Made by a program: the position numbers and the translations under genes | Source: Paragordius varius | Taxonomy: Eukaryota; Animalia; Nematomorpha | NCBI GenBank assembly: GCA_964247055.1 | Contig: OZ176052.1 | Span: 186,001-250,000, forward strand | Reading direction: 5' to 3' | DNA length: 64,000 bases | Shown: piece by piece, positions 1 to 64,000 of the stretch | How positions within the stretch are numbered: the first letter of the stretch is position 1 | Layout of the letters: every line of letters begins with the position of its first letter | The notes under the pieces: generated by a model | What the model saw: the letters and a program-made list of their open reading frames with translations, nothing else | Databases searched by the model: none | What the model was told of the DNA's origin: nothing

Positions 1-893
1 CCCCATATAAGGCTATGAGGTTGAAAAAAGGGAGCATTTTTTTTAAAATAAGGATATAATAATATAGATATCAAAAGAATTTTTTTTAATAATTACTGGT
101 TATCTTTTTTGCAATTCTTCGTTTGAAAATAAAATATTGATACCTGTTGAGAATATCCCTCCGTTTTTTAAATCAATAATCCCATTTAAATCTTTCAAAA
201 TTACAACGATATATAATTGTTTTATAAATTTATTTTAAAATAAAATAATGATTTATGGACCTGTGGATTTCAATTTTTAAACAATGTTATACATAATATA
301 TATTGTTTGAGAAATTTTTCTAATTTTAAATTAGAAGGGCTGGCTGGCTTTTTACATTCTCATGTAAAGATCAATTTTACTGTTTCTTGATAAGAAAAAA
401 GTTATAATTTTAAATTAAAATCATATATTTTACATTAAATGTATAGTTGTCCTAAAATTACTATTAACAATAACAATCAAAATATTCAAAATTCCATAAA
501 TAATTCTAAATTTAATTATAAAGTTATTAAAAATTAAGTGAGTGTTAAGTAATTTGATTATTACATTGTTTCAAACATTTTAATTTAAAGTTTAAGTTTT
601 TTGAAAAATGTTACAAATGATTAATGATATTTTGTTTTCTTATCAAACTTATTTTGCAGTACATAACTAGTTTCATTTAAATAACATTTTTCACTCTTGA
701 AACAAAGTTTTGAAACAATAGTTTATGTTTAAATAGTTTTAAAAACGTTAATAAACCATAAAGTACAGTTTATATTAGAGTTGCAAATGACATTATTAAT
801 AACAAACAAAAGTTTATAAATATCATTTCAAAAAATTAGTTAGTATAGGAACTTATTTTGTGCCATGCGCCAAAATTTAACAAAGGGTAACTA

Positions 894-1165
894 CAGTAAA
901 TACTGAAATTATACGGACAAAACGTAAAAATATAATTATTTTTTTCTTAACCATACTTTTTAAATCTAGATTTATCTCAATATAATTCATTGTTTTAAAT
1001 GACAAAGGGATAGAGATATATATAATACACAATAAATTTTATATTTTACAATTGTAACTAAGTAATTTATATGAGAAACATTAAAGTTTTAAAAAGTATG
1101 GTTGTCTTTTAAGAAAAAATATTTGTCTTTATATTCTTACCTTTCGTCCGTATAATCTCAATTTG
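894..1165. mobile_element. MITE family A copy (Tc1/mariner-like)
   Basis: Left TIR TA-CAGTAAA..GAAATTATACGGACAAAACGT..ACCATACTTT, with the reverse-complement arm AAAGTATGGTTGTC..TTCGTCCGTATAAT. Confidence 0.8.
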
Positions 1166-1416
1166 GCTTTTAAAAACATTGTTATTGGCACAAAGGTTTG
1201 TTTATAACACATGTAAATTCAAAAGATGTTCACGAGATATATCACATTTACCTTTCTATAAATTCACTAATTGCTCGACGGAACAATTTTTTGAAAATAA
1301 AAAACTGCCATTTTAAACTTCTACGAAAGTTTAGGCAAACAAGGCATTTTTAATATATAAATGCATTCGATGCATCCTAATCAAGCTTTTTAAGTTATTT
1401 TTCTTATAATATTATA

Positions 1417-1716
1417 CAGTAAAGGTTGAAATTATACGGACAAAATGTAAAATTAATAAGACATATTTTTTTTTCAAAAGACAACCATACTTTTTTAGAC
1501 GACCATTTATCCTATAATGAACATTAAATTACAATCGTAAAATAAAGTGTTTGTGTTACCAATTTACATTTCTATATTATACTTTGTAGTTTAAATTAAA
1601 GAGTGATATGTAAAAATATCAGGACTTAAAAAATATGGTTGGTTGTCTTTAAGAAAAAGTTTTGTCTTTATATTTTCACGTTTCGCCTGTATTTTGTGGC
1701 TTTATTCCGTACACTG
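1417..1716. mobile_element. MITE family A copy
   Basis: Same TIR pair as the other family A copies; right arm degenerate. Confidence 0.75.
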
Positions 1717-2521
1717 CCCCAAATTCATGCCTAATAGCTCGTATTGTTTCCTCTAACTATTTTATAATGGACATCACGCGTAATAATTTTAATATATTGG
1801 TTGTTACTTTTTACTATAATGCAAAAAAGTGTGTACATAGTATTTTTGTTCACGTGTCACCATTAGTTTATATGGTAGTGTAGACAATTCATTTGAGTGA
1901 CAAAAAATCACGCTTTCCATTTTTTAAGAGTTAAATAAATGATAATACCAAAGAATAATTTTTAATCCGTTAATATACTAGTGTCATAAAATCAACGCAA
2001 AAAAGCTGAGATTACGCTACAAAAATTTTAATATATGCATTATTTGTATTAAATAGAACCAATAAATTCACAAAGTTTTTGGCCTCATAATAATACATTA
2101 AGATATTTCTTTACGATAAGACTGTATACTTTCTGTATTGATATAAAAGTTCCAAAACTAAAAGCATAATCTGTTATATTTTGTTATAGATTTATGTTTT
2201 GTTCAGAATTTTAGGGTGAGGTAAAAGAGCGGTACAAAGATTTTTAAGTGTTACAAAAAGATTTTTTACGCTAAATTATTAGCAGAAAAATTTTTATGAT
2301 AAATTTAAACTTTTGCCAAACATATTTAAAATAACACAAGTTTTTCAGTTAAAATTGGTATAATATATACTCAATTTATAAAATTTATTGATATGATTTA
2401 AGAATTTTACAGTAACGATTGATTGTCTATAAACTTTTGAGATAGTATGTTTTCCATTTATATGAAATAATTTTTACAATATAAAATATGGTTTTTTTCA
2501 AATTTTTATCACAGAAATCAA

Positions 2522-5500
2522 TCAGTCAGTGGATATTCCCATTTGTTGAAGTTCTTGCGTTATTCTTTTGGCTTCTTCGATGAAATCAACAGGTTTAGCA
2601 TTAACACAAATAACTTTAAGACGAGTTTCAACCTTAATATATTACAATAACAGAGTTAAACAAAGGCGTAAAAAAATAAAATTAAAAATATATATTTTTA
2701 GAAAAAAAAGCCGTATTTTACAGTAAAAATTGAAAAATTATACGGACAAAACGTGAAAATATAAACACAAATGATATTTTGCTTTAAAAGACACAACCAT
2801 ACTTTTTTAATATTAATTTTTTTATTTAAATTACAAAGTATAATATAGAATGTTAATTGTAACACAATCAAATATGTATACAATTGTAATTAAATGTATT
2901 TTATAGGATAAATTAAGTTTACAAAAGTATGGGCTTTTCTTTTGAAAAAAAATTCTTTTATACTTTAAAATTATGTCCGTATATTTTCAATTTTTACTGT
3001 TAAATTGTAAAAATTAACCCTAAATTCCATAAAATGCCTTATAATGATACGTAAGTATGGAAAATATCTTAAAATAAATTAGACAGTGATCTAAAAATTA
3101 ATTTTTAACTTACATTGAAAACTTCAACTTTGGCACGGAGTTTAAAGATGAAAGTTTTAAAAGTGGCATCTTCGAATACACGCATAAAGGCTTCCTGGTT
3201 ATCCTAAAAGTTATGCAGTTAAAATTATATAGACAATATGGAAAAATTGAAAAAACATATATTTTTGTATAAAGACGGCCATAATTTTCAAAGCCGAATT
3301 TCCACAGGCTCTCTTTTCAATACTTTTAAATATAAAATAAACCAATTTATATATCGATCAAAAGTATGGGTATATTCAAAAAGAAAGAGTTTTAAAATAT
3401 GGTTGTTTATTAATAAAAAACTTTTTTAAAATTTTATTTTACGTGTTTTCATTATAATTTCAACAATAATCATTAAATTTTAGATTTTTATATAAACTTA
3501 CAGCTTTTAAATCCCCCAAAGTTTGAGCACTGACCCCTAAAATGGCTTCAGCGGTATCCTGGAAAGCGGTTACCCATTGAGTTCCTGTGAAATCGGCTAT
3601 ACTAATCTGTGAATCAAAAATGAAAAAAATATATAAAAAATTTGTTAAATAAAACTCGGTGAAAATTGAAATTATACTATGGATGGACAAAACGTGAAAA
3701 TATAAAGACAATTTAACTCATTAAAAATAAATTTTGTTTTCATAAGCTTTTTATTTTACCGAAAGCAAGAGTCTCCATTGAAATTCGCTGTAATCTTTGA
3801 TGCATTTTTCACATCTATACTTTCCGTTTCCCAAATCAATTATTTTTTTGTTACAATCCGAGGAAGGACATGCCTGTAAATATATGTAAAATACAGTAAT
3901 TTCCGTGAAAATAATAGTAAAACTAAATAATATCTTAATAAAAACTGTGAAAATTTCCAAGTAATACCATCTTACAACTTAAAAAATTTAGTTGCTAAAA
4001 AATATTTAGTTTTATATAATTGGAACTTGAATATGTATATAATCTATTTTTTTTAAAAAAAATCCAAAATTATATACATAAATATATACTTGATATAAGC
4101 AATTATCGCGTTTAAAAAAGGTGATTGTAGCTTTTGCGGCAAAATAATCGGGTTTTTCTGATTGGCCAAGATGCTCATCCCTCACCTGACTCAACAATTT
4201 GAATGGTGTAGCTATAAAGGAAAAAAAATTTATTTGAAATAATTCTGTAAATTTTAATCAAATAAATTTCTTCTATCAAACATTAGCGTTTCGTTTATAA
4301 ATATCAGTTTTATTTTTATAACTTGGGGCAAAAAATTATCGATATATTGTATACCACAATGAGTTATAAATATAAATATGTTTAACAATAATTAAAAAAG
4401 AGCATCAATCTAAAAAGTAAAAGTCAATTATATTTTTGTATCCTTATATCATTTCCTATAGTCTATAATTGTAACTTATTACATCGTGTTTTAAACAATT
4501 GTCAGATATGGATCTAAAAAAATGGCTAATTTTTTTACTAACAATACAACTTTTACAATTAATATTTTCATCAAAGTTAAATTTTACTCTAAATTTTGGA
4601 TAACCAAATTATTATTTTTTTTCTTTTGAGATTTAAAAAATATAATTCTTACCTCCCATGCCACCATTCAGGGTTGAATTGAAAGCAGAATTCTCAGAAA
4701 TATTTGTTATAGAAGCGTTTTTATTCGTTTTAAACCAATCACGAAGTTTGGCAGTTTCTGTGGGCAGAGTATCTAAAGGATTTATTTGATATGAGCTGGA
4801 TTGAGTAAGGGAAAGGGATTTACCATTAAAATCTGATATTCTGTTTTATAGATATAACAGTTTGTTAAAAAATATCAGGAATAATATTTGGTTATTATTA
4901 TTATGAAAAATGTGTTAAATTAAAAGAAAAGGTATAAAGAGAGATAATTTATAATAAGTACACTTAATAAATAAGAATGATATTAAATAATTCATTTTCT
5001 TTAAAACTATTAACGGATAAATATTGTTATAGGAAGGCATTAAATTGACATGTTAAAATGCTCTTTCCTAGAATAAACTATTTTATACACATATATATTT
5101 TTTGCTTGTATCAATGATATATAGTGGATATTTATAATAAATTTTTAAGAGACTCCGTGTTTTCTTTTTACAAAAATCCTTAGACTGAATTAAAAATGCA
5201 TTTTTTTCACAAAAAAAACTTTCGAAAAAACCAATAGTTTAAATTCATTCTTCAATATTGTATAACTTTTTATAATCATTATATGCATCATCCCAAATCA
5301 AACATCAATTTTTTAAAACTTAAACAAAGCTTACTTTTATCTTACTGCATACATATATAATTGTTAAAAAGTCAAAAAAACCTTGCAGATTTGATAGCTA
5401 TGATAGTTTCATAAGGTTGAATGATGGCATCAGAACTCGTAAGAGCTTCGGCATCAGAAGCCCAAAAAGTGACATTTATAGCAGAACTGCTCATGTCTAA

Positions 5501-7364
5501 TAAGGTTACTTCACGTTTTTTCAGTTCTTTACTAAGCGTTCGAGATATTACAGTTTGAAGTTCACTAATGAGCGTTACAATACCCATAATATCTAAAAAA
5601 TTGTTTAAACAACAAAGTTAAAATAAAGAAAATAAGGGATTTGGAATTGCTTAAAATATATGTGGTTGGATGTCTGAGTTGACATTATAAATAGAATTTT
5701 TAATATTTCTAAGAATATCTAACTATCGTGCCTTTTTGTTATTTTTGTCAATGCAAAGTTTATTGAAAGTGAGCATAATTTAGAAGTATATTAGGAAATT
5801 GATTTAACCAAAAAAAATTTTGAGAAATTTTTTCAATTTATAGCGAAATAAAATTCTTAAATCATATTTGATATTAAATAACCAGTTTTTAAAAAAATTC
5901 CAAAAATTTCCGGTTAAAATGATATATTTCCCATAAAACTAACCTATAAATTTATCTTTTTCCAAGTCAACTATATCTTTTATGGCGACTAAATTGTATT
6001 TGACATTGGGAACAGTCTCAAAATTATCATAGCAAGGGACTATCGAGGTGTCACTATTCAACGTTAACTCATAATCATTGTTGAGGTTATTGAAGGCTTT
6101 ATTTGCAGCTTTTATGGATGCTTTGGATATGTAATATACCTAATAAGGCAAATAAAAATTTTAAAATATTAGTTAATCTAAAAAAACTCATATAACAACT
6201 TTTAAAATTTTTTAAAAAGTTGGTCACATATAAAGAATTAGGAAAGTATTTATCTGATATAAAGAATATAATTCCTGATTTAAAAGTATAGCTAAGGTTT
6301 CATCAATTATATATTAGGTATTGAAAATTAAATTATAGAAAAGAATTAAATATTAAAATATGTCCTTTTTCAAGCTTTAAGACTTTTATATAATGTTGCA
6401 TAAAACTTTATGACAAAAAATATTTATACCTTTCCAATCTCTATGAGCGGATAAAATTTATCGCATTCCTCATTAAAGCAGGTGGCTTTAATCTCACCAC
6501 TATCATCCAACAATTCCATATTAAAGAGTTTCCCTTCCCCGCGAGAATTACTCCAAGTTTTAATGGCGGATTTCGCAGTTACGCGGACTTTGATTGACCA
6601 TCTGAGAACAAAGAAAAAAGTTTATTATAAAGAATTTAAAACTAAAATTTTTAGCAAAATGGGCAATAATAAAACTTACTTATTTTGATAAGGTGTTAAA
6701 CTAGCAATGGGATTTGTAGGGCCTATATTTTGAGTCACCGAATAATTTTCTTTTTTGTTGTTTGTCAGCAATGCTTTATCTTTATTTGGATTAAAATCTT
6801 TTGCAATGTAATTGTTACTTGAATTTTTGAGTACATTTGACGGGTTATTGGCAAAATTTGAGGTGGGTTTTAAGGTTTCGTTACTTTGTTTAGAAATACT
6901 TTGGGCGGATGCTTGAGTATATGGCTCAGGGTTTCCAATCTTTTGACTGATTTTCCCAGGTTTCAGAACTTTTAATTCTCCAATCATAATAACTTTCCTG
7001 AAAATATATTTATAACCCTTACTTTTCAGGACTAATTACATTACAATAATATTTTTCTAGTTTAATGATTGCAAAATTTTCTAGTTCACCACTTGTGATC
7101 AAATAATTTAACTGACTAGCTAACAAAACTGATGTTGTAAGTTTTTTCCCATCTGAAAGAAGTAACCGGTAGCGATCTGAATTAGATTCGGCACTTGTCA
7201 TTTTTTTGTAACTCAATAATTGAACAATGGGTTGATGAAGGTCTTCTTCATTTAACATCAACTATAAAAAAATAATGGTATAATATTATAATTCGGAAAA
7301 AAGTATTTTAAATGCAATTTGGCAAGATAATAACCTGAATAGCGTTTTCTGTTAAGGGATTCAT
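2522..7364 (-). CDS. RPA1: Replication protein A 70-kDa subunit; 12 exons: 7364-7335, 7261-7023, 6997-6680, 6601-6430, 6139-5944, 5592-5382, 4840-4653, 4211-4090, 3873-3760, 3606-3502, 3203-3114, 2632-2522 (~631 aa)
   Basis: All junctions are GT-AG and phase-consistent. Motifs: [10 protein letters not shown] and KIGNPEPY (N-domain); [20 protein letters not shown] and [25 protein letters not shown] (DBD-A); [12 protein letters not shown] and [10 protein letters not shown] (DBD-B); Zn-binding [12 protein letters not shown]...YRCEKC and [11 protein letters not shown] (DBD-C). Confidence 0.97.
2721..2999. mobile_element. MITE family A, full-length type copy in the last RPA1 intron
   Basis: Begins TA|CAGTAAAAATTGAAAAATTATACGG and ends CCGTATATTTTCAATTTTTACTG|TA. 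The TIRs are ~80 bp with TA flanks. At least 24 related copies occur in the window. Confidence 0.85.
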
Positions 7365-7825
7365 TTTAGCGCCTCAATTTGGAACTAACATGCAAATGTA
7401 GTATGATGATACATATTTTATTTATGGACTCAATTTATGTCAAGTAAACAATATAAAAAAATCTCAACAACTAAATACATTTGAAAAAATTTTGAGTATT
7501 TTCTAATATATATTTATTTTAAAATAAATTACACGTTTTAATTGGTTTGACTGCTTTATATTTTTATAAAGGTATAACACTTAGACAAATAACATCTTAT
7601 CTGTAGTATCATTAATATCATTACGATTAAATCATATTTTAGCGTGACAACCATAAAAATAGTTTCTTTTACATTTAGTATCCTCATAAAACTTCAATAG
7701 GTATTTGTCCAAAAAAGGAAAAGGTAATATATAATATAGTACAGCTGTTGTGGAAACGCTGTTTAGTTTCTGTCTTCGAATAATTTTTTATAATATTGAA
7801 ATGGTATCGAATATAAATTTTATAA

Positions 7826-7930
7826 TTACAGTCATGTATACTTTATTTTTTCAAAAGTTTACTTTTTTTCGTTAAATGGATATTAATATTGGTAAAGAAT
7901 ATAAAAACAAGAACTATATGGTATTATCAT
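7826..7930. mobile_element. MITE family C, left half (TACAGTCATG terminus)
   Basis: tacagtcatgtatactttatttt...tttttcgttaaat...aatattggtaaagaat matches the arms of the palindromic element at ~40866-41085. Confidence 0.55.
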
Positions 7931-8477
7931 ATCATATTCTTTAAAAAAGAAAAAGAAGTGTGGATCTTTGGTAAAAAATGAAAATACACTAACTACTAAC
8001 CCTTCACTTAAAATTATTGTATAAAAGGTTTAGGAAAATCTTAATTCTCAATTATAATTTTTTTTGTTTTGATATAAACGATTTAAAAATGATATGCTGT
8101 ATTAAATAATTAATTTGATCCAATTTCGTTAGGATGTAACCCTGGTATTGCGGTTATTTTTTCCTTTATAATGTTAAATTCAGAATATGTTGACGAAATA
8201 TATGACCCACAGAAAATAATATGCCTGACAACGATGATTCGATCGAAGGGAAGGAATTGATAGTAGAGACTTATCTGGTGTACTTGGTTTTTTTCCTTTA
8301 TGATGTTAAAGATTATGTTGACGAAAATATAAGACCACAAAATATTATTCCTGGCAACGATGGTTTTTTTTAAGATTTTAGATGTTAATGAGATTGGGAT
8401 GTGACAACTTCATTAAACGGTAAAGGAAAAAGGAAAAGTACCGTTTTTGTTAATTTTAGAATATCATTTTTGGTCAG

Positions 8478-9417
8478 ATGAAAAAAAGTCCAAGGCCTAC
8501 AAAATTTTTGGGAATCCCAGAAATCATGAATTATCGTCTCGTCATTTTAGATGATTTAGACATGTCTATAAGTTCCATTAATGCTATGAGACGAAGCATG
8601 ACTCTGGGGATAGAGAAAGATCCATTGAAAAAGGGTAGGAAAACGAAATGCAATGAAGATCTAGTCAGGCAAGTCAAAACAATCCTCGACATTGATTGTG
8701 AATTGACTGACGATGGGATTTTTAATAAATTATCAGCAGAATTCAAAATATCCAAAAAAGTTATTTATAATAATCAACTATATGCGCAAAAGGTGTATTA
8801 CGGAACCTCAACAGCGCATTTTCTCGATAGTTATTCAGAAAAACGATTTGAATATGTCTGTCTTGTGAACGGCATACCCTTGGACAAATCTATTATTAAA
8901 ATGAGTCAGGGTTTTCCTTGAATACAAAAATATATTCGGTCGGGCACCATCAGGACATGCACCTATCCTCAAAAGCTTAAATATAGGTATTTTATTATTG
9001 GTGAAAACGTCTCTTTGTTGTGTATGATTGGAATACAGGGTGTTGTTAATTACAGCATCAAACAGGGAGCGTTCAATGGCGAGACTTTTAAGCCATTTTT
9101 TGGGGAGTCTTTGGCCATGTTACCACAAGTTGCGTTTGTCATTTGCGACAACGCACCCATTCATAAATGTTCTATTTTGGGTATTTAAGGCAACAAGCTT
9201 ACATATTTACCAGCTTATTCGCCCCAACTTAATCCTATTTAATGTTTTTTCCACGAATGAAATGTTCAAAAAAACCAAGATGCACCACATTCTGGGAACA
9301 ATATTGAGGAATCAAAAAATTGTGCGACGAATGAAAAACAAAATCTCTTCAAAATATTATAATTTTTTAAAAAGAGTTTTAATTGATACCTTTAAAAAAA
9401 CTAAGGTTGGAGATTGA
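8478..9417 (+). pseudogene. Frameshifted Tc1/IS630-type DDE transposase remnant
   Basis: Shifting frames give KGRKTK (N-terminal DNA-binding region), FGRAPSG, GENVSLLCMIG..GAFNGE, FVICDNAPIHK and YLPAYSPQLNPI, motifs typical of Tc1/IS630 transposases. Contains stops and frameshifts; no TIR pair identified. Confidence 0.8.
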
Positions 9418-9699
9418 AGAGATTTAACCATCATTTATTTTAAGTATCAAGAACGATTTCGTTTTTCTTTTATCGCACAGTACGATATGAATATTATTCC
9501 CAGAAGGATATATTATCTTGTCTTTTAAACAATTATCATGGAAAAATATTTAATAAGATTAAATAGTGGGAAACTGGTATATTCATAAAATTGTTTTTTA
9601 AATTACCCAAAAGGGAGCATTTTGAATGGATGAAACACATTCACTTCGATATTTTTTATGAAAGCTATATAATCACTATCTATTCCCTATGTTTTCCAT

Positions 9700-10100
9700 T
9701 TATATACCTGCACTTCAAAAGTGTCCTTGAACACCTTAAGTTGATCCTTAAACACTTCAAGTTGGTCCTTGAACAATTCAAATCGGTCCTTGAACATTTC
9801 AAGTTGGTCCTTAAACATTTCAAGTTGGTCTTTTAACACTTCAAGTTGGTCCTTGAACAATTCAAGTTGGTCCTTGAACAATTCAAGTGATCCTTGAACA
9901 GTTCAAGTTGGTCCTTAAACATTTCATGTTGGTCCTTGAACACTTCAAGTTGGTCCTTGAACAGTTCAAGTTGGTCTTGAACAGTTCAAGTTGGTCCTTG
10001 AACATTTCAAGTTAATCCTTTGACTTTTTTGTTTTAACTTTTTTCAATCAAATCGTGTATCATTTACCTATTTTATTATTTTGAACTTATTCTCTTGATT
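9700..10100. repeat. 21-bp tandem array (CAAGTTGGTCCTTGAACACTT-like), arm of a family B3 element
   Basis: About 14 units. The 3' flank (tgactttttt..caatcaaatcgt..ctattttatt) recurs at ~63915-64000, and the same unit follows TATACCATTTACA at ~36466. Confidence 0.8.
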
Positions 10101-11141
10101 TAACCATATTTTTAACTTTGGGTCATTCAGATACTGTATATTTTTATTAAGTTTTTAAAAATATATAAATTTTAATAAGATTTCAACATAATTGAAAAAA
10201 ATATAGGTTTTCTGGGTTATTAATTAGAATTTTTCGTTGACATTATATGAAGCGATTACCTTTAGAGTATTCAATACCAAGATTACCTTGAGAATCCTGT
10301 GACATTTTTCCATTAAATTTATATTTAATCAAGATATTTATTGTGTTCACTGTGTTATTAACACTTTACATTTTGGTAGTAGTTTTATACGTCAGACACT
10401 CTTAAATATTTCAAAAAGTATATTATAAATCATCTCAAATTTCAATGCCATATTTTTGTTTAAATTTTTTAATTCGCTATTACAACAGGCAATATATGCT
10501 GCATATTTTAACTAAAAAAAGTTAAATAATAGTTTTGAAAAGCCTTAAAAGAATATTTATCAAACAAATCAGCTGTTTAATTATGGAGCTATTGAAATAT
10601 GTGGTCCCAGAAGTAAAAATATTATAACGTTTGGGGTAGAAAACTACCCAAAATGTAATCGTTTTATAAAATTAAAAAGGTAATAAAGTTTTAACAAAAA
10701 TATCTGGCAATAAACTAGGAAGAAATATATTGGAAAAAATAAATGGTATTAATTAGTCTTTTTTTTGCCAAACGAATGGGATGAAAATTAATTTCGATTA
10801 AAACAATTTACCAAAAAATAATAATTTCATAATTAAAATTATAAAGGGAATACACATAACTTAAACAATTCTTTCAAAAATACAGGCATACTTTTTGTAA
10901 TAAACAAACTTATCGATTACTTTGTAAATTATAGGATCAAATGTTTTAGTAAAACACATCTATATCCCATAGCGACCTTAATTGATTGGATATATTAAAT
11001 ACTAAAATTATGGCTGTCTTATAATAAGAAAATATTTGCAATTTTATTATATTGTCTTTATCAATGTTTACCGTAAATTATTTCATAATTTAACCATCAA
11101 TTAAAGCAGGGGTGTCCAATACGAAGTCCAAGATTTTATAT

Positions 11142-11179
<38 letters not shown>

Positions 11180-11184
11180 TTATA

Positions 11185-11420
11185 CCATTTACAAGTCAAA
11201 TTCACCCACGAATAATTCAGATTCACCCTAAAAATAAATTGTGTTTTCTGGCTAATATAAAATTTATTTTTATGGAATAGTTTATTATTTTTTCAGTAAT
11301 ATATTATTTTTAAACAAAATTTTATTTTTTCTTACAAAATATAAAAAAATATAGGTAATTTTTAATTTTAAACATAATTTTTAGGGTGAATTTGAATTGT
11401 TCAAGGGTAAACTGTAAATG
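11185..11420. mobile_element. MITE family B1 (TATA|CCATTTACA termini), short copy flanked by (TA)n
   Basis: TATACCATTTACAAGTCAAATTCACCC...GGGTGAATTTGAATTG..TGTAAATG with the conserved AT-rich core. Confidence 0.75.
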
Positions 11421-12754
11421 TATATATATATATATATATTGTCCTTATAATTTTAAAGCATTAATGAAATATTCTAGAACAAGGGGGGCCAACACGCGCC
11501 CAAAAAAGTTTTGAAGCCCACTAGAAATTTTAAAATAAATTTTTTTTGAAATCTAAGTAAAATCGATTTTTATAAACAAATTTTTCCACAATAAATCTTT
11601 CCGAATTTCGGCAATGAACTAACTAGTAAAAAATGTAGTTTTCACCATTTTATGTTTGTAATTTAATAAAATATTTTTGTTAATGCCCATATATTCTGCA
11701 AATAAGGGCATTCGGATTTTTAACCTCGAAATTTGGCCTGCAAAGCTATTTGCGTTGACCATCTTTGTTTTAGACAAAAGCCATAGAAGCCTGAAATAGA
11801 GAAAATAGAGGAAAAATACTATTGGAATAAACATTATTTAAAAATTTTTCACAAAAACAATATGCCGCGTCATAAAAACAAAAATAAAACTCTTTTATGT
11901 GCGGCCAATTGATTTTTTACGACAATGCAGCTTATGAAACCATTCATGTTGTACAAAATAAAGTATACAATTTATACGATTTTTCAAACTATAACTTATT
12001 AAAAATCAAGAAAATTTAAACATTTATTTGGCTGACCTTTAGAGTTTTGAGGTTAAAACATCTCTAAACTCGTATAATTTTTGATTAATGCTATTTTACG
12101 CAAAATACCTTGACCCATAGCTAAAATTTAATAATGGTCGACGCATTCATAACGCTTAAAGGATTAAATCCACAAACTAATTGAAAATATCGAACCGCGT
12201 ATTTAAAAATTAAATGGAAGCATTTATTAATTTAAATAAACCTACATGTTTTTTCCAGAATATTGCTTTAAAACACGATAAATTTTAATTATAAATAAAT
12301 TCGGATTAAATAATATTTATGTGTATATCGTCCCGCACAAAGGTTTAAGGCTCAATATAAAATGGATATCCCTAAATAGAGTTACATAGGACTTTTAACA
12401 AAACAATGTATATAGATTGATTAAATATATTTATTAGCGCAATAACAATAATTTAAGTATAGTAAAATTTTATCAATGATTACGAAGATATAAATAAAAA
12501 TTGCGTTATATAAGTATATTTTGCTAGGAGCTAGTTGACTAGAATAAACGAATTTACAAGTGTTTATAAATGAAAACGCATTTTGCATATATATATTAAA
12601 GTATATTCCACAAATAATATATATATTATAAATAAAAAGAGTATTATTTTAAAGTAAAAAAAGATGGGATAAAATAAATTTTATATAAATTGCAAGCAAG
12701 CAAAGAAAATATTTTTTTTCCTGATAATTATCGTTTCAATAGCCTCAACGCAGT

Positions 12755-15700
12755 TTATGAATATAGGGTTGAGTGACACCACTAAATATTGTAAAATAAA
12801 ATTTTAGAATGAAAATAAGGGTATAATTAAAATTATAAAAACAAAAGCTACAATTAAAAGACTTATATTTTGAATATTGAAAATTATTTTTTGTTTTGGT
12901 TACAAAATAAGGAATAAAGTATGTTTAAACACTTGATTTTACATACATACACAATCACAGTAGAAGTGTGAAATTATACGGACAAAACGTGAAAATATAG
13001 AGACAAAAATTTTTTTCTAAAAGACAACCATACTTTAATCTTGATTTTTTTTAATATAAATCACAATTACAGAATAGATATGTATATGGTAACACAATCA
13101 ATTACATACATATTTTACAATTGTTATTGAATGATTTAAATAGGAAAATTAAGGTTTAGAAAGTATGGTTGTCTTTTCGAAAAAAAATATTTGTCTTTAT
13201 ATTTTCACGTTTTGTCCGTATAATTTCAATTTTTATATTTTTACATTTTGTCCGTAGTATAATTTTAATTTTTAATGTAAAATAATTTATATGGGTAAAA
13301 TCGGATCAATAATATTTTCTCCTAACAAAAAAATTTTTTAATCTTTTACTTTTATAAATTTTATAGTCAATAATTGTTATTAAATAAAAAAACCAAACCT
13401 CATCTAAATCACATTCTGCCAAGCCATCTTCGGTGCAATAAGCTCGGAATTTCTCAATCATTCCTTTCAGTTTTATGGCGCACATAATAAAATCGTTAAA
13501 GGTAATCTACAAGAAAAATTCATACATACAGTAAAAATATGAAATTATACGGACAAAACGTAAAAATATAAAGACAAAAACTTTTGTAAGGCACAAAACT
13601 TAATTTATCCTAAACAAAACATATAATTACAATCGTAAAATACAAAATTGAATGTGTTACCAATATACAATACTTTGTAGATTTAAACAATGAGTTGTTA
13701 TATTTAATAAAATCAAGATTAAAAAGTATGGTTGTTTTTTTAAAAAAATATTTGTCTTTTTTTCACGTTTTGTCCGTATAATTTCAATTTTCAAATATAA
13801 TTTTCTTTTAAACTAAAAAAAAACTATTTTAGTAAATTCAAAATTTAAATTTTGCATATAATACCAAATTATCTTTATTGCGATAACGTAAGACCATTGA
13901 TTTATGTACGTTGGAATTTAAACTGTATCCGACTGATTGGAAGGCTTCTTTCATTTCAAACGCATTCAGGGTTCCTGAATTATCACGATCAAATTGCTTA
14001 AAAATGGCCTAAATCAATAAGATTAAAGAGTAAATTTACAATAAGAATTAAAATTATAAAAATTATTAAAAATAATTTATTTAAAAGTAAAGGATATTTT
14101 TTAAACCTTGATTTTATCTCATATAACAAACATATGATTTTGGATTGCAAAATAGGGAATAGAGATATAAATTGGAAACACCCTCAATTTTTTTTTCAAA
14201 TCATAATTGTAAAATATGGATTATGCAAAAACTCAAAACCGAAAAAAAAACATGTTTTTGTAAATTCAAATTAATCTTTTACTATTTATATTTTATTTTA
14301 TACGCATCATATCAAATAACTTACATATATATATAAAAGGAAACTTATTTAATTAAAAAATTGAAATGTGATTTTAGTAAAAATAATTATTACTTTCCAA
14401 AGTTTTATGGATTTCCACAAATCCAAAAACTCTTCCAAGCCTAATTGACCGGATTTGTCGTAATCTTTCATGGCAACCATACTGCGACACGTTTCAATGT
14501 TGAATCCTTCGAAAGATTCTAATAAAATTTCCGAAAAAATGAAAATTAATATTTGATCCATGATTTAAAGTTTAAGATATTATAAAGTATAAAACAAAAA
14601 ATTTTCTATAAGTTAAAAGACTTATATAATATCTATAAAAAAATTTTACCCCCCAAAAAATGGGTTTCCTTATAGTTTAATATATCTATAAAAAAACTTT
14701 AAATTTATATTTTCTTTGAAATATTATATTTACTAAAATAAAAAATATGTTAAAAAATTGATTAACAAAAATATCTTAAAAATATACTATCTTTCTTGAG
14801 AGCAAAATTAAGGATTTCTTGGAGTTCGTAAGGCGAAATTTCCAAATCTTCGCCGGCAATTCGATCGAAATATTCTTTAATGTTGGCATCTTGCTGTTCT
14901 TCCGTTTGAACTACTTCTTGAGGAATCTATAATTTTAAATTAAATTTTAAATTTATTTTAAAAATTTATTGTTTAATACAAGAAAGATATTAATCAATTT
15001 ATAAAAAGTGTTGCTCAATTTTCACTACAATGCACTTTAAATATTGAACAAAAATTAAAATTATAGATAAGACAAAACATTTTGAAAAGTAAAAGGTTAT
15101 AATTTCCATTTTTACCGTTTATTAAATGAAACAATGACGAAAATATTAATTTTTTACTTATTTACTCATTATGTTTTGTCTTGATATATGGTTTTATCAC
15201 AAAACATATACTTGATTTTATGGCATTTAAAAAATAAAATAATTATAAATTATATAATTTTCCAAAAAAATATTATTCTCATCTTTTATATTTCACAATT
15301 TTAACTGTAAGGAAAAAAAATAAAAGTTACTTTTTTTTAAGTTTTAATTTTAATTGTAGCTAAAAAAAGTAAAAAAAAATTACTTTTTCTTAAGTTTTAT
15401 ATTTTTACTTAATAATTTAAAAAGCAAAAAAAAGTTAATTTTCTTAAGTTTTATTTAAAAATAAAAAATAAATTTACCTTTTCCGCCATAAGCGGATTTA
15501 CACCAGTTTCCTCATCGAGTTCATTAGCATCGACTCGTTTTTCGGAAAAGACTCGAAGTAAAAACTCGGCCGCTTGATTCGGTTCAAAGGTTGAGGGCAC
15601 AATTACGTAAGAACCCTAAATTATGAAACATAAAATAAAAATAAATCAACTAAAAACAACTTTTTACATTTACTAAATTCAATAAAATTTCTTAAAATTA

Positions 15701-18700
15701 TTTTAATTGTAAATCTCCTCGAGGTAAGAAGAGAACTTATAACGAAATATAAAAACTAGTAAAATAATTAAATTACAGTTATAAATGTTTAAAAACTTAA
15801 ACTGTAAAATACCAAGTTTTTACGAGTTCAAACGTCAGTTCTAAATTATATTCGATAAAACATAATTTTGAAACCATTTATATACCATATAATCTGTGAG
15901 AGTTTAATTTTGTATACTGCAATACTGTGTATATACAAAAAAATTTACATTAAAAAATATATTATATTATACAATATCTTTCCAAAAAAAACTTATAATT
16001 ACTTTTATGCTGCTTTTTCGTTATTTGAAAAAACTAATCCGTAATTTTTCAATTTTTTATGTGTAACATTAAACTCATCAAAAAAACCAAATAAATGGTG
16101 TAAACTTTGCTAGCTAAAGTGATATATATATATATATCTTTTAACCTCTTGTCCTTTTTATGGGCGCATATATTTTCTAATTTTTACCCTAAAACTAGTT
16201 TAAAAAATCAAATAAAATTTAAAAAAATCAAATAAAATTTGGAGAAAAAATTAATAAAATTTAAAAAAAATAACAAAAATAAATTTAGAAAAAAAGATTT
16301 TTTACTTACCCGAGGTAATTTATATCGACCAGTAATTTCCCGTAAATTAATGAAAGTTGGCGAGCGAGCCACTGAAGAATTATAAGCAAAAAATTGTTTT
16401 GGTAAAGGTTCAATAGTATCTTGGGGTGATTGGACCTTTTTTTTGTGTTGTTCAAAAAGTATAAAGGAGGAATTATAAGGTGACAAAACGTAAAAAACAT
16501 AAAGACAAATATTTTTTTCAACAAAAAAACCGCTGTACTTTTTTTAAACTTGATTTTTCCTTAATATAATAACTAACTCATTAAGTGATATGTCAATTAA
16601 CAACACAATCAATAACAGTAAAAACTGAAATTATACGGAAGGACAAAACGTAAAAATATAAAGACAAATATTTTGCTTCAAAAGACACCCCCACAACCAA
16701 ATTTTTTAAAATCTTAATTTTTCACATATATAAGATACTTAGTTCCAATTTTAAAATATAAAATTTATTGTGTTAGTATTATATAACTCAATTTTACACT
16801 ATGCCATTTAAAATAACGAGTTATATTGATATAAATCAACGCTTTAAAAGTATGGTATAGTCTTTGGGAAAAAAATATTTGTCTCTTTATATTTTTAACA
16901 TTTTGTCATCCATCCGTATAATTTCAGTTTTTACTGTATATATATTTTACACAATTGTAACCAAATATCTTATATAATAAGAAATAATCAAGGTTAGATA
17001 TATTATATTTGTCTTTTTATGTTTCATCTGTTTAATTAAAGTTTTAACTCCATTTTAAAGCAAAAAAAAACGTAAATTCAAACTCAAACAAATTTCGCAA
17101 TCAAAAAAAACTTTATAAATGGCGAATCCAATAGTAACCAGATCAGCGCCATGTTTTCTCTGTTTTCTTCTGTGTTTTTGCATAAGTCCGACTATGCAAG
17201 TGCATAAATTTTCACCTTCGCCTTCATCTACTTCAGTTAGGGTTACTCCATACTGTGGATTTAACCAAAAGGTATCTGAAAAACGCATATTATATATATA
17301 ATTCATATTCACCCTTGAACAAAATTCAAATTCACCCTTAAACAATTCAAATTCACCCTTAAACAGTTTAAATTTACCCTCGAACAAAATTCAAATTCAC
17401 CCTTGAACATTTCCAATTTTCACTCTTGAACAAAATTCAAATTTACCTTTAAACAAAATTCAAATTTCCCCTTGAACAATTAATATTCACTCTTGAACAG
17501 TTCAAATTCACCCTTGAACAAAATTCAAATTTACCCTTGAACAAATTCAAATTCACCCTTGAACAAATTTAAATTCACCCTTGAACAAAATTCAAATTCA
17601 TCCTAAAAATAAATTATGTTTTTTCAGTTTAAATTTACCATTTACAGGTCAAATTCAAATTCACCCTTGAACAAAATTCAAATTCACCCTTGAACAGTTC
17701 TAATTCACCCTTGAACAAAATTCAAATTTACCCTTGAACAATTCAAATTCCCCCTTGAACAATTAATATTCACCCCCTTGAACAATTTGGCTTCACCCTT
17801 AAACAATTTAAATTCACCCTTGAACAGTTCAAATTTACCCTTGAACAATTCAAATTCACCCCTAAGTAAATTATATGTTTTTTAAGATTAAAAATTACCT
17901 ATATTTTTTTTATTTTTTTTAAAAAACAAAAATTTTGTTTAAAACTAAAATAATACACTGAAAAAATTATAAACTATGCCATAAAGATATATTTTATATT
18001 AATAATGAGTTATATTAGCTGCCCGAAAATACATAATTTATTTTTAGAAATATATTTGAATTGTTTAAGGCTGAATTTGAATTGTTCAATGGGGTGTATT
18101 TGAATTGTTTGAGGGTGAATTTGAACTGTAAATGGTATATATACAGTAAGAATTAAAACATACCTATATTCCCCTTTAAAAAAATAATTAAATTGACTAA
18201 TTTTTCCAAAACCTAACTCCCTTTTAAGTTTAAAAACCTGAATTTAAAACATTTCCCTCAACAATATAACCAAAAATTGAAAATTTAAATAAATCAAAAT
18301 ACTCGCCCCTCTAAACTTAGACACCAAGTATATATATATTATCCAAACGAATTCATTAAAAATAATGTTTTGACGTAATTTTATTAAAATAACACTCTTT
18401 AAACCTAAAAAACTCAAAATACTTGAAAATTCTTAACTCTGGAAAATTCTAAAACACACACTAGAAAGAAAATTTCATTATGTAATCATTTTTAAAAACT
18501 CTAAAAAACTACCCTAACCAAATTTAAACTCTAAAAAAATAAATTTTGACATAAAAGAAAATAATTCAATTACATAAATTGAAATTATACGGACCAAAAA
18601 GTATAAATATAAAGTCTTTTCTCAAAGACAACCATACTTTCAAAACCTTAATTATTTTAATATATCTTATTGTTTTAAACTGTAAATTATAAAATAGAGA

Positions 18701-21700
18701 CGTATATTGTTAACACAATCAATGATAAATTTTAAGATTATTATTGAATGGTTTAAATAAGATATATATTTAAAGGTTTGAAAAGTATGATTGTTGACTT
18801 TTGAAAAAAAATTTTTGTCTTTATATTTGTACGTTTTGTCCTTCCGTATAATTTCAATTTTTACTGTAAATAATCATCAAAATTTTCAATAAAACATTTC
18901 CAAAAGTCAAAAAAAAACTTTTTTTGGTTATATGTATCTCAAAAATCAAATCAAATTGAAAACAAATTCCCGCTCAAAACTTAAAAACCCTTTAAAAAAT
19001 TACCCAAAAAGTTTCGACAGCCGCCAGCATTGGCGCCAATAACCCAGCTGTCATTGTGAGTGTTCACTTCCCATTTCTTCTTGGAGGCGCCATATGGACT
19101 GTCACACCAAATCTCGGTACAGGCTTCAGGGGTTAGGTGACAAATCTCAAGTTTTTCAAAGTAACGCATAAAATCTTTCAGGGACATCCTTGAGGTAAAT
19201 TTAAAAAAATTATTTAATCGAGTTTGAAAAAACAATAAACTTAAATAAAAAAGTTTTGAATAAAAATATGGTTCTGATTCTAACAAAGTAACGTATAAAA
19301 TTCTTCAAAGTTTACCTTTGTGTAAACTGAAAAAAAAGGCAAAAATTTAATTTAGTTTAAAACATAATGAACCTTTATTGAAAAAGTTTTGAGCAAAAAT
19401 AATGGTTCTGATCTCAAGTTTTTCAAAGTAACGCATAAAATCTTTCAAAGACATCCTTTAAAGGAATAAAATATTGACAAAAATTTATTCAATTTAGTGT
19501 TTGAAAAAGGAATGAACTTATAATGAAAAAAAGTAAGTAACGCATAAAATCTTTCAAAGACATCCTTTGGGTATAAAACATTGAAAAAAATTTATTCAAA
19601 AAATATAATGTTTTTGGATAAAAAATACAGTTCTGATTTCAAGTTTCTCAAAGTAACGCATAAAATCTTTCAAAGATATCCTTTTATGTAAAATATTAAA
19701 AAAAAACAAAAATTTATCCAATTTAAAAATGATGAACTTATAATTAATTATGTATTAAAAATATGGTTCAAATCCTAAGTTTTTCAAAGTAACGCATAAA
19801 ATCTTTCAAAGACATCCTTTAGGTAAATTTTGACAAAAATTATTCAATTTAGTTTGAAAAAATAATGAATTTATATTGAAAATTAGTTTTAAAAATATGA
19901 TCCTAACTTCAAAGTAACGCATAAAATCTTAAGACATCCTTTTATGTAAAATATTGAAAAAAAGGGACAAAAATTAATTTTTATTATGTTTGCCAATTTG
20001 GTAATATTGTATACTAATTTTTAAACTGTCTTGTCTTTTTGGAGTCCCATATTATTTAAAATAAAATTAAAAATAAACTGTAAAAACAACAAAATTATAT
20101 ACCATTTTTTTGGCTCTCTTAATAATTACTATACCCCCATGAAAATAAAAAATGGGTAAAAATAACCCTAAAAAACATAAAGCAAAGATTACGATTAACC
20201 CGTATATATATATTACAGTAAAACTTGAAATTATACGGACAAAACGTAAAAATATAAAGACAAATATTTTTATCTTAAAAACAACCATACTTAAATCTTG
20301 ATTTTTTAAGTATAACTCATTGTTTTAAACAACAAACTATAAAATATACATGTACATTGGTAACACAATCAATTATATATTTTATAATTGTAAATAAATC
20401 AATTATATAAAAAAAATTTAAATTTAAAAAAGTAGAATTGTCTTTAAGAAAAAAATTTTGTCCGTATAATTTCAATTTTTACTGTAAAAATTTAACATAA
20501 AGCAAAAATTAAACTAAATACCAAAATTCACCATCAGCTTCGAAAACCAGACCGAGTTTTTTGCGTTCCTCAGCCGAAGTATATTGCCATTCAGGTGATC
20601 TAATAAAATTTACACAGGAAAAATTAATTTTAAAGTGAAAAAATATTTGAAAAATATATAATTTTTATAAAAATTACATTTTTATATTATTGATTTTACC
20701 TCTATAGTTGTGGAATACGGTAATCTTAATGTTGATTTGTAACATATATATACCATTTACAATTCAAATTCACCCTTGAACAATTCAAAATTACCCTTAA
20801 ACAACTCAAATTCACCCTTGAACAATTCAAAATTACCCTTAAACAACTCAAATTCACCCTTAAACAATTCAAATTCACCCTTAAACAATTCAATTTCACC
20901 CTTAAACAATTCAAATTCACCCTTAAACAATTCAAATTCACCCTTAAACAATTCAAATTCACCCTTAAACAATTCAAATTCACCCTTAAACAATTCAAAT
21001 TCACCCTTAAACAATTCAAATTCACCCTTAAACAATTCAAATTCACCCTTAAACAATTCAAATTCACCCTTAAACAATTCAAATTCACCCTTAAACAATT
21101 CAAATTCACCCTTAAACAATTCAAATTCACCCTTGAACAATTCAAATTCACCCTCAAATAAAATATAAGTTTTTTAAGATTAAATATTACCTATATTTTA
21201 TATATTTTTAAAAAATAAAAATTATGTTTTAAATTAATTAAAATAATACTAAAAAAATAATAAACTATACCATAAACATATATTTCATATAACAGTTCGA
21301 AAAAAACATAATTTATTTTTAGGGTGAATTTGAATTGTTCAAGGGTGAATTTGAATTGTTCAAGGGTGAATTTGAACTGTAAATGGTATATTTATGTTTT
21401 TTTAGACGAAAAAATTAGTTTAAGATAGTTTTTTTTCCTTATATAAAAACATTTTTCTAACTATGAGTAACAACATGGAAAAATATAATCAATTTTTTTT
21501 GGTTTAAAATTTCAATTGTTTTAATTCAGAAAAGAATAATATTAAAAGTAAATTATTAATAATTACTTATCACTCCAAGGACCATTCCATTCGGCTTCGT
21601 TTCCCCAAGGATTACGTAATCTTATAAGTGGAACTTTGCCTTGATTACTTTCCACCTTAAAATGTGTTAAAATTTAATTAAATTTAGTTTAATTTTATTT

Positions 21701-22908
21701 TAAGAAATAATGTGGTTTAATGGATATATGTAACACTTTTACAGTAAAAATTGAAATTATAATAGGGACAAAACGTGAAAATATAAAATGCAAATATTTT
21801 TTTTTGCTTAAAGACAACCCCATACTTTTTTAATCTTGATTTCATTATGTAAAACTTATTGTTTTAAATTACAAAGTATAAAAAGGAAGTGTAAACTGGA
21901 AACACAATTATGTATTCTCGTAGATTGTGATTAAATGTTTTTATAGGAGAAAGGTTTAAAAAAAATTTGTCTTTATATTTTTAATTTTTTCCGTATATTT
22001 AACACTTTAATAATGGATAAATATAAAATATGGACTCCTGGGTCATTTACAATAAGATTTATAAAAAAAACAGCGCTTATTGATTAATAATACAAGCTGG
22101 AAATTACAAAAAAAATAGATATATTTTATATTTACATTGATAGAACATAAAGACAAATTTTTATGATCAAAAGACAACCATACTTTTTCAAACCTTAATT
22201 TTTCTCATATAAATTATACAATTACAATTTTAAACTATATAAATGATTGTGTCACCAATATACATATCAATTCTATAATTTGCAATTCGAAACAATAATT
22301 TAATTTAAATAAATCAAGATTCAAAAAGTATGCTTGGTTGTTGTGTTTTGAAAAAAAATTTTTGTCTTTATATTTTTACGTTTTGTCCGTTAAATTTCAA
22401 TATTTACTGTATAAATGTTTGATAAAATAGTACTTAATACTATATATATTAGTAAAAAAGCTAAATATTAAGTAAAAAATTAAAAATATACAGACCTATC
22501 GTAAATAAATAAAGACAAAATTTTTCTTTCAAAAGACAACCCCATACTTTTCAACCCTTATAATTTATTCAATAATAATAATCACTAAATTATACAAAAT
22601 TATAAAATATAGAATTGATTGTGTTTGTAATATATATATATATATATATCTATTTCACATTTTGCCATTAAAAACAATGAGAGTTATATTGAAATTAATA
22701 TCAAGATTCCAAAAATATAGTTGTTTTATTAAAAAACACTTGTCTTTATATTTTTACGTTTTGTCCACAGTATAATTTCAGTTTTTACTGTGTGATTAAA
22801 ATCAATATTAAGGTGTAAAAATTTACAATTATTCTTATATTTTTTCCAACTCTTGAAATTATTTTCATTATAAAAAGCCTGTAGATATATAAAAAAGGGT
22901 AAAAATGC

Positions 22909-22939
<31 letters not shown>

Positions 22940-25900
22940 ATACCATTCTGACATCCGTAACACTGTAGGCATGTCCTTTAATAAGTCCATTTGATAATTT
23001 AGCTTCAAAGACATGTGGGTCCGGCTAAAACATATAATAAATTATATGTACATCTACAGTTATTTCCTCTTAAAAAATAACTTAAAAAAATTTTTTTTTA
23101 TAATATATATTTAATATAATAACCATCGAATGATATAAGGGCATAAGTTAAAAACATTTTAAAATTCATTATAGCGCAAAAAAAATCAAAATAATTGCCA
23201 TTTTAAAATATATGAAAATTACTTTTGTATTTTATATGTATTTTGAAAAACTTGAATCTTTTAAATTATACCTCTTTTTTTCCCAGGAAATAGTGCATAC
23301 ATATTTTACTCCTAATAAATATACCAATCTTTTACTTTTAATATACATTAAAAGAAATTATACGGACAAAACGTGAAAATATTTTTTTTAAAAAAACAAC
23401 CATACTTATTTAATCTTCATATTTTTAAACTTACATTGTTTTAAACTACAAAGTAAAAAATAGAAATGTAAATTGGTAACACAATCAATTATGTATTTAA
23501 CAATTGTAATTAAATGTTTTTAAAGAATAAATTAAGGTTTAAAAAAAGTATGGGGTTGTCTTTTGAAAACAAAATTCTCTTTATGTTTTTACATTTTGTC
23601 CGTATAATTTCAATTTTTGATATATTTTACTTTGCAATACTATTAATTTTACCGTAAATTTTCCAAAAAAACCAATTTAAAAAAAACTCAAAATTTTACA
23701 AAAGAAAAACCTCAATTGAGGCCGCCATGAGGGAACTGCGTTGATTAGCTTTGTAAAGAATGGAGAAAATATTGTTGGGAACCTCCTTTAAATCATAATA
23801 TTCCGTAATTCCCCCCGTAAAATCTTCCATGGCTTCTGTTGTACTTCCGCCCTTTAAGGCTTCGTAAGAACCATTTACTCTGAAAAAAAAATAAATTTTA
23901 CATTTACAACTCAAACGCAAAAGACAAATTATTTTGCTATCATATAATGTGTTTTATACAATTAAAGAAATATATGTTTAAATCAAACAAAGTGCCACAT
24001 AAGAATAAAAATTTACTGTAAAACTAGTAAAAAAGTATTCGATCGATATAAACCCAAGAAGGAGAGTTGAAAAAACTTATTTGCTACAATTGCTTAATAT
24101 TTGACTACGAAACATAGTGTTTCTTGATAAAAACCATTTACCCGTTGAAAAAAATTGTTAGGATTATTTAAGTAAGTTTGTATAGAGAACACACGTACAA
24201 AGTCTATTTGCGGCATTCATTAATTTCAAAGATTTGGATGACATGTGCCTTAAATGACTATAAAATGGTGTATATATAACAGACCGCATTCCCAAACATA
24301 TATATACCATTAGCAATTCAAATTCACCCTTGAACAATTTAAATTCACCCTTGAACATTTCAAATTCACTCTCGAACAATTCAAATTCAACCCTCAAATA
24401 AATTGTGTGTTTTTGAAGAGTAACAATTACTTTAGTTTTTTATAGTTTTAAAAAATGAAATTTTGTTTAATATATTTAAATAATATGGAAAAATAAATAA
24501 ACTATGCGCCATAAAGATTTATTTCATATTTATAATGAGTTATATTAGCTGCCCGAAAATTCATAATTTATTTTTCAAGGGTGAATTTGTTGAATTGTTT
24601 GAGGGTGAATTAGACTTGAAAATAAAATAGCGAAATTAACATATATTTTATTAGATTTTAGGCCTAACTATGAGACTATGTAAAAACAAAGATTTATTTT
24701 AACTTGCCAAAATACGGTATTTATCATTAAGAAACTTGTTTAATATAATTTTTTATTTTAGATATTTTGTATAATATTTTGTATTTAATATTTGTCGCAA
24801 GCCTCTAAAAAAATGATTTGGAGGGCCGAGTGTTGGACACCCCTTGGTTTACAACTTACACAGTAAAAATTGAAATTATACGTGATGACAAAATGTAAAA
24901 ATATAAAGACAATTTTTTTTTCAAAAGACAACCCCATACATTTTTAACCTAATTTATCCTATAAAAAACATTTAAGCACAATCGTAAATATGTAATTGAT
25001 TGTGTTACCAATATTAATGTTTATTTTATACTTTGTAGTTTAAAACAATGAGAGGTATATTTTGAAAAATCAAGATTATGAAAAGTATGGTTGTCTTTTG
25101 CTAAAAAATATTGGTTCTTATATCTTCACGTTTGTCCATAGTATAATTTCAATTTTTACCGTAATTTACCCTAATGCTATTGATATAATATGATAATTTA
25201 TAAAATGTTCATCAAAGATGACTTTAGTTGTAAAATTATTATAGTTTTTATCAAAAAAACAGCAAAATTTCCGTTAAAATTTTCAATTATGATAAGATTT
25301 CGAAATAAAAACTTGGCATAAGCCTTCTCTAACAAGGCACTCCAGAATTCATTATTATCGGCGCTATGCATAAATACCAATTTGCCATCAACTGTCGGTA
25401 AACGATCATCTACAATCACATCAATCTATTTTTATGCAAAAAAAATTGAAAAGTAAAAAAAACATTTTTAACAAAAAAAATGTATTTTTTGAGGAGGGCC
25501 ATGTTGATAGTTAATAAAAATCATTTTATTTAAATCACGCCCTAAGAAAATTATATTTGTATATCATATATTCCAAAAAATCTCTATAATATATAATTTA
25601 ATATTTTCACGAAATAGCGATATAGAGTAAAATAAATTTTTCGCGCTTTGTGGCTTAAAAAAATAAGGAATTAAAGAATAGAAATATAAAAAACATTTGT
25701 AACAAAAAACCACCTAAACACTATATTAAGAATGGGAAGCAAGAAAGAAAAATTTATAAACTACTTTGAAATGTTAATCTTACTATATTACAGTGAAAAT
25801 TGATTGTATACAGATGTAACATACCTTGTTTTGAACCTTAAACTTCAAAGCTAAATAATTTAATTTTTTTTAGGAATGAAATTAAAAGTTTAAAAAACTA

Positions 25901-28900
25901 CAGCGATCTTTAAAAAAACATTTTTGTCTTTATATTTATAAGTTTTGTCCGTACAATTTTTACTGTTTAAACTTCAAAATATTTAAAAAATCTTAAAAAT
26001 ATGGAAAAACAAAAGTAAAAATCAAACGTAAAAATTTACCCATCGGCCATATTGCCATATGCGGAAATGAAAGATCCCAGCATAATCCCCTTGAGCGAAT
26101 CCTTGATCAGCTGGTACAATGCGTTGAACCAGCTTGGTGTTGAGACTCAGACAAGCAACAGCTGCTAGAAGCCAGCAGTCACCTGATCCATATCCGTATG
26201 TATGAATGAATGAATGCGAAAATTATATTTGTAAAAGAATTATACGGACAAAAGAAAAATATATATTTTTTTCCAAAGACCCCCCCCCTCGTGTATTTTT
26301 TAAACTTGACTTTTAATTAAAATAATTTATACATAAAAATTAACGTTTTAAAAAGTAGGGTTGGTTGTCTTTTGAAAAATTATTCGTCTTTATATTTTTA
26401 CTTGTCCGTATAATATTAATCTTCATAAAAATTTAAATATATTAAAATAACGATTTTAAATCCTTCTCAACCTTTCAGAAATCACTGATTGTAAAATTAA
26501 TGTACTTTTTTGATAGAAGAAAATTATATATTTTAATCCTTGATTGATTCATATCTATAAACTATAAAATATAAGATAATTTTGAAATACTAATTTAAAG
26601 AGTCAAAATAATCATAAGTCATAATATAGAAACTAAAGCACAAATATTATTTTTATCTTTATTTATATAGAGGACATACACTTTGAAACCTAATTTTTTT
26701 CTATACATAACCTCACTATATAAAACTGCGAAATATAAAAATTAAATGATTTTATTTTATACAGTAAAAACAAAATTTAAAACTAAAAAATGTTATTAAA
26801 AAAGCTACCCAATTCCCCTTGAACGATATCAAAACGTGATGCGCCCTTTGAAATCAACTTGGGATTCTGACAAATTTCCTGTGAATCAGAGTATTAATAT
26901 AAAAAAAGGTAAAAAAAATAATACATTGTTAAAAAAAATGAATAATATATTAAAAATTAGTCTCTCTCTTAATAATTCATAACCCAAATAACTTATTAGT
27001 TCAGCCTTCCTCCTTCTGTATTTTAAACTTTTTTTCAACATAAACTACTCAGATATATACTTTAAACCCTAGTTAATAATTTTTGGTCTTTCTTTGGAGA
27101 TAATTTCTATTATGCCTTAGAACAGAAAAAAAGACAAATAGAATCTTTATTCCGAACTAGTACTTAAAACTATGCGTCAAATAATTATACCTTTTCAATA
27201 TAAAACCATCCATCCATTTATAAAAACATATATCTAAATTATTTAACTCTAATTATTATCATCCTTTTACCATCACTACTTAGTTTTTATAATTAAATAA
27301 CTATCTTTTTAACTTAAAAGAGAAATTTACTTTTTATAAAACTACTTATCTAAAACTTAATGTTTACTCCGATATATAGATACCAACCATTTCTTCAAGA
27401 GTGTCCTTCTCAAAACTTCAAGTTGGTGCTTAAATTTTTTAAGTTTCCAACAACAATTAATACCAAAATTTCAATAATAACCCAGAAAACTTAGCCTTAT
27501 AAATATTACGCTTTTAAGCCTTATTATAAATATTAAAAAGGATTATATAAAATAAGGGTTTTTTTGAATGAAAATTAGTGGATATTAATCGAAAAATAAG
27601 GTTAACAACTCAAAAATAGGTTAAAAAATGTTAGTAAAGATCAAGGATACATAGTTTAATTGATAAAACTTAAGGGCAAAATAAAAAGTGTTGACTATGG
27701 AACCAACTACTTATACTTACATTTTAGTAATATAAAATTTTTACACTTTGGAAATAGTTCAGTCTATATCCTTACATATTCATTATTTTACCCAAAACTA
27801 AACCAAAAACCACCCTAAAAAAAGTATCGTAAATTTAAATTCTTACGACAGGTCGAGGCCATTGAATTTTCGAAGAGAAGTTCTCTTAACCAATAAATTT
27901 TCTTTTTCTTATATATTTAATCATATTTATTAATTTTTTAAAAAAAAACTTTCCCTTTTGAACTAATAATCACCCTTTTGCCTAAACTTAAAAGATTTTC
28001 AAAAACTTATATTGTTACCCTAAAAACTTTTTAGACATTCTTATTACCTACATACCAATTCGCTATTTAAAAAAAGTATCGTAAATTTAAATTCTTACCA
28101 CAGGTCGACGCCATTGAAATCTTCGAAGAGATGTTCTTTTCAATAAACTTTCTTTTTCTTACATTTTCAATTATATTCCAGTAAGCTATACCTTTTACAA
28201 GAAAGAAAACTTTCCCTTTTGAACTAATAATCAAAAGACTTTCAAAAACTTATGTTGTTACCCTAAACTTATGTTGTTTACCCTAAAAAACTTATTAGAC
28301 ATCCTTATTTTAAACATATCTACTATTCAAAAACTATCGTAAATTCTTACGACAGGTCTACGCCATTGACTTCGAAGAGAAGTTCTTTTCTATAAACTTT
28401 CTTTTTCTTACATTTTCAATTATATTCCAGTAAGCTATACCTTTTACAAGAAAGAAAACTTTCCCTTTTGAACTAATAATCAAAAGACTTTCAAAAACTT
28501 ATGTTGTTACCCTAAACTTATGTTGTTTACCCTAAAAAACTTATTAGACATCCTTATTTTAAACATATCTACTATTCAAAAACTATCGTAAATTCTTACG
28601 ACAGGTCTACGCCATTGAAAACTTCGAAGAGAAGTTCTTTTCTATAAACTTTCTTTTTCTTACTTTTTAATTACATTTTCTAATAAATTATAATTTTTAC
28701 TTACAAGAAAGAAATTTTCACTTTTCAACTAATAATCAAAAGACTTTCAAAAACTTATGTTGTTACCCGATAAAACTTATGTTGTTTACCCTAAAAACTT
28801 ATTAGACATTCTATATCCACTATTTAAAACTATCGTAAATTTAGTTACCAGAGGTCGACGCCATTAAAACCTTCAAAGAGATGTTCTTTTCAATAAACCT

Positions 28901-31900
28901 TTCTTTTTCTTACATTTTATTTAAAAAAACTTTCACTTTTCAACTAATAATCACCCTTTTGGTACCCTAAACTTAAAAGATTCATTTTCAAAAACTAAAT
29001 GTTTTTACCTAAAAAACTTTTTAGACATTCTTATTCCATACATACATATCCACTATTTGATAATCGTAAATTTTAACCACAGGTCGACGCCATTGAAACC
29101 TTCGAAGAGAAGTTTTTTTCAATAAACCTTTCTTTTTCTTACATTATTAATTATATTCTAGTGAGCTATAATTTTTACTCAAACTTTCACTTTTTAACTA
29201 ATAATCGAAAGACTTTCAAAAACTTATGTTGTTACCCTAAACTTAAAAACCCTAAAAAACTTATCAGACATTCTTATTACCTACATATCTACTATTCAAA
29301 AAGTATCGTAAATTCTTACGACAGGTCGACGCCATTGAAACCTTTAAAAGAGATGTTCTTTTCAATAAACCTTTCTTTTTCTTACATTTTCAATTATATT
29401 CTAGTAAGCTATAACTTTTACAAGAAAGAAATTTTCACTTTTCAACACTAATAATCATCCTTTTGGTATTCTCTTAACTTAAAAGACTTTCAAAAAAAAC
29501 TTTTTAGACATTCTTATTCCCTACATGCCCATTATTTAAAAACTATCGATTTAGTTACCACAGGTCGACGCCATTGCAATCTTTGAAGAGAAGTTCTCTT
29601 AGCCAATAAACGTTTCTTTTCTCTTACATTTTTATTTCTGGTAAATTAAAATTTTTTGTAAAAACTTTCACTTTTTGAGTAAAAATCACCTTTTTGGTAC
29701 CCTAAACTTAAAAGATTGACTCTCAATAGGTTGTTAATCTCAAAAAACTCTTTGAACATTAAAAATCGTAAATTCTTACGACAGGTCGACGCCATTGAAA
29801 TCTTCGAGGAGCAGCTTTACTGAAAAAGAGTGAAGCATCTGTAGCTGGAAATTCTGGATCTTCCCAAAGCGTTCCTTTGGCCAAGCAAGTCGCCTTGATT
29901 TGTTCAAAAGTTTTCCCGCCCGAAACTGAAACGTCAGGCAACGTAATGCGGGCTTTGGGTAATTCCACACCCCCGTAAATCGGTTGATCTGCAAATGGGC
30001 CTTGGGGTTTACGTTGAGCTTTCTAAACACAAAAAAAGGGGGCATTTATGTTTAAGAAAGTGTGGAAAAAAAATGCTTTTTTTAAAAAATCAATTCATGT
30101 TATAAGAAAGTGTGGAAAAAAAAGTAAAAAAGGCATTTATGTTATAAGAAAGTGTGGAAAGTGTAAAAAAGAGGCATTGATGTTATAAGAAAGTCTGTGG
30201 AAAATGTATATGTTTTCAAAAAAAGAATAGAATAGAAGATTAATATATAGTTTACCACGGGCCATTATGTGTGGTCCGTAGCGGTAAAATTTGAAAAAAT
30301 CTGTAATTTGCAAAAATATGCTGGCTGACAAATGTTGGAAAAAATGATCAAATTTTCTGAATACTTGGGGATATAATTGGTGGTAGCTTAGCAGTAAAAA
30401 TTCTTATATTATGTTTGCATTTTCACATTTTACAATTTTATTATGTTTAAAATCTAACAAAATAATTATTAATGCCCATATATGAGTCCCTCAAAGCTAT
30501 TTGTGTTATATAACCATGTGTTATACCATTTACACCTTAAATTCACCCTTAAACATTTCAAATTCAAAATTCTTACTATTGTATAAATATCACAAATAAC
30601 CTTAAAAATTTTTTTTACATTTTTAAAAAATCAAAATTTTCGGTTAAAAGAAACATTATACAGAAAAAAATTATAAACTATGTGCCACATAAAAAATATT
30701 TGATAATATTAATATTGATGATGAGTTTAAATTAACCCAAACACATATACCTTTTATTTATGCTGAATTTAAAGGTTTCAACAGTAAATTTGAGGTTTAA
30801 ATGGTGTAGATTATTAATTATTAATTAAAATTTGACAAATTTAGGTAACACAAGAATAACTAAAGATAAAATTTAATGAAAAGATTGGAAATTTAAAAAT
30901 TCACCCCCATTCTTATTAAATTAATAAAAATTGCAAATGTTTTAAAATTATGCGATTCCTTATATAAATTAATTAACTTATGGTCTTTTTCAATGATTAA
31001 AATAGAACCATATATTTTTAAAGTTAAAATTGTAATTTATAATTTATACAGTAAAAGAAAGTTGAAATATTACAGGCAAATCTGAAAATTTTAATGGACA
31101 AATGTTTGAATATCAAATGACAACCATACTTTTATAAAATCTTAATTTTTATCTAATATAATTATTTATAATTTTAAATTATACGATTGAATATATATTT
31201 ACGTTTCTATATTTCATACTTTGCAATTTTTAACAAACAAAAGTTATAATTAAAAAAAAATCAAGTTTATTAAAAAAGTATGGGGTTGTCCTTTGAAACA
31301 AAATATTTGTCTTTATGTTTTTACGTTTTGTCTTTATAATTTTATATTATATATCAAAAATGCATATTAGATCTTTTACACACTTTTTAAACAATAATAT
31401 ATTGTGTCCATATAGTTTTAGTGTAATAAGTACAGTAAAAATTGAAATTATGCGGATGGACAAAATTTGAAAATATAAAGACAAATATTTTGCTCCAAAA
31501 GACAAACCCATACTTTTTTAAACCTTGATTTAATCCTATAAAAAACATTTGATTACAATCGTAAAATATATAATTGATTATGTTACCATCAATTTACATT
31601 TTTATATTATACTTTGTAGTTTATTCAAAAAAAATCAAGGTTAAAAAGTATGGGGTTGTCTTTTAAAGCAAAATATTTGTCTTTATATTTTCATAATTTC
31701 AATTTTTACTGTATAAAGTAATATACTTTTTCATCCAATGCTTTAATGTTAAAACGATAGAATGAGGTATTATTATAAGAGGTCTTTATTGTATAGTTAC
31801 CGACACCAGAAGGCCATAAAATAGTAATATTTCGATACATTGTTTTTCAAAAAAAATTTAAAATTAAATAAACTAAAATAATTCTAAAATATTTATCATT

Positions 31901-33208
31901 TTTTAATTAAAAATTTAAATATAGCCATAATTTATCATTCTAATTAATTAATTTCCAGTGATATTTGACATTTTTTAATTATTTGTAAGCTAAAACATAA
32001 TTATAATTATATACATTGTTTATTGAACATCTTTTTTTAATAAACATTTTAAATCAGTGTAGTTTTGAAATTTCAATTAGCCTTAAAAAACACACACATG
32101 TTTTTAGATATTTAAAATATACAGTAGCGTATGGCATAAAACATTATTAGTCCATAAAAGAAAAAAAATATTTTTAAAAAAAAACAGCATAGTTGTATAT
32201 ACACATATCCATAACTTGTTTTTTTTAGTAAAAAAACATTTTCTTTTATGGACTAATATTGTTTTATTCCATACGTTACTGTGCTTTAGAAATAATTCCA
32301 ACCAATCCAATTTCTTCCTTTTTAGTGGTGCCTTCAAACACTTTATTATATATGAAATATTTTAAGTGAGTTTACATTTTGAAGATTTTTTTTTCTATCC
32401 AAGAGTTTTAATTAAAAACAAAAAAAACTCTAAAGTAATTTTAGTTATCATACATATTAATATAATAAATACTATAAAGACTTTAACTTATTTTTATTAG
32501 AAACAATTCTAGAAATTTTCCATATTATTCACAGAAAAAAAATTAACTTAATTTTATATATTTTTTATTTTATCAAAATTTTTTATTTTTTGTCAAAATT
32601 TTTACATTAATGTGTGTGTCAATAAACTTGTATTCAACACATTCCCACATATAAAATGTCCCCTTATTGGTACATCATCATCTATTTCCTATACACTTGT
32701 GGTATCCAGGTATAAAATTATATCATTTTAAAAAAAAATTTTTTTTACTAATTTATATTAAATATAATGGAAAAAAAATAAATTTATACTTTAAAAATAT
32801 AACTAGGCTTTATGCCTAATTTTTCTTATAAATGCAATTTTTTAAAAACGTTTTAACCAAAAAATATTTAGATAATATTTCTATAAAAATATAAATTTGT
32901 ATAAAAATTTGAAATATACGGAAGGACAAAACGTGAAAATATAAAGACAAATATTTTTTTCTAAAAGACTGCGCCATACTTTTTTAATCTTGATTTTTTT
33001 AAATAAAATTTTCATTGTTTTTTTTAAACTACAAAGTATAATATAAAAATGTATATTTGTAACACAATGAATTATATATTTTACGATTTTAGTAATTAAA
33101 TGTTGTTTTTATAGCATTAATTAAGGTTTAAAAAACTTTTGAAAGAAAATTTTGTCTTTATATTTTTACATTTTGTCCATAGTATAATTTCAATTTTTAC
33201 TGTATATA

Positions 33209-33239
<31 letters not shown>

Positions 33240-35334
33240 CCTTACTTTAGAAAATGACAAAAAAATTAATAATCAAGAAGCGTGCGTGCCAGAATAAAAA
33301 GTAAGTAAAAATCAATATCATAATATAAAATTAAAATTCTTCAAAAAAAAATAAATGCAAAAAACTGAATATACATAATTCCAAAAAAAACTTAAGATCA
33401 GCAAAATAATAAAGTTTTGTATCATGGCAAAAAGTATTTTTAAATTTCATTTTATAATCAGTAAAACATATGAGTTTGAAATAAAAAGCACTGTAAAATT
33501 TTATAGAATAAGGCTAAAATCCTAAAAAAATGCTTTTTCTATAGTGGTCAGTTTTTAAAAATATTACCAAGATATAATATAACCCCATTTTTAACAATGT
33601 ATCAAAATAATATTCAAAATTCCTTATCCATTTAAAATTACTTTTAATATTTTGCCTTTAGATATAAAAAAAGAGTTTTTATTTACATATTTTCGGCTTT
33701 AAAAAAATCTTAAAGGTTAAAATTTTCGCCGCCATACTAAAAAAACTCCTATATATACTAAAAATAATATTACAAATATGTTTTTTTAAGTCTCTTTCAC
33801 TAATTTAGTATATTTTCACTAAATTTTTTATTTTTATGTTCATTTTTTTGACAAAATTCCTTGTTTTAGTGATCAATGCCTTAAGACAAAGTTTTAACTT
33901 TTAATGATAAACTTGAAAAAAACTTTTATAGTATTTAGAACTTTTTAGTTAAGACATGTTTCAAAATTTGCTCTCCATATATATATATATATATATATAC
34001 CATTTACAGTTCAAATTCACCCTTGAACAATTCAATTCACCCTAAAAATAAATTATGTGTTTTCGAATTAATATAACATCATTATTAATATGAAATATAT
34101 CTTTACGACATAGTTTATTATTTTTCAGTATTATTTTAATTTAAAACAAAAATTTCATTTTTTTAAAATATATAAAAATATTGGTAATTTTTAATCTTAA
34201 AAAACATAAATTTGGATTGTTTAAGGGTGAATTTGATTGTTTAAGGGTGAATTTGATTGTGTAAGGGTGAATTTGAATTGTTTAAGGGTGAATTTGAATT
34301 GTAAAAGTGTGAATTTGAATTGTTTAAGGGTAATTTGAATTGTTGCTTAAGGGTAATTTTGAACAATTGTTTAAGGGGGTGAATTCTAATTGTTTAAGGG
34401 TGAATTTGAATTGTTTTGTTTAAGGGTGGATTTAAATAATTTAAAGGTGAATTTAAATTGTTGTTTAAGGGTGAATTTGAATTACAAATGGTATATATAT
34501 ATATATAAGTTAAATTTACCTTTAAAGCTCTCCGTATTCCATACCGCGCAAGTTCTGAAACAAATCCACCCACAGGTCCGCCCCCCAGAACCTTGTTGGT
34601 TATATCGCCCACGAGACCGCCAATATCTACGCCACCTGAACCGCCTGAAGACCCATTTCCCAAAAGCGAGGATGCCAGGGAACTCAAACCTCCAGAACTA
34701 TTCAAGATTTCTGAGGGGTTGAAACCTATATATTGTTTTAGTAGTTTTTTGATAAGAAAGGTCATTGTTTTTGGGGAAAAGATGTAAATTTAAAAACGGT
34801 AAAAAGTGAGATTTCAGATTTATAGGGTTAATTTGTGAACTCAAAAAAAGTGATATGGAATTGGAGTTGGATAAAGGATTTTGATAATTTATGTAGGAAA
34901 AATTAAAAAATATTAATTCGAATCCAGTAAAAAACGAGTTGTTATGGAAGGTTTAGTTGGGGAAAAAATGATGATGATATATACAGTGACCAATAAAAAT
35001 TATAAATAAAATTTTATTAATAATTCAAAATATACCCATGAAAAATATAAATAAAAGTGTGTCATAACATACCTTTACCCTTCAAAACGCCTGAAATTAT
35101 TTTGCTGAAATCAAATCCAGACGAACCACCTCCAACAGAGCCTTGATTAAAGTTCTGATTATAACCGCCACCTTGGCCATAATTTTGCTGGCCCGCTTGC
35201 CATCCATCGCCTTGCCCATAATTTTGGCCAGCTGGTTGTTGATCGCCTGACACAGCTCCCTGAATAAACTTGGAAGCTAAATCTCCAACAACGTTCCCTG
35301 CCCCAGAATTCATCATATTTTTAACGAAATCCAT
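12755..35334 (-). CDS. Classical calpain (Gly-rich N-terminus, CysPc, C2-like, penta-EF); 19 exons: 35334-35073, 34725-34520, 30022-29780, 26878-26809, 26182-26040, 25425-25313, 23879-23711, 23024-22944, 21655-21567, 20599-20522, 19188-19004, 17275-17112, 16435-16310, 15615-15478, 14926-14788, 14518-14394, 14008-13865, 13506-13399, 12781-12755 (~869 aa)
   Basis: Catalytic triad intact: [15 protein letters not shown] (Cys), [11 protein letters not shown] (His), LIRLRNPWG (Asn). Also [51 protein letters not shown], and EF-hands ([25 protein letters not shown]). C-terminus WCHSTLYS*. All junctions are GT-AG and in phase; paralog identity was not assigned. Confidence 0.95.
12957..13240. mobile_element. 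MITE family A copy
   Basis: GAAATTATACGGACAAAACGTG...CACGTTTTGTCCGTATAATTTC inverted arms. Confidence 0.8.
13529..13792. mobile_element. MITE family A copy
   Basis: TA|CAGTAAAAATATGAAATTATACGG left arm with matching right arm. Confidence 0.8.
16616..16936. mobile_element. MITE family A copy
   Basis: CAGTAAAAACTGAAATTATACGG...CCGTATAATTTCAGTTTTTACTG|TA. Confidence 0.85.
17310..18135. mobile_element. MITE family B1 composite with expanded 21-bp arrays
   Basis: Many CAAATTCACCCTTGAACAATT units; internal TACCATTTACA at ~17637; right end TGTAAATGG|TATA. Confidence 0.8.
18570..18866. mobile_element. MITE family A copy
   Basis: Inverted arms; right end TTTTACTG|TA. Confidence 0.75.
19260..19950 (-). 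repeat. ~125-bp tandem array of 6 copies of the calpain exon 11 acceptor plus the first ~45 nt of the exon
   Basis: AAAGTAACGCATAAAATCTTTCAAAGACATCCTT at ~19285, 19427, 19536, 19651, 19787 and 19911 matches the exon start at 19188-19145. Confidence 0.9.
20216..20484. mobile_element. MITE family A copy
   Basis: TA|CAGTAAAA...TTTTACTG|TA. Confidence 0.85.
20753..21386. mobile_element. MITE family B1 type copy; ~19 x 21-bp units in the left arm, ~3 in the right
   Basis: TATA|CCATTTACAATTCAAATTCACCC...GAACTGTAAATGG|TATA, with a near-perfect 21-bp array. Confidence 0.88.
21742..23620. mobile_element. Cluster of four MITE family A copies (~21742-21998, 22140-22409, 22510-22790, 23355-23620) around calpain exon 8
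   Basis: Repeated family A TIR motifs (AAGACAACCATACTTT / AAAGTATGG..GTC). Confidence 0.75.
24307..24615. mobile_element. MITE family B1 copy
   Basis: TATACCATTAGCAATTCAAATTCACCC, conserved core, degenerate right arm. Confidence 0.75.
24790..24845. mobile_element. hAT-like MITE terminus
   Basis: GAGGGCCGAGTGTTGGACACCCCT is the reverse complement of the CAGGGGTGTCCAA end at 11107; a related end lies at ~11481. Confidence 0.45.
24861..26415. mobile_element. MITE family A copies (~24861-25161, 25791-25944, 26240-26415) between calpain exons
   Basis: Family A TIR motifs; the last two are internally deleted. Confidence 0.7.
27800..29779 (-). repeat. ~245-bp tandem array of 8 copies of the last ~33 nt of calpain exon 3 plus its donor
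   Basis: Core TCGTAAATTCTTACGACAGGTCGACGCCATTGAAA.CTTCGAAGAG at ~27841, 28092, 28338, 28587, 28833, 29064, 29306 and 29546; the genuine junction is at 29780/29779. Confidence 0.92.
30045..30200. repeat. Short tandem repeat (TGTTATAAGAAAGTGTGGAAAA) upstream of the calpain exon 3 acceptor
   Basis: 4-5 imperfect units of ~35-45 bp. Confidence 0.7.
30526..30804. mobile_element. MITE family B1 copy, degenerate
   Basis: TATACCATTTACACC..TTCACCCTT...TAAATGG. Confidence 0.6.
31028..33202. mobile_element. MITE family A copies (~31028-31340, 31433-31711, 32915-33202)
   Basis: TA|CAGTAAAA...TTTTACTG|TA termini are clear for 31433-31711. Confidence 0.75.
34000..34491. mobile_element. MITE family B1 copy between (TA)n runs; right arm expanded
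   Basis: (TA)n|CCATTTACAGTTCAAATTCACCC...TTACAAATGG|(TA)n. Confidence 0.85.
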
Positions 35335-36900
35335 TTAGCTAGAAAAGAATATAGCACACTTTATCGATTTGGCAATTTGAATTTGGATTGGCAATATGAT
35401 CGATATTAGGACGAAGATGTTGAAATGCTACATATGTTTAATTTCCAATTATATCATTTAACACTTCATTATATATTCATATTTTGAATGCGATGATATT
35501 TTACGCTAAATCCCCCCCCCCAGAGTTTATATAGTAAACAAACTAATGTTTAAAAGTTGTTTAAAAACCTAAATATTAATTTCTCTTCACAAAAAACTTA
35601 GATTTTTACAGTTTTCTATAGTCCGCAATTAGCATGCAACCAAAACACGAATGAAATAAATAGCGGTTATTAGAAGTATTTTTTGGTTTCTAATCATTTA
35701 ATGCTTTTATTCTTTAGCGATCTAATTTGAATTCCAAAAAATGACGTTTGAGACGGAATTATTTTTAAAATTTAAAATAATATTTTTTATTGTTAGTCTA
35801 AAAGGCCAAATGCATTTTTATGATTGGGCTCAACATCGACATATAATATATTTAAAATAAACTAACCAAATATGTAGGGTGTTGAATCATTTGGAGCTAA
35901 AAATCTATAGCAAAATCATAGCTTATATGAATTTTTAAATTACACTAGACAACCAATTTTTCTGCCGCTCGAATTCTTTGCATTTTCTGATATTTACTAT
36001 TTAACAGTAAATCTGAAATAAATATAAATCCTCCTAAAATTTTGTATACAGTCATAAATCTTTTCTTTTGGCAAATAAATTTTTTTGTTTAGGTATTTTT
36101 ATTTTTTAAAGAAAAAAAGGAGCTCCGCGGTATTAACAATATCATATTCATCAAAAAAAGTAAAAGGAATGTGGGGAATGGCTTCGAAAATCATTAAAAA
36201 ACTGTTTAAATATAATGATAATCTAACAAGTAACACTTAATCTTAAAATATTGTTAAAGGGGAATGGTAATAAAAAAATTTAAATTTTTCAGCAAAATTT
36301 TATTACTTTTTTTGAAAAATTTTAAAGAAAACAAATCAACAACGTAAAAATTAATTTTGATATATAGAAAAAATATATTTGTTTAAAAGATATCACAATG
36401 AATAAAACAAACATTATAACGGAACCAAAGGATGTAATCATATATTCTATATGTATACCATTTACACTTCAAATTGTCCTTGAAAACTTCACGTTGGTCC
36501 TTCAACATTTCAAGTTGATCCTTAAATTTCATTAATTTTGGATTTGACCATAAATTTTGCATGATTTTATTAATTTTAAACCTAATTTTTTTGATTTATG
36601 ATATATTTATTCAATTAAAATTACTATTTTTAATTAAATAACCATTTTAAAATAATCTTATATCATTCAAGAACATTATTCAATTATCTAAACTCAAAAA
36701 GTTGACGCACATCATGCTAAATAAGATTATTTTAAGAAAGCCAAATTCTTCAGGCTAAAAATACCAATACTCATCATAAACCAGTAGCAACTACTAATTT
36801 TAACCCAAAACTGTTTGTTTCAAGGGCCGTGCACAATAACGATAAAAACTTCATAGCTCTATGACCATGTTTGCCGATGTTTGCACTTACAATAAATATA

Positions 36901-38316
36901 CCATTTCCCAGTCTAAATAAACGTCTTCCCTGTCTATCGAAACACTTCCCAATCAATCGAAACGTTTTCCCAGTCAATCCAAACATTTTCCCAGTCAATC
37001 GAAACATTTTCCCAGTCAATAAAAACATTTTCCCAATCAATTAAAACGGTTTTATTTTTGATAATAAGTATCAAAACAAGATAGAACCTTTAAACATTAT
37101 CAGCGTAATATTAGGATATTATTTTTTTATATGAAAATATTTTCTATATATTCCAATACACAATCATTATTAATTATTCTTTAAAAGCTATTTTTATTAA
37201 CTGGAAGAATATTTTATAGTTTTTTATTTTTAAGAAAATATTTAATAATTTTTTTATTTTATCGATGATTCGCATTAATATTCGGGGCTAAATTTTAAAG
37301 TCTATAGTTATGGATAATAAAATTTATAAAAATATACCATTTTTTTCTTAAAGGTCATTTAACACTGCATATTGTATCATAAACATGTCGAATTGTGTAT
37401 AAAAATACTCTTGGAAATAAATCTAAACAACACATGGTTTTAAATATGTTTTTCATTTAAAAATATTTTATAAAAAAGGATATTTTAACACAATGGCTTC
37501 GCATGCCGCATTTTTAACTCAAGCATGGCGTTCCGCATTCGTATTATATACGGACATTCATAAATAATTTATTCGATCTTAGGCATAAGTCTGTAAAGTA
37601 CAAATACAATATTTTTTTTTAATTCGTTGCCCAATTTTATAGACTCATTCAGAATCATAGCGTAAGAAATATGAATTTTACTAAGATTTTGTGGGCATAT
37701 TTTTGTATTGGATTTCCAAATTTTTCGCGGGCCATACAAAGATTCGGAAGGCCGCCTTAGGTCTCCGATGGACCAAATGATAAATATAAAAAATAGGGTA
37801 AAATCTATGTCTAAGACCCAATATGAAGTGTTAAATGACCTTTGAGATAAAAATGGTATATTTTTACAAATTTTATTATCCGTAACTATAGACTTTAAAA
37901 GTTAGCCTCGTATATTAATGCGAACCATCGATAAAATAAAAAAATTATTAAATATTTTCCTAAAAATACTTAAAAACCATAAAATATTCTTCCAGTTAAT
38001 AAAATATAGCTTTTATAGAATAAATTATTAATGATTGTGTAATGGAATATATAGGAAATATTGTCATTAAATAATTGAGATTTTTTAAAAAATAATATCC
38101 TAATGATACGCTGATAATGGTTAAAAGTTATTTTTCTATCTTGTTTTGAAACTTATCATCAAATATTAAACCGTTTTGACTGGAAAAACGTTTTTATTGA
38201 TTGGGAAAATGCTTCGATTGATTCGGAAGATGTTTTGATTGACTGGGAAAACGTTTCGATTGACTTGGAAAAGGTTTCGATTGACTGGGAAAACGTTTAT
38301 TTAGACTAGGAAATGG
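36901..38316. mobile_element. Foldback-like TIR element (family B2), ~450-bp inverted arms
   Basis: TATA|CCATTTCCCAGTCTAAATAAACGT...ACGTTTATTTAGACTAGGAAATGG|TATA. Subterminal ~21-bp repeats (TTCCCAGTCAATCGAAACGTT); the arms are inverted copies over ~36901-37345 and ~37850-38316. Confidence 0.88.
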
Positions 38317-38771
38317 TATACATTAAGAAATTTAATAGATAAATCAGAGCCATAAGAAAGCACTTTTAAAGCCACATGCGGCCCGCCGGCCGCGGTTTGT
38401 GTGCCACTTTCATAAACTATAGGCTAAAAGGAAAATGATGTACTAAAATATTTTTAAGTCTTAACTTCCCCCTCTAAAATGGGCATTTTAAAATAAACAC
38501 GAAAATTCTGCTTTCTTCGTAAATCTCGTGGGATATATATGTCAAATTATTTTTTACCATTTTGTTAGAGCGTATTTGTTATTTTAAAGTATGGAATTAG
38601 TAGATAAATGAAACATTTCTATATAATTTGAGATTAATAAATATAATTAAAATTTTGAAGATTTTACTACCTAATCGCTTTATATTTAGATTTAAATAAC
38701 TAAATATTCGCAATAACCCATTTTTCAAATAATTATTATATCTATTTTCCTCGTTGTCAGACTTATAATCA

Positions 38772-38813
38772 GTTGTTTCCTTATTCCATCCGTGTGTATC
38801 CCTTGCTTGAACC
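38772..38813 (+). promoter_or_regulatory. Pyrimidine-rich (TCT/5'TOP-like) leader of RPS11
   Basis: gtttccttattccatcc lies just upstream of the MADQ start; ribosomal protein genes typically initiate in such tracts. Confidence 0.35.
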
Positions 38814-41800
38814 ATGGCTGATCAGGTATTCATAAAATTGTTTTATTTTAAGTTTATCATTTTGTTGAAAAATATTTAATAATTCATTAATTATAATGAG
38901 TCTGCCTACTCCAAATTTTAAAAGTGTTAAAAGCGCATTCCATACCTGGTCTACGAAAAAGGATAGAAAACAACAGTTGGAAAGACTTGTCTCACATCAA
39001 TACAATTTTTATATAGCATCTTTAGATTATAAATATTTCTATGAAGACAATTGGACGATAATTTCTACACTTTCGCAATCAGCTTATGGGATAGTATATC
39101 GCGTGAGAGACGTTAAAGGCATAGAATATGCGCTTAAAATTTCGTTAAAGCAACAACATAATCATCGCATTTTTAATCAAATACCAAATCATCGCAATAT
39201 AGTTCGGCATCTTTTGACATGGAGCGAAAATGAATTTTATTTTTTACTTACCGAACTTTGTGACCATAGCCTGTCCTATACGCATTTAAGCAAAGTTGGT
39301 ACTTTGATTAGGGAAGAATTATTGCAGAAGTGGACAATTGATATTTTAAACGGCTTAAATGCTTTACATAGTGTTAATTGTGTTCATTTGGATATAAAAC
39401 CTGACAATCTTTTAATCAAAAATGGTACTTGTAAAATTGGAGACTTTGGTTTAGCTTCTATTCTTCCTAGTCACACCGGTGATTCTGATATATCTGAGAG
39501 CAATTTTCACATTCATGATGGAGATAATCGATATTTAGCTCCTGAACTTTTAAACGGACATTTCACTCTGGCAGCCGATATTTTTAGTTTGGGAGTTACG
39601 CTTTTAGAATTGGCTACAGATTTAAGTTTACCTGACTCGGGTGAGTGCTGGATAGCACTTCGTCAGGGTCAATTACCTCCCCCAGAAGTTTTAAAATCTT
39701 CCGATTTTTCTCCCCAGTTTTTTGATTTAATTCGTTTAATGCTAAATCCCGATCCGAAAGCAAGACCGACCGTTTCCCAACTTTTATATGAAGGTCGTAG
39801 TCCTTGGATACCATCTCAATCTTTTTTTCCAATCATAAATCCTTTTTCAAGTATAATAAACGCCATTTTGATAAACTCGTTTTGGGATCGTCTGATGACC
39901 TTTTTTAGGCAGACGATTGCACGCATGCCCTTATTACCTTTGAATGTGAAGCGAAAATGTTGCACGATTTTATTATTTGATTGTCCAAATTTGGCTGCCA
40001 TTAATATATTCAAAGTGATGTGTAGCGCTTTTTGGCAAAAGACTAAATCCATAAAGTACAACAATCTTACAACACCTACCTCTGCAAACATATCTCCAAA
40101 ACCAGCTGTTTTAACACCAGAATCAGAATTTAGCGGATCGGAAATGACAGATTGTAATAAACAGGCCTCACTTGTATCCCGTGGAACTAAATTGAGATTT
40201 ATGTCAACTGCTGGTAAACGGAACTTCCGGAAAACGTTAAGGTTTGAAGATGACCAACCTCCAAAATTTGATTTGTTTGATCAAAATTTTGCAGATTATG
40301 GAGAAAATATTGAAACTAATCCCAACTCTGACATTGACTGTTTTAAACCAACAGAAACCTCAAGCAGCATCTTTCGTTCTTTGTTAACGGATTTTGATGA
40401 ATCGATCTCTCTTTCATGAATATTGCATTTTAATATATTCATCATTTCTTTTTATGTGATATCAATTTATTCTATTATAAATGCTAGAATCTGTTTCTTA
40501 TTTATTATTACTATTAAAAATAAATTTTTATACTATTTTATATAAATACCGCGTGAATTTCGTTTTATAGGTTGTTGTTTTTAAACACCATATTTTGAAT
40601 AACCTTAATTTAGACTGAGAGAGCTTTTCAAAAGCAACCCGCTATCTTTCAAAACCGCAAAGCATGCGTAAAGAAATCCAAAAAAGGACTTCGGTACTAT
40701 AAAAACATTGGATTGGGTTTTAAGACCCCACGTGAGGTACAATCCTTCAATTATACTGCAATTTAAAATATTATAAATTTAAAAAATTAAAAAAAAATTA
40801 ATAAAAAACTATTATTTTTATAATTGATTTTTTCCACATAAACTATAAATTACATTTTTAATATACACTCATGAATCCTTTATTTTATCAAAAATTAATT
40901 TTTTTTTCGTTAAATAAGTATAAATATTGGTAAAGAATGGAAATTCTATGGTAATTTATATACTTTTTTGATATAATATGTTATTTCTAATACCATAAAG
41001 CTTTTATTTTATTCTTTATTTAACAAATATTTATACCAATTAACGAAAAAAAAATTATGATAAAATAAAAGATACATGACTGTAATCCAATTTTTTGCAT
41101 TTTAAATGATAACTTATATTTTAAAATATCGAGATTTAAAAAGATAATAAGGTTTTCTTTATAAAACAGACATTTTAATTTTTATTTTGTCCTTATATTT
41201 TTTTCACAGGCTATTGAAGGCACATACATTGATAAGAAATGTCCCTTTACGGGTGACATTCACATTAGAGGTCGAATCCTAACAGCCACAGTTCTTAAAA
41301 TGAAAATGCAAAGAACGATTGTGGTTAGACGCAATTATTTGCATTACATACGAAAGTATAATCGATTTGAAAAACGACATCGGAATATGAGTGTTCATTT
41401 ATCGCCTTGTTTTAGGTAATCCTTTTTTATTTAATTATTTGTGTTTAGCTTAGATTTAAAATTTTATCAAATTTTGAAGACATATTTTTTCTTTATTTTG
41501 CAATTCAATCTATAAGTTATATTATCAGGATTTGAAATTTTACTTTTTTTACATGAAATATATCTTTTAGTACAAGTTTGTCTTTATAATTAATGATAGT
41601 GAGTACACCAATTGAGTTTTTTTCAAAATTTTATGATGATATTATGTTGCATTGAATTCATATATGATTACATGCAAAGCCAATCCTCTGAATTATTAAA
41701 TGTGAATTTAAAAAGAAATTATAAATACTAAAGGACAAATATTTTTTATAAAGACAGCCATACTTTTCTAAAACCTTTTTCCATAATTTTTATAATTTTT

Positions 41801-42190
41801 TGCAACAACGCGCGATTGATTATTTAAAATTATACATTAAGGTGTAAGTTTTATAGTTTTTTATAAAGACAGCCATACTGTAAACCTTGCTTTTTCTCCA
41901 TAATTTTACTAATTAAAATTTTTTTATTTTGCAACAACGCGCGATGGTTTATTAAGAATACATTAAAGTGTATAATAAGTTTTATGGTTTGTCCAGTTTA
42001 AAAAATTTTTTATGTTAAATATTTAATTTCAATTTTTACTATAAATATGCATTTATGATATAGGGATGTCCAGGTTGGAGACATTGTCACGATTGGAGAA
42101 TGTCGACCTTTAAGCAAAACTGTTCGTTTCAATGTTCTCAAAGTGACCAAAGCTTCGGGTTCCAAGAAGAAACAATTTCAAAAATTTTAA
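38814..42190 (+). CDS. RPS11: 40S ribosomal protein S11 (uS17); exons 38814-38825, 40614-40736, 41210-41415, 42064-42190 (155 aa)
   Basis: MADQ|[14 protein letters not shown]...[14 protein letters not shown]|[15 protein letters not shown]...RGRIL...[37 protein letters not shown]|[28 protein letters not shown]...FQKF*. Exon 2 is preceded by an in-frame TAG acceptor, so an upstream exon is required. Exons 2-4 are near certain; exon 1 is slightly less so. Confidence 0.93.
38896..40419 (+). CDS. PKMYT1: Myt1 (PKMYT1/Wee1-family) CDK1-inhibitory kinase, intronless, 507 aa
   Basis: [61 protein letters not shown] (Myt1-like). A hydrophobic segment follows the kinase domain, and the C-terminal [10 protein letters not shown] resembles the RxL cyclin-binding tail of Myt1. 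Confidence 0.9.
   Translation: MSLPTPNFKSVKSAFHTWSTKKDRKQQLERLVSHQYNFYIASLDYKYFYEDNWTIISTLSQSAYGIVYRVRDVKGIEYALKISLKQQHNHRIFNQIPNHRNIVRHLLTWSENEFYFLLTELCDHSLSYTHLSKVGTLIREELLQKWTIDILNGLNALHSVNCVHLDIKPDNLLIKNGTCKIGDFGLASILPSHTGDSDISESNFHIHDGDNRYLAPELLNGHFTLAADIFSLGVTLLELATDLSLPDSGECWIALRQGQLPPPEVLKSSDFSPQFFDLIRLMLNPDPKARPTVSQLLYEGRSPWIPSQSFFPIINPFSSIINAILINSFWDRLMTFFRQTIARMPLLPLNVKRKCCTILLFDCPNLAAINIFKVMCSAFWQKTKSIKYNNLTTPTSANISPKPAVLTPESEFSGSEMTDCNKQASLVSRGTKLRFMSTAGKRNFRKTLRFEDDQPPKFDLFDQNFADYGENIETNPNSDIDCFKPTETSSSIFRSLLTDFDESISLS
40519..40524 (+). promoter_or_regulatory. Candidate intronic polyadenylation signal for Myt1
   Basis: AATAAA ~100 nt after the Myt1 stop and ~90 nt before the RPS11 exon 2 acceptor. 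The AT-rich background makes a chance match possible. Confidence 0.4.
40866..41085. mobile_element. MITE family C palindromic copy in RPS11 intron 2
   Basis: CATGAATCCTTTATTTTATCA..TTTTTCGTTAA.. versus ..TTAACGAAAAAA..TGATAAAATAAAAGATACATGACTGTA form inverted arms. Confidence 0.65.
41628..41696 (+). ncRNA. Candidate box C/D snoRNA in RPS11 intron 3, guiding 28S rRNA Um in AGGAUUGGCU
   Basis: Box C ATGATGA 41633-41639, D' TTGA 41652-41655, C' ATGATTA 41664-41670, guide AGCCAATCCT 41678-41687, box D CTGA 41688-41691, with an AATT/AATT terminal stem. Confidence 0.7.
41730..41995. repeat. ~135-bp direct tandem duplication of a family A MITE remnant
   Basis: ATAAAGACAGCCATACT...TTGCAACAACGCGCGAT...ATACATTAA occurs twice. 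Confidence 0.8.
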
Positions 42191-42314
42191 TAAATTAAAT
42201 AAATGAAAAAATATTAAATTTATACATTTAAATTTATATTATTTTATATATATAGAAAGAGTTGTAAGAGTTTGAAAAAAATGACATTGACTTTTTTATA
42301 GTTATTTAGGGATA

Positions 42315-44344
42315 CAGTAAAAAAGACAAATATTTTTCTTTCTGAAAGACAACCACACTTTTTGAATCTTGATTTTTAAAATATAACTCATTGCTCAGGT
42401 TGTTTTAAAGTGTTATATTGAAAAATATATTACTATTACAATTACCTACATTTACAGTTAAAATTGAAATTATACGGACAATATGTAGAAATATAAAGAC
42501 AAATAATTTTTTAAAAAAACCATACTTTTTATAATCCTAATTTTTCTCAATTTACAATGGTAAAATATAGAATTGATTGTGTTAGTAATATATATTTGTG
42601 TTTCAGACTTCGTCATTTAATACAATGAGTTATATTTCAATATCAAAATAAAAATATGGTTTTCTTTTAAGAAAAAATATTAGTCTTTATGTTTTTACAT
42701 TTTGTCCGTATAATTTCAATTTTTATTATATTGTATTGAATAACTTATATAGAAAAAATTAAGTTTTGAAAAAGTATGGTTGGTTGTCTTTAAAAACAAT
42801 ATTTTATATTTTTACGTTTTATCCTCCCGTATAATCTCAATTTCTAATGTAATTTAAGCTTTATTTATATTTTTATCGATTTTTCCGCTTTTCTATCGGA
42901 AATATTGAATGTGGTCCTATGTTATTTTGCAATAGTTAGTTTTTATGTAACGGTTTTGTCATTAAATAAAGCCGGGGTCGCGCGTTAAGATTTGATATAT
43001 GCAAGATAGAGAGATATTTGGGCGGATTAAATAAAAGACCGAACAGTATATAAAGCTGTTCAAAAATTTCAATGAGAGTAGTATTATGGTGTGAATCGCA
43101 AATTTATTTAAAAAAAGTCCCATGTAAGCAGTGTAACATATTTTCTATCTTATTTATAATAAGTCATCAAGTTTAAGATGTTATCTGCACATTATAGCTA
43201 ATAATATAACTTTATTGATTTGATTTTCATCTTTCCATTTTTCAATAGAAGCTGTATTAGAATTAAGATTTATATTGTATGAATTATTTTATACATGGTG
43301 GCGTGAAACAGGAATAAAACTTTAAAATTATAATAAATCTAATCAATATTCAAATATTTTATATAATTTTTTTTTGCTACTATCTGTATATATTGAAAGT
43401 CAAATGAAGTTTTAATTTCTATTTGCTATTTCTTAATAACAAAACAATTTATGAGAACATCGCTAATTATTTAATATAATATCTAAAACACTTAAAAACA
43501 ATACGATTAAAATAATTTATTGATGATAAATACTATATTATATATTATATATATATATGCATAACATTAAAAATTTAATATTGATAAATTATATATTAAT
43601 ATTGCATTTTGTATTTAATAATTATATATGTTTTGACTTGGTTAAAATTATCACAGTTCAGCATTCCCGCCAATCTCTTCCAATTTTCTGTAATATAAAA
43701 AGATTTTTATTATAAATTCTTAAGAAGAAAAATAAATTTTTGTAATTAACTAAGCTTACAGTATTACAGTAAAAATTGAAATTATACGGACAAAATGTAA
43801 ATATATAATAAACAACCATACTTTTTTAAACCTTAATTTAACCTAAAAAATCAATAATTAAAATTGTAAAATACAGAATTGAGTGTGTTAAACCAAACAT
43901 CTCTATTAGAGTTTAAAACAATTAGTTCTATTTAAAAAATCAAATTTTAAAAGTATGGTTAGTATTTTAGATAAAAAATGTTAAATTTCCGTTTTGTCCG
44001 TAAAAAATTTCAATTTTTACTGTAAATTTAATTACATTGTGCATTTTAATGGTTGTTATACGGACAAAATGTGAAAATATAAAGACAAATTTTTTTATCT
44101 AAAAGACAACCCCATACTTTTTTAATCTTAATTTATTTCAACTCATTGTTTTAATCAACTACAAAGTATAATATAGAAATGAAAATTGGTAGCACAACCA
44201 ATTATATATTTTACGATTATAACTTTATAGCTTATATGAGAAAAATCAAGGTTTAAAAAAGTATATGGTTGTCTTTAAGATAAAACTATTTGTCTTTATA
44301 CTTTTACACTTTGTCCTTCTGTATAATTTCTTCACTTTTTACTG
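42315..44344. mobile_element. MITE family A copies: nested pair ~42315-42850, plus ~43767-44022 and ~44057-44344
   Basis: Family A TIR motifs. At 42315-42850 one copy (42453-42725) sits between the two arms of another. Confidence 0.7.
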
Positions 44345-47300
44345 TAAATCTTGATTTTTTCAAATATACTCATTGTTTTAAACTGCAATGTATAAAATAG
44401 AAATGTGAATTGCCAAGACAATTGTTCAAAGGTAAATTTGAATTGTTTAATGGGGTAAATTTGAATCGTTGTTTAAGGGTGAATTTGAATCATTGTTTAA
44501 GGGTGAATTTGAATTTTGTTTAAGGGTGAATTTGAATCGTTGTTTAATGGTGAATTTGAATTTTGTTTAAGGGTAAATTAGTAACGTTCAAGGGTGAATT
44601 TATATTTTGTTTAAGGGTAAATTTGAATCGTTGTTCAAGGGTGAAATTGAATCATTGTTCAAGGGTGATTTGAATTGTTTAAGGGTAAATTTGAATTGTT
44701 AAAAGGTAAAATTAGAAATGTTCAAGGGTGAATTTGAAATGTTCAAGGGTAAATTTGAATTGTTGTTTAAGGGTGAATTTGAATCATTGTTCAAGGGTGA
44801 ATTTGAATTGTTCAAAGGTGAATTTGAATTGTTCAAAGGTAAATTTAAAAAAACCTTTGTTCACGTTCCTGTCTAAGTCTTTGGAAATGTTCTCGAACAG
44901 CTCTTTCCTTGGCCTGCCTTTCAGCCAGAATGTGTTCTTTCCCACGAATACTCTCCACAAAAGCCACGCCAGATTTACGCGCCGTATTTAACATAACGGC
45001 TTTGGGACCAAAACTGTTTACATTGTAACCTTGAATAGAATAGAATTAAAAATTGAATAAATTAAATTATAGGAAATAAATAAATTTTTGTGGAAAATTA
45101 GTTATTAAAAATATTTTTGTGGGAAAAAATAGACTTTAAATTTATTTTTGTGGATTGAACTATGTGAAAAAATTATAAGAATTGAATAAATTTTGTGGAA
45201 AAAAATTATAAGAATTGAATTTTATGAAAAAGAATAGATAGGAATTGAATAAATTTTTGTGGGAAATTACAATTAAAAATTGTGTAAATTTTTGTGAGAA
45301 TTGAATAAATTTTTGTGGGAAAAAATTTATAGATGAGAATTGAATAAATTTTTGTGGAAAAAAAATTTAGATAGGAATTGAATAAATTTTTGTGGAAAAT
45401 TAGTTATTAAAAATATTTTTGTAGAAAAAAAATTATAGATGGGAATAGAACTAAAAATTGATATTATACTATAGAATTGAAAAAATTTTTGTGGAAAAAA
45501 ATTATAGATGGGAATTGAATAAATTTTTGTGTGGAAAAAAAATTATAGATAGGAATTGAATAATAGAATTAAAAACTGTAAATTTTTGTGGAAAATTAAA
45601 TTATGTAAATTATAGATTATAGGAATTGAATAAATTTTTGTGGAAAAAATAATTATAGATTATAGGAATTGATTAAATTTTTATGGGAAAAAAATAAGAA
45701 TTGAATAAATTTTTGTGGGGAAAAAAATTATAGAAATTGAATTGAAAATATTTTTGTGGAAAAAAGAATTTAGATAAAAATTGAATAAATTTTTGTGGAA
45801 AATTTAGAAAATATTTTTGTGGAAAAAAAAAGAATTTAGATAGGAATTGAATGAATTTTTGTGTGGAAAAAAAAATTATAGATGGGGATTGAATAAATTT
45901 TTGTTTGGGAAATAAAAATTAAATAAATTTTTGTGGAAAAAAAAACTATAGATGGAAATTGAAAAAATTATAAAAATTGAATAAATTTTTGTGGGAAAAA
46001 AAATTAAAGATAGGAATTGAATAAATTTTTGTGAATTATAGAATTAAAAATTGAATAAATTTTTGTGTGGAAAAAAAATTGATATTATACTATAGAATTG
46101 AAAATATTTTTGTGGAAAAAAATATAGATGGGATTGAATAAATTTTTGTGGAAATAAAATTATAGGAATTGAATAAATTTTTGTGAAAAATTAGTTATTA
46201 AAAATAAATTTTTGTGTGGAAAAAAGAATTTAGATAGGAATTAAATAAATTTTTGTGCGGAAAAAAAAATTTAGATAGGAATTGAATATATTTTTGTGGG
46301 AAAAAGAGTTATAGATAGGAATTAAATAAATTTTTGTGGAAAATATAATTATAGGAATTGAATAATTTTTTGTAGAAAATAGAATTTAGATAAGAATTGA
46401 ATAAATTTTTGTGTAAAAAAAAATTATAGATAGAAATTGAATAAATATATTTTATGGAAAAAAAATCATAAATGGGAATCGAATAAATTTTTGTGGAAAA
46501 AAAAGAATTATAGATGGGAATTGAATAAATTTTTGTGGGAAAAAAATTTTATGGATTTTTGTTAAACTTTAATTGACATATACTATATAATTGGTCTCGT
46601 TTTGGATTGAAAAATAGAATGTTGGATAGTAAATTGAAATTATACGGACAAAATGTAAAAATATTAAAACAAATATTTTTATCTAAAAGACACTTAAAAC
46701 CTTAATTCTCATATTAGCTAGTTAGTTACAATAAAGAATTGATTGTGATACCAGTATATATTTCTATTCTATACATTAAGGTTAAAACAATGAGTGTTAT
46801 TCAAAATAAACAGTGTTTAAAAAGAATGGTTTTCTTTTAGAAAAAAAAAATTGTCTTTATATTTTTACATATTGTCCGTATATCAAATTTTTACTGTATT
46901 TTAATATATATATATATATATATTTACTGAAAACTTTTTTAAAAAAGTAATTTTTTTTGAAAAATTTCGAAATATTTTTTTACCAGCTTTGGCTAGGTTA
47001 GTTGCGGCGACCAACGCATCCTGTGTTAAAGATCCAGCTTTTTGTCCATATCTAAATAAATAATGTAAAAAATGCGTTTTAAAATAAACTATTCTGTAAT
47101 ACAAATTATTGACAATCATGCTGGCCTATTCACTTATCGTTAGCCAATTGGTAATACATTAGCGTATGATAAAAAACAAATTTCGTCCATAATTAAATAA
47201 ACAAATTCGTTTTAAGGGTAGGGTGAAAAATTGTTAAATTTCAACATTTTATTGTTTTTACCCATACCCTACTGTATTTTAATGGGCACATGTGCACACT

Positions 47301-50300
47301 GTATTAAATATCATTTATATATTAAAGTATTATTATAATCAATTGTTGGTTTTTAAATTTGTTAATTTTAAAATTATATCATATTATATAACATATATAG
47401 TGTTAAAAATGGAAACAATTAAATTTTTTTTAATATATCTATAAACAGTAAAATATCCTTAAATTTATTAAATTAAATTGAAAAAAAAATCTTTTAGTTT
47501 AAAATCATTTAAAAAATATCTGACTTGTATTTAACTATTCGAACAGTTTCATCAGCTAAACTGGAGGCCAGAGCGGTTCCCGCCATTTCAAGGTTCAAAA
47601 AAACTGTACTAACTCCTATATATGTGACATTAAAGTTATTTATAAAGACAAAATTATTTTAAAAAAAATCCCTTGAAAATTTTAAATTTAACCCTAAAAC
47701 TAAATTATACGCATTTTCGAATGATATATATATATCTATATATTTATTGATATTTTGAAAAAAAAATGAAATTTTGTTTCAATACATTAAAAATGATTAA
47801 CTATGCCATAAAGAAATATTTATATTATATCAATAATAATGATTGTAATAAGCCCAAAAACAATTAATTTATTTTTGTAGAATGAATTTGAAATGTTTAA
47901 GCTATTTTGAACTTTTAAGCGTAATTTAAAATGTTTAAAAATAAAGGACTTAATTTGCTTTTTTACATAAAAAATGCTCTTTTCATTTTACCGTAAAAAT
48001 TAAAATTATACTATGGACAAAATGCAAAAATATAGAGACAATTTTTTTTTCAAAAGACAACCCCACACTTTTTTAAACCTTTATTTATCCTATAAAAAAC
48101 ATTAATTACAATCATAAAATACATAATTAATTGTGTTACCTATTTACATTTCTATATTATACTTTGTAGTTTAAAACAATGAAGGTTTTTATTAAAAAAT
48201 CAAGATTAAAAAAGTATGGGGTTGTCTTTTTGAAAAAAATATTTGGCTTTATATTTTCACGTTTTGTCCATAGTATAATTTCAATTGTATATTTGTCTTT
48301 TTAAATTCTGAATTTAGAATCGATTATATTATATTTCCTTTTAGCAAAAAAAATTTAAATATTACTTTTTATGGCATTTTAACGTAAATTTCCGTTAAAT
48401 TATAAGACTAAATTATATATATATAGCTACAAATCGATACTTATTAAAGATAAAAAAATTTTAAAATGTTCAATTAATATAAAAAATTTCAATATCATTT
48501 AAAAAAACTATTAAAAAATAAAAAATGTTCAATTTCTAAAAATTTGAAATCAAACCAATAATAGATTGTTCAGCAATATCCAACACTTGATCAACGAAAT
48601 GATCAGCCTTTTCTCGACTAACAATACGTTGCGGTATAAAGATGGTGGATTTTTTAACATAGGGGGCCAGCCATTGGGCTAATTTTACAGTCATGCTTCC
48701 AAACTTTTTAACTAAAACACCATAAATCAAAATAAAATTCAAGATAAAAAAATTATAGATTTATTGAAAATTTGTTTTTAAATATTGTTTTAAAAAAGTT
48801 TTTTTTATATTTTTTATAAATTTTAATAATATATATAGATAAAAATGATTTGCAAGATAATAGATATTAATAAGCAAAAATCTTGATAAAAATAAGGAAA
48901 TCCTTAAAACAATCAATTTTTTAGAAACTCCCTTTTTTTATCCAAAAATAATTAATAGGTATATCGATATAAATTAAATTTTTTTTCTTACATTTGAAAA
49001 AATGGAATCAACATTTCAACTAGAACCCAAAAAAATAGCTGGAAAAACTACATTTTTTTTAAAAAAATCACTAATTTGATAATATATATAACATTTACTC
49101 GAATTCACCCTTGAACAATTCAAATTCCCCCTCGAACAAATCAAATTTACCCTAAAATAAATTATGTGTTTTCGGGGTAATATAACTCATAATTAATAAA
49201 AAATATATTCTTATGGCAGAGTTTATTATTTTTTCAGTATTATATTCATTTTCAACGTAATTTCATTTTTTTTGAATATATAAAAATATAGGTAATTTTT
49301 AATCTTAAAAAACACATAATTTTAGGGTGAATTTATTTAAGGGGGGATTTAAACCATTATATATATATATATATATATATAAATAAACCATCACCAACAC
49401 TTTTAAGGAATTATAATATTATAAAATATTATAAAATAAAAAATTAATAAAAAAAATTATAAATACCACTGTAATTTGTAACTCTCAGAGCGTAAGAACT
49501 AGCCTTTCGGGCAGCAAAAGCAGCTGTTCGAGTGATTGGCCCAACTTGAATGGGTTGAACAGCTGGCGTTATTCGATCTTGCAGCTGGTCAGCACCTTGT
49601 CGAATAATTTGTTCGGCTTTTTCTGTGATGTACAACACATTCCGTGAAACCCAATCCGTACCTTTGAAAAAAAACAAAAAAAAGCTTTACAGTAAAAGTT
49701 TGAAATTTAGTAGAAACCTAAAAAGAAAAATATTTTTTAATATAATATAAAATCTTATTTTTTATACTAACTTTAGCTTTTATAAATATATAAAATGGTA
49801 ATACATTTTAATTTTAAGGACAAAATATAATATAAAGTAAAATATATATATTTTTGGTATTAAAAACAGCATTATAATTTGAAACCTTATGTTTTTATTT
49901 CAAAATCAGGTGTTTATAGGAAAAAGAAATGTACAGAAAAAATTGAAATTTTAAGGGCAAAGTGAGGAAAAAACAATCATATTTTTTATAAAACTTTGCA
50001 TTCCTATAGTATAAACTATAATATTTTGTTGCGAAATATATAATACTATACCGGGATCTATTTTTAAAGCCTTAGTTTTTGAAATCATTAAAATTGGTGT
50101 ATTTAAATAGGAGTTTTTGCAAATAAATGGTTTAAAACTATATTTTTTTATTATCGTATTGATTTATGATTTTATTCTCTAAATTGATATAAAATATATA
50201 TCTCTTCCGATATTCCTGTGTCATTTTTGCCCCCCAAAAAATAAAATTTTAACTTTTGAACCAAATAGGAAAGTATATTTCTACCATATTAAAAAATTCA

Positions 50301-53300
50301 AAAAGTTACTTAAAAAAATTGGTTAATAATTTTTTAAACATTTACAGAAAAATAAGTAAACCAGAAAATTTCAACGAAAAAAAATTACCATTTATAATAT
50401 TTTGACATATTTTAGGACCAAATTCTTGACTTTGAGGTAAGGATGAATAAGCCGGTGGGGGTTGACCTTCACCCCAAGGTTTAGGAGTTACGCCTATAAA
50501 GACATATAAAAAGACAAAATATAAAAAAAATTATAAGGACAAAATTAACAAAAAAAAGTAAAGAATTTAAAATTATATAAAATTAAATAAGTAATTGTTG
50601 TAGGATATAAGTTTTATTACCGTTTATTAATGAAAGAGCAAAATATTATTATATATATCAAAATTAGATTATAAAAGTATATTGTTTTTATAAAAGAAAA
50701 CCATATAAAACTCTAACAATATTTTTTTTCAATATTTGAAAAAAAAAATTATGTTAACCAAACCCCAATTATAAATATTGTTAATCAAAACATTTCAATA
50801 TTTTAAGTATGTAACAATAACAGACCTAATTTTATCAAAATAGGATATTTTAATATTAAACAATCATACTTTGTTTTGTGGTAACATATTTATCAAGATT
50901 GTTTAATATATTTCCCAGATGATAAATCAACTTGATTGATTGTAACTTTTTTATCAAAATATCTTTTACGGCAAAAAAATTATTTAATATATTTTAACAA
51001 AATCTGAAAATTTCATTTAAAAATTTAAATAATTTTAAAATTAAAATTTTAAAAAGAAAAAAAAAGTAAAAAAACCATGTTGATAAGACAAAGGCGGCGG
51101 TACAGCTGGCAATGGAGGTCTAAATTTCTTTAGTTTGTTTAAGTCCTCTGATGAGGGTCTGTAATAATCAGCTGATTCTGGAATCAGATCTTCTAGACTG
51201 GTTCCTTCAGAAGCGCCATCTGAAAAAAATTATATTAATGAAAAAATTTTTATAAAAAAAAAATGTAAATAAAATGTTTTTTTTATAAAAATAGATATTT
51301 ATAACCCTTAAAAGTTAATTATATAACCTAAATGATAACTGATATGTCAAATATAAGGTTGAAAGTTTGTTCTTTATTTAAAATTGTAATAAAATCAAAG
51401 CATAAAAAGTATGGTTTTTTGTATTTATTAAATAAAATATTTGCCTGATAATTTTATTTTAGTTTTAATTTTAACTTTAATTTTCGGTAAAAATTTAATT
51501 ATTTTACAGGAGTTTAACTTAAAATAAAAAAGACCAATCTTTGGAGGGTAAAATAAGTCTTAATTTATTATATAATCATTATAAATTATGTAAAAAACTA
51601 ACAATAAACACATCTTTAAAAACTCATAAAAAAGGCAATAAATTAGGATATGACAGTATTTTAATAATTAAAATCTTTTAAAAATTTGCTTTTCAAAAAA
51701 AATTCTGTTTCAAATAAATAAAATATTTGGTTTTTCGTATAATTACAAACTTTGCGTGGCTTCAGAAGGGGGAATCTGTTTAAAAAGCGCCCATTCATTT
51801 AACAGCTGTTCAAATCGAATTCTCAATTCCGGATCCACTTGGCGGGAAAGTACGACACCAACATATGATTCTAAAAATATATTTAAGTTAATTCAGTTAT
51901 TATAATTAAACGGAAAAAAACTATTAGCTAACCCTTAAACTAAAAAAAAGTTTTATAAAAATTGTATTTTTCTTTTTTACTTTTGTAGAACAAATATATG
52001 AAAGACAAATTATAAACTTATTAACTAAAACACAATTCTATCTCCTACTTGTTGTGATAAAACATCTAAAAAAAGAAATTACTTTTTATAATTGGGCATT
52101 ATATGAATTACAACGCTTTTAGATTTTCATAATCTTTTTTATCTATTAATATCCATTAAATTTATTTTTTCTTTTGCAAAACCAATTAATAAAAGTCAAA
52201 AATATATATCAACAATACAATTCTATACCCTACTTGTTGTGGAAAAATAAAATTCTATCTCTAAAAATGGAAATTACTTTAAATAATTAAGCAACATTAT
52301 ATTAATTACAACGCTTTTAGGTTTTCATAATTGTTTGTATCTATTAATATTCATTAATATATTTCCGTTAATTTTTTTGAAATAAATATACCCTAAATAT
52401 ATCTTTTACTCAATTTAACAACAAAACTTAATTATATTTAATTAATAACTAAATAGAAAAATTATTGACTTTAAATAAAAAAAATTATATAGAGAGTCTT
52501 TTTTATATTTCAAAAAAAATACTTCCAGAAAGGTCAGTTAGATCAGGAAACATATACGCTCCAATAGCATCTTTGAGAACAGGTGATTGGCCCGGAAACA
52601 GTGGGTATATCCAATGAGCCACGTGCAAAACAGCTGGTGGCACGTGATGACCAGCTGGCTTGGCAGTGGTCACGTGATCGGCATTATTAGGTGCTGCTTT
52701 TGATTGGCTGGCATTTAACGATGATTCATCATCTGGGATTTGAGAAACATCCCTAATCACATTCTCATGCCGTTCATCAATCTGAAAATTCATAAAAAAA
52801 ATGTTAAACTGCAAAAATCCAAAAAATTAAAAATGGAAATATCTAATATGCCTAAAATATGAAAAATCAATTTTTACAAAAATAAGGTATATAGTTCTTT
52901 TAATTACGTACATAAATAATCAATATTATAAAAGCGATCCTGGATTTAAAAGATACAAATTCTAAGAAAAAATGAACTTATTCTCAACAAAAAGTTTAAT
53001 ACTAATCCATTTTTAATTGCTAAATATGATAAATTAAGGATAAAAATATGTGTTGTCTTTTTTAAAATTAGCAGATTTTTAATTTATGAGTTTAAGATTG
53101 GTTTGCAACAAATGCATATTCACGCTTTAATGTTAGTAATTCACTAATTTTATATATTACAATCTAAAAAACTGATAATTCCTTTCACAAAAAGACTTTA
53201 CTTTTTGATTTTAAGACTAATTATCAATATACAAAACTTTTTTCATTTTTATATTTTATTTTAAATCTTTTTGAAAACTCATTTATAAAGAAAACTAAAA

Positions 53301-55165
53301 ACCTTAAAAATTTTAAGGGGGCTAGGCCCCTCAGGCGACGTTACATTATTGTGATCATCAATGAAGAACAGTTGAACGCCCTTATTTATAGCCAGTAATA
53401 ATTCTGCGTTTGGGAGTTCTTTAGAATTTGCAGGATTTTCAGCATAGTAATAATCTGTAGATCCATATTCAGGAGAATTTGCAGAATTGCTATTATTCTA
53501 AGAGTTTTTTGATAAATTTTTAAATTAAAAAATTTCTTGAGTTAATTTAGAGAAAAAATCACAGTAAAATGGTTATAAAATAAAAGACAAAACATATACA
53601 TTAAACAGAAAAAATTTTTAATATAAATAAAAAATTTTGATATTACACAAAAAAAGGTAATACACTCAACTTTATAACAATTGATATATCATAGAAATCA
53701 AGAGTCAAATAATATAGTTTCTTTTCCACATACAAAAAAAATTCAAGTCTTTTTAAGCTTTTATTAAGTTTTGTTTGACCTTATAATTTTAACATTTTAT
53801 ACTAGATACGGATAGTTAAAGTAATTAAAGATCGAAACCGGAACGGTTTTAAGTTAGGGTTCAAGTTTAATATAAATTATTTCTAAAGAACAAACGGTTC
53901 TGAACAAAATCGCAGAGTTTCAAAGAATTTAAGGACAAAAAATTTTTTTAAGCGACAAAATTTAATCGGATATTTTGTTTTTAAATATAGATTTACCCTA
54001 ATTTTAATCATGAAACAAAAATATAAATAAAAACTGTTAATTATTTTATTTTATTAACTATTGGTAAACTATCTAAAATTTACTTTTCCTCTATACTTTA
54101 AAAAAATCAAAATAAAACAAAATTTATGAAACAAATATTATTAAAAAAGTAAAAAAAAATGAAAACATTTTATTTAAATCTCTAAAATTTACTTTTGCTC
54201 TAAACTTTAAAAAAATCAAAATAGAAAATAAAATTTAAACATATATTATTAAAAAATTAGAAAAGTGAAAACATTTTAATTAAATCTGTAATTTCGATTC
54301 CATAAGAAAAATTCTAATTTCGATTTCCTTTATATTCCGATTACTTTTAATTTATCTAAATTTGGCAATCAATAAATTATATAGGCGTGGTTTAATATTA
54401 ATATAATATACGGTAAAATAGCTTAAGGCATATTTCATCAATCTTTAAAAGGTTAGATAAGATAAAATACAATTTGTTACCCAAATAATTTTGAACGAAA
54501 AAAAAACCGTAATTTTTAAGAATTAAAATTATACGGAAGGACAAAACGGTAAAAATATAAAGACAAGAATTTTGTTTTAAAAGTCAACCATGCTTTATAA
54601 ATCTTGAATTAATTAATAAAATAAAACGCATTGTTTTAAACTGCAAAGTCTCTAATAGAGATATATATTACTAACACAATTAATTATTTATTTGTTACGA
54701 TTGTAGTTTAAATAATTTATATATAGGAAAAATTAAGGTTTAGACAAGTATGGGGTTGTTTTTTTTGTAAAAAAATATTTGTCTTTATATTTTTTACGTA
54801 TTATATAATTTTTTTTACTGAAAGGTCATTCTTAGATGAACTTTTAAAATTTTCAAAAATTTCAATTTTTTTATTCAATCATTCATATTAACTTTGATAT
54901 TTCTAAACAATTTCGTTTACAATATAAATATACCATTTACAATTCAAATTTACCCTTAACAAATTAAATTAACCCTAAAAATAAATTATATGTTTTCTGA
55001 CAGCTAATATAATTCATCAATAAGTAATATATTATTATGGTAGAGTTTATTATTTTTTCAGTATTATATTTTAATTTTAAACAAAATTTCATTTTTTAAA
55101 AATATAATTTATTTTAGGGTGAAATTAGATTGTTTAAAAATGAATTTGAACTATAAATGGTATTA

Positions 55166-55196
<31 letters not shown>

Positions 55197-57681
55197 GTGA
55201 AACTAAACAATTTTTAAAATTTTAAAATTTAAATAAATACAATCGAAAAAATATGCAATCTAAACAAAAATACTTGGGTATAATCCGAACTCGAACTCAA
55301 AAATGCCCCCATAAATCGCGCGCGAATAAGGAATTTAAATAAAAATTTTGTTTAAAAAAACTGATCAAAAAAATATATAAATTGTTTTATAAATTAAAAT
55401 AATTTTTAATCAATAAAAGAAACTACACACCTAAAACAATATATATTTATAAATAAAAAAGAAAAACGAAAAAGCCGCCCTCTTTCGTAAAAATAAACAT
55501 AAACAACAACAAAATATTTTGGCACAAATGCAAAACCAATCAATATCAATCAATTAATTTTGTTTAAACATAATATCTATTTATTGGCTATAAAATAAAA
55601 TAAAAAGTATAATTATATATGTTTTGTTAATTTTATAATTATATAAAAATATTTTCTAACCGCAAATTTTAAATATTTACTATTGTAAGCCTACCCTACT
55701 CTTTTAAAATTAGATATTTTATCAATTCAAATTCACCCTTGAACCACAATTTACTAAAATAAATTATGCGTTTTTAAAGATTAAATATTACTTATTTTAT
55801 AAAATTTTATTGAATTTTTTTTAAAATAATCAAAAAATAATATAAACTATGCGCCATAAAGATTTTCATATGAATGATAATGAGTTATATTAGTCGCCCA
55901 AAAACACATAATTTCTTTTTAGGGTAAATTTTAACTATTCAAGGGTAAATTTGAATTGTTCAAGGGTGAATTTGAATTGTAAATGATATATTATATAACT
56001 GGATTCCTGGCAAATTTACGTATATAGCAAAGGCAAACCTAATTTAAAAAAATTATTGCCATTTTTATATGAATACATATTTAAAAAATTAAATTTAAAC
56101 GTAAAAAAAGACTAAAATTTTAGAAAAAAACATATTTTTAACTCAATTTTTTCAAACATAACCATATCGTTTTAACCTGTGAAATAAGGATTATCAATTT
56201 TTTATTTCAGTTTTATTATAAATATTTTCCGTAAAAACTCTCCTTTGACGGCCAATCGTATGAAAAAATTTAATTATGCTTAATAAAAATTTAAATTAAA
56301 TTGATATTAATATTTTTTAAAGTTAATATTTACCATAATAATATTATTGCGTTTTTTAATTATTCTAAGGATATATTTTACACAAAAATTAAAATGATAT
56401 TTTTTAAAAATTTAGCGGGTTCATTACTGCAAAATACCCATAAAATAGTTAATTTTTTGGGGTAGGTTAATTCAAACTTAAAAATACTAAGAATTAACTT
56501 ATTTAAAAAAATGTATATAGATCTGATTATTTCATATCTATAGATATAGAGTCAAAAAATATAGACTTTTTTATAATAAAAAATATTTTATTCACATTAC
56601 TAATGTTTCGTGTTTAAAATTTTAATTTTACTGTAAAATCATTAATTAACGTTGTAAAAAAGACATGGCATTCTAAAATGTATCATGAAATAACTAATGT
56701 AATTCCGCAAATATGTTAAGGGGAATGATTTTTGAAGCTACAATAAAAATCAAACTCCAGATTAGTATCAATTGATATATTTTCCTTTTGGTTGTCTATA
56801 AAACTTTATTATATCTCACTAAACAAAATTCAACATTACCAAGTTTTTTTTAAATTTAAATTTTTCTAAATATAAATTTTAATTTAAAAGATTAATATTT
56901 TTGCATATTTTTCATATTTATCCTATCGATTGAAATTAAAAAATAAATTCAGATATATTCAAGAATTAAGTACTTTTCAACATAGTTTTACCCTTTAAGT
57001 TAAAAAAACTTAAATTTATAAATAATTGAATTAAAATAAAAAAAATGGTTTTTTTACCAATTCATATTTCTCGGTGTTTTGTGATAAATTGTTTGATTCA
57101 AGAAAGTGGATTCGATCTAACGTTTCTTGCCGAGTAACTTTCATTTTAGTAATCAAGTCTTGAGCCTATTAATTATAAATTGTGCAAGAAATATATAAAA
57201 AATTTGATATAAATGGGCCAAATAGTATTTTATATATTGGTTTTTGAAAGATATAGCTTATAAATAAATTGCCATGTAAAAATAAAATTTTTAATATTGA
57301 AAAGCAACAAAATTGTGTATGAATAATATTATTAAAGGTCAATCTTATAAAATATCATATTTTACCCAAATAAAATGTTTTCTTATCAATATTATACCTT
57401 GGATTTTGTAAAAAGAAAAGTTAATTATTTATAATATTTTACCAGAATGCGATCATCTGGATCTTCGAATTTGTCCAGATCGAATGCAAAACTTTTGCCA
57501 AGAATAACTAAACCATCTTTGTAAAATATGAGAGCTTCTCCATAATTACTAGATTCATCAAAATTCAGGGCCTATAAAATTAAATAGAAAAGTAAACTTT
57601 TTCTATGAGATCATAAGCCAACCCATAATTGTAAAGAAAGGCATCAATTAATTTTGGTGTCGAAGCCAAATTTTCCATCAT
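43651..57681 (-). CDS. SPART: Spartin (MIT domain plus senescence domain); 14 exons: 57681-57598, 57571-57443, 57165-57058, 53497-53303, 52781-52523, 51870-51751, 51219-51076, 50493-50389, 49661-49467, 48711-48556, 47615-47525, 47051-46984, 45029-44855, 43687-43651 (~621 aa)
   Basis: MIT-like AYDLIEKALNFDE..EALIFYKDG; GVQLFFIDD..V; WIYPLFPGQSPVLK...GAYMFPD; YVGVVLS; PPPAY; senescence domain ICQNIINGTDWVS...IRQGADQLQDRITP...LAPYVKK...STVFLNLEMAG..LA..ETVRIVKYKYGQKAG. All junctions are GT-AG and in phase. Confidence 0.92.
44415..44850. repeat. Family B1 21-23-bp array directly after the spartin exon 13 donor
   Basis: About 19 units of AAGGGTGAATTTGAATTGTT. Confidence 0.85.
45030..46560. repeat. 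~1.5-kb minisatellite (~40-bp unit GAATTGAATAAATTTTTGTGGAAAAAAATTATAGATAG) in spartin intron 12
   Basis: Roughly 35 imperfect units starting at the exon 13 acceptor. Confidence 0.9.
46630..48287. mobile_element. MITE family A copies (~46630-46896, ~47990-48287) in spartin introns
   Basis: Family A TIR motifs. Confidence 0.75.
49100..49350. mobile_element. MITE family B1 copy
   Basis: AATTCACCCTTGAACAATTC, conserved core, TTAGGGTGAATT. Confidence 0.7.
52033..52360. repeat. ~185-bp direct tandem duplication
   Basis: CAATTCTAT..CTACTTGTTGTG...ATTACAACGCTTTTAG.TTTTCATAAT occurs twice. Confidence 0.75.
54530..54820. mobile_element. MITE family A copy
   Basis: ATTATACGGAAGGACAAAACGG...AAGTATGGGGTTG...TTTTACTG. 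Confidence 0.7.
54933..55985. mobile_element. Two MITE family B1 copies (~54933-55160, ~55725-55985)
   Basis: TATACCATTTACAATTC...TAAATGG and the conserved core. Confidence 0.7.
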
Positions 57682-58939
57682 TAGTTTACAAAATAATATT
57701 GCTATAACTCAAGAAAATGAGTCATATACCCCAAACCTAATTTTAAAAAATCTGGATCATATGGTAAAATCAAAAACGCGCATGTTATAAATTTTAAATA
57801 TTTCCGTAAAATCCGGTAAATTTTTAAGTTATATTTTGGTTATACACAAGAACGAAACGTGAAAATATTTGAGTACTTTGATTAAATTTTGTCACAACTA
57901 GTGTTATGCATTTGACTGCTTTTTCAAAAAAGTCCAGTCAGACCCGGTCAGACCGTGGTCATGACCACTTTTTACTTAAGTAAGTATAATGCGATATTGT
58001 TAAAATTTGGAATTACACTTCGTTTTACTAATAATGTCATGTCTTTTCTTTAAAATTTGTATTATACATTTTTTTGATATTTATAATTTACATATATTTT
58101 TAATCGAATTTGATCAAGAAATTGTTTTACAATTTTACCTAGTTTGTTTTACACTTTTTCATTATTAAAATATCCAATTATATGATGTTTTCCATTTTTG
58201 GTTCACATATATGGAATTGGTTATTTTGCAAAGTTCTATATTGCTTTGTTTTTCGAAATAACTGGATATGCTTGGATACTTATGTTATGAGGCATGTTTA
58301 ACAATTATTAATATTGTTAAATAATATTTAATTTTTATTTTTTAAAAAACATATCAAAAAAACAATAAAATCTTACTATCTCTCTTCCAAAAAAAATTTA
58401 CTAGCATTTTTTAAAAAACAGCTGTTTTTTTTCAATGTCCATGATCATAAAATAAATAGTCACTGACCTGGTCGTGACTTGGTCAGCCCAATCCTAGTCA
58501 CAACACAATCAAAATCATTCATGGAATGGGAAATCAAATATCATCACCTAGATTATTTTGAGAATCATTCACAATGTTGAGTTGTTACTCTCACTGGTCG
58601 CTATGAACATTAAGATAATGAACTCTGATTTTGAAAGCCAACTTGTTTATCTTTGTGAACAATATACTTAGGTATAATTTATTTTTGTGATTTAAATGGT
58701 AAATTTTATAAATTAATTTTCAACTTGGTCTCCTCTATACATTGGCAAATACTTGTAACTTTTGGTTAGATATTGTGGTTTTAAACAAAATTTATTTTAG
58801 AACCGAGACTATAATATTATTTCAGAGCCGTTTTATTTTTAATAATTGTGCATATGCTACCACTTTTTTGTTTTAATTATGGTTTAGGCTGAGTTATTAG
58901 ATCGATTAAAAAGAATAAAGCTTGAGAGTTTATAGCTAG

Positions 58940-59740
58940 CAATCAGGAACCTGACAGGTTTGCCCAAAAAATATTTGGGCTCACCATTAAGGATTGGATG
59001 GTCGTCGATACATAATTGAATGGGTCTTAAGTCATTGGAGTGCGATTTATAATTAGGATTATTTTTATGCCAATAGAAGGTAACTTCATAGATCGGGGCT
59101 ATCTCTGATGATAGTAAGGTCGTCCGCGAAGGCCAAGCATGAGGTGAGGGGTCGATTGTTTAGGGCTACGATAATGGGGTTAATACAGAGGTTAAAGATT
59201 AGGCCGGAAAGAGGGCACCCTTGCTTAATTCCTTTAAGATAGGGGATGGGGGGTAGGTAAGGTTTTTATCGATTAAAAATTGCATAGAAGAGTTAAGTAA
59301 AATAAAATTTAAAAGGCTTTCAAGGGGTGGGGGCAGGCCAAGGGACGTTAAAAGTTTGGTGCAGACGGGCAGGGGAATCGAGTCGAAGGCGGCGGAAACG
59401 TCCAGCCATAGAAAGATGGTCTGGTGGTTCGCTGTTCGGGCCTTCGATAAGCGGTTGGAAATGTAATAATTATGTTCCAACACGCCCTCGAAGGGGGAAA
59501 ACCCTTTTTGTTGGGGGGCGATGAGATTGTGGAGGGACACATGGTGGCTGAGGAATTTATGGATGATTTTAGCAAAGATTCGATAAATTATGTTAGAAAT
59601 GGCGATGGGGCGAAAATTGGAGGGGTCGGAGGTGTCACCTTTCTTATGGATTAAGTTAGAAAAAAATTGAAGCCATGCTTTGGGGACAGTTTGGAATATA
59701 AGGCAGGCATATTTTAAAAATCTTGGAAATAATCACAAAG
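58940..59740 (-). mobile_element. Decayed non-LTR retrotransposon RT fragment (copy 1)
   Basis: WLDVSAAFDSIP, then in shifted frames [21 protein letters not shown] and CLAFADDL. Confidence 0.85.
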
Positions 59741-59769
59741 ACGCGTTTTCGCAAATATGGGACTCACCA

Positions 59770-59990
59770 TCAAAGAGGCATGGAATTCGATGGTCGTCGA
59801 TAAATAATTGAATGGGTTTAAATTTTATAACTAAGGATCCAAGACTTGAATATTTTTTTATATCAATTGAAATTAACGAGCGAGTCAGGGAAATTGTGGT
59901 TTTTATGGTGTCAGGGGGCTATCTGCGATGATAAGGTCATCTGCGAGGCCCAAACTCGAAGTCAGGGTTTTGATATTTATAGTGATATTG
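59770..59990 (-). mobile_element. Short RT fragment (copy 2)
   Basis: Similar to 59000-59140 (gggctatct..gatgataaggtc.tc.gcga = ADDLII.DSP region). Confidence 0.6.
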
Positions 59991-60149
59991 GTTTGGTGCA
60001 AAGGTCCTCTTTGGTAATGAATAAAATCTGCTAACTTTTTGTCAAAAAATAACACTGGCGTCGATTATGTATAAGGCATTCGAAGATCTTAACACCACGT
60101 CAAGCTTTATGGGAAAAAAATCCACAAATTTATTTTTAAATAAAATTTC

Positions 60150-61230
60150 AAAAACATTTTTTAAGTTGTTTAGAAGGGATAGAATATCGGTTGTAGCGGA
60201 ATATCCCTCCAAATTATCTTTTTGACTTCATTTTTACGACAATTTACCACGAATTTTCCAGAGTAAGGCGACATCTCTGATCGACAACTTTCGCCCATCG
60301 CTATCACAAATATAATTTATCGAATCTTTACAGAAATTCTCCATAAGCACCTAAGCCACCACGTGTCCCTCCACAACCTGATCACCCCCCAACAAAAAGG
60401 ATTTTCCTCTTTTTAATGGCGTGTTGAAACATAATAACTACGTTTACAACCGCCTGTCTAAAGCCCGAACAGCGAACCACCAGTCCATTTTCTTATGATT
60501 AGACATCTCCCCGTTTTCGACTCCCCCCACCCTGTCTGCACCAAACTTCTAAGATCCCTTGGCCTGCCCCCACCCGCTGAAAGCCTTTTAAACTTTATTT
60601 TACTTAATTCATCAACTCATTTCCTAATTGACAAGAATCTGACCGACCCCATCCACTACCTTAAAAGAATTAAGCAAGGGTGCCCACTTTCAGGTCTAAT
60701 TTTCAACTTTTGCATTAATCCGATCATCGTCACGCTTAAAAATCAACCTCTTGCCTCATATTTAGCCTTCGCAGACGACCTTGCTATCATCGCAGATAGC
60801 CCTGACGCCATGAGAACCGGAGTCAGTCAGACAGAATCACTCAATATCTCTTAATTCGATCGGTTTTAAAATAATATGAACCGCCTCCAACAGCTTACGA
60901 CCATTTGAATTTTCTAGCAACGATTACCTAACCCCATGCCTGCTCGATGAGCCCCGTTTGGGTAAACTTGTTGGATTGATTGTTCCGGACAAATTAGCTT
61001 TTTTATCGGTAAATTGTATCCTCTCTTTCATGACTCCTTGGCAAAAATGCGACAGCTGTTTATTAGGCTGACTAATCATCAAAAGCTCTGTTTGGAAATC
61101 GTTCTAAAATCAGATTATCTTTAATTGTTCTCATCTTCGCATAAATCTTAAGTCCCTTTTTCTCTCGCAAGGTGCAACTAACGCTTATTTCTATATTAAC
61201 ACCGATTCTGGTGGATTAACTTTCTAACCT
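60150..61230 (+). mobile_element. Decayed non-LTR retrotransposon RT fragment (copy 3, inverted relative to copy 1)
   Basis: [21 protein letters not shown]...YLAFADDLAIIADSP; nucleotide inverted similarity to 59100-59650. Confidence 0.85.
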
Positions 61231-62205
61231 TTTTCTATACAATATACTTCTCAAATACACCCGTGAACAATTTAAATTCACCCTTGAACATATCAAATTC
61301 ACCCTAAAATAAATTATGTGTGTTTAAATATAAAAATTATCAATATTTTTTTTATATTTAAACAAATAAATTTTTTTTTAATACAGAAAAAATAAATTAA
61401 CATATCCAGACGGGAAATACATTTCAAAACCGGCTGGCTGATTTATCCACAAGGATCGTCGAAAACTGTTACCTGTGAATAGTCGCCCGGACTCTCCTGA
61501 AAATCCAAGGTAATAACATGGCAAGGCAAATGAAACTCTACATCAGCTAAACCTATGCCTTCAATATTCTCCGCACTGGACAAAAAAGCTTACTTACATG
61601 CCTGGAAATTTCAAAAATCATCCCACTATCAGCACCAAATTAGTTTATGAAAGCACACCTTCTTAACACAACAACCCTTATATAATTAATATTAAAGGTA
61701 ATTGCTTTAAATTTTAAAAACAGAAAAAACTATGAAAGATCACTATATTAAAAAAAATAGATAAATACCAATAGTATACTACTCCTAATACAAGCACAAA
61801 AAACAAAAATATTGATGATGATATATAAAGAATGGCTTTAAACAAAATCTGACCAGCACAAGAATTTTCTACAGTTTCTAAACAAATGGAAAGAGCAACA
61901 CCATCTTTTATAACTCAAAAGTATGGAACACATTCATAAAAGACTATATATTTAGAAACCAAATCAACACACATTACATTCCATTTGAAAAATACGATTA
62001 ATTTATTATCTTAGCATTAAACAAATAAATATAGCATTTATATTGGCTCCTTTTTCTTGACATATTCTCCCATTTATGTATTATAATGTGGCAACACTTG
62101 AACACATTCATATAAATTCAATTTCTTCTTATCAGCTTAATATTTGATACGATCTCTATTATGTGCTCCTAAATATAAGCTTCATCTCTTCAATCCAATA
62201 TTTAT

Positions 62206-62440
62206 ACCATTTACAATTTGAATTCGCCCTTATTCACCTTCAAACATTCAAATCTGAAATGAATTATGTGTTTTTAAGAGTAAAAATTACCTATATTTTA
62301 AAAAAATGAAATTTTGTTTAAAATTAAATTAATACTGGAAAAATAATAAACTATGCCATAAAGATATATTTTATATTAATAATGATTTTTGCCCGAAAAT
62401 ATATAATTTATTTTTAGGGTGATTTTGAATTGTAAATAGT
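62206..62440. mobile_element. MITE family B1 copy
   Basis: TATACCATTTACAATT, conserved core, TTAGGGTGATTTTGAATTGTAAAT. Confidence 0.7.
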
Positions 62441-62759
62441 ATATATATATAGTGATCAAAGTGAGCGCCTTCCCGAAATCTCCAAAAATAAATTTATTAA
62501 TTATTATGGATCTTTTTAATGGTCGTATATCAAATATCAATATGATAAGAACAGATTTTATTTTCAATGTAATATACATTAAAACTAAAAAAGGTCCGTG
62601 TGGTTAAATATAATATTTTTTTATATGTTGGTGAATGCTGGATTATGGGATGGACACATAAGAATTTATGATTATTTTATAATAAATTTTGTACGAAAAT
62701 ATTTTACGAATAAAAAACAATCAAAAAGAATAGGAGTGAAAAACTCTAAACAGGGTTAA

Positions 62760-63890
62760 AAATATTCCTCCAAGGGAATTTATATTTGATCTTGTTAGTT
62801 GGTCTAATTGCACCACATTCCTTTTGATTCGATGACTGTTGTTTTGTTTAAGGCTAGATCACCGTAACAGAGCTATGTTCAAGAACATTTGTGTTGTTGA
62901 TTGGAGGTGATGAGCAATGATTGGCTGTGTTGATGTTTAAACTGTGGCTAATGAATTAACTTAATTAGCCATGGCGCTTGTAAAAACGGTTTTGATAACT
63001 TAGCTACCATTTTACTAGGACCAGAGCTGTTATAGGAGCCATATTGTTGAATAATCATCAGGCTTCCGAATCGAAAATTAAGTAACATGGTGTTAAATAT
63101 GTTAACTGTTGGTCGTTTTTAGAATACCGTTATCACTTCCGAAGGCCATAGGAAGTATCTTGACCTCGTTTGGGTTTTGAGACAATAAGGGCATCAGCTG
63201 GATGTATTTGTCCACCTTATTGATACAGGTTGAGACCAAAGCCCCCCGCGTTCATCAAGGCAGGTCACGTCAATTAGAAAATGAATGCCGTGATATTTAT
63301 TACTAAATATAATAAAGACGAAGGGTACCCGGATAAGAGTAGTCGTACAAAGCTTCAACGCAACATAAAAATGTTTAAAGTAATCATAAAGACGATGTAA
63401 TAGTGAGCTATTTATTCGTAAGAAATCTTAGCACTGATTAAAGATATGTAGTAAAGTGGGTGCCGCTATCATCACTATTGCGATGATGCGGGAACCTGGA
63501 CGAGTGTTTGTAGGGTTTTTAATTTGAGTTGATTCAATGAATCTTCAATTTTGAATCCTACCTCGGATGTTTTGAAAGAGGAACTGGTCTAGGGGGAAGC
63601 CGCCTCGATGCGAGCTTGGGAATGACGATAAGGCTATGTAAAAACGGATAATTATTTTAGACTAAATAGTTCGAACAAGGCGGCGGAAGAATGGGTCAAT
63701 GTTAAGGTTGTTACCCTTTTATAAAAAAGTGCTAATTGGAATAGTCCTATAGAGTAGACCGAGAAGCACGATGCCGTACGAAATTAGCTGAAATATTGGA
63801 GACATTAATGATTTCAAATTATTTGATGGAAATTTTGAAATATACGAGACAGAGCGAAGTCGAGTGGTCGCTGAAATTTGGTGGTTAATA
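62760..63890 (-). mobile_element. Highly decayed 3' part of a non-LTR element (possible zinc-knuckle/REL region)
   Basis: Higher GC, stop-ridden. Motif-like remnants CPYC, HI.HH, YKRHG and GDLALNKTTVIE occur in an order compatible with R2/NeSL-type elements. Confidence 0.35.
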
Positions 63891-64000
63891 TGGTAGAAAG
63901 TTCAAGTTGGCCCTTTGACTTTTTTGTTTTTAATTTTTATCAATCAAATCGTAAATAATTCATCTATTTTATTGTTTTTAAACCTATTTTCTATTATTTA

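Follow-up and report, generated by a model that had tools for sequence, protein, structure and literature searches.

A Myt1-type kinase gene nested in the first intron of the ribosomal protein gene RPS11 in two horsehair worms

Nested genes of mouse and human show no more than a slight bias in orientation, and first introns are favoured as host sites (PMC11694760), so that the statement of the initial annotation that nested genes are usually antisense to their hosts was too strong. The layout described here, in which a Myt1-type kinase gene lies inside RPS11, has a well-known precedent, its closest parallel being the cholinergic ChAT/VAChT locus (unc-17/cha-1 in C. elegans), where VAChT is placed inside the first intron of ChAT (PMC3053374). 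As in RPS11/Myt1, the nested ORF of that locus is a single exon, contained wholly in the first intron of the host and on the same strand, and the arrangement is kept across distant species (PMC3053374). A common upstream region serves both cholinergic genes, which are expressed through alternative processing (PMC3053374). However, the products of ChAT and VAChT share one pathway, whereas nothing is known to connect RPS11 with a CDK1-inhibitory kinase. In addition, the shared first exon of ChAT/VAChT is non-coding, whereas exon 1 of RPS11 holds the start codon of the host, which would open an upstream ORF (uORF). Shared transcripts are documented for ChAT/VAChT and would be predicted for RPS11/Myt1, and the RPS11 host, unlike ChAT, ranks in any cell among the genes with the highest expression.

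Intronless genes of the retroposition type inside a host intron, as the kinase is here, are also found among the imprinted mouse retrogenes, of which Mcts2/H13 and Nap1l5/Herc3 are examples. According to work cited in PMC11694760, imprinted mouse loci of this kind go together with premature polyadenylation of the host, and expression of the nested gene and of the full-length host mRNA are alternative outcomes. However, such retrogenes have their own, imprinted promoters and occupy internal introns, whereas the kinase starts 70 nt past the first donor with no separate promoter evident. Introns of ribosomal protein genes that host snoRNAs give, as is proposed for RPS11/Myt1, a second functional product from the same primary transcript, but the passenger of RPS11 is a 1.5-kb protein-coding gene needing capping or translation and polyadenylation, and not a small RNA processed from the intron. 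Finally, the operons of nematodes, the sister phylum, express several genes per promoter, as is also proposed for this locus; their genes are nevertheless in tandem, whereas the kinase is intronic, and no spliced leader was detected in the window, that is, in the whole stretch of 64,000 nucleotides of Paragordius varius that was analysed (contig OZ176052.1, positions 186,001 to 250,000).

The RPS11 protein encoded by four exons on the plus strand of the window is complete and stop-free (155 aa). Coding exon 1 is the 12-nt sequence ATGGCTGATCAG (MADQ; 38814-38825), assigned from its single-copy pattern and its match in Gordionus. Exon 2 (TERAFQKQ...TPRE; 40614-40736) showed 88% identity to the Gordionus exon by tblastn; in exon 3 (41210-41415) every listed variant was a synonymous, third-position change; and exon 4, stop codon included, covers positions 42064-42190. 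Intron 1 (38826-40613; 1,788 nt, phase 0) has as donor ATGGCTGATCAG followed by GTATTC, which begins at 38826, and as acceptor ...TTTAG/ACT at 40613/40614, with an in-frame TAG directly 5' of exon 2. The pattern ATGGCNGAYCARGT occurred once in the 64 kb window, against an expectation of 0.00. Solved RPS11 chains aligned with exon 2 from residue 5 or 6 and, as a consequence, four to five residues must necessarily come from an upstream exon. The position of RPS11 exon 1 upstream of the kinase was confirmed, and the coordinates initially given for exon 1 and for exon 2 with its preceding TAG were all borne out. No Rfam family, either snoRNA or other structured RNA, was identified in the RPS11 introns or in the window.

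The whole kinase gene lies within intron 1. Its intronless coding sequence (38896-40419, plus strand, stop included), recognized by a Pkinase match and similarity to PKMYT1, encodes 507 aa and begins 70 nt past the donor of RPS11 exon 1. It has no internal stop, occupies 85% of the intron on the same strand as RPS11 and is by far the longest ORF in the window, the runner-up having 147 aa. The nested layout that had been claimed, namely an intact and intronless 507-aa Myt1-type ORF in the same orientation within a 1,788-nt first intron, was thus found where it had been placed. The locus is covered by contigs of DNA runs from at least three samples, and one piece (40381-40622) spans both the 3' end of the kinase and RPS11 exon 2. 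The sequencing runs containing the locus look like DNA, since depth did not change between exons and introns, nor between the kinase and RPS11; in the two RNA-labelled runs under the same species label the locus was absent, even at 85% likeness. An assembly artefact was ruled out by the contigs from these samples together with the presence of the same layout in an independent assembly of another genus.

This other genus is Gordionus (Gordionus sp., Nematomorpha), whose public genome contains an RPS11 exon ATGGCAGATCAA followed by GT, a 47-nt spacer, an intronless Myt1-like ORF of 458 aa and RPS11 exon 2. In the Gordionus record the RPS11 gene extends from 9942 to 12349 and the 458-aa kinase gene from 10001 to 11377, on the same strand. 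In OX940786.2 this corresponds to about 691,583-693,990 for RPS11, with exon 1 at about 691,583-691,594, the kinase at about 691,642-693,018 and the beginning of exon 2 at about 693,243. Its intron 1, of 1,648 nt, has a content equal to that of the 1,788-nt intron of the window, so the comparison of this intron in a relative, which had been suggested as a check, returned the same order, strand and intron. The sequence ATGGCAGATCAA followed by GTAATA is the annotated RPS11 start in Gordionus. That annotation was built using RNA-seq and protein hints (10.1101/2023.06.26.546503) and gives indirect support to the intron between RPS11 exons 1 and 2. The Gordionus RPS11 protein carries the PF16205 and PF00366 annotation and is identical to that of the window in 143 of 155 residues, with only 49% of third codon positions in agreement, and the two nested kinases have 48% identity. 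Non-coding DNA could not be aligned between the two, which share no more than the short words GTTTCCTT and TATTCCATC, and the flanking genes show no shared synteny. Judged by this shared layout, the nesting is orthologous and older than the separation of the two lineages, which have since diverged beyond alignment in their non-coding DNA. No transcript-derived fragments of the N-terminus of the Gordionus kinase were found in the protein collection, and the RefSeq model of this kinase, with 362 aa, is shorter than the 458-aa ORF. A Logan contig encoding one kinase-matching protein was considered as a further nested case and discarded, as it came from an unrelated organism and had no RPS11 leader.

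The Pfam Pkinase domain was found at residues 58-297 of the kinase ORF (E = 6.1e-37). Human PKMYT1 chains scored 137 bits against this ORF and WEE1 85 bits, and the named top database matches were nearly all PKMYT1/wee-1.3 (membrane-associated tyrosine- and threonine-specific cdc2-inhibitory kinase), all of which points to a kinase of the Myt1/PKMYT1 type, nearer PKMYT1 than WEE1. The best sequence match of the window kinase is canonical Myt1 (Priapulus, Pollicipes, human), with which it has in common the core motifs, the PTPxF...FSTKK and FxxLLxxF...S motifs and, in the corresponding place after the kinase domain, a possible hydrophobic stretch. K81 (beta3), H164 and D166 (HxD), N171, D183-F-G and A215-P-E are invariant in the kinase alignment. 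The N-terminal motif PTPxF...FSTKK is kept, as is the C-terminal one, with P6, S19, K21, F500 and S505 invariant across eight Myt1 proteins, and the C-terminal tail (10 residues) aligns to GPKNLMxxF; in vertebrates, this RxL-like C-terminal tail of Myt1 binds cyclin B. On the other hand, the window kinase differs from canonical Myt1, which has about 9-14 coding exons, in its lack of introns and its other neighbourhood, and in its degenerate glycine loop, missing alpha-C glutamate and weaker hydrophobic segment. The best 19-residue Kyte-Doolittle mean of this segment was 1.54 (residues 358-376), below the maxima at the equivalent position in Priapulus (2.12) and Pollicipes (2.05), that of Gordionus being 1.10. 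The glycine loop reads SQSAYG in the window and SDTLTS in Gordionus. The position of the alpha-C glutamate, by HMMER alignment to the human protein, is occupied by Q95 in the window, R in a sister lineage and E in Gordionus. There is also a 10-residue deletion ahead of helix alpha-C with respect to canonical Myt1, and residues 82-110 of the window kinase contain no acidic residue. As a consequence of the degenerate glycine loop and the missing alpha-C glutamate, the catalytic activity of the window kinase must be considered uncertain.

Outgroup Myt1 genes have about 14 coding exons in Priapulus and about 9 in the barnacle Pollicipes; neither is near RPS11, and both adjoin an Iso_dh gene. One Myt1-like cluster of Gordionus was seen in a protein search of limited sensitivity. 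The initial proposal that the kinase is a retrocopy is plausible as regards its origin, given the multi-exon structure and different location of the outgroup genes; the hallmarks of retroposition did not accompany it, since neither an A-run nor a flanking direct repeat (target-site duplication) was visible past the kinase 3' UTR. Retroposition would have placed a Myt1 mRNA in RPS11 intron 1, itself ancient, and the nesting is probably an old and retained state of horsehair worms derived from this event. A poly(A) remnant and target-site duplications are expected to have decayed at the age of the nesting, and their absence is a weak counterargument.

For the expression of both genes we favour, with confidence that is about evenly balanced, a reading in which the retroposed Myt1 uses the RPS11 promoter region and the transcripts have two exclusive fates. 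Between the RPS11 donor and the kinase ATG there are just 47-70 nt, too few for a separate kinase promoter, so that the kinase would rely on the promoter region of RPS11. The pyrimidine-rich words GTTTCCTT and TATTCCATC (38775-38790, plus strand) are located 23-39 nt upstream of the RPS11 ATG; in Gordionus they are adjacent, in swapped order, at 7-24 nt. Shared upstream 8-mers had p ~0.01 against shuffles, although AT-rich control windows also share 7-mers, and these words are at most weak candidates for an RPS11 initiator of the TCT/TOP type. A scan for bacterial-type promoters and terminators, whose models are unsuited to a eukaryote, stayed at chance level. Transcripts would begin at the start site of RPS11 or close to it. 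In the majority, 38825 would be spliced to 40614, removing the kinase and giving the RPS11 mRNA. In the minority, cleavage and polyadenylation past the kinase stop but ahead of exon 2 would give the kinase mRNA. The candidate poly(A) signals ATTAAA (40513) and AATAAA (40519), spanning 40513-40524 on the plus strand, are 94-100 nt past the kinase stop, with about 90 nt left to RPS11 exon 2. The AATAAA reported initially after the kinase is therefore present, but with a background of 3.8 AATAAA per kb the two signals are not above chance and as evidence of polyadenylation are merely compatible with the model. Pairing between the ends of intron 1 able to loop out the kinase was equalled by shuffled sequences in both species. 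Altogether, a single pre-mRNA with a choice between splicing and polyadenylation is plausible, and the locus looks more like a low-abundance regulator hitch-hiking on a promoter than like a demonstrated switch between growth and mitosis.

In an unspliced transcript, the RPS11 ATG would open a short uORF of 21 codons (38814-38879, plus strand; stop at 38877-38879) ending 16 nt before the kinase ATG; the corresponding uORF of Gordionus has 17 codons and ends 5 nt before. The RPS11-ATG frame closes ahead of the kinase ATG in both species, as chance alone would lead to expect in AT-rich DNA. Under the favoured reading, this uORF, ending just 5' of the kinase ATG, would keep translation of the kinase low, and the kinase would be translated through reinitiation or leaky scanning. 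The strong context of the RPS11 ATG (ACCATGG) counts against the model because downstream initiation would be inefficient. The 362-aa RefSeq kinase of Gordionus likewise counts against it, as its transcript might begin within the ORF or immediately ahead of it.

It is also possible, if rather unlikely, that the kinase is an autonomous nested gene, with its own start in the 70-nt spacer, or in or just before exon 1 but past the RPS11 ATG, which takes advantage of the open chromatin of RPS11 and produces its own capped mRNA, while RPS11 transcripts read through and splice the kinase out. Separate promoters exist in many host/nested pairs, and VAChT promoters also lie inside the first intron of ChAT, according to references given in PMC3053374. 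Such a start would avoid the strong RPS11 ATG as a uORF and would fit the shortened 5' end of the RefSeq Gordionus kinase model, and in the window spacer an A/T-rich CATAAAAT precedes the kinase ATG by about 60 nt. However, the 47-nt spacer of Gordionus has scarcely room for a core promoter and a leader, the spacers have no sequence conserved between the window and Gordionus, and a start so near below a very active promoter would be exposed to transcriptional interference.

Doubtful, in turn, is a polycistronic precursor made from the RPS11 promoter, the kinase mRNA being released by trans-splicing of a leader to the spacer AG (38852; 9996 in Gordionus) and polyadenylation, or a genome-wide, operon-like packing of genes on the same strand. 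Each species has exactly one AG per spacer, preceded by a T-rich run, and SL trans-splicing and operons are established in nematodes, the sister phylum. The AG of the 70-nt window spacer closes a candidate 27-nt micro-intron (GTATTC...TTTTAAG; 38826-38852, plus strand) or would be a trans-splice acceptor; that of Gordionus is 4 nt before the kinase ATG. A micro-intron of this size is feasible given the 25-nt RPA1 intron in the window (6998-7022, minus strand), which is required for the RPA1 reading frame. However, the AAG of the window is a poor acceptor in comparison with the TAG/CAG at the three acceptors of the RPS11 introns, no spliced leader is known for Nematomorpha or was found in the literature searched, and neither an SL RNA nor any other Rfam family is present within the window.

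It is very improbable that the kinase ORF represents a retrocopy, silent or in decay, which does no more than leave with the spliced intron. The absence of introns, the degenerate glycine loop and the missing alpha-C glutamate would agree with decay, as would a dN/dS only moderately below 1. In the partial list of variants within the species complex, 21 changed kinase codons were synonymous and 32 non-synonymous, with non-synonymous sites 3.75 times more available, giving a dN/dS of about 0.4-0.5. However, ORFs 507 and 458 codons long have stayed open in two lineages with saturated neutral DNA, which in DNA of 27-35% G+C requires selection, and the catalytic K, HxD, N, DFG and APE are kept together with the motifs at both termini. 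The listed indels of a sister lineage also keep the frame open (+3/+6 and paired -1/+1), a cluster of TAA/T/A insertions in the last two kinase codons only bringing the stop two codons earlier, and no second Myt1 of Gordionus appeared in the protein search of limited sensitivity mentioned above. These data suggest that the kinase ORF is under constraint within the species complex.

Hardly credible is a start of RPS11 below the kinase, with both genes simply neighbours, which the initial annotation had kept as an alternative: although ATGCTAGAATCT followed by GTTTCT (ATG, in-frame codons and GT at 40481-40494) and the comparable ATGATTCAT followed by GT past the Gordionus kinase could provide it, such short patterns are expected by chance within some 200 nt of AT-rich DNA and their products (MLES and MIH) resemble neither each other nor RPS11, whereas MADQ followed by GT is unique in the window, kept in both species, annotated in Gordionus, and fits the RPS11 N-terminus and the length of solved RPS11 chains.

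The locus is a clean example, conserved across genera, of a sense-strand protein-coding gene in intron 1 of a ribosomal protein gene with very high expression, the kinase starting merely 47-70 nt past a 12-nt coding exon of the host. Nematomorpha is, to our knowledge, a phylum with almost no molecular biology. One may speculate, although we hold it to be unlikely, that horsehair worms make systematic use of the first introns of housekeeping genes to express intronless genes, with one promoter and a tiny host exon 1 acting as shared leader or uORF, as an alternative to the SL2 operons of nematodes; RPS11/Myt1 would then be the first case of this habit validated in more than one genus. If this were so, cell-cycle control would be tied to the transcription of growth genes, and possibly to TOP-type translational control. 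Since one primary transcript would yield just one of the two mRNAs, the locus offers a natural test bed for splicing versus intronic polyadenylation and, in addition, for reinitiation after a uORF derived from the host. Standard gene predictors can lose or truncate nested pairs of this kind, as occurred with the Gordionus kinase in RefSeq (362 aa against the 458-aa ORF).

The four exons of RPS11 lie on the plus strand at 38814-38825, 40614-40736, 41210-41415 and 42064-42190, and once joined they give a complete 155-aa protein; the introns of 1,788, 473 and 648 nt are all of the GT...AG type. The sequence of exon 1 is ATGGCTGATCAG, with GTATTC directly downstream, and exon 2 starts with TERAFQKQ... 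after the junction TTTAG|ACTGAGAGAGCT at 40613/40614. Alignment of exon 2 with solved eukaryotic RPS11 chains begins at residue 5 or 6 and, as a consequence, an RPS11 exon of 4-5 residues must lie upstream. The pattern ATGGCNGAYCARGT was found once in the 64-kb window, against 0.00 occurrences expected from shuffles. The sequence is strongly AT-rich (G+C content of 18-35% in 1-kb steps over the 30-50 kb region). A kinase ORF of 507 codons, also on the plus strand, occupies positions 38896-40419, inside intron 1. The coordinates of the initial annotation, which had placed a Myt1 gene there, were all correct, including those of ATTAAA/AATAAA at 40513/40519.

The best database match of the kinase belongs to Gordionus sp. 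m RMFG-2023 (54% identity), a result that assigns the window to Nematomorpha. In this organism (OX940786.2) a 155-aa RPS11 gene is annotated at 9942-12349 and a 458-aa kinase gene at 10001-11377, inside RPS11 and on the same strand. RPS11 starts there with ATGGCAGATCAA|GTAATA, followed by a 47-nt spacer and the kinase ATG; its exon 2 begins at 11602, preceded by ...CTGTTAG, and all three intron positions match those of the window. Intron 1 of a distantly related species thus also contains a same-strand kinase gene. The nested layout, confirmed in the window, is strengthened by this conservation across genera, and the structural part of the initial annotation's interpretation is supported. The public Gordionus annotation, built from RNA-seq and protein hints, already carries both overlapping models. 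The RefSeq product of its kinase (XP_065321565.1) has 362 aa and begins at Met97 of the 458-aa ORF (ENA CAK9301165.1), a 5' truncation that may be caused by the nested position. The kinases of the window and Gordionus are 48% identical over 313 residues and the RPS11 third codon positions only 49% identical; promoter, spacer and 3' regions could not be aligned, and none of the other genes of the 21-kb Gordionus locus was found in the 64-kb window. This low identity, together with the unalignable non-coding DNA and the unshared neighbours, indicates an old nesting that persisted while all neutral sequence around it decayed.

The 507-aa ORF is by a wide margin the longest of the window (the runner-up has 147 aa) and contains a protein kinase domain (Pfam E = 6e-37). 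Its named top database matches are nearly all membrane-associated tyrosine- and threonine-specific cdc2-inhibitory kinases, and among solved structures it scored 137 bits with human PKMYT1 and 85 bits with WEE1. In an alignment with seven other Myt1 proteins, the catalytic Lys, HxD, Asn, DFG and APE are kept, and the N-terminal PTPxF...FSTKK motif and the C-terminal F..LL..F...S tail are conserved. Furthermore, a moderately hydrophobic stretch occupies the place of the membrane segment of other Myt1 proteins. As judged by sequence, the ORF is a Myt1-family member, although its catalytic competence is not assured because of a degenerate glycine loop, a 10-residue deletion ahead of helix alpha-C and an alpha-C glutamate that appears to be missing, since residues 82-110 include no acidic residue. 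HMMER aligns Q95 of the window ORF with this glutamate, a position where Gordionus has E and a sister lineage R.

In the outgroups Priapulus and Pollicipes (a barnacle), Myt1 is divided into ~14 coding segments over 10 kb and ~9 over 6.7 kb, respectively, with no RPS11 close by. In both it adjoins, head to tail, an Iso_dh-family gene, a conserved microsynteny that has been lost in horsehair worms. Loss of all introns together with relocation is a signature of retroposition, and the fact that no poly(A) remnant survives at the kinase locus is expected for so old a nesting. The retrocopy origin formerly proposed for the gene is, on these grounds, plausible.

The locus was present in DNA runs of at least three samples, one of which (runs X4 and X11) is ~3-5% diverged. 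Among the differences listed, 21 changed kinase codons were synonymous and 32 non-synonymous which, against a site ratio of 1:3.75, gives a dN/dS of ~0.4-0.5. Of the indels listed inside the ORF, +3 (GAT) and +6 (GATGAT) fall precisely at codon boundaries, and a -1 and a +1 change form a pair separated by 7 nt. A further cluster of insertions (TAA/T/A) affects the last two codons, where the added TAA creates a stop two codons early. None of these indels breaks the frame upstream of this early stop. The six RPS11 exon differences listed were all synonymous and at third positions. Within the species complex, the kinase is under purifying selection yet fast-evolving.

Runs covering the locus behaved as DNA, with even depth across introns and exons. 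No RPS11 or kinase sequence of 38500-42400, RPS11 exons included, was detected in the RNA-labelled runs (X5 and X7) even at 85% likeness. These runs bear the same species name as the DNA runs, a name that may include another species; among horsehair worms, misidentified data sets have been reported for Chordodes (10.64898/2026.02.03.703548). Transcript-derived kinase fragments were also absent from the protein collection. Since the kinase ATG lies 70 nt past the RPS11 donor (47 nt in Gordionus), with the RPS11 ATG 12 nt further up, any kinase promoter must overlap that of RPS11. From this anatomy we favour, at even chances, a reading with two exclusive fates for transcripts of the RPS11 start region. 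Splicing of 38825 to 40614 would give RPS11 mRNA, necessarily the great majority, whereas the kinase mRNA would arise from cleavage and polyadenylation within the 194-nt stretch that separates the kinase stop from exon 2. The RPS11 ATG has a strong context (ACCATGG), with a 21-codon uORF whose stop lies 16 nt before the kinase ATG (17 codons and 5 nt in Gordionus). With this uORF on its mRNA the kinase would be translated by reinitiation or leaky scanning, and the resulting low output would suit a regulator that is sensitive to dosage and driven by a very strong promoter. Neither the poly(A) hexamers nor the uORF stop are above chance in such AT-rich DNA, no base-pairing was found between the ends of intron 1, and the RPS11 introns contained no snoRNA or other Rfam family. 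The splice-or-polyadenylate switch of the initial annotation, and its physiological meaning, is best taken as a proposal.

In-frame removal of a 27-nt GT...AAG segment (38826-38852) is also feasible, although its AAG acceptor differs from the TAG/CAG found in the RPS11 introns. This candidate micro-intron is conceivable because a 25-nt spliceosomal intron, GTAAGGGTTATAAATATATTTTCAG, is found in the N-terminal domain of RPA1 (6998-7022, minus strand), whose excision fuses two frames so that an RPA70N-like sequence runs through without a break. Micro-introns occur in the genome side by side with introns of 0.5-1.8 kb. As a rival to the two-fate reading, the kinase might have its own start site inside the spacer, a doubtful though appreciable possibility, with a promoter that would still overlap that of RPS11. 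Trans-splicing or operon-like resolution, for which the spacer offers a single AG, is unlikely. A silent retrocopy is highly improbable, and an RPS11 start downstream of the kinase is slightly more so.

Compared with known loci, the closest precedent is the cholinergic gene locus, in which intron 1 of ChAT contains the single-exon VAChT ORF on the same strand, a layout conserved from nematodes to mammals with shared and internal promoters (PMC3053374). Nested genes of mouse and human prefer first introns, and their expression can be accompanied by premature host polyadenylation; the notion that they are usually antisense is overstated, opposite-strand genes being only slightly in excess (PMC11694760). 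The RPS11/kinase architecture therefore belongs to a known kind, and what is unusual here is that the host is a ribosomal protein gene and the passenger a CDK1-inhibitory kinase, that the kinase starts extremely near a first exon that is coding, and that the layout is conserved. No paper describing the RPS11/Myt1 arrangement was found.

Several repeats were identified around RPS11. A foldback-type palindromic element of ~1.4 kb (36893-38324) stops ~490 nt short of the RPS11 ATG and has arms at ~36893-37386 and 37807-38324 that are 75-91% complementary. Tandem subrepeats of 21 nt, TTGACTGGGAAAACGTTTCGA and its complement, are found at both of its ends. Intron 2 contains a 221-nt MITE-like element with 58-nt inverted arms (40864-41084), and similar repeats lie at 41644-41774 and 42299-42400. 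In the DNA runs, the element reaches a contig word depth of ~2e5, compared with a baseline of ~400, which implies hundreds of genomic copies. Due to these repeats, introns 2 and 3 are longer in the window (473 and 648 nt) than in Gordionus (113 and 179 nt). Finally, an isolated G+C-rich palindrome, TGCGGCCCGCCGGCCGCG, lies amid AT-rich DNA at 38377-38394, ~420 nt upstream of RPS11.

What the first reader, a model, noticed from the sequence alone, without database searches (positions are those of the whole stretch)
38814..38898. A 27-nt micro-intron and short uORF may be the RPS11/Myt1 switch
Seen: the RPS11 donor at 38826 is followed by ttttattttAAG ending at 38852, giving a 27-nt GT-AG intron (gtattcataaaattgttttattttaag), the same size class as the 25- and 26-nt introns elsewhere in this window. 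Whether or not it is spliced, the RPS11 start reads to a TAA at 38877-38879 ([12 protein letters not shown] if spliced), 16 nt before the out-of-frame Myt1 ATG. Inference: choice of proximal versus distal acceptor selects the product, and Myt1 would be translated by reinitiation or leaky scanning after the RPS11-derived uORF. Alternatively, the AG at 38852 could be a spliced-leader trans-splice site that removes the uORF start.
Basis: partly seen in the sequence, partly recalled or inferred. Interest (0 to 1): 0.78.

Follow-up and report, generated by a model that had tools for sequence, protein, structure and literature searches.

The report
Myt1 kinase gene riding behind RPS11 exon 1

Summary
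The sequence facts are all correct. RPS11 exon 1 (ATGGCTGATCAG, 38814-38825) is followed by a 27-nt GT..AG segment (38826-38852). The RPS11 start reads to TAA at 38877-38879 whether or not that segment is removed. The out-of-frame Myt1 ATG follows 16 nt later (38896).

Real 25- and 26-nt introns exist in this window, in RPA1 and a MIT-domain gene. But none of the specific features exceeds chance:
- 48% of all GT in the window have an AG 20-35 nt downstream.
- RPS11 intron 3 carries an equally good 33-nt decoy.
- In-frame stops are expected in 67-87% of shuffles.

The layout does hold up. In Gordionus (Myt1 about 50% identical, non-coding DNA unalignable) the intronless Myt1 also lies in RPS11 intron 1, 47 nt behind exon 1, with one AG (a 43-nt candidate) before its ATG. 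These flanks stayed compact while RPS11 introns 2-3 differ fourfold in length.

My best reading is one shared promoter region, where splicing of intron 1 competes with polyadenylation behind Myt1 and the RPS11 ATG acts as a short uORF.

No RNA run holds the locus, so cis-splice, own TSS and SL trans-splicing stay open. Earlier notes of this scan report three similar nested genes elsewhere in this genome.

The parts
38775..38790 (+). Pyrimidine-rich TOP-like motif (GTTTCCTT + TATTCCATC), putative RPS11 transcription start region
   Evidence: Both words recur directly upstream of the Gordionus RPS11 ATG (L001 9918-9934), in swapped order. Weak statistically: longest shared word P=0.14. The TSS role is inferred, not shown.
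38814..38825 (+). RPS11 (uS17) coding exon 1: ATG GCT GAT CAG = MADQ, strong start context (A at -3, G at +4)
   Evidence: Exon 2 starts at position 2 of the Pfam Ribosomal_S17_N profile, so only a few N-terminal residues are missing. The same exon (ATGGCAGATCAA) is in the annotated Gordionus RPS11 model.
38826..38852 (+). Candidate 27-nt GT..AG micro-intron that shares the RPS11 intron-1 donor; unproven
   Evidence: The sequence is as described and its size class exists in the window. It is at chance level, and neither its length nor its phase is conserved in Gordionus (43 nt).
38814..38879 (+). Short ORF from the RPS11 ATG if intron 1 is not removed (21 codons; 12 if the 27 nt are removed), ending 16 nt before the Myt1 ATG
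   Evidence: Gordionus equivalent: 17 codons unspliced, 4 codons (MADQ) if its 43 nt are removed, ending 5 or 1 nt before the ATG. Stops are expected by chance in 67-87% of shuffles.
38826..40613 (+). RPS11 intron 1 (1788 nt), almost wholly filled by the Myt1 gene
   Evidence: Donor CAG|GTATTC, acceptor AATTTAG|ACTGAG. Exon 2 is identified by Pfam and by 88% identity to Gordionus exon 2.
38896..40419 (+). Intronless Myt1 (PKMYT1/wee-1.3-like) kinase ORF, 507 aa
   Evidence: Best solved-structure hits are PKMYT1 at 5e-39, against Wee1 at 3e-23. Pfam Pkinase 6e-37. Nearest homologue is the Gordionus wee-1.3-like protein. The N-terminus is conserved from residue 2 (LPTPN...FSTKKD), so 38896 is the true start.
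40420..40613 (+). Myt1 3' flank (194 nt) with a single AATAAA at 40519 and ATTAAA at 40513, followed by the RPS11 intron-1 3' splice region
   Evidence: Gordionus has a 224-nt flank with AATAAA at 11503, likewise about 100 nt before exon 2. AATAAA density is 3.1 per kb, so presence alone is not significant. The poly(A) site role is inferred.
40614..40736 (+). RPS11 exon 2 (41 codons, TERAFQKQP...)
   Evidence: Pfam Ribosomal_S17_N 7.5e-14; 88% identical to Gordionus.
41210..41415 (+). RPS11 exon 3
   Evidence: Pfam S17_N and S17. PDB 40S ribosomal protein S11 1.5e-37, residues about 49-116. 93% identical to Gordionus.
42064..42191 (+). RPS11 exon 4 with stop TAA
   Evidence: Pfam Ribosomal_S17 1.5e-10; 95% identical to Gordionus; boundaries.

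Best explanation
RPS11 and Myt1 form one compact transcription unit driven from the RPS11 promoter region.

A transcript that starts at the pyrimidine-rich RPS11 start region has two fates. If its exon-1 donor (38826) is joined to the exon-2 acceptor (40613), the whole Myt1 gene is discarded as intron and RPS11 mRNA results. If that splice is not made before the poly(A) signal behind Myt1 (AATAAA at 40519) is used, the RNA ends there and becomes Myt1 mRNA.

In that RNA the RPS11 start codon opens a short dead-end ORF: 21 codons if nothing is removed, 12 if the 27 nt are removed. It stops 16 nt before the Myt1 ATG, so Myt1 would be made at a low level by reinitiation.

The 27-nt GT..AG may be used occasionally, but it is not required and is not shown.

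Shown: gene identities, geometry, conservation of the layout in a second nematomorph, and compactness of the flanks. Inferred: shared start site, splicing-versus-polyadenylation competition, and reinitiation.
For: - The same nesting occurs in Gordionus sp. m RMFG-2023. The annotated RPS11 (L001 9942-12349) encloses the intronless Myt1 (10001-11377) on the same strand.
- Myt1 is only 48-54% identical between the two species, and the non-coding flanks are unalignable.
- The donor-to-ATG interval is 70 nt versus 47 nt, and stop-to-exon-2 is 194 versus 224 nt. RPS11 introns 2 and 3 in the same gene differ fourfold (473 vs 113 nt, 648 vs 179 nt). The Myt1 flanks were therefore kept short and leave no room for a separate upstream promoter.
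- The nested gene is intronless in both species. This would be expected if the host donor must not find acceptors inside it.
- The only upstream ATG in the window is the RPS11 ATG, in a strong context. In both species and both splice forms its ORF ends 1-16 nt before the Myt1 ATG.
- A single AATAAA lies about 100 nt before exon 2 in both species.
- Unchecked leads from earlier scan notes: three more intronless same-strand genes sit 28-30 nt or so behind host exon 1 in this genome. For one of them an RNA-like data set showed host exon 1 and the nested gene on one unspliced piece.
Against: - No RNA evidence of any kind exists for this locus.
- A 16-nt (window) or 1-5-nt (Gordionus) spacing after a uORF with a strong start codon is poor for classical reinitiation.
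- A second start site a few tens of bases downstream would explain the geometry equally well without a uORF.
- The in-frame stops, the AATAAA, the AG count and the promoter words are each within chance expectation.
- Only two species could be compared.
Confidence: 0.4

Rival explanations
1. Alternative start site. Myt1 mRNA begins downstream of the RPS11 ATG, inside exon 1 or in 38826-38895, within the same broad promoter. Such RNAs lack the uORF. If they start after 38826 they also lack the donor, so they run to the Myt1 poly(A) site. Start-site choice, not splicing, selects the product.
For: The tight conserved geometry fits a shared promoter just as well. It avoids the difficulty of reinitiating 1-16 nt after a uORF with a strong start codon. 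In the mammalian cholinergic locus, specific promoters for the nested gene lie within the host's first intron (PMC3053374).
Against: The 5' UTR would be under 70 nt (window) or under 47 nt (Gordionus). No initiator or TATA-like word is shared in the interval, and the interval is not conserved (P=0.34). In the similar loci noted earlier, only 28-30 nt are available (unchecked notes).
Confidence: 0.3
2. First reader's model. The RPS11 donor is spliced either to the proximal AG (38852, a 27-nt micro-intron) or to the distal AG (40613). Use of the proximal site consumes the donor, commits the RNA to the Myt1 poly(A) site, and leaves [12 protein letters not shown] as a uORF.
For: Introns of 25 and 26 nt are genuinely needed in two genes of this window. 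Earlier notes describe a 22-35 nt promoter-proximal intron class. The candidate has GTA, a 7/8 pyrimidine tract and AG. Gordionus also has exactly one AG before its Myt1 ATG (43 nt from the donor), and removing it would also delete a second upstream ATG there. The C. elegans and mammalian cholinergic loci use shared 5' exons with alternative splicing (PMC3053374).
Against: The pattern is at chance level: 48% of GT and 10% of GTA with a good tract. An equally good 33-nt decoy starts the obligatory RPS11 intron 3. Length (27 vs 43 nt), phase and tract quality are not conserved. In the window the splice changes neither the uORF start, its stop nor the spacing. An efficient proximal site transcribed about 1.7 kb earlier than the distal one would starve a very highly expressed ribosomal-protein gene. 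In the one similar locus with RNA-like data, the proposed splice was not seen (unchecked note).
Confidence: 0.15
3. The AG at 38852 (Gordionus 9996) is a spliced-leader trans-splice acceptor. An SL with its cap is added there, removing the RPS11 ATG, so one pre-mRNA could yield both mRNAs.
For: The sister phylum Nematoda trans-splices. The acceptor would lie 43 nt (window) or 4 nt (Gordionus) before the ATG, which are typical distances in nematodes (own knowledge). It is the only model in which a single primary transcript gives both products.
Against: No paper in the library mentions nematomorphs together with spliced leader or trans-splicing. No SL RNA or any Rfam family was found in the window plus L001, though that is only 85 kb. 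The layout is not operon-like, since the upstream unit is only a 12-nt coding exon. The TOP-like motif in both species suggests ordinary capped RPS11 5' ends.
Confidence: 0.05

Closest known systems
Cholinergic gene locus (VAChT inside the first intron of ChAT; unc-17/cha-1 in C. elegans)
   Same: A complete single-exon ORF sits on the same strand inside the host's first intron. The arrangement is conserved over long evolutionary distances. The two products come from shared and/or intron-internal promoters plus alternative processing (PMC3053374).
   Different: There the two genes act in one pathway, the shared 5' exon is non-coding, and the distances are hundreds of bases to kilobases. Here the partners are functionally unrelated (a ribosomal protein and a Cdk1-inhibitory kinase). 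The shared exon carries the host's start codon, which would become a uORF, and the nested ATG lies only 47-70 nt behind the donor. Sharing of the exon in mRNA is not shown here.
Intronic polyadenylation versus splicing competition (for example the immunoglobulin mu secreted/membrane switch; U1 snRNP suppression of intronic poly(A) sites); own knowledge
   Same: One donor and one downstream poly(A) signal inside the intron, where the outcome decides which mRNA is made.
   Different: Known cases give truncated or alternative isoforms of one protein. Here the intronic product would be a wholly different protein read from its own ATG.
Retrogenes that land in host introns and borrow the host promoter or 5' exon; own knowledge
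   Same: An intronless copy in sense orientation inside an intron, with expression dependent on the host's promoter.
   Different: No poly(A) remnant or target-site duplication is visible. The event predates the split of two nematomorph lineages, and this appears to be the working Myt1 gene, not an extra copy. Whether another copy exists in the genome was not tested.
Ultra-short (22-35 nt) spliceosomal introns of this genome
   Same: GT..AG ends, 27 nt, AT-rich with a T-rich 3' part, and promoter-proximal position.
   Different: The verified ones (RPA1 25 nt, MIT-domain gene 26 nt) are needed to keep a conserved reading frame. The candidate is needed for nothing that can be read from the DNA.
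Nematode SL trans-spliced operons
   Same: Two same-strand genes under one promoter, with an AG a short distance before the downstream ATG.
   Different: In operons the upstream gene is complete and polyadenylated about 100 nt before the trans-splice site. Here the downstream gene sits inside the upstream gene's first intron. SL trans-splicing is not documented for Nematomorpha.

Membership tests
Micro-intron class (22-35 nt) of this genome | GT..AG ends and length within the class | tested here: met
   27 nt, GTATTC...TTTTAAG. Verified class members in the window are 25 and 26 nt.
Micro-intron class (22-35 nt) of this genome | Removal is required to restore a conserved reading frame | tested here: not met
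   No frame depends on it. The RPS11-derived ORF ends at the same TAA with or without it, and the Myt1 ORF starts downstream.
Micro-intron class (22-35 nt) of this genome | Same intron position, size and phase in a related species | tested here: inconclusive
   Gordionus has one AG after the donor, but at 43 nt, in another phase and with a weaker tract. The interval similarity is at chance.
Micro-intron class (22-35 nt) of this genome | Spliced junction seen in RNA | not testable with these tools
   No RNA run holds the locus. The laid runs are DNA-like, and no transcript-derived proteins were found.
Cholinergic-locus-type nested gene pair | Whole ORF of the guest gene in one exon, same strand, inside the host's first intron | tested here: met
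   Myt1 38896-40419 lies inside RPS11 intron 1, 38826-40613.
Cholinergic-locus-type nested gene pair | Arrangement conserved between distant species | tested here: met
   Same nesting in Gordionus L001. Only two species were reachable.
Cholinergic-locus-type nested gene pair | Guest mRNAs carry the host's 5' exon or start from the host promoter | not testable with these tools
   Needs 5' ends of RNA. It is inferred only from the 47-70 nt spacing.
uORF-controlled mRNA (reinitiation) | Upstream ATG whose ORF ends before the main ATG | tested here: met
   Window: 21 or 12 codons, with the stop 16 nt before the ATG. Gordionus: 17 or 4 codons, with the stop 5 or 1 nt before. Expected by chance in 67-87% of shuffles.
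uORF-controlled mRNA (reinitiation) | The upstream ATG is present in the mature mRNA and is translated | not testable with these tools
   No RNA or ribosome profiling data.
SL trans-spliced operon | Complete upstream gene with a poly(A) site shortly before the trans-splice acceptor | tested here: not met
   Upstream of the AG lies only the 12-nt coding exon 1 of RPS11.
SL trans-spliced operon | SL RNA genes and leader-bearing mRNAs in the organism | tested here: inconclusive
   No Rfam family in 85 kb and no literature link. The genome at large and RNA were not searchable.
Myt1 / PKMYT1 kinases | Protein kinase domain closest to PKMYT1 rather than Wee1, with the conserved N-terminal PTP...STKK motif | tested here: met
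   PKMYT1 5e-39 versus Wee1 3e-23. Pkinase 6e-37. The motif is shared with Gordionus and a priapulid-type homologue.
RPS11 / uS17 | Ribosomal_S17_N plus Ribosomal_S17 domains across the exons | tested here: met
   Exons 2-4 were scanned one by one. Exon 3 matches 40S S11 at 1.5e-37. The joined protein was not built.

The most novel reading that the evidence does not exclude
Horsehair worms have a recurrent, conserved way of packing genes. Intronless 'piggyback' genes (here the Cdk1-inhibitory kinase Myt1) sit 28-70 nt behind the first exon of an unrelated host gene and are expressed from the host's promoter. The decision between host and guest is made by splicing of intron 1 versus polyadenylation behind the guest, and the host's own start codon serves as a damping uORF. 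At this locus that would tie a cell-cycle brake to a ribosomal-protein (growth-regulated, TOP-type) promoter.
Probability: 0.35. Interest if true: 0.7.

Novelty: new variant of a known kind. Interest (0 to 1): 0.42.

Why it matters
If the shared-promoter reading holds, this would be a clean natural case in which one promoter and one 5' splice site yield two unrelated proteins. The host's start codon would be reused as a translational damper.

It would also be one of several such pairs in a little-studied phylum, which suggests a general rule of nematomorph gene organisation rather than a one-off. It links a Cdk1 inhibitor important in oocytes to a ribosomal-protein promoter in animals whose adults are mostly gonad.

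The specific 27-nt intron claim, by contrast, adds little. It is not needed for the model and is statistically unremarkable.

Tried and rejected
- RNA evidence from reads: the look-up of sequencing runs listed no RNA holder. The four runs laid (X1, X3, X4, X5) are DNA-like or empty, and no informative joints or loose ends fall at 38825/38853. X4 at first looked RNA-like, with no depth upstream of exon 1. It shows two haplotypes at summed even depth and 3-8% divergence, so it is divergent DNA.
- Transcript-derived proteins: the exact window Myt1 is not in the protein collection. Word searches with the N-terminal parts of Gordionus Myt1 and window Myt1 found nothing.
- More species: two further Myt1 homologue loci of unknown taxa (L002, L003) carry no RPS11 exons.
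- Conservation of the donor-to-ATG interval, the promoter and the 3' flank: alignments and shuffles are at chance.
- An ORF-flank scan to collect more micro-introns for a splice-site profile was too noisy. Only two could be validated, so no profile was built.
- An alternative RPS11 first exon close to exon 2 was rejected. Only the 38814 exon gives MADQ+TERAFQKQP, as in Gordionus.
- An in-frame fusion of exon 1 to Myt1 was rejected. The ATG is in another frame, and the only nearby AG (38899-38900) gives the wrong frame.
- The large representative-protein search was not used, because the proteins are not open questions.
- The spliced RPS11 protein was not joined. Its exons were searched one by one by reference.
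Full report
**What is there.** The window is about 23% G+C animal DNA. On the plus strand lies RPS11 (uS17).
- Exon 1 is ATGGCTGATCAG (38814-38825), exon 2 is 40614-40736, exon 3 is 41210-41415 and exon 4 is 42064-42191.
- The exons were checked one by one. Exon 2 matches Ribosomal_S17_N from profile position 2, and exons 3 and 4 complete S17_N and S17.
- Exon 3 matches 40S protein S11 chains at 1.5e-37.

Intron 1 (38826-40613, 1788 nt) is almost filled by an intronless 507-codon ORF (38896-40419). Its best solved relatives are human PKMYT1 (5e-39) ahead of Wee1 (3e-23). Its nearest database relative is the wee-1.3-like protein of the horsehair worm Gordionus sp. m RMFG-2023, so the window comes from a nematomorph. 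The Myt1 N-terminus is conserved from residue 2, so 38896 is the real start codon.

**The observation.**
- The donor is GTATTC at 38826.
- A 27-nt GT..AG segment ends at 38852.
- A double stop TAATAA lies at 38877-38882 and is reached with or without removal of the 27 nt, because 27 is a multiple of three.
- Then come 16 nt and the Myt1 ATG in another frame.
- 38851-52 is the only AG, and there is no further ATG, between the donor and the Myt1 ATG.

RPA1 (minus strand) needs a 25-nt intron at 7022-6998. A MIT-domain gene (minus strand) needs a 26-nt intron at 57597-57572 to keep its frame. Earlier notes of this scan describe many more such introns in this genome. Those notes are unchecked, apart from the two I verified here.

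**Is it more than chance? No.**
- 48% of all GT dinucleotides in the window have an AG that would make a 20-35-nt segment. With GTA and a pyrimidine-rich tract required, 10% still qualify.
- RPS11 intron 3 must be spliced over 648 nt, yet it begins with a 33-nt GT..AG of the same quality (41416-41448).
- An in-frame stop before the Myt1 ATG occurs in 87% (window) and 67% (Gordionus) of dinucleotide shuffles.
- One AG in the interval is ordinary: means are 2.6 and 2.0, with P(<=1) of 0.29 and 0.43.

**Comparative evidence.** The annotated Gordionus locus (L001, GCA_954871325.2) has the same architecture.
- RPS11 (9942-12349) encloses an intronless Myt1 (10001-11377) on the same strand.
- Its exon 1 is ATGGCAGATCAA and the donor is GTAATA.
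- The only AG before the Myt1 ATG is at 9995-96, 43 nt from the donor and 4 nt before the ATG.
- Unspliced, the RPS11 ATG reads 17 codons to a TAA 5 nt before the Myt1 ATG. With the 43 nt removed it reads MADQ-stop, 1 nt before the ATG. A second upstream ATG (9964) would also be removed.

A proximal AG and a terminating uORF are therefore available in both species. But length, phase and tract quality differ, and the interval is no more similar than shuffled sequence (P=0.34).

What is conserved is the geometry. The donor-to-ATG distance is 70 versus 47 nt, and the Myt1-stop-to-exon-2 distance is 194 versus 224 nt. RPS11 introns 2 and 3 are 473 versus 113 nt and 648 versus 179 nt, swollen in the window by high-copy repeats. 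Myt1 itself is only about 50% identical between the two species. Each 3' flank holds one AATAAA about 100 nt before exon 2. Both promoters carry the pyrimidine words GTTTCCTT and TATTCCATC just upstream of the ATG, a weak signal (P=0.14).

**RNA evidence.** None could be had.
- No RNA run holds the stretch.
- The laid runs cover introns and intergenic DNA, show two haplotypes, and give no joint or loose end at the sites in question.
- Word searches for transcript-derived Myt1 fragments were empty.
- No paper in the library links nematomorphs to spliced leaders or trans-splicing.
- No Rfam family, SL RNA included, is in the 85 kb at hand.

**Interpretation.** The compact, conserved placement leaves no room for an independent upstream promoter. 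I therefore take a shared promoter region as likely (about 0.8). Within that, three mechanisms remain.
- Most economical: transcripts from the RPS11 start either splice exon 1 to exon 2 (RPS11 mRNA), or are cleaved and polyadenylated behind Myt1 with the RPS11 ATG as a uORF (0.4).
- A second start site just downstream, giving donor-less and uORF-less Myt1 mRNAs, explains the DNA equally well (0.3).
It is not needed, because in the window the splice changes neither the uORF start, its stop nor the spacing. An efficient proximal site would also starve a very highly expressed ribosomal-protein gene.
- SL trans-splicing is least likely (0.05), because the layout is not operon-like.

Earlier scan notes report three more intronless genes nested on the same strand just behind host first exons in this genome: CTDNEP1 in RPP30, a FASTK-like gene in MBTPS2 and a C/EBP gene in DNAJC17. 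One of them had an RNA-like piece that is unspliced across the host exon. These are unchecked leads, but they shifted my weight toward the unspliced reading and toward a genome-wide rule.

**Comparison with known systems.** The closest known layout is the cholinergic gene locus, where a single-exon VAChT sits in the first intron of ChAT. It is conserved from nematodes to mammals and has multiple promoters and alternative splicing (PMC3053374). The differences here are the unrelated functions of the partners, the shared exon carrying the host's start codon, and the 47-70 nt spacing.

**Verdict.** The real feature is a conserved piggyback arrangement, a new variant of a known kind, and its mechanism needs RNA data.

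Noticed in passing
window 7022-6998 (-) and 57597-57572 (-): There are two frame-restoring ultra-short introns. One is 25 nt in RPA1, after the Rep-A_N domain exon. The other is 26 nt near the 5' end of a MIT-domain gene. RPA1's first intron is 72 nt.
   Followed up: partly
window 41416-41448 (+): The obligatory 648-nt RPS11 intron 3 begins with a 33-nt GT..AG segment with a good T-rich tract. It is a micro-intron look-alike, and using it would truncate RPS11. It is a useful negative control, or a possible unproductive splice.
   Followed up: no
window 40758-41150 and 41675-41805: A repeat family inside RPS11 introns 2 and 3 has summed contig depth of roughly 10- to 700-fold that of neighbouring bins in the DNA runs. 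Related 'aaagacagccatact' copies occur at about 42320-42800 and 43760-43990. These are MITE-like elements that inflate this species' introns relative to Gordionus.
   Followed up: no
window 38170-38300 (+) and 36870-37075: There are tandem arrays of an approximately 21-nt unit (GATTGACTGGGAAAACGTTTC-like) in opposite orientation about 1.1 kb apart, upstream of RPS11. A G+C-rich palindrome (GCGGCCCGCCGGCCGC) lies at about 38378-38396.
   Followed up: no
window 38943-40415: Myt1 coding sequence is highly polymorphic between runs and haplotypes, with 3-8% differences. There are three-base insertions or deletions near the C-terminus (behind 40248, at 40341, and behind 40410). RPS11 exon 3 also shows several differences.
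   Followed up: no
window 13841-19304 (-): Calpain-like gene exons are present (a protease-domain exon, a domain-III-like exon, and an EF-hand exon), separated by ordinary and repeat-filled introns.
   Followed up: no
window 59199-60854 (both strands): There are reverse-transcriptase (RVT_1) ORF fragments in the G+C-richer 58-64 kb part of the window. One minus-strand reading (60055-60031) would need a 25-nt GT..AG removed to stay open.
   Followed up: no
L001 9964-9999 (+): Gordionus has a second upstream ATG between the RPS11 donor and the Myt1 ATG. It gives an 11-codon ORF ending in the TGA 1 nt before the Myt1 ATG. The window species has no ATG in the corresponding interval.
   Followed up: partly
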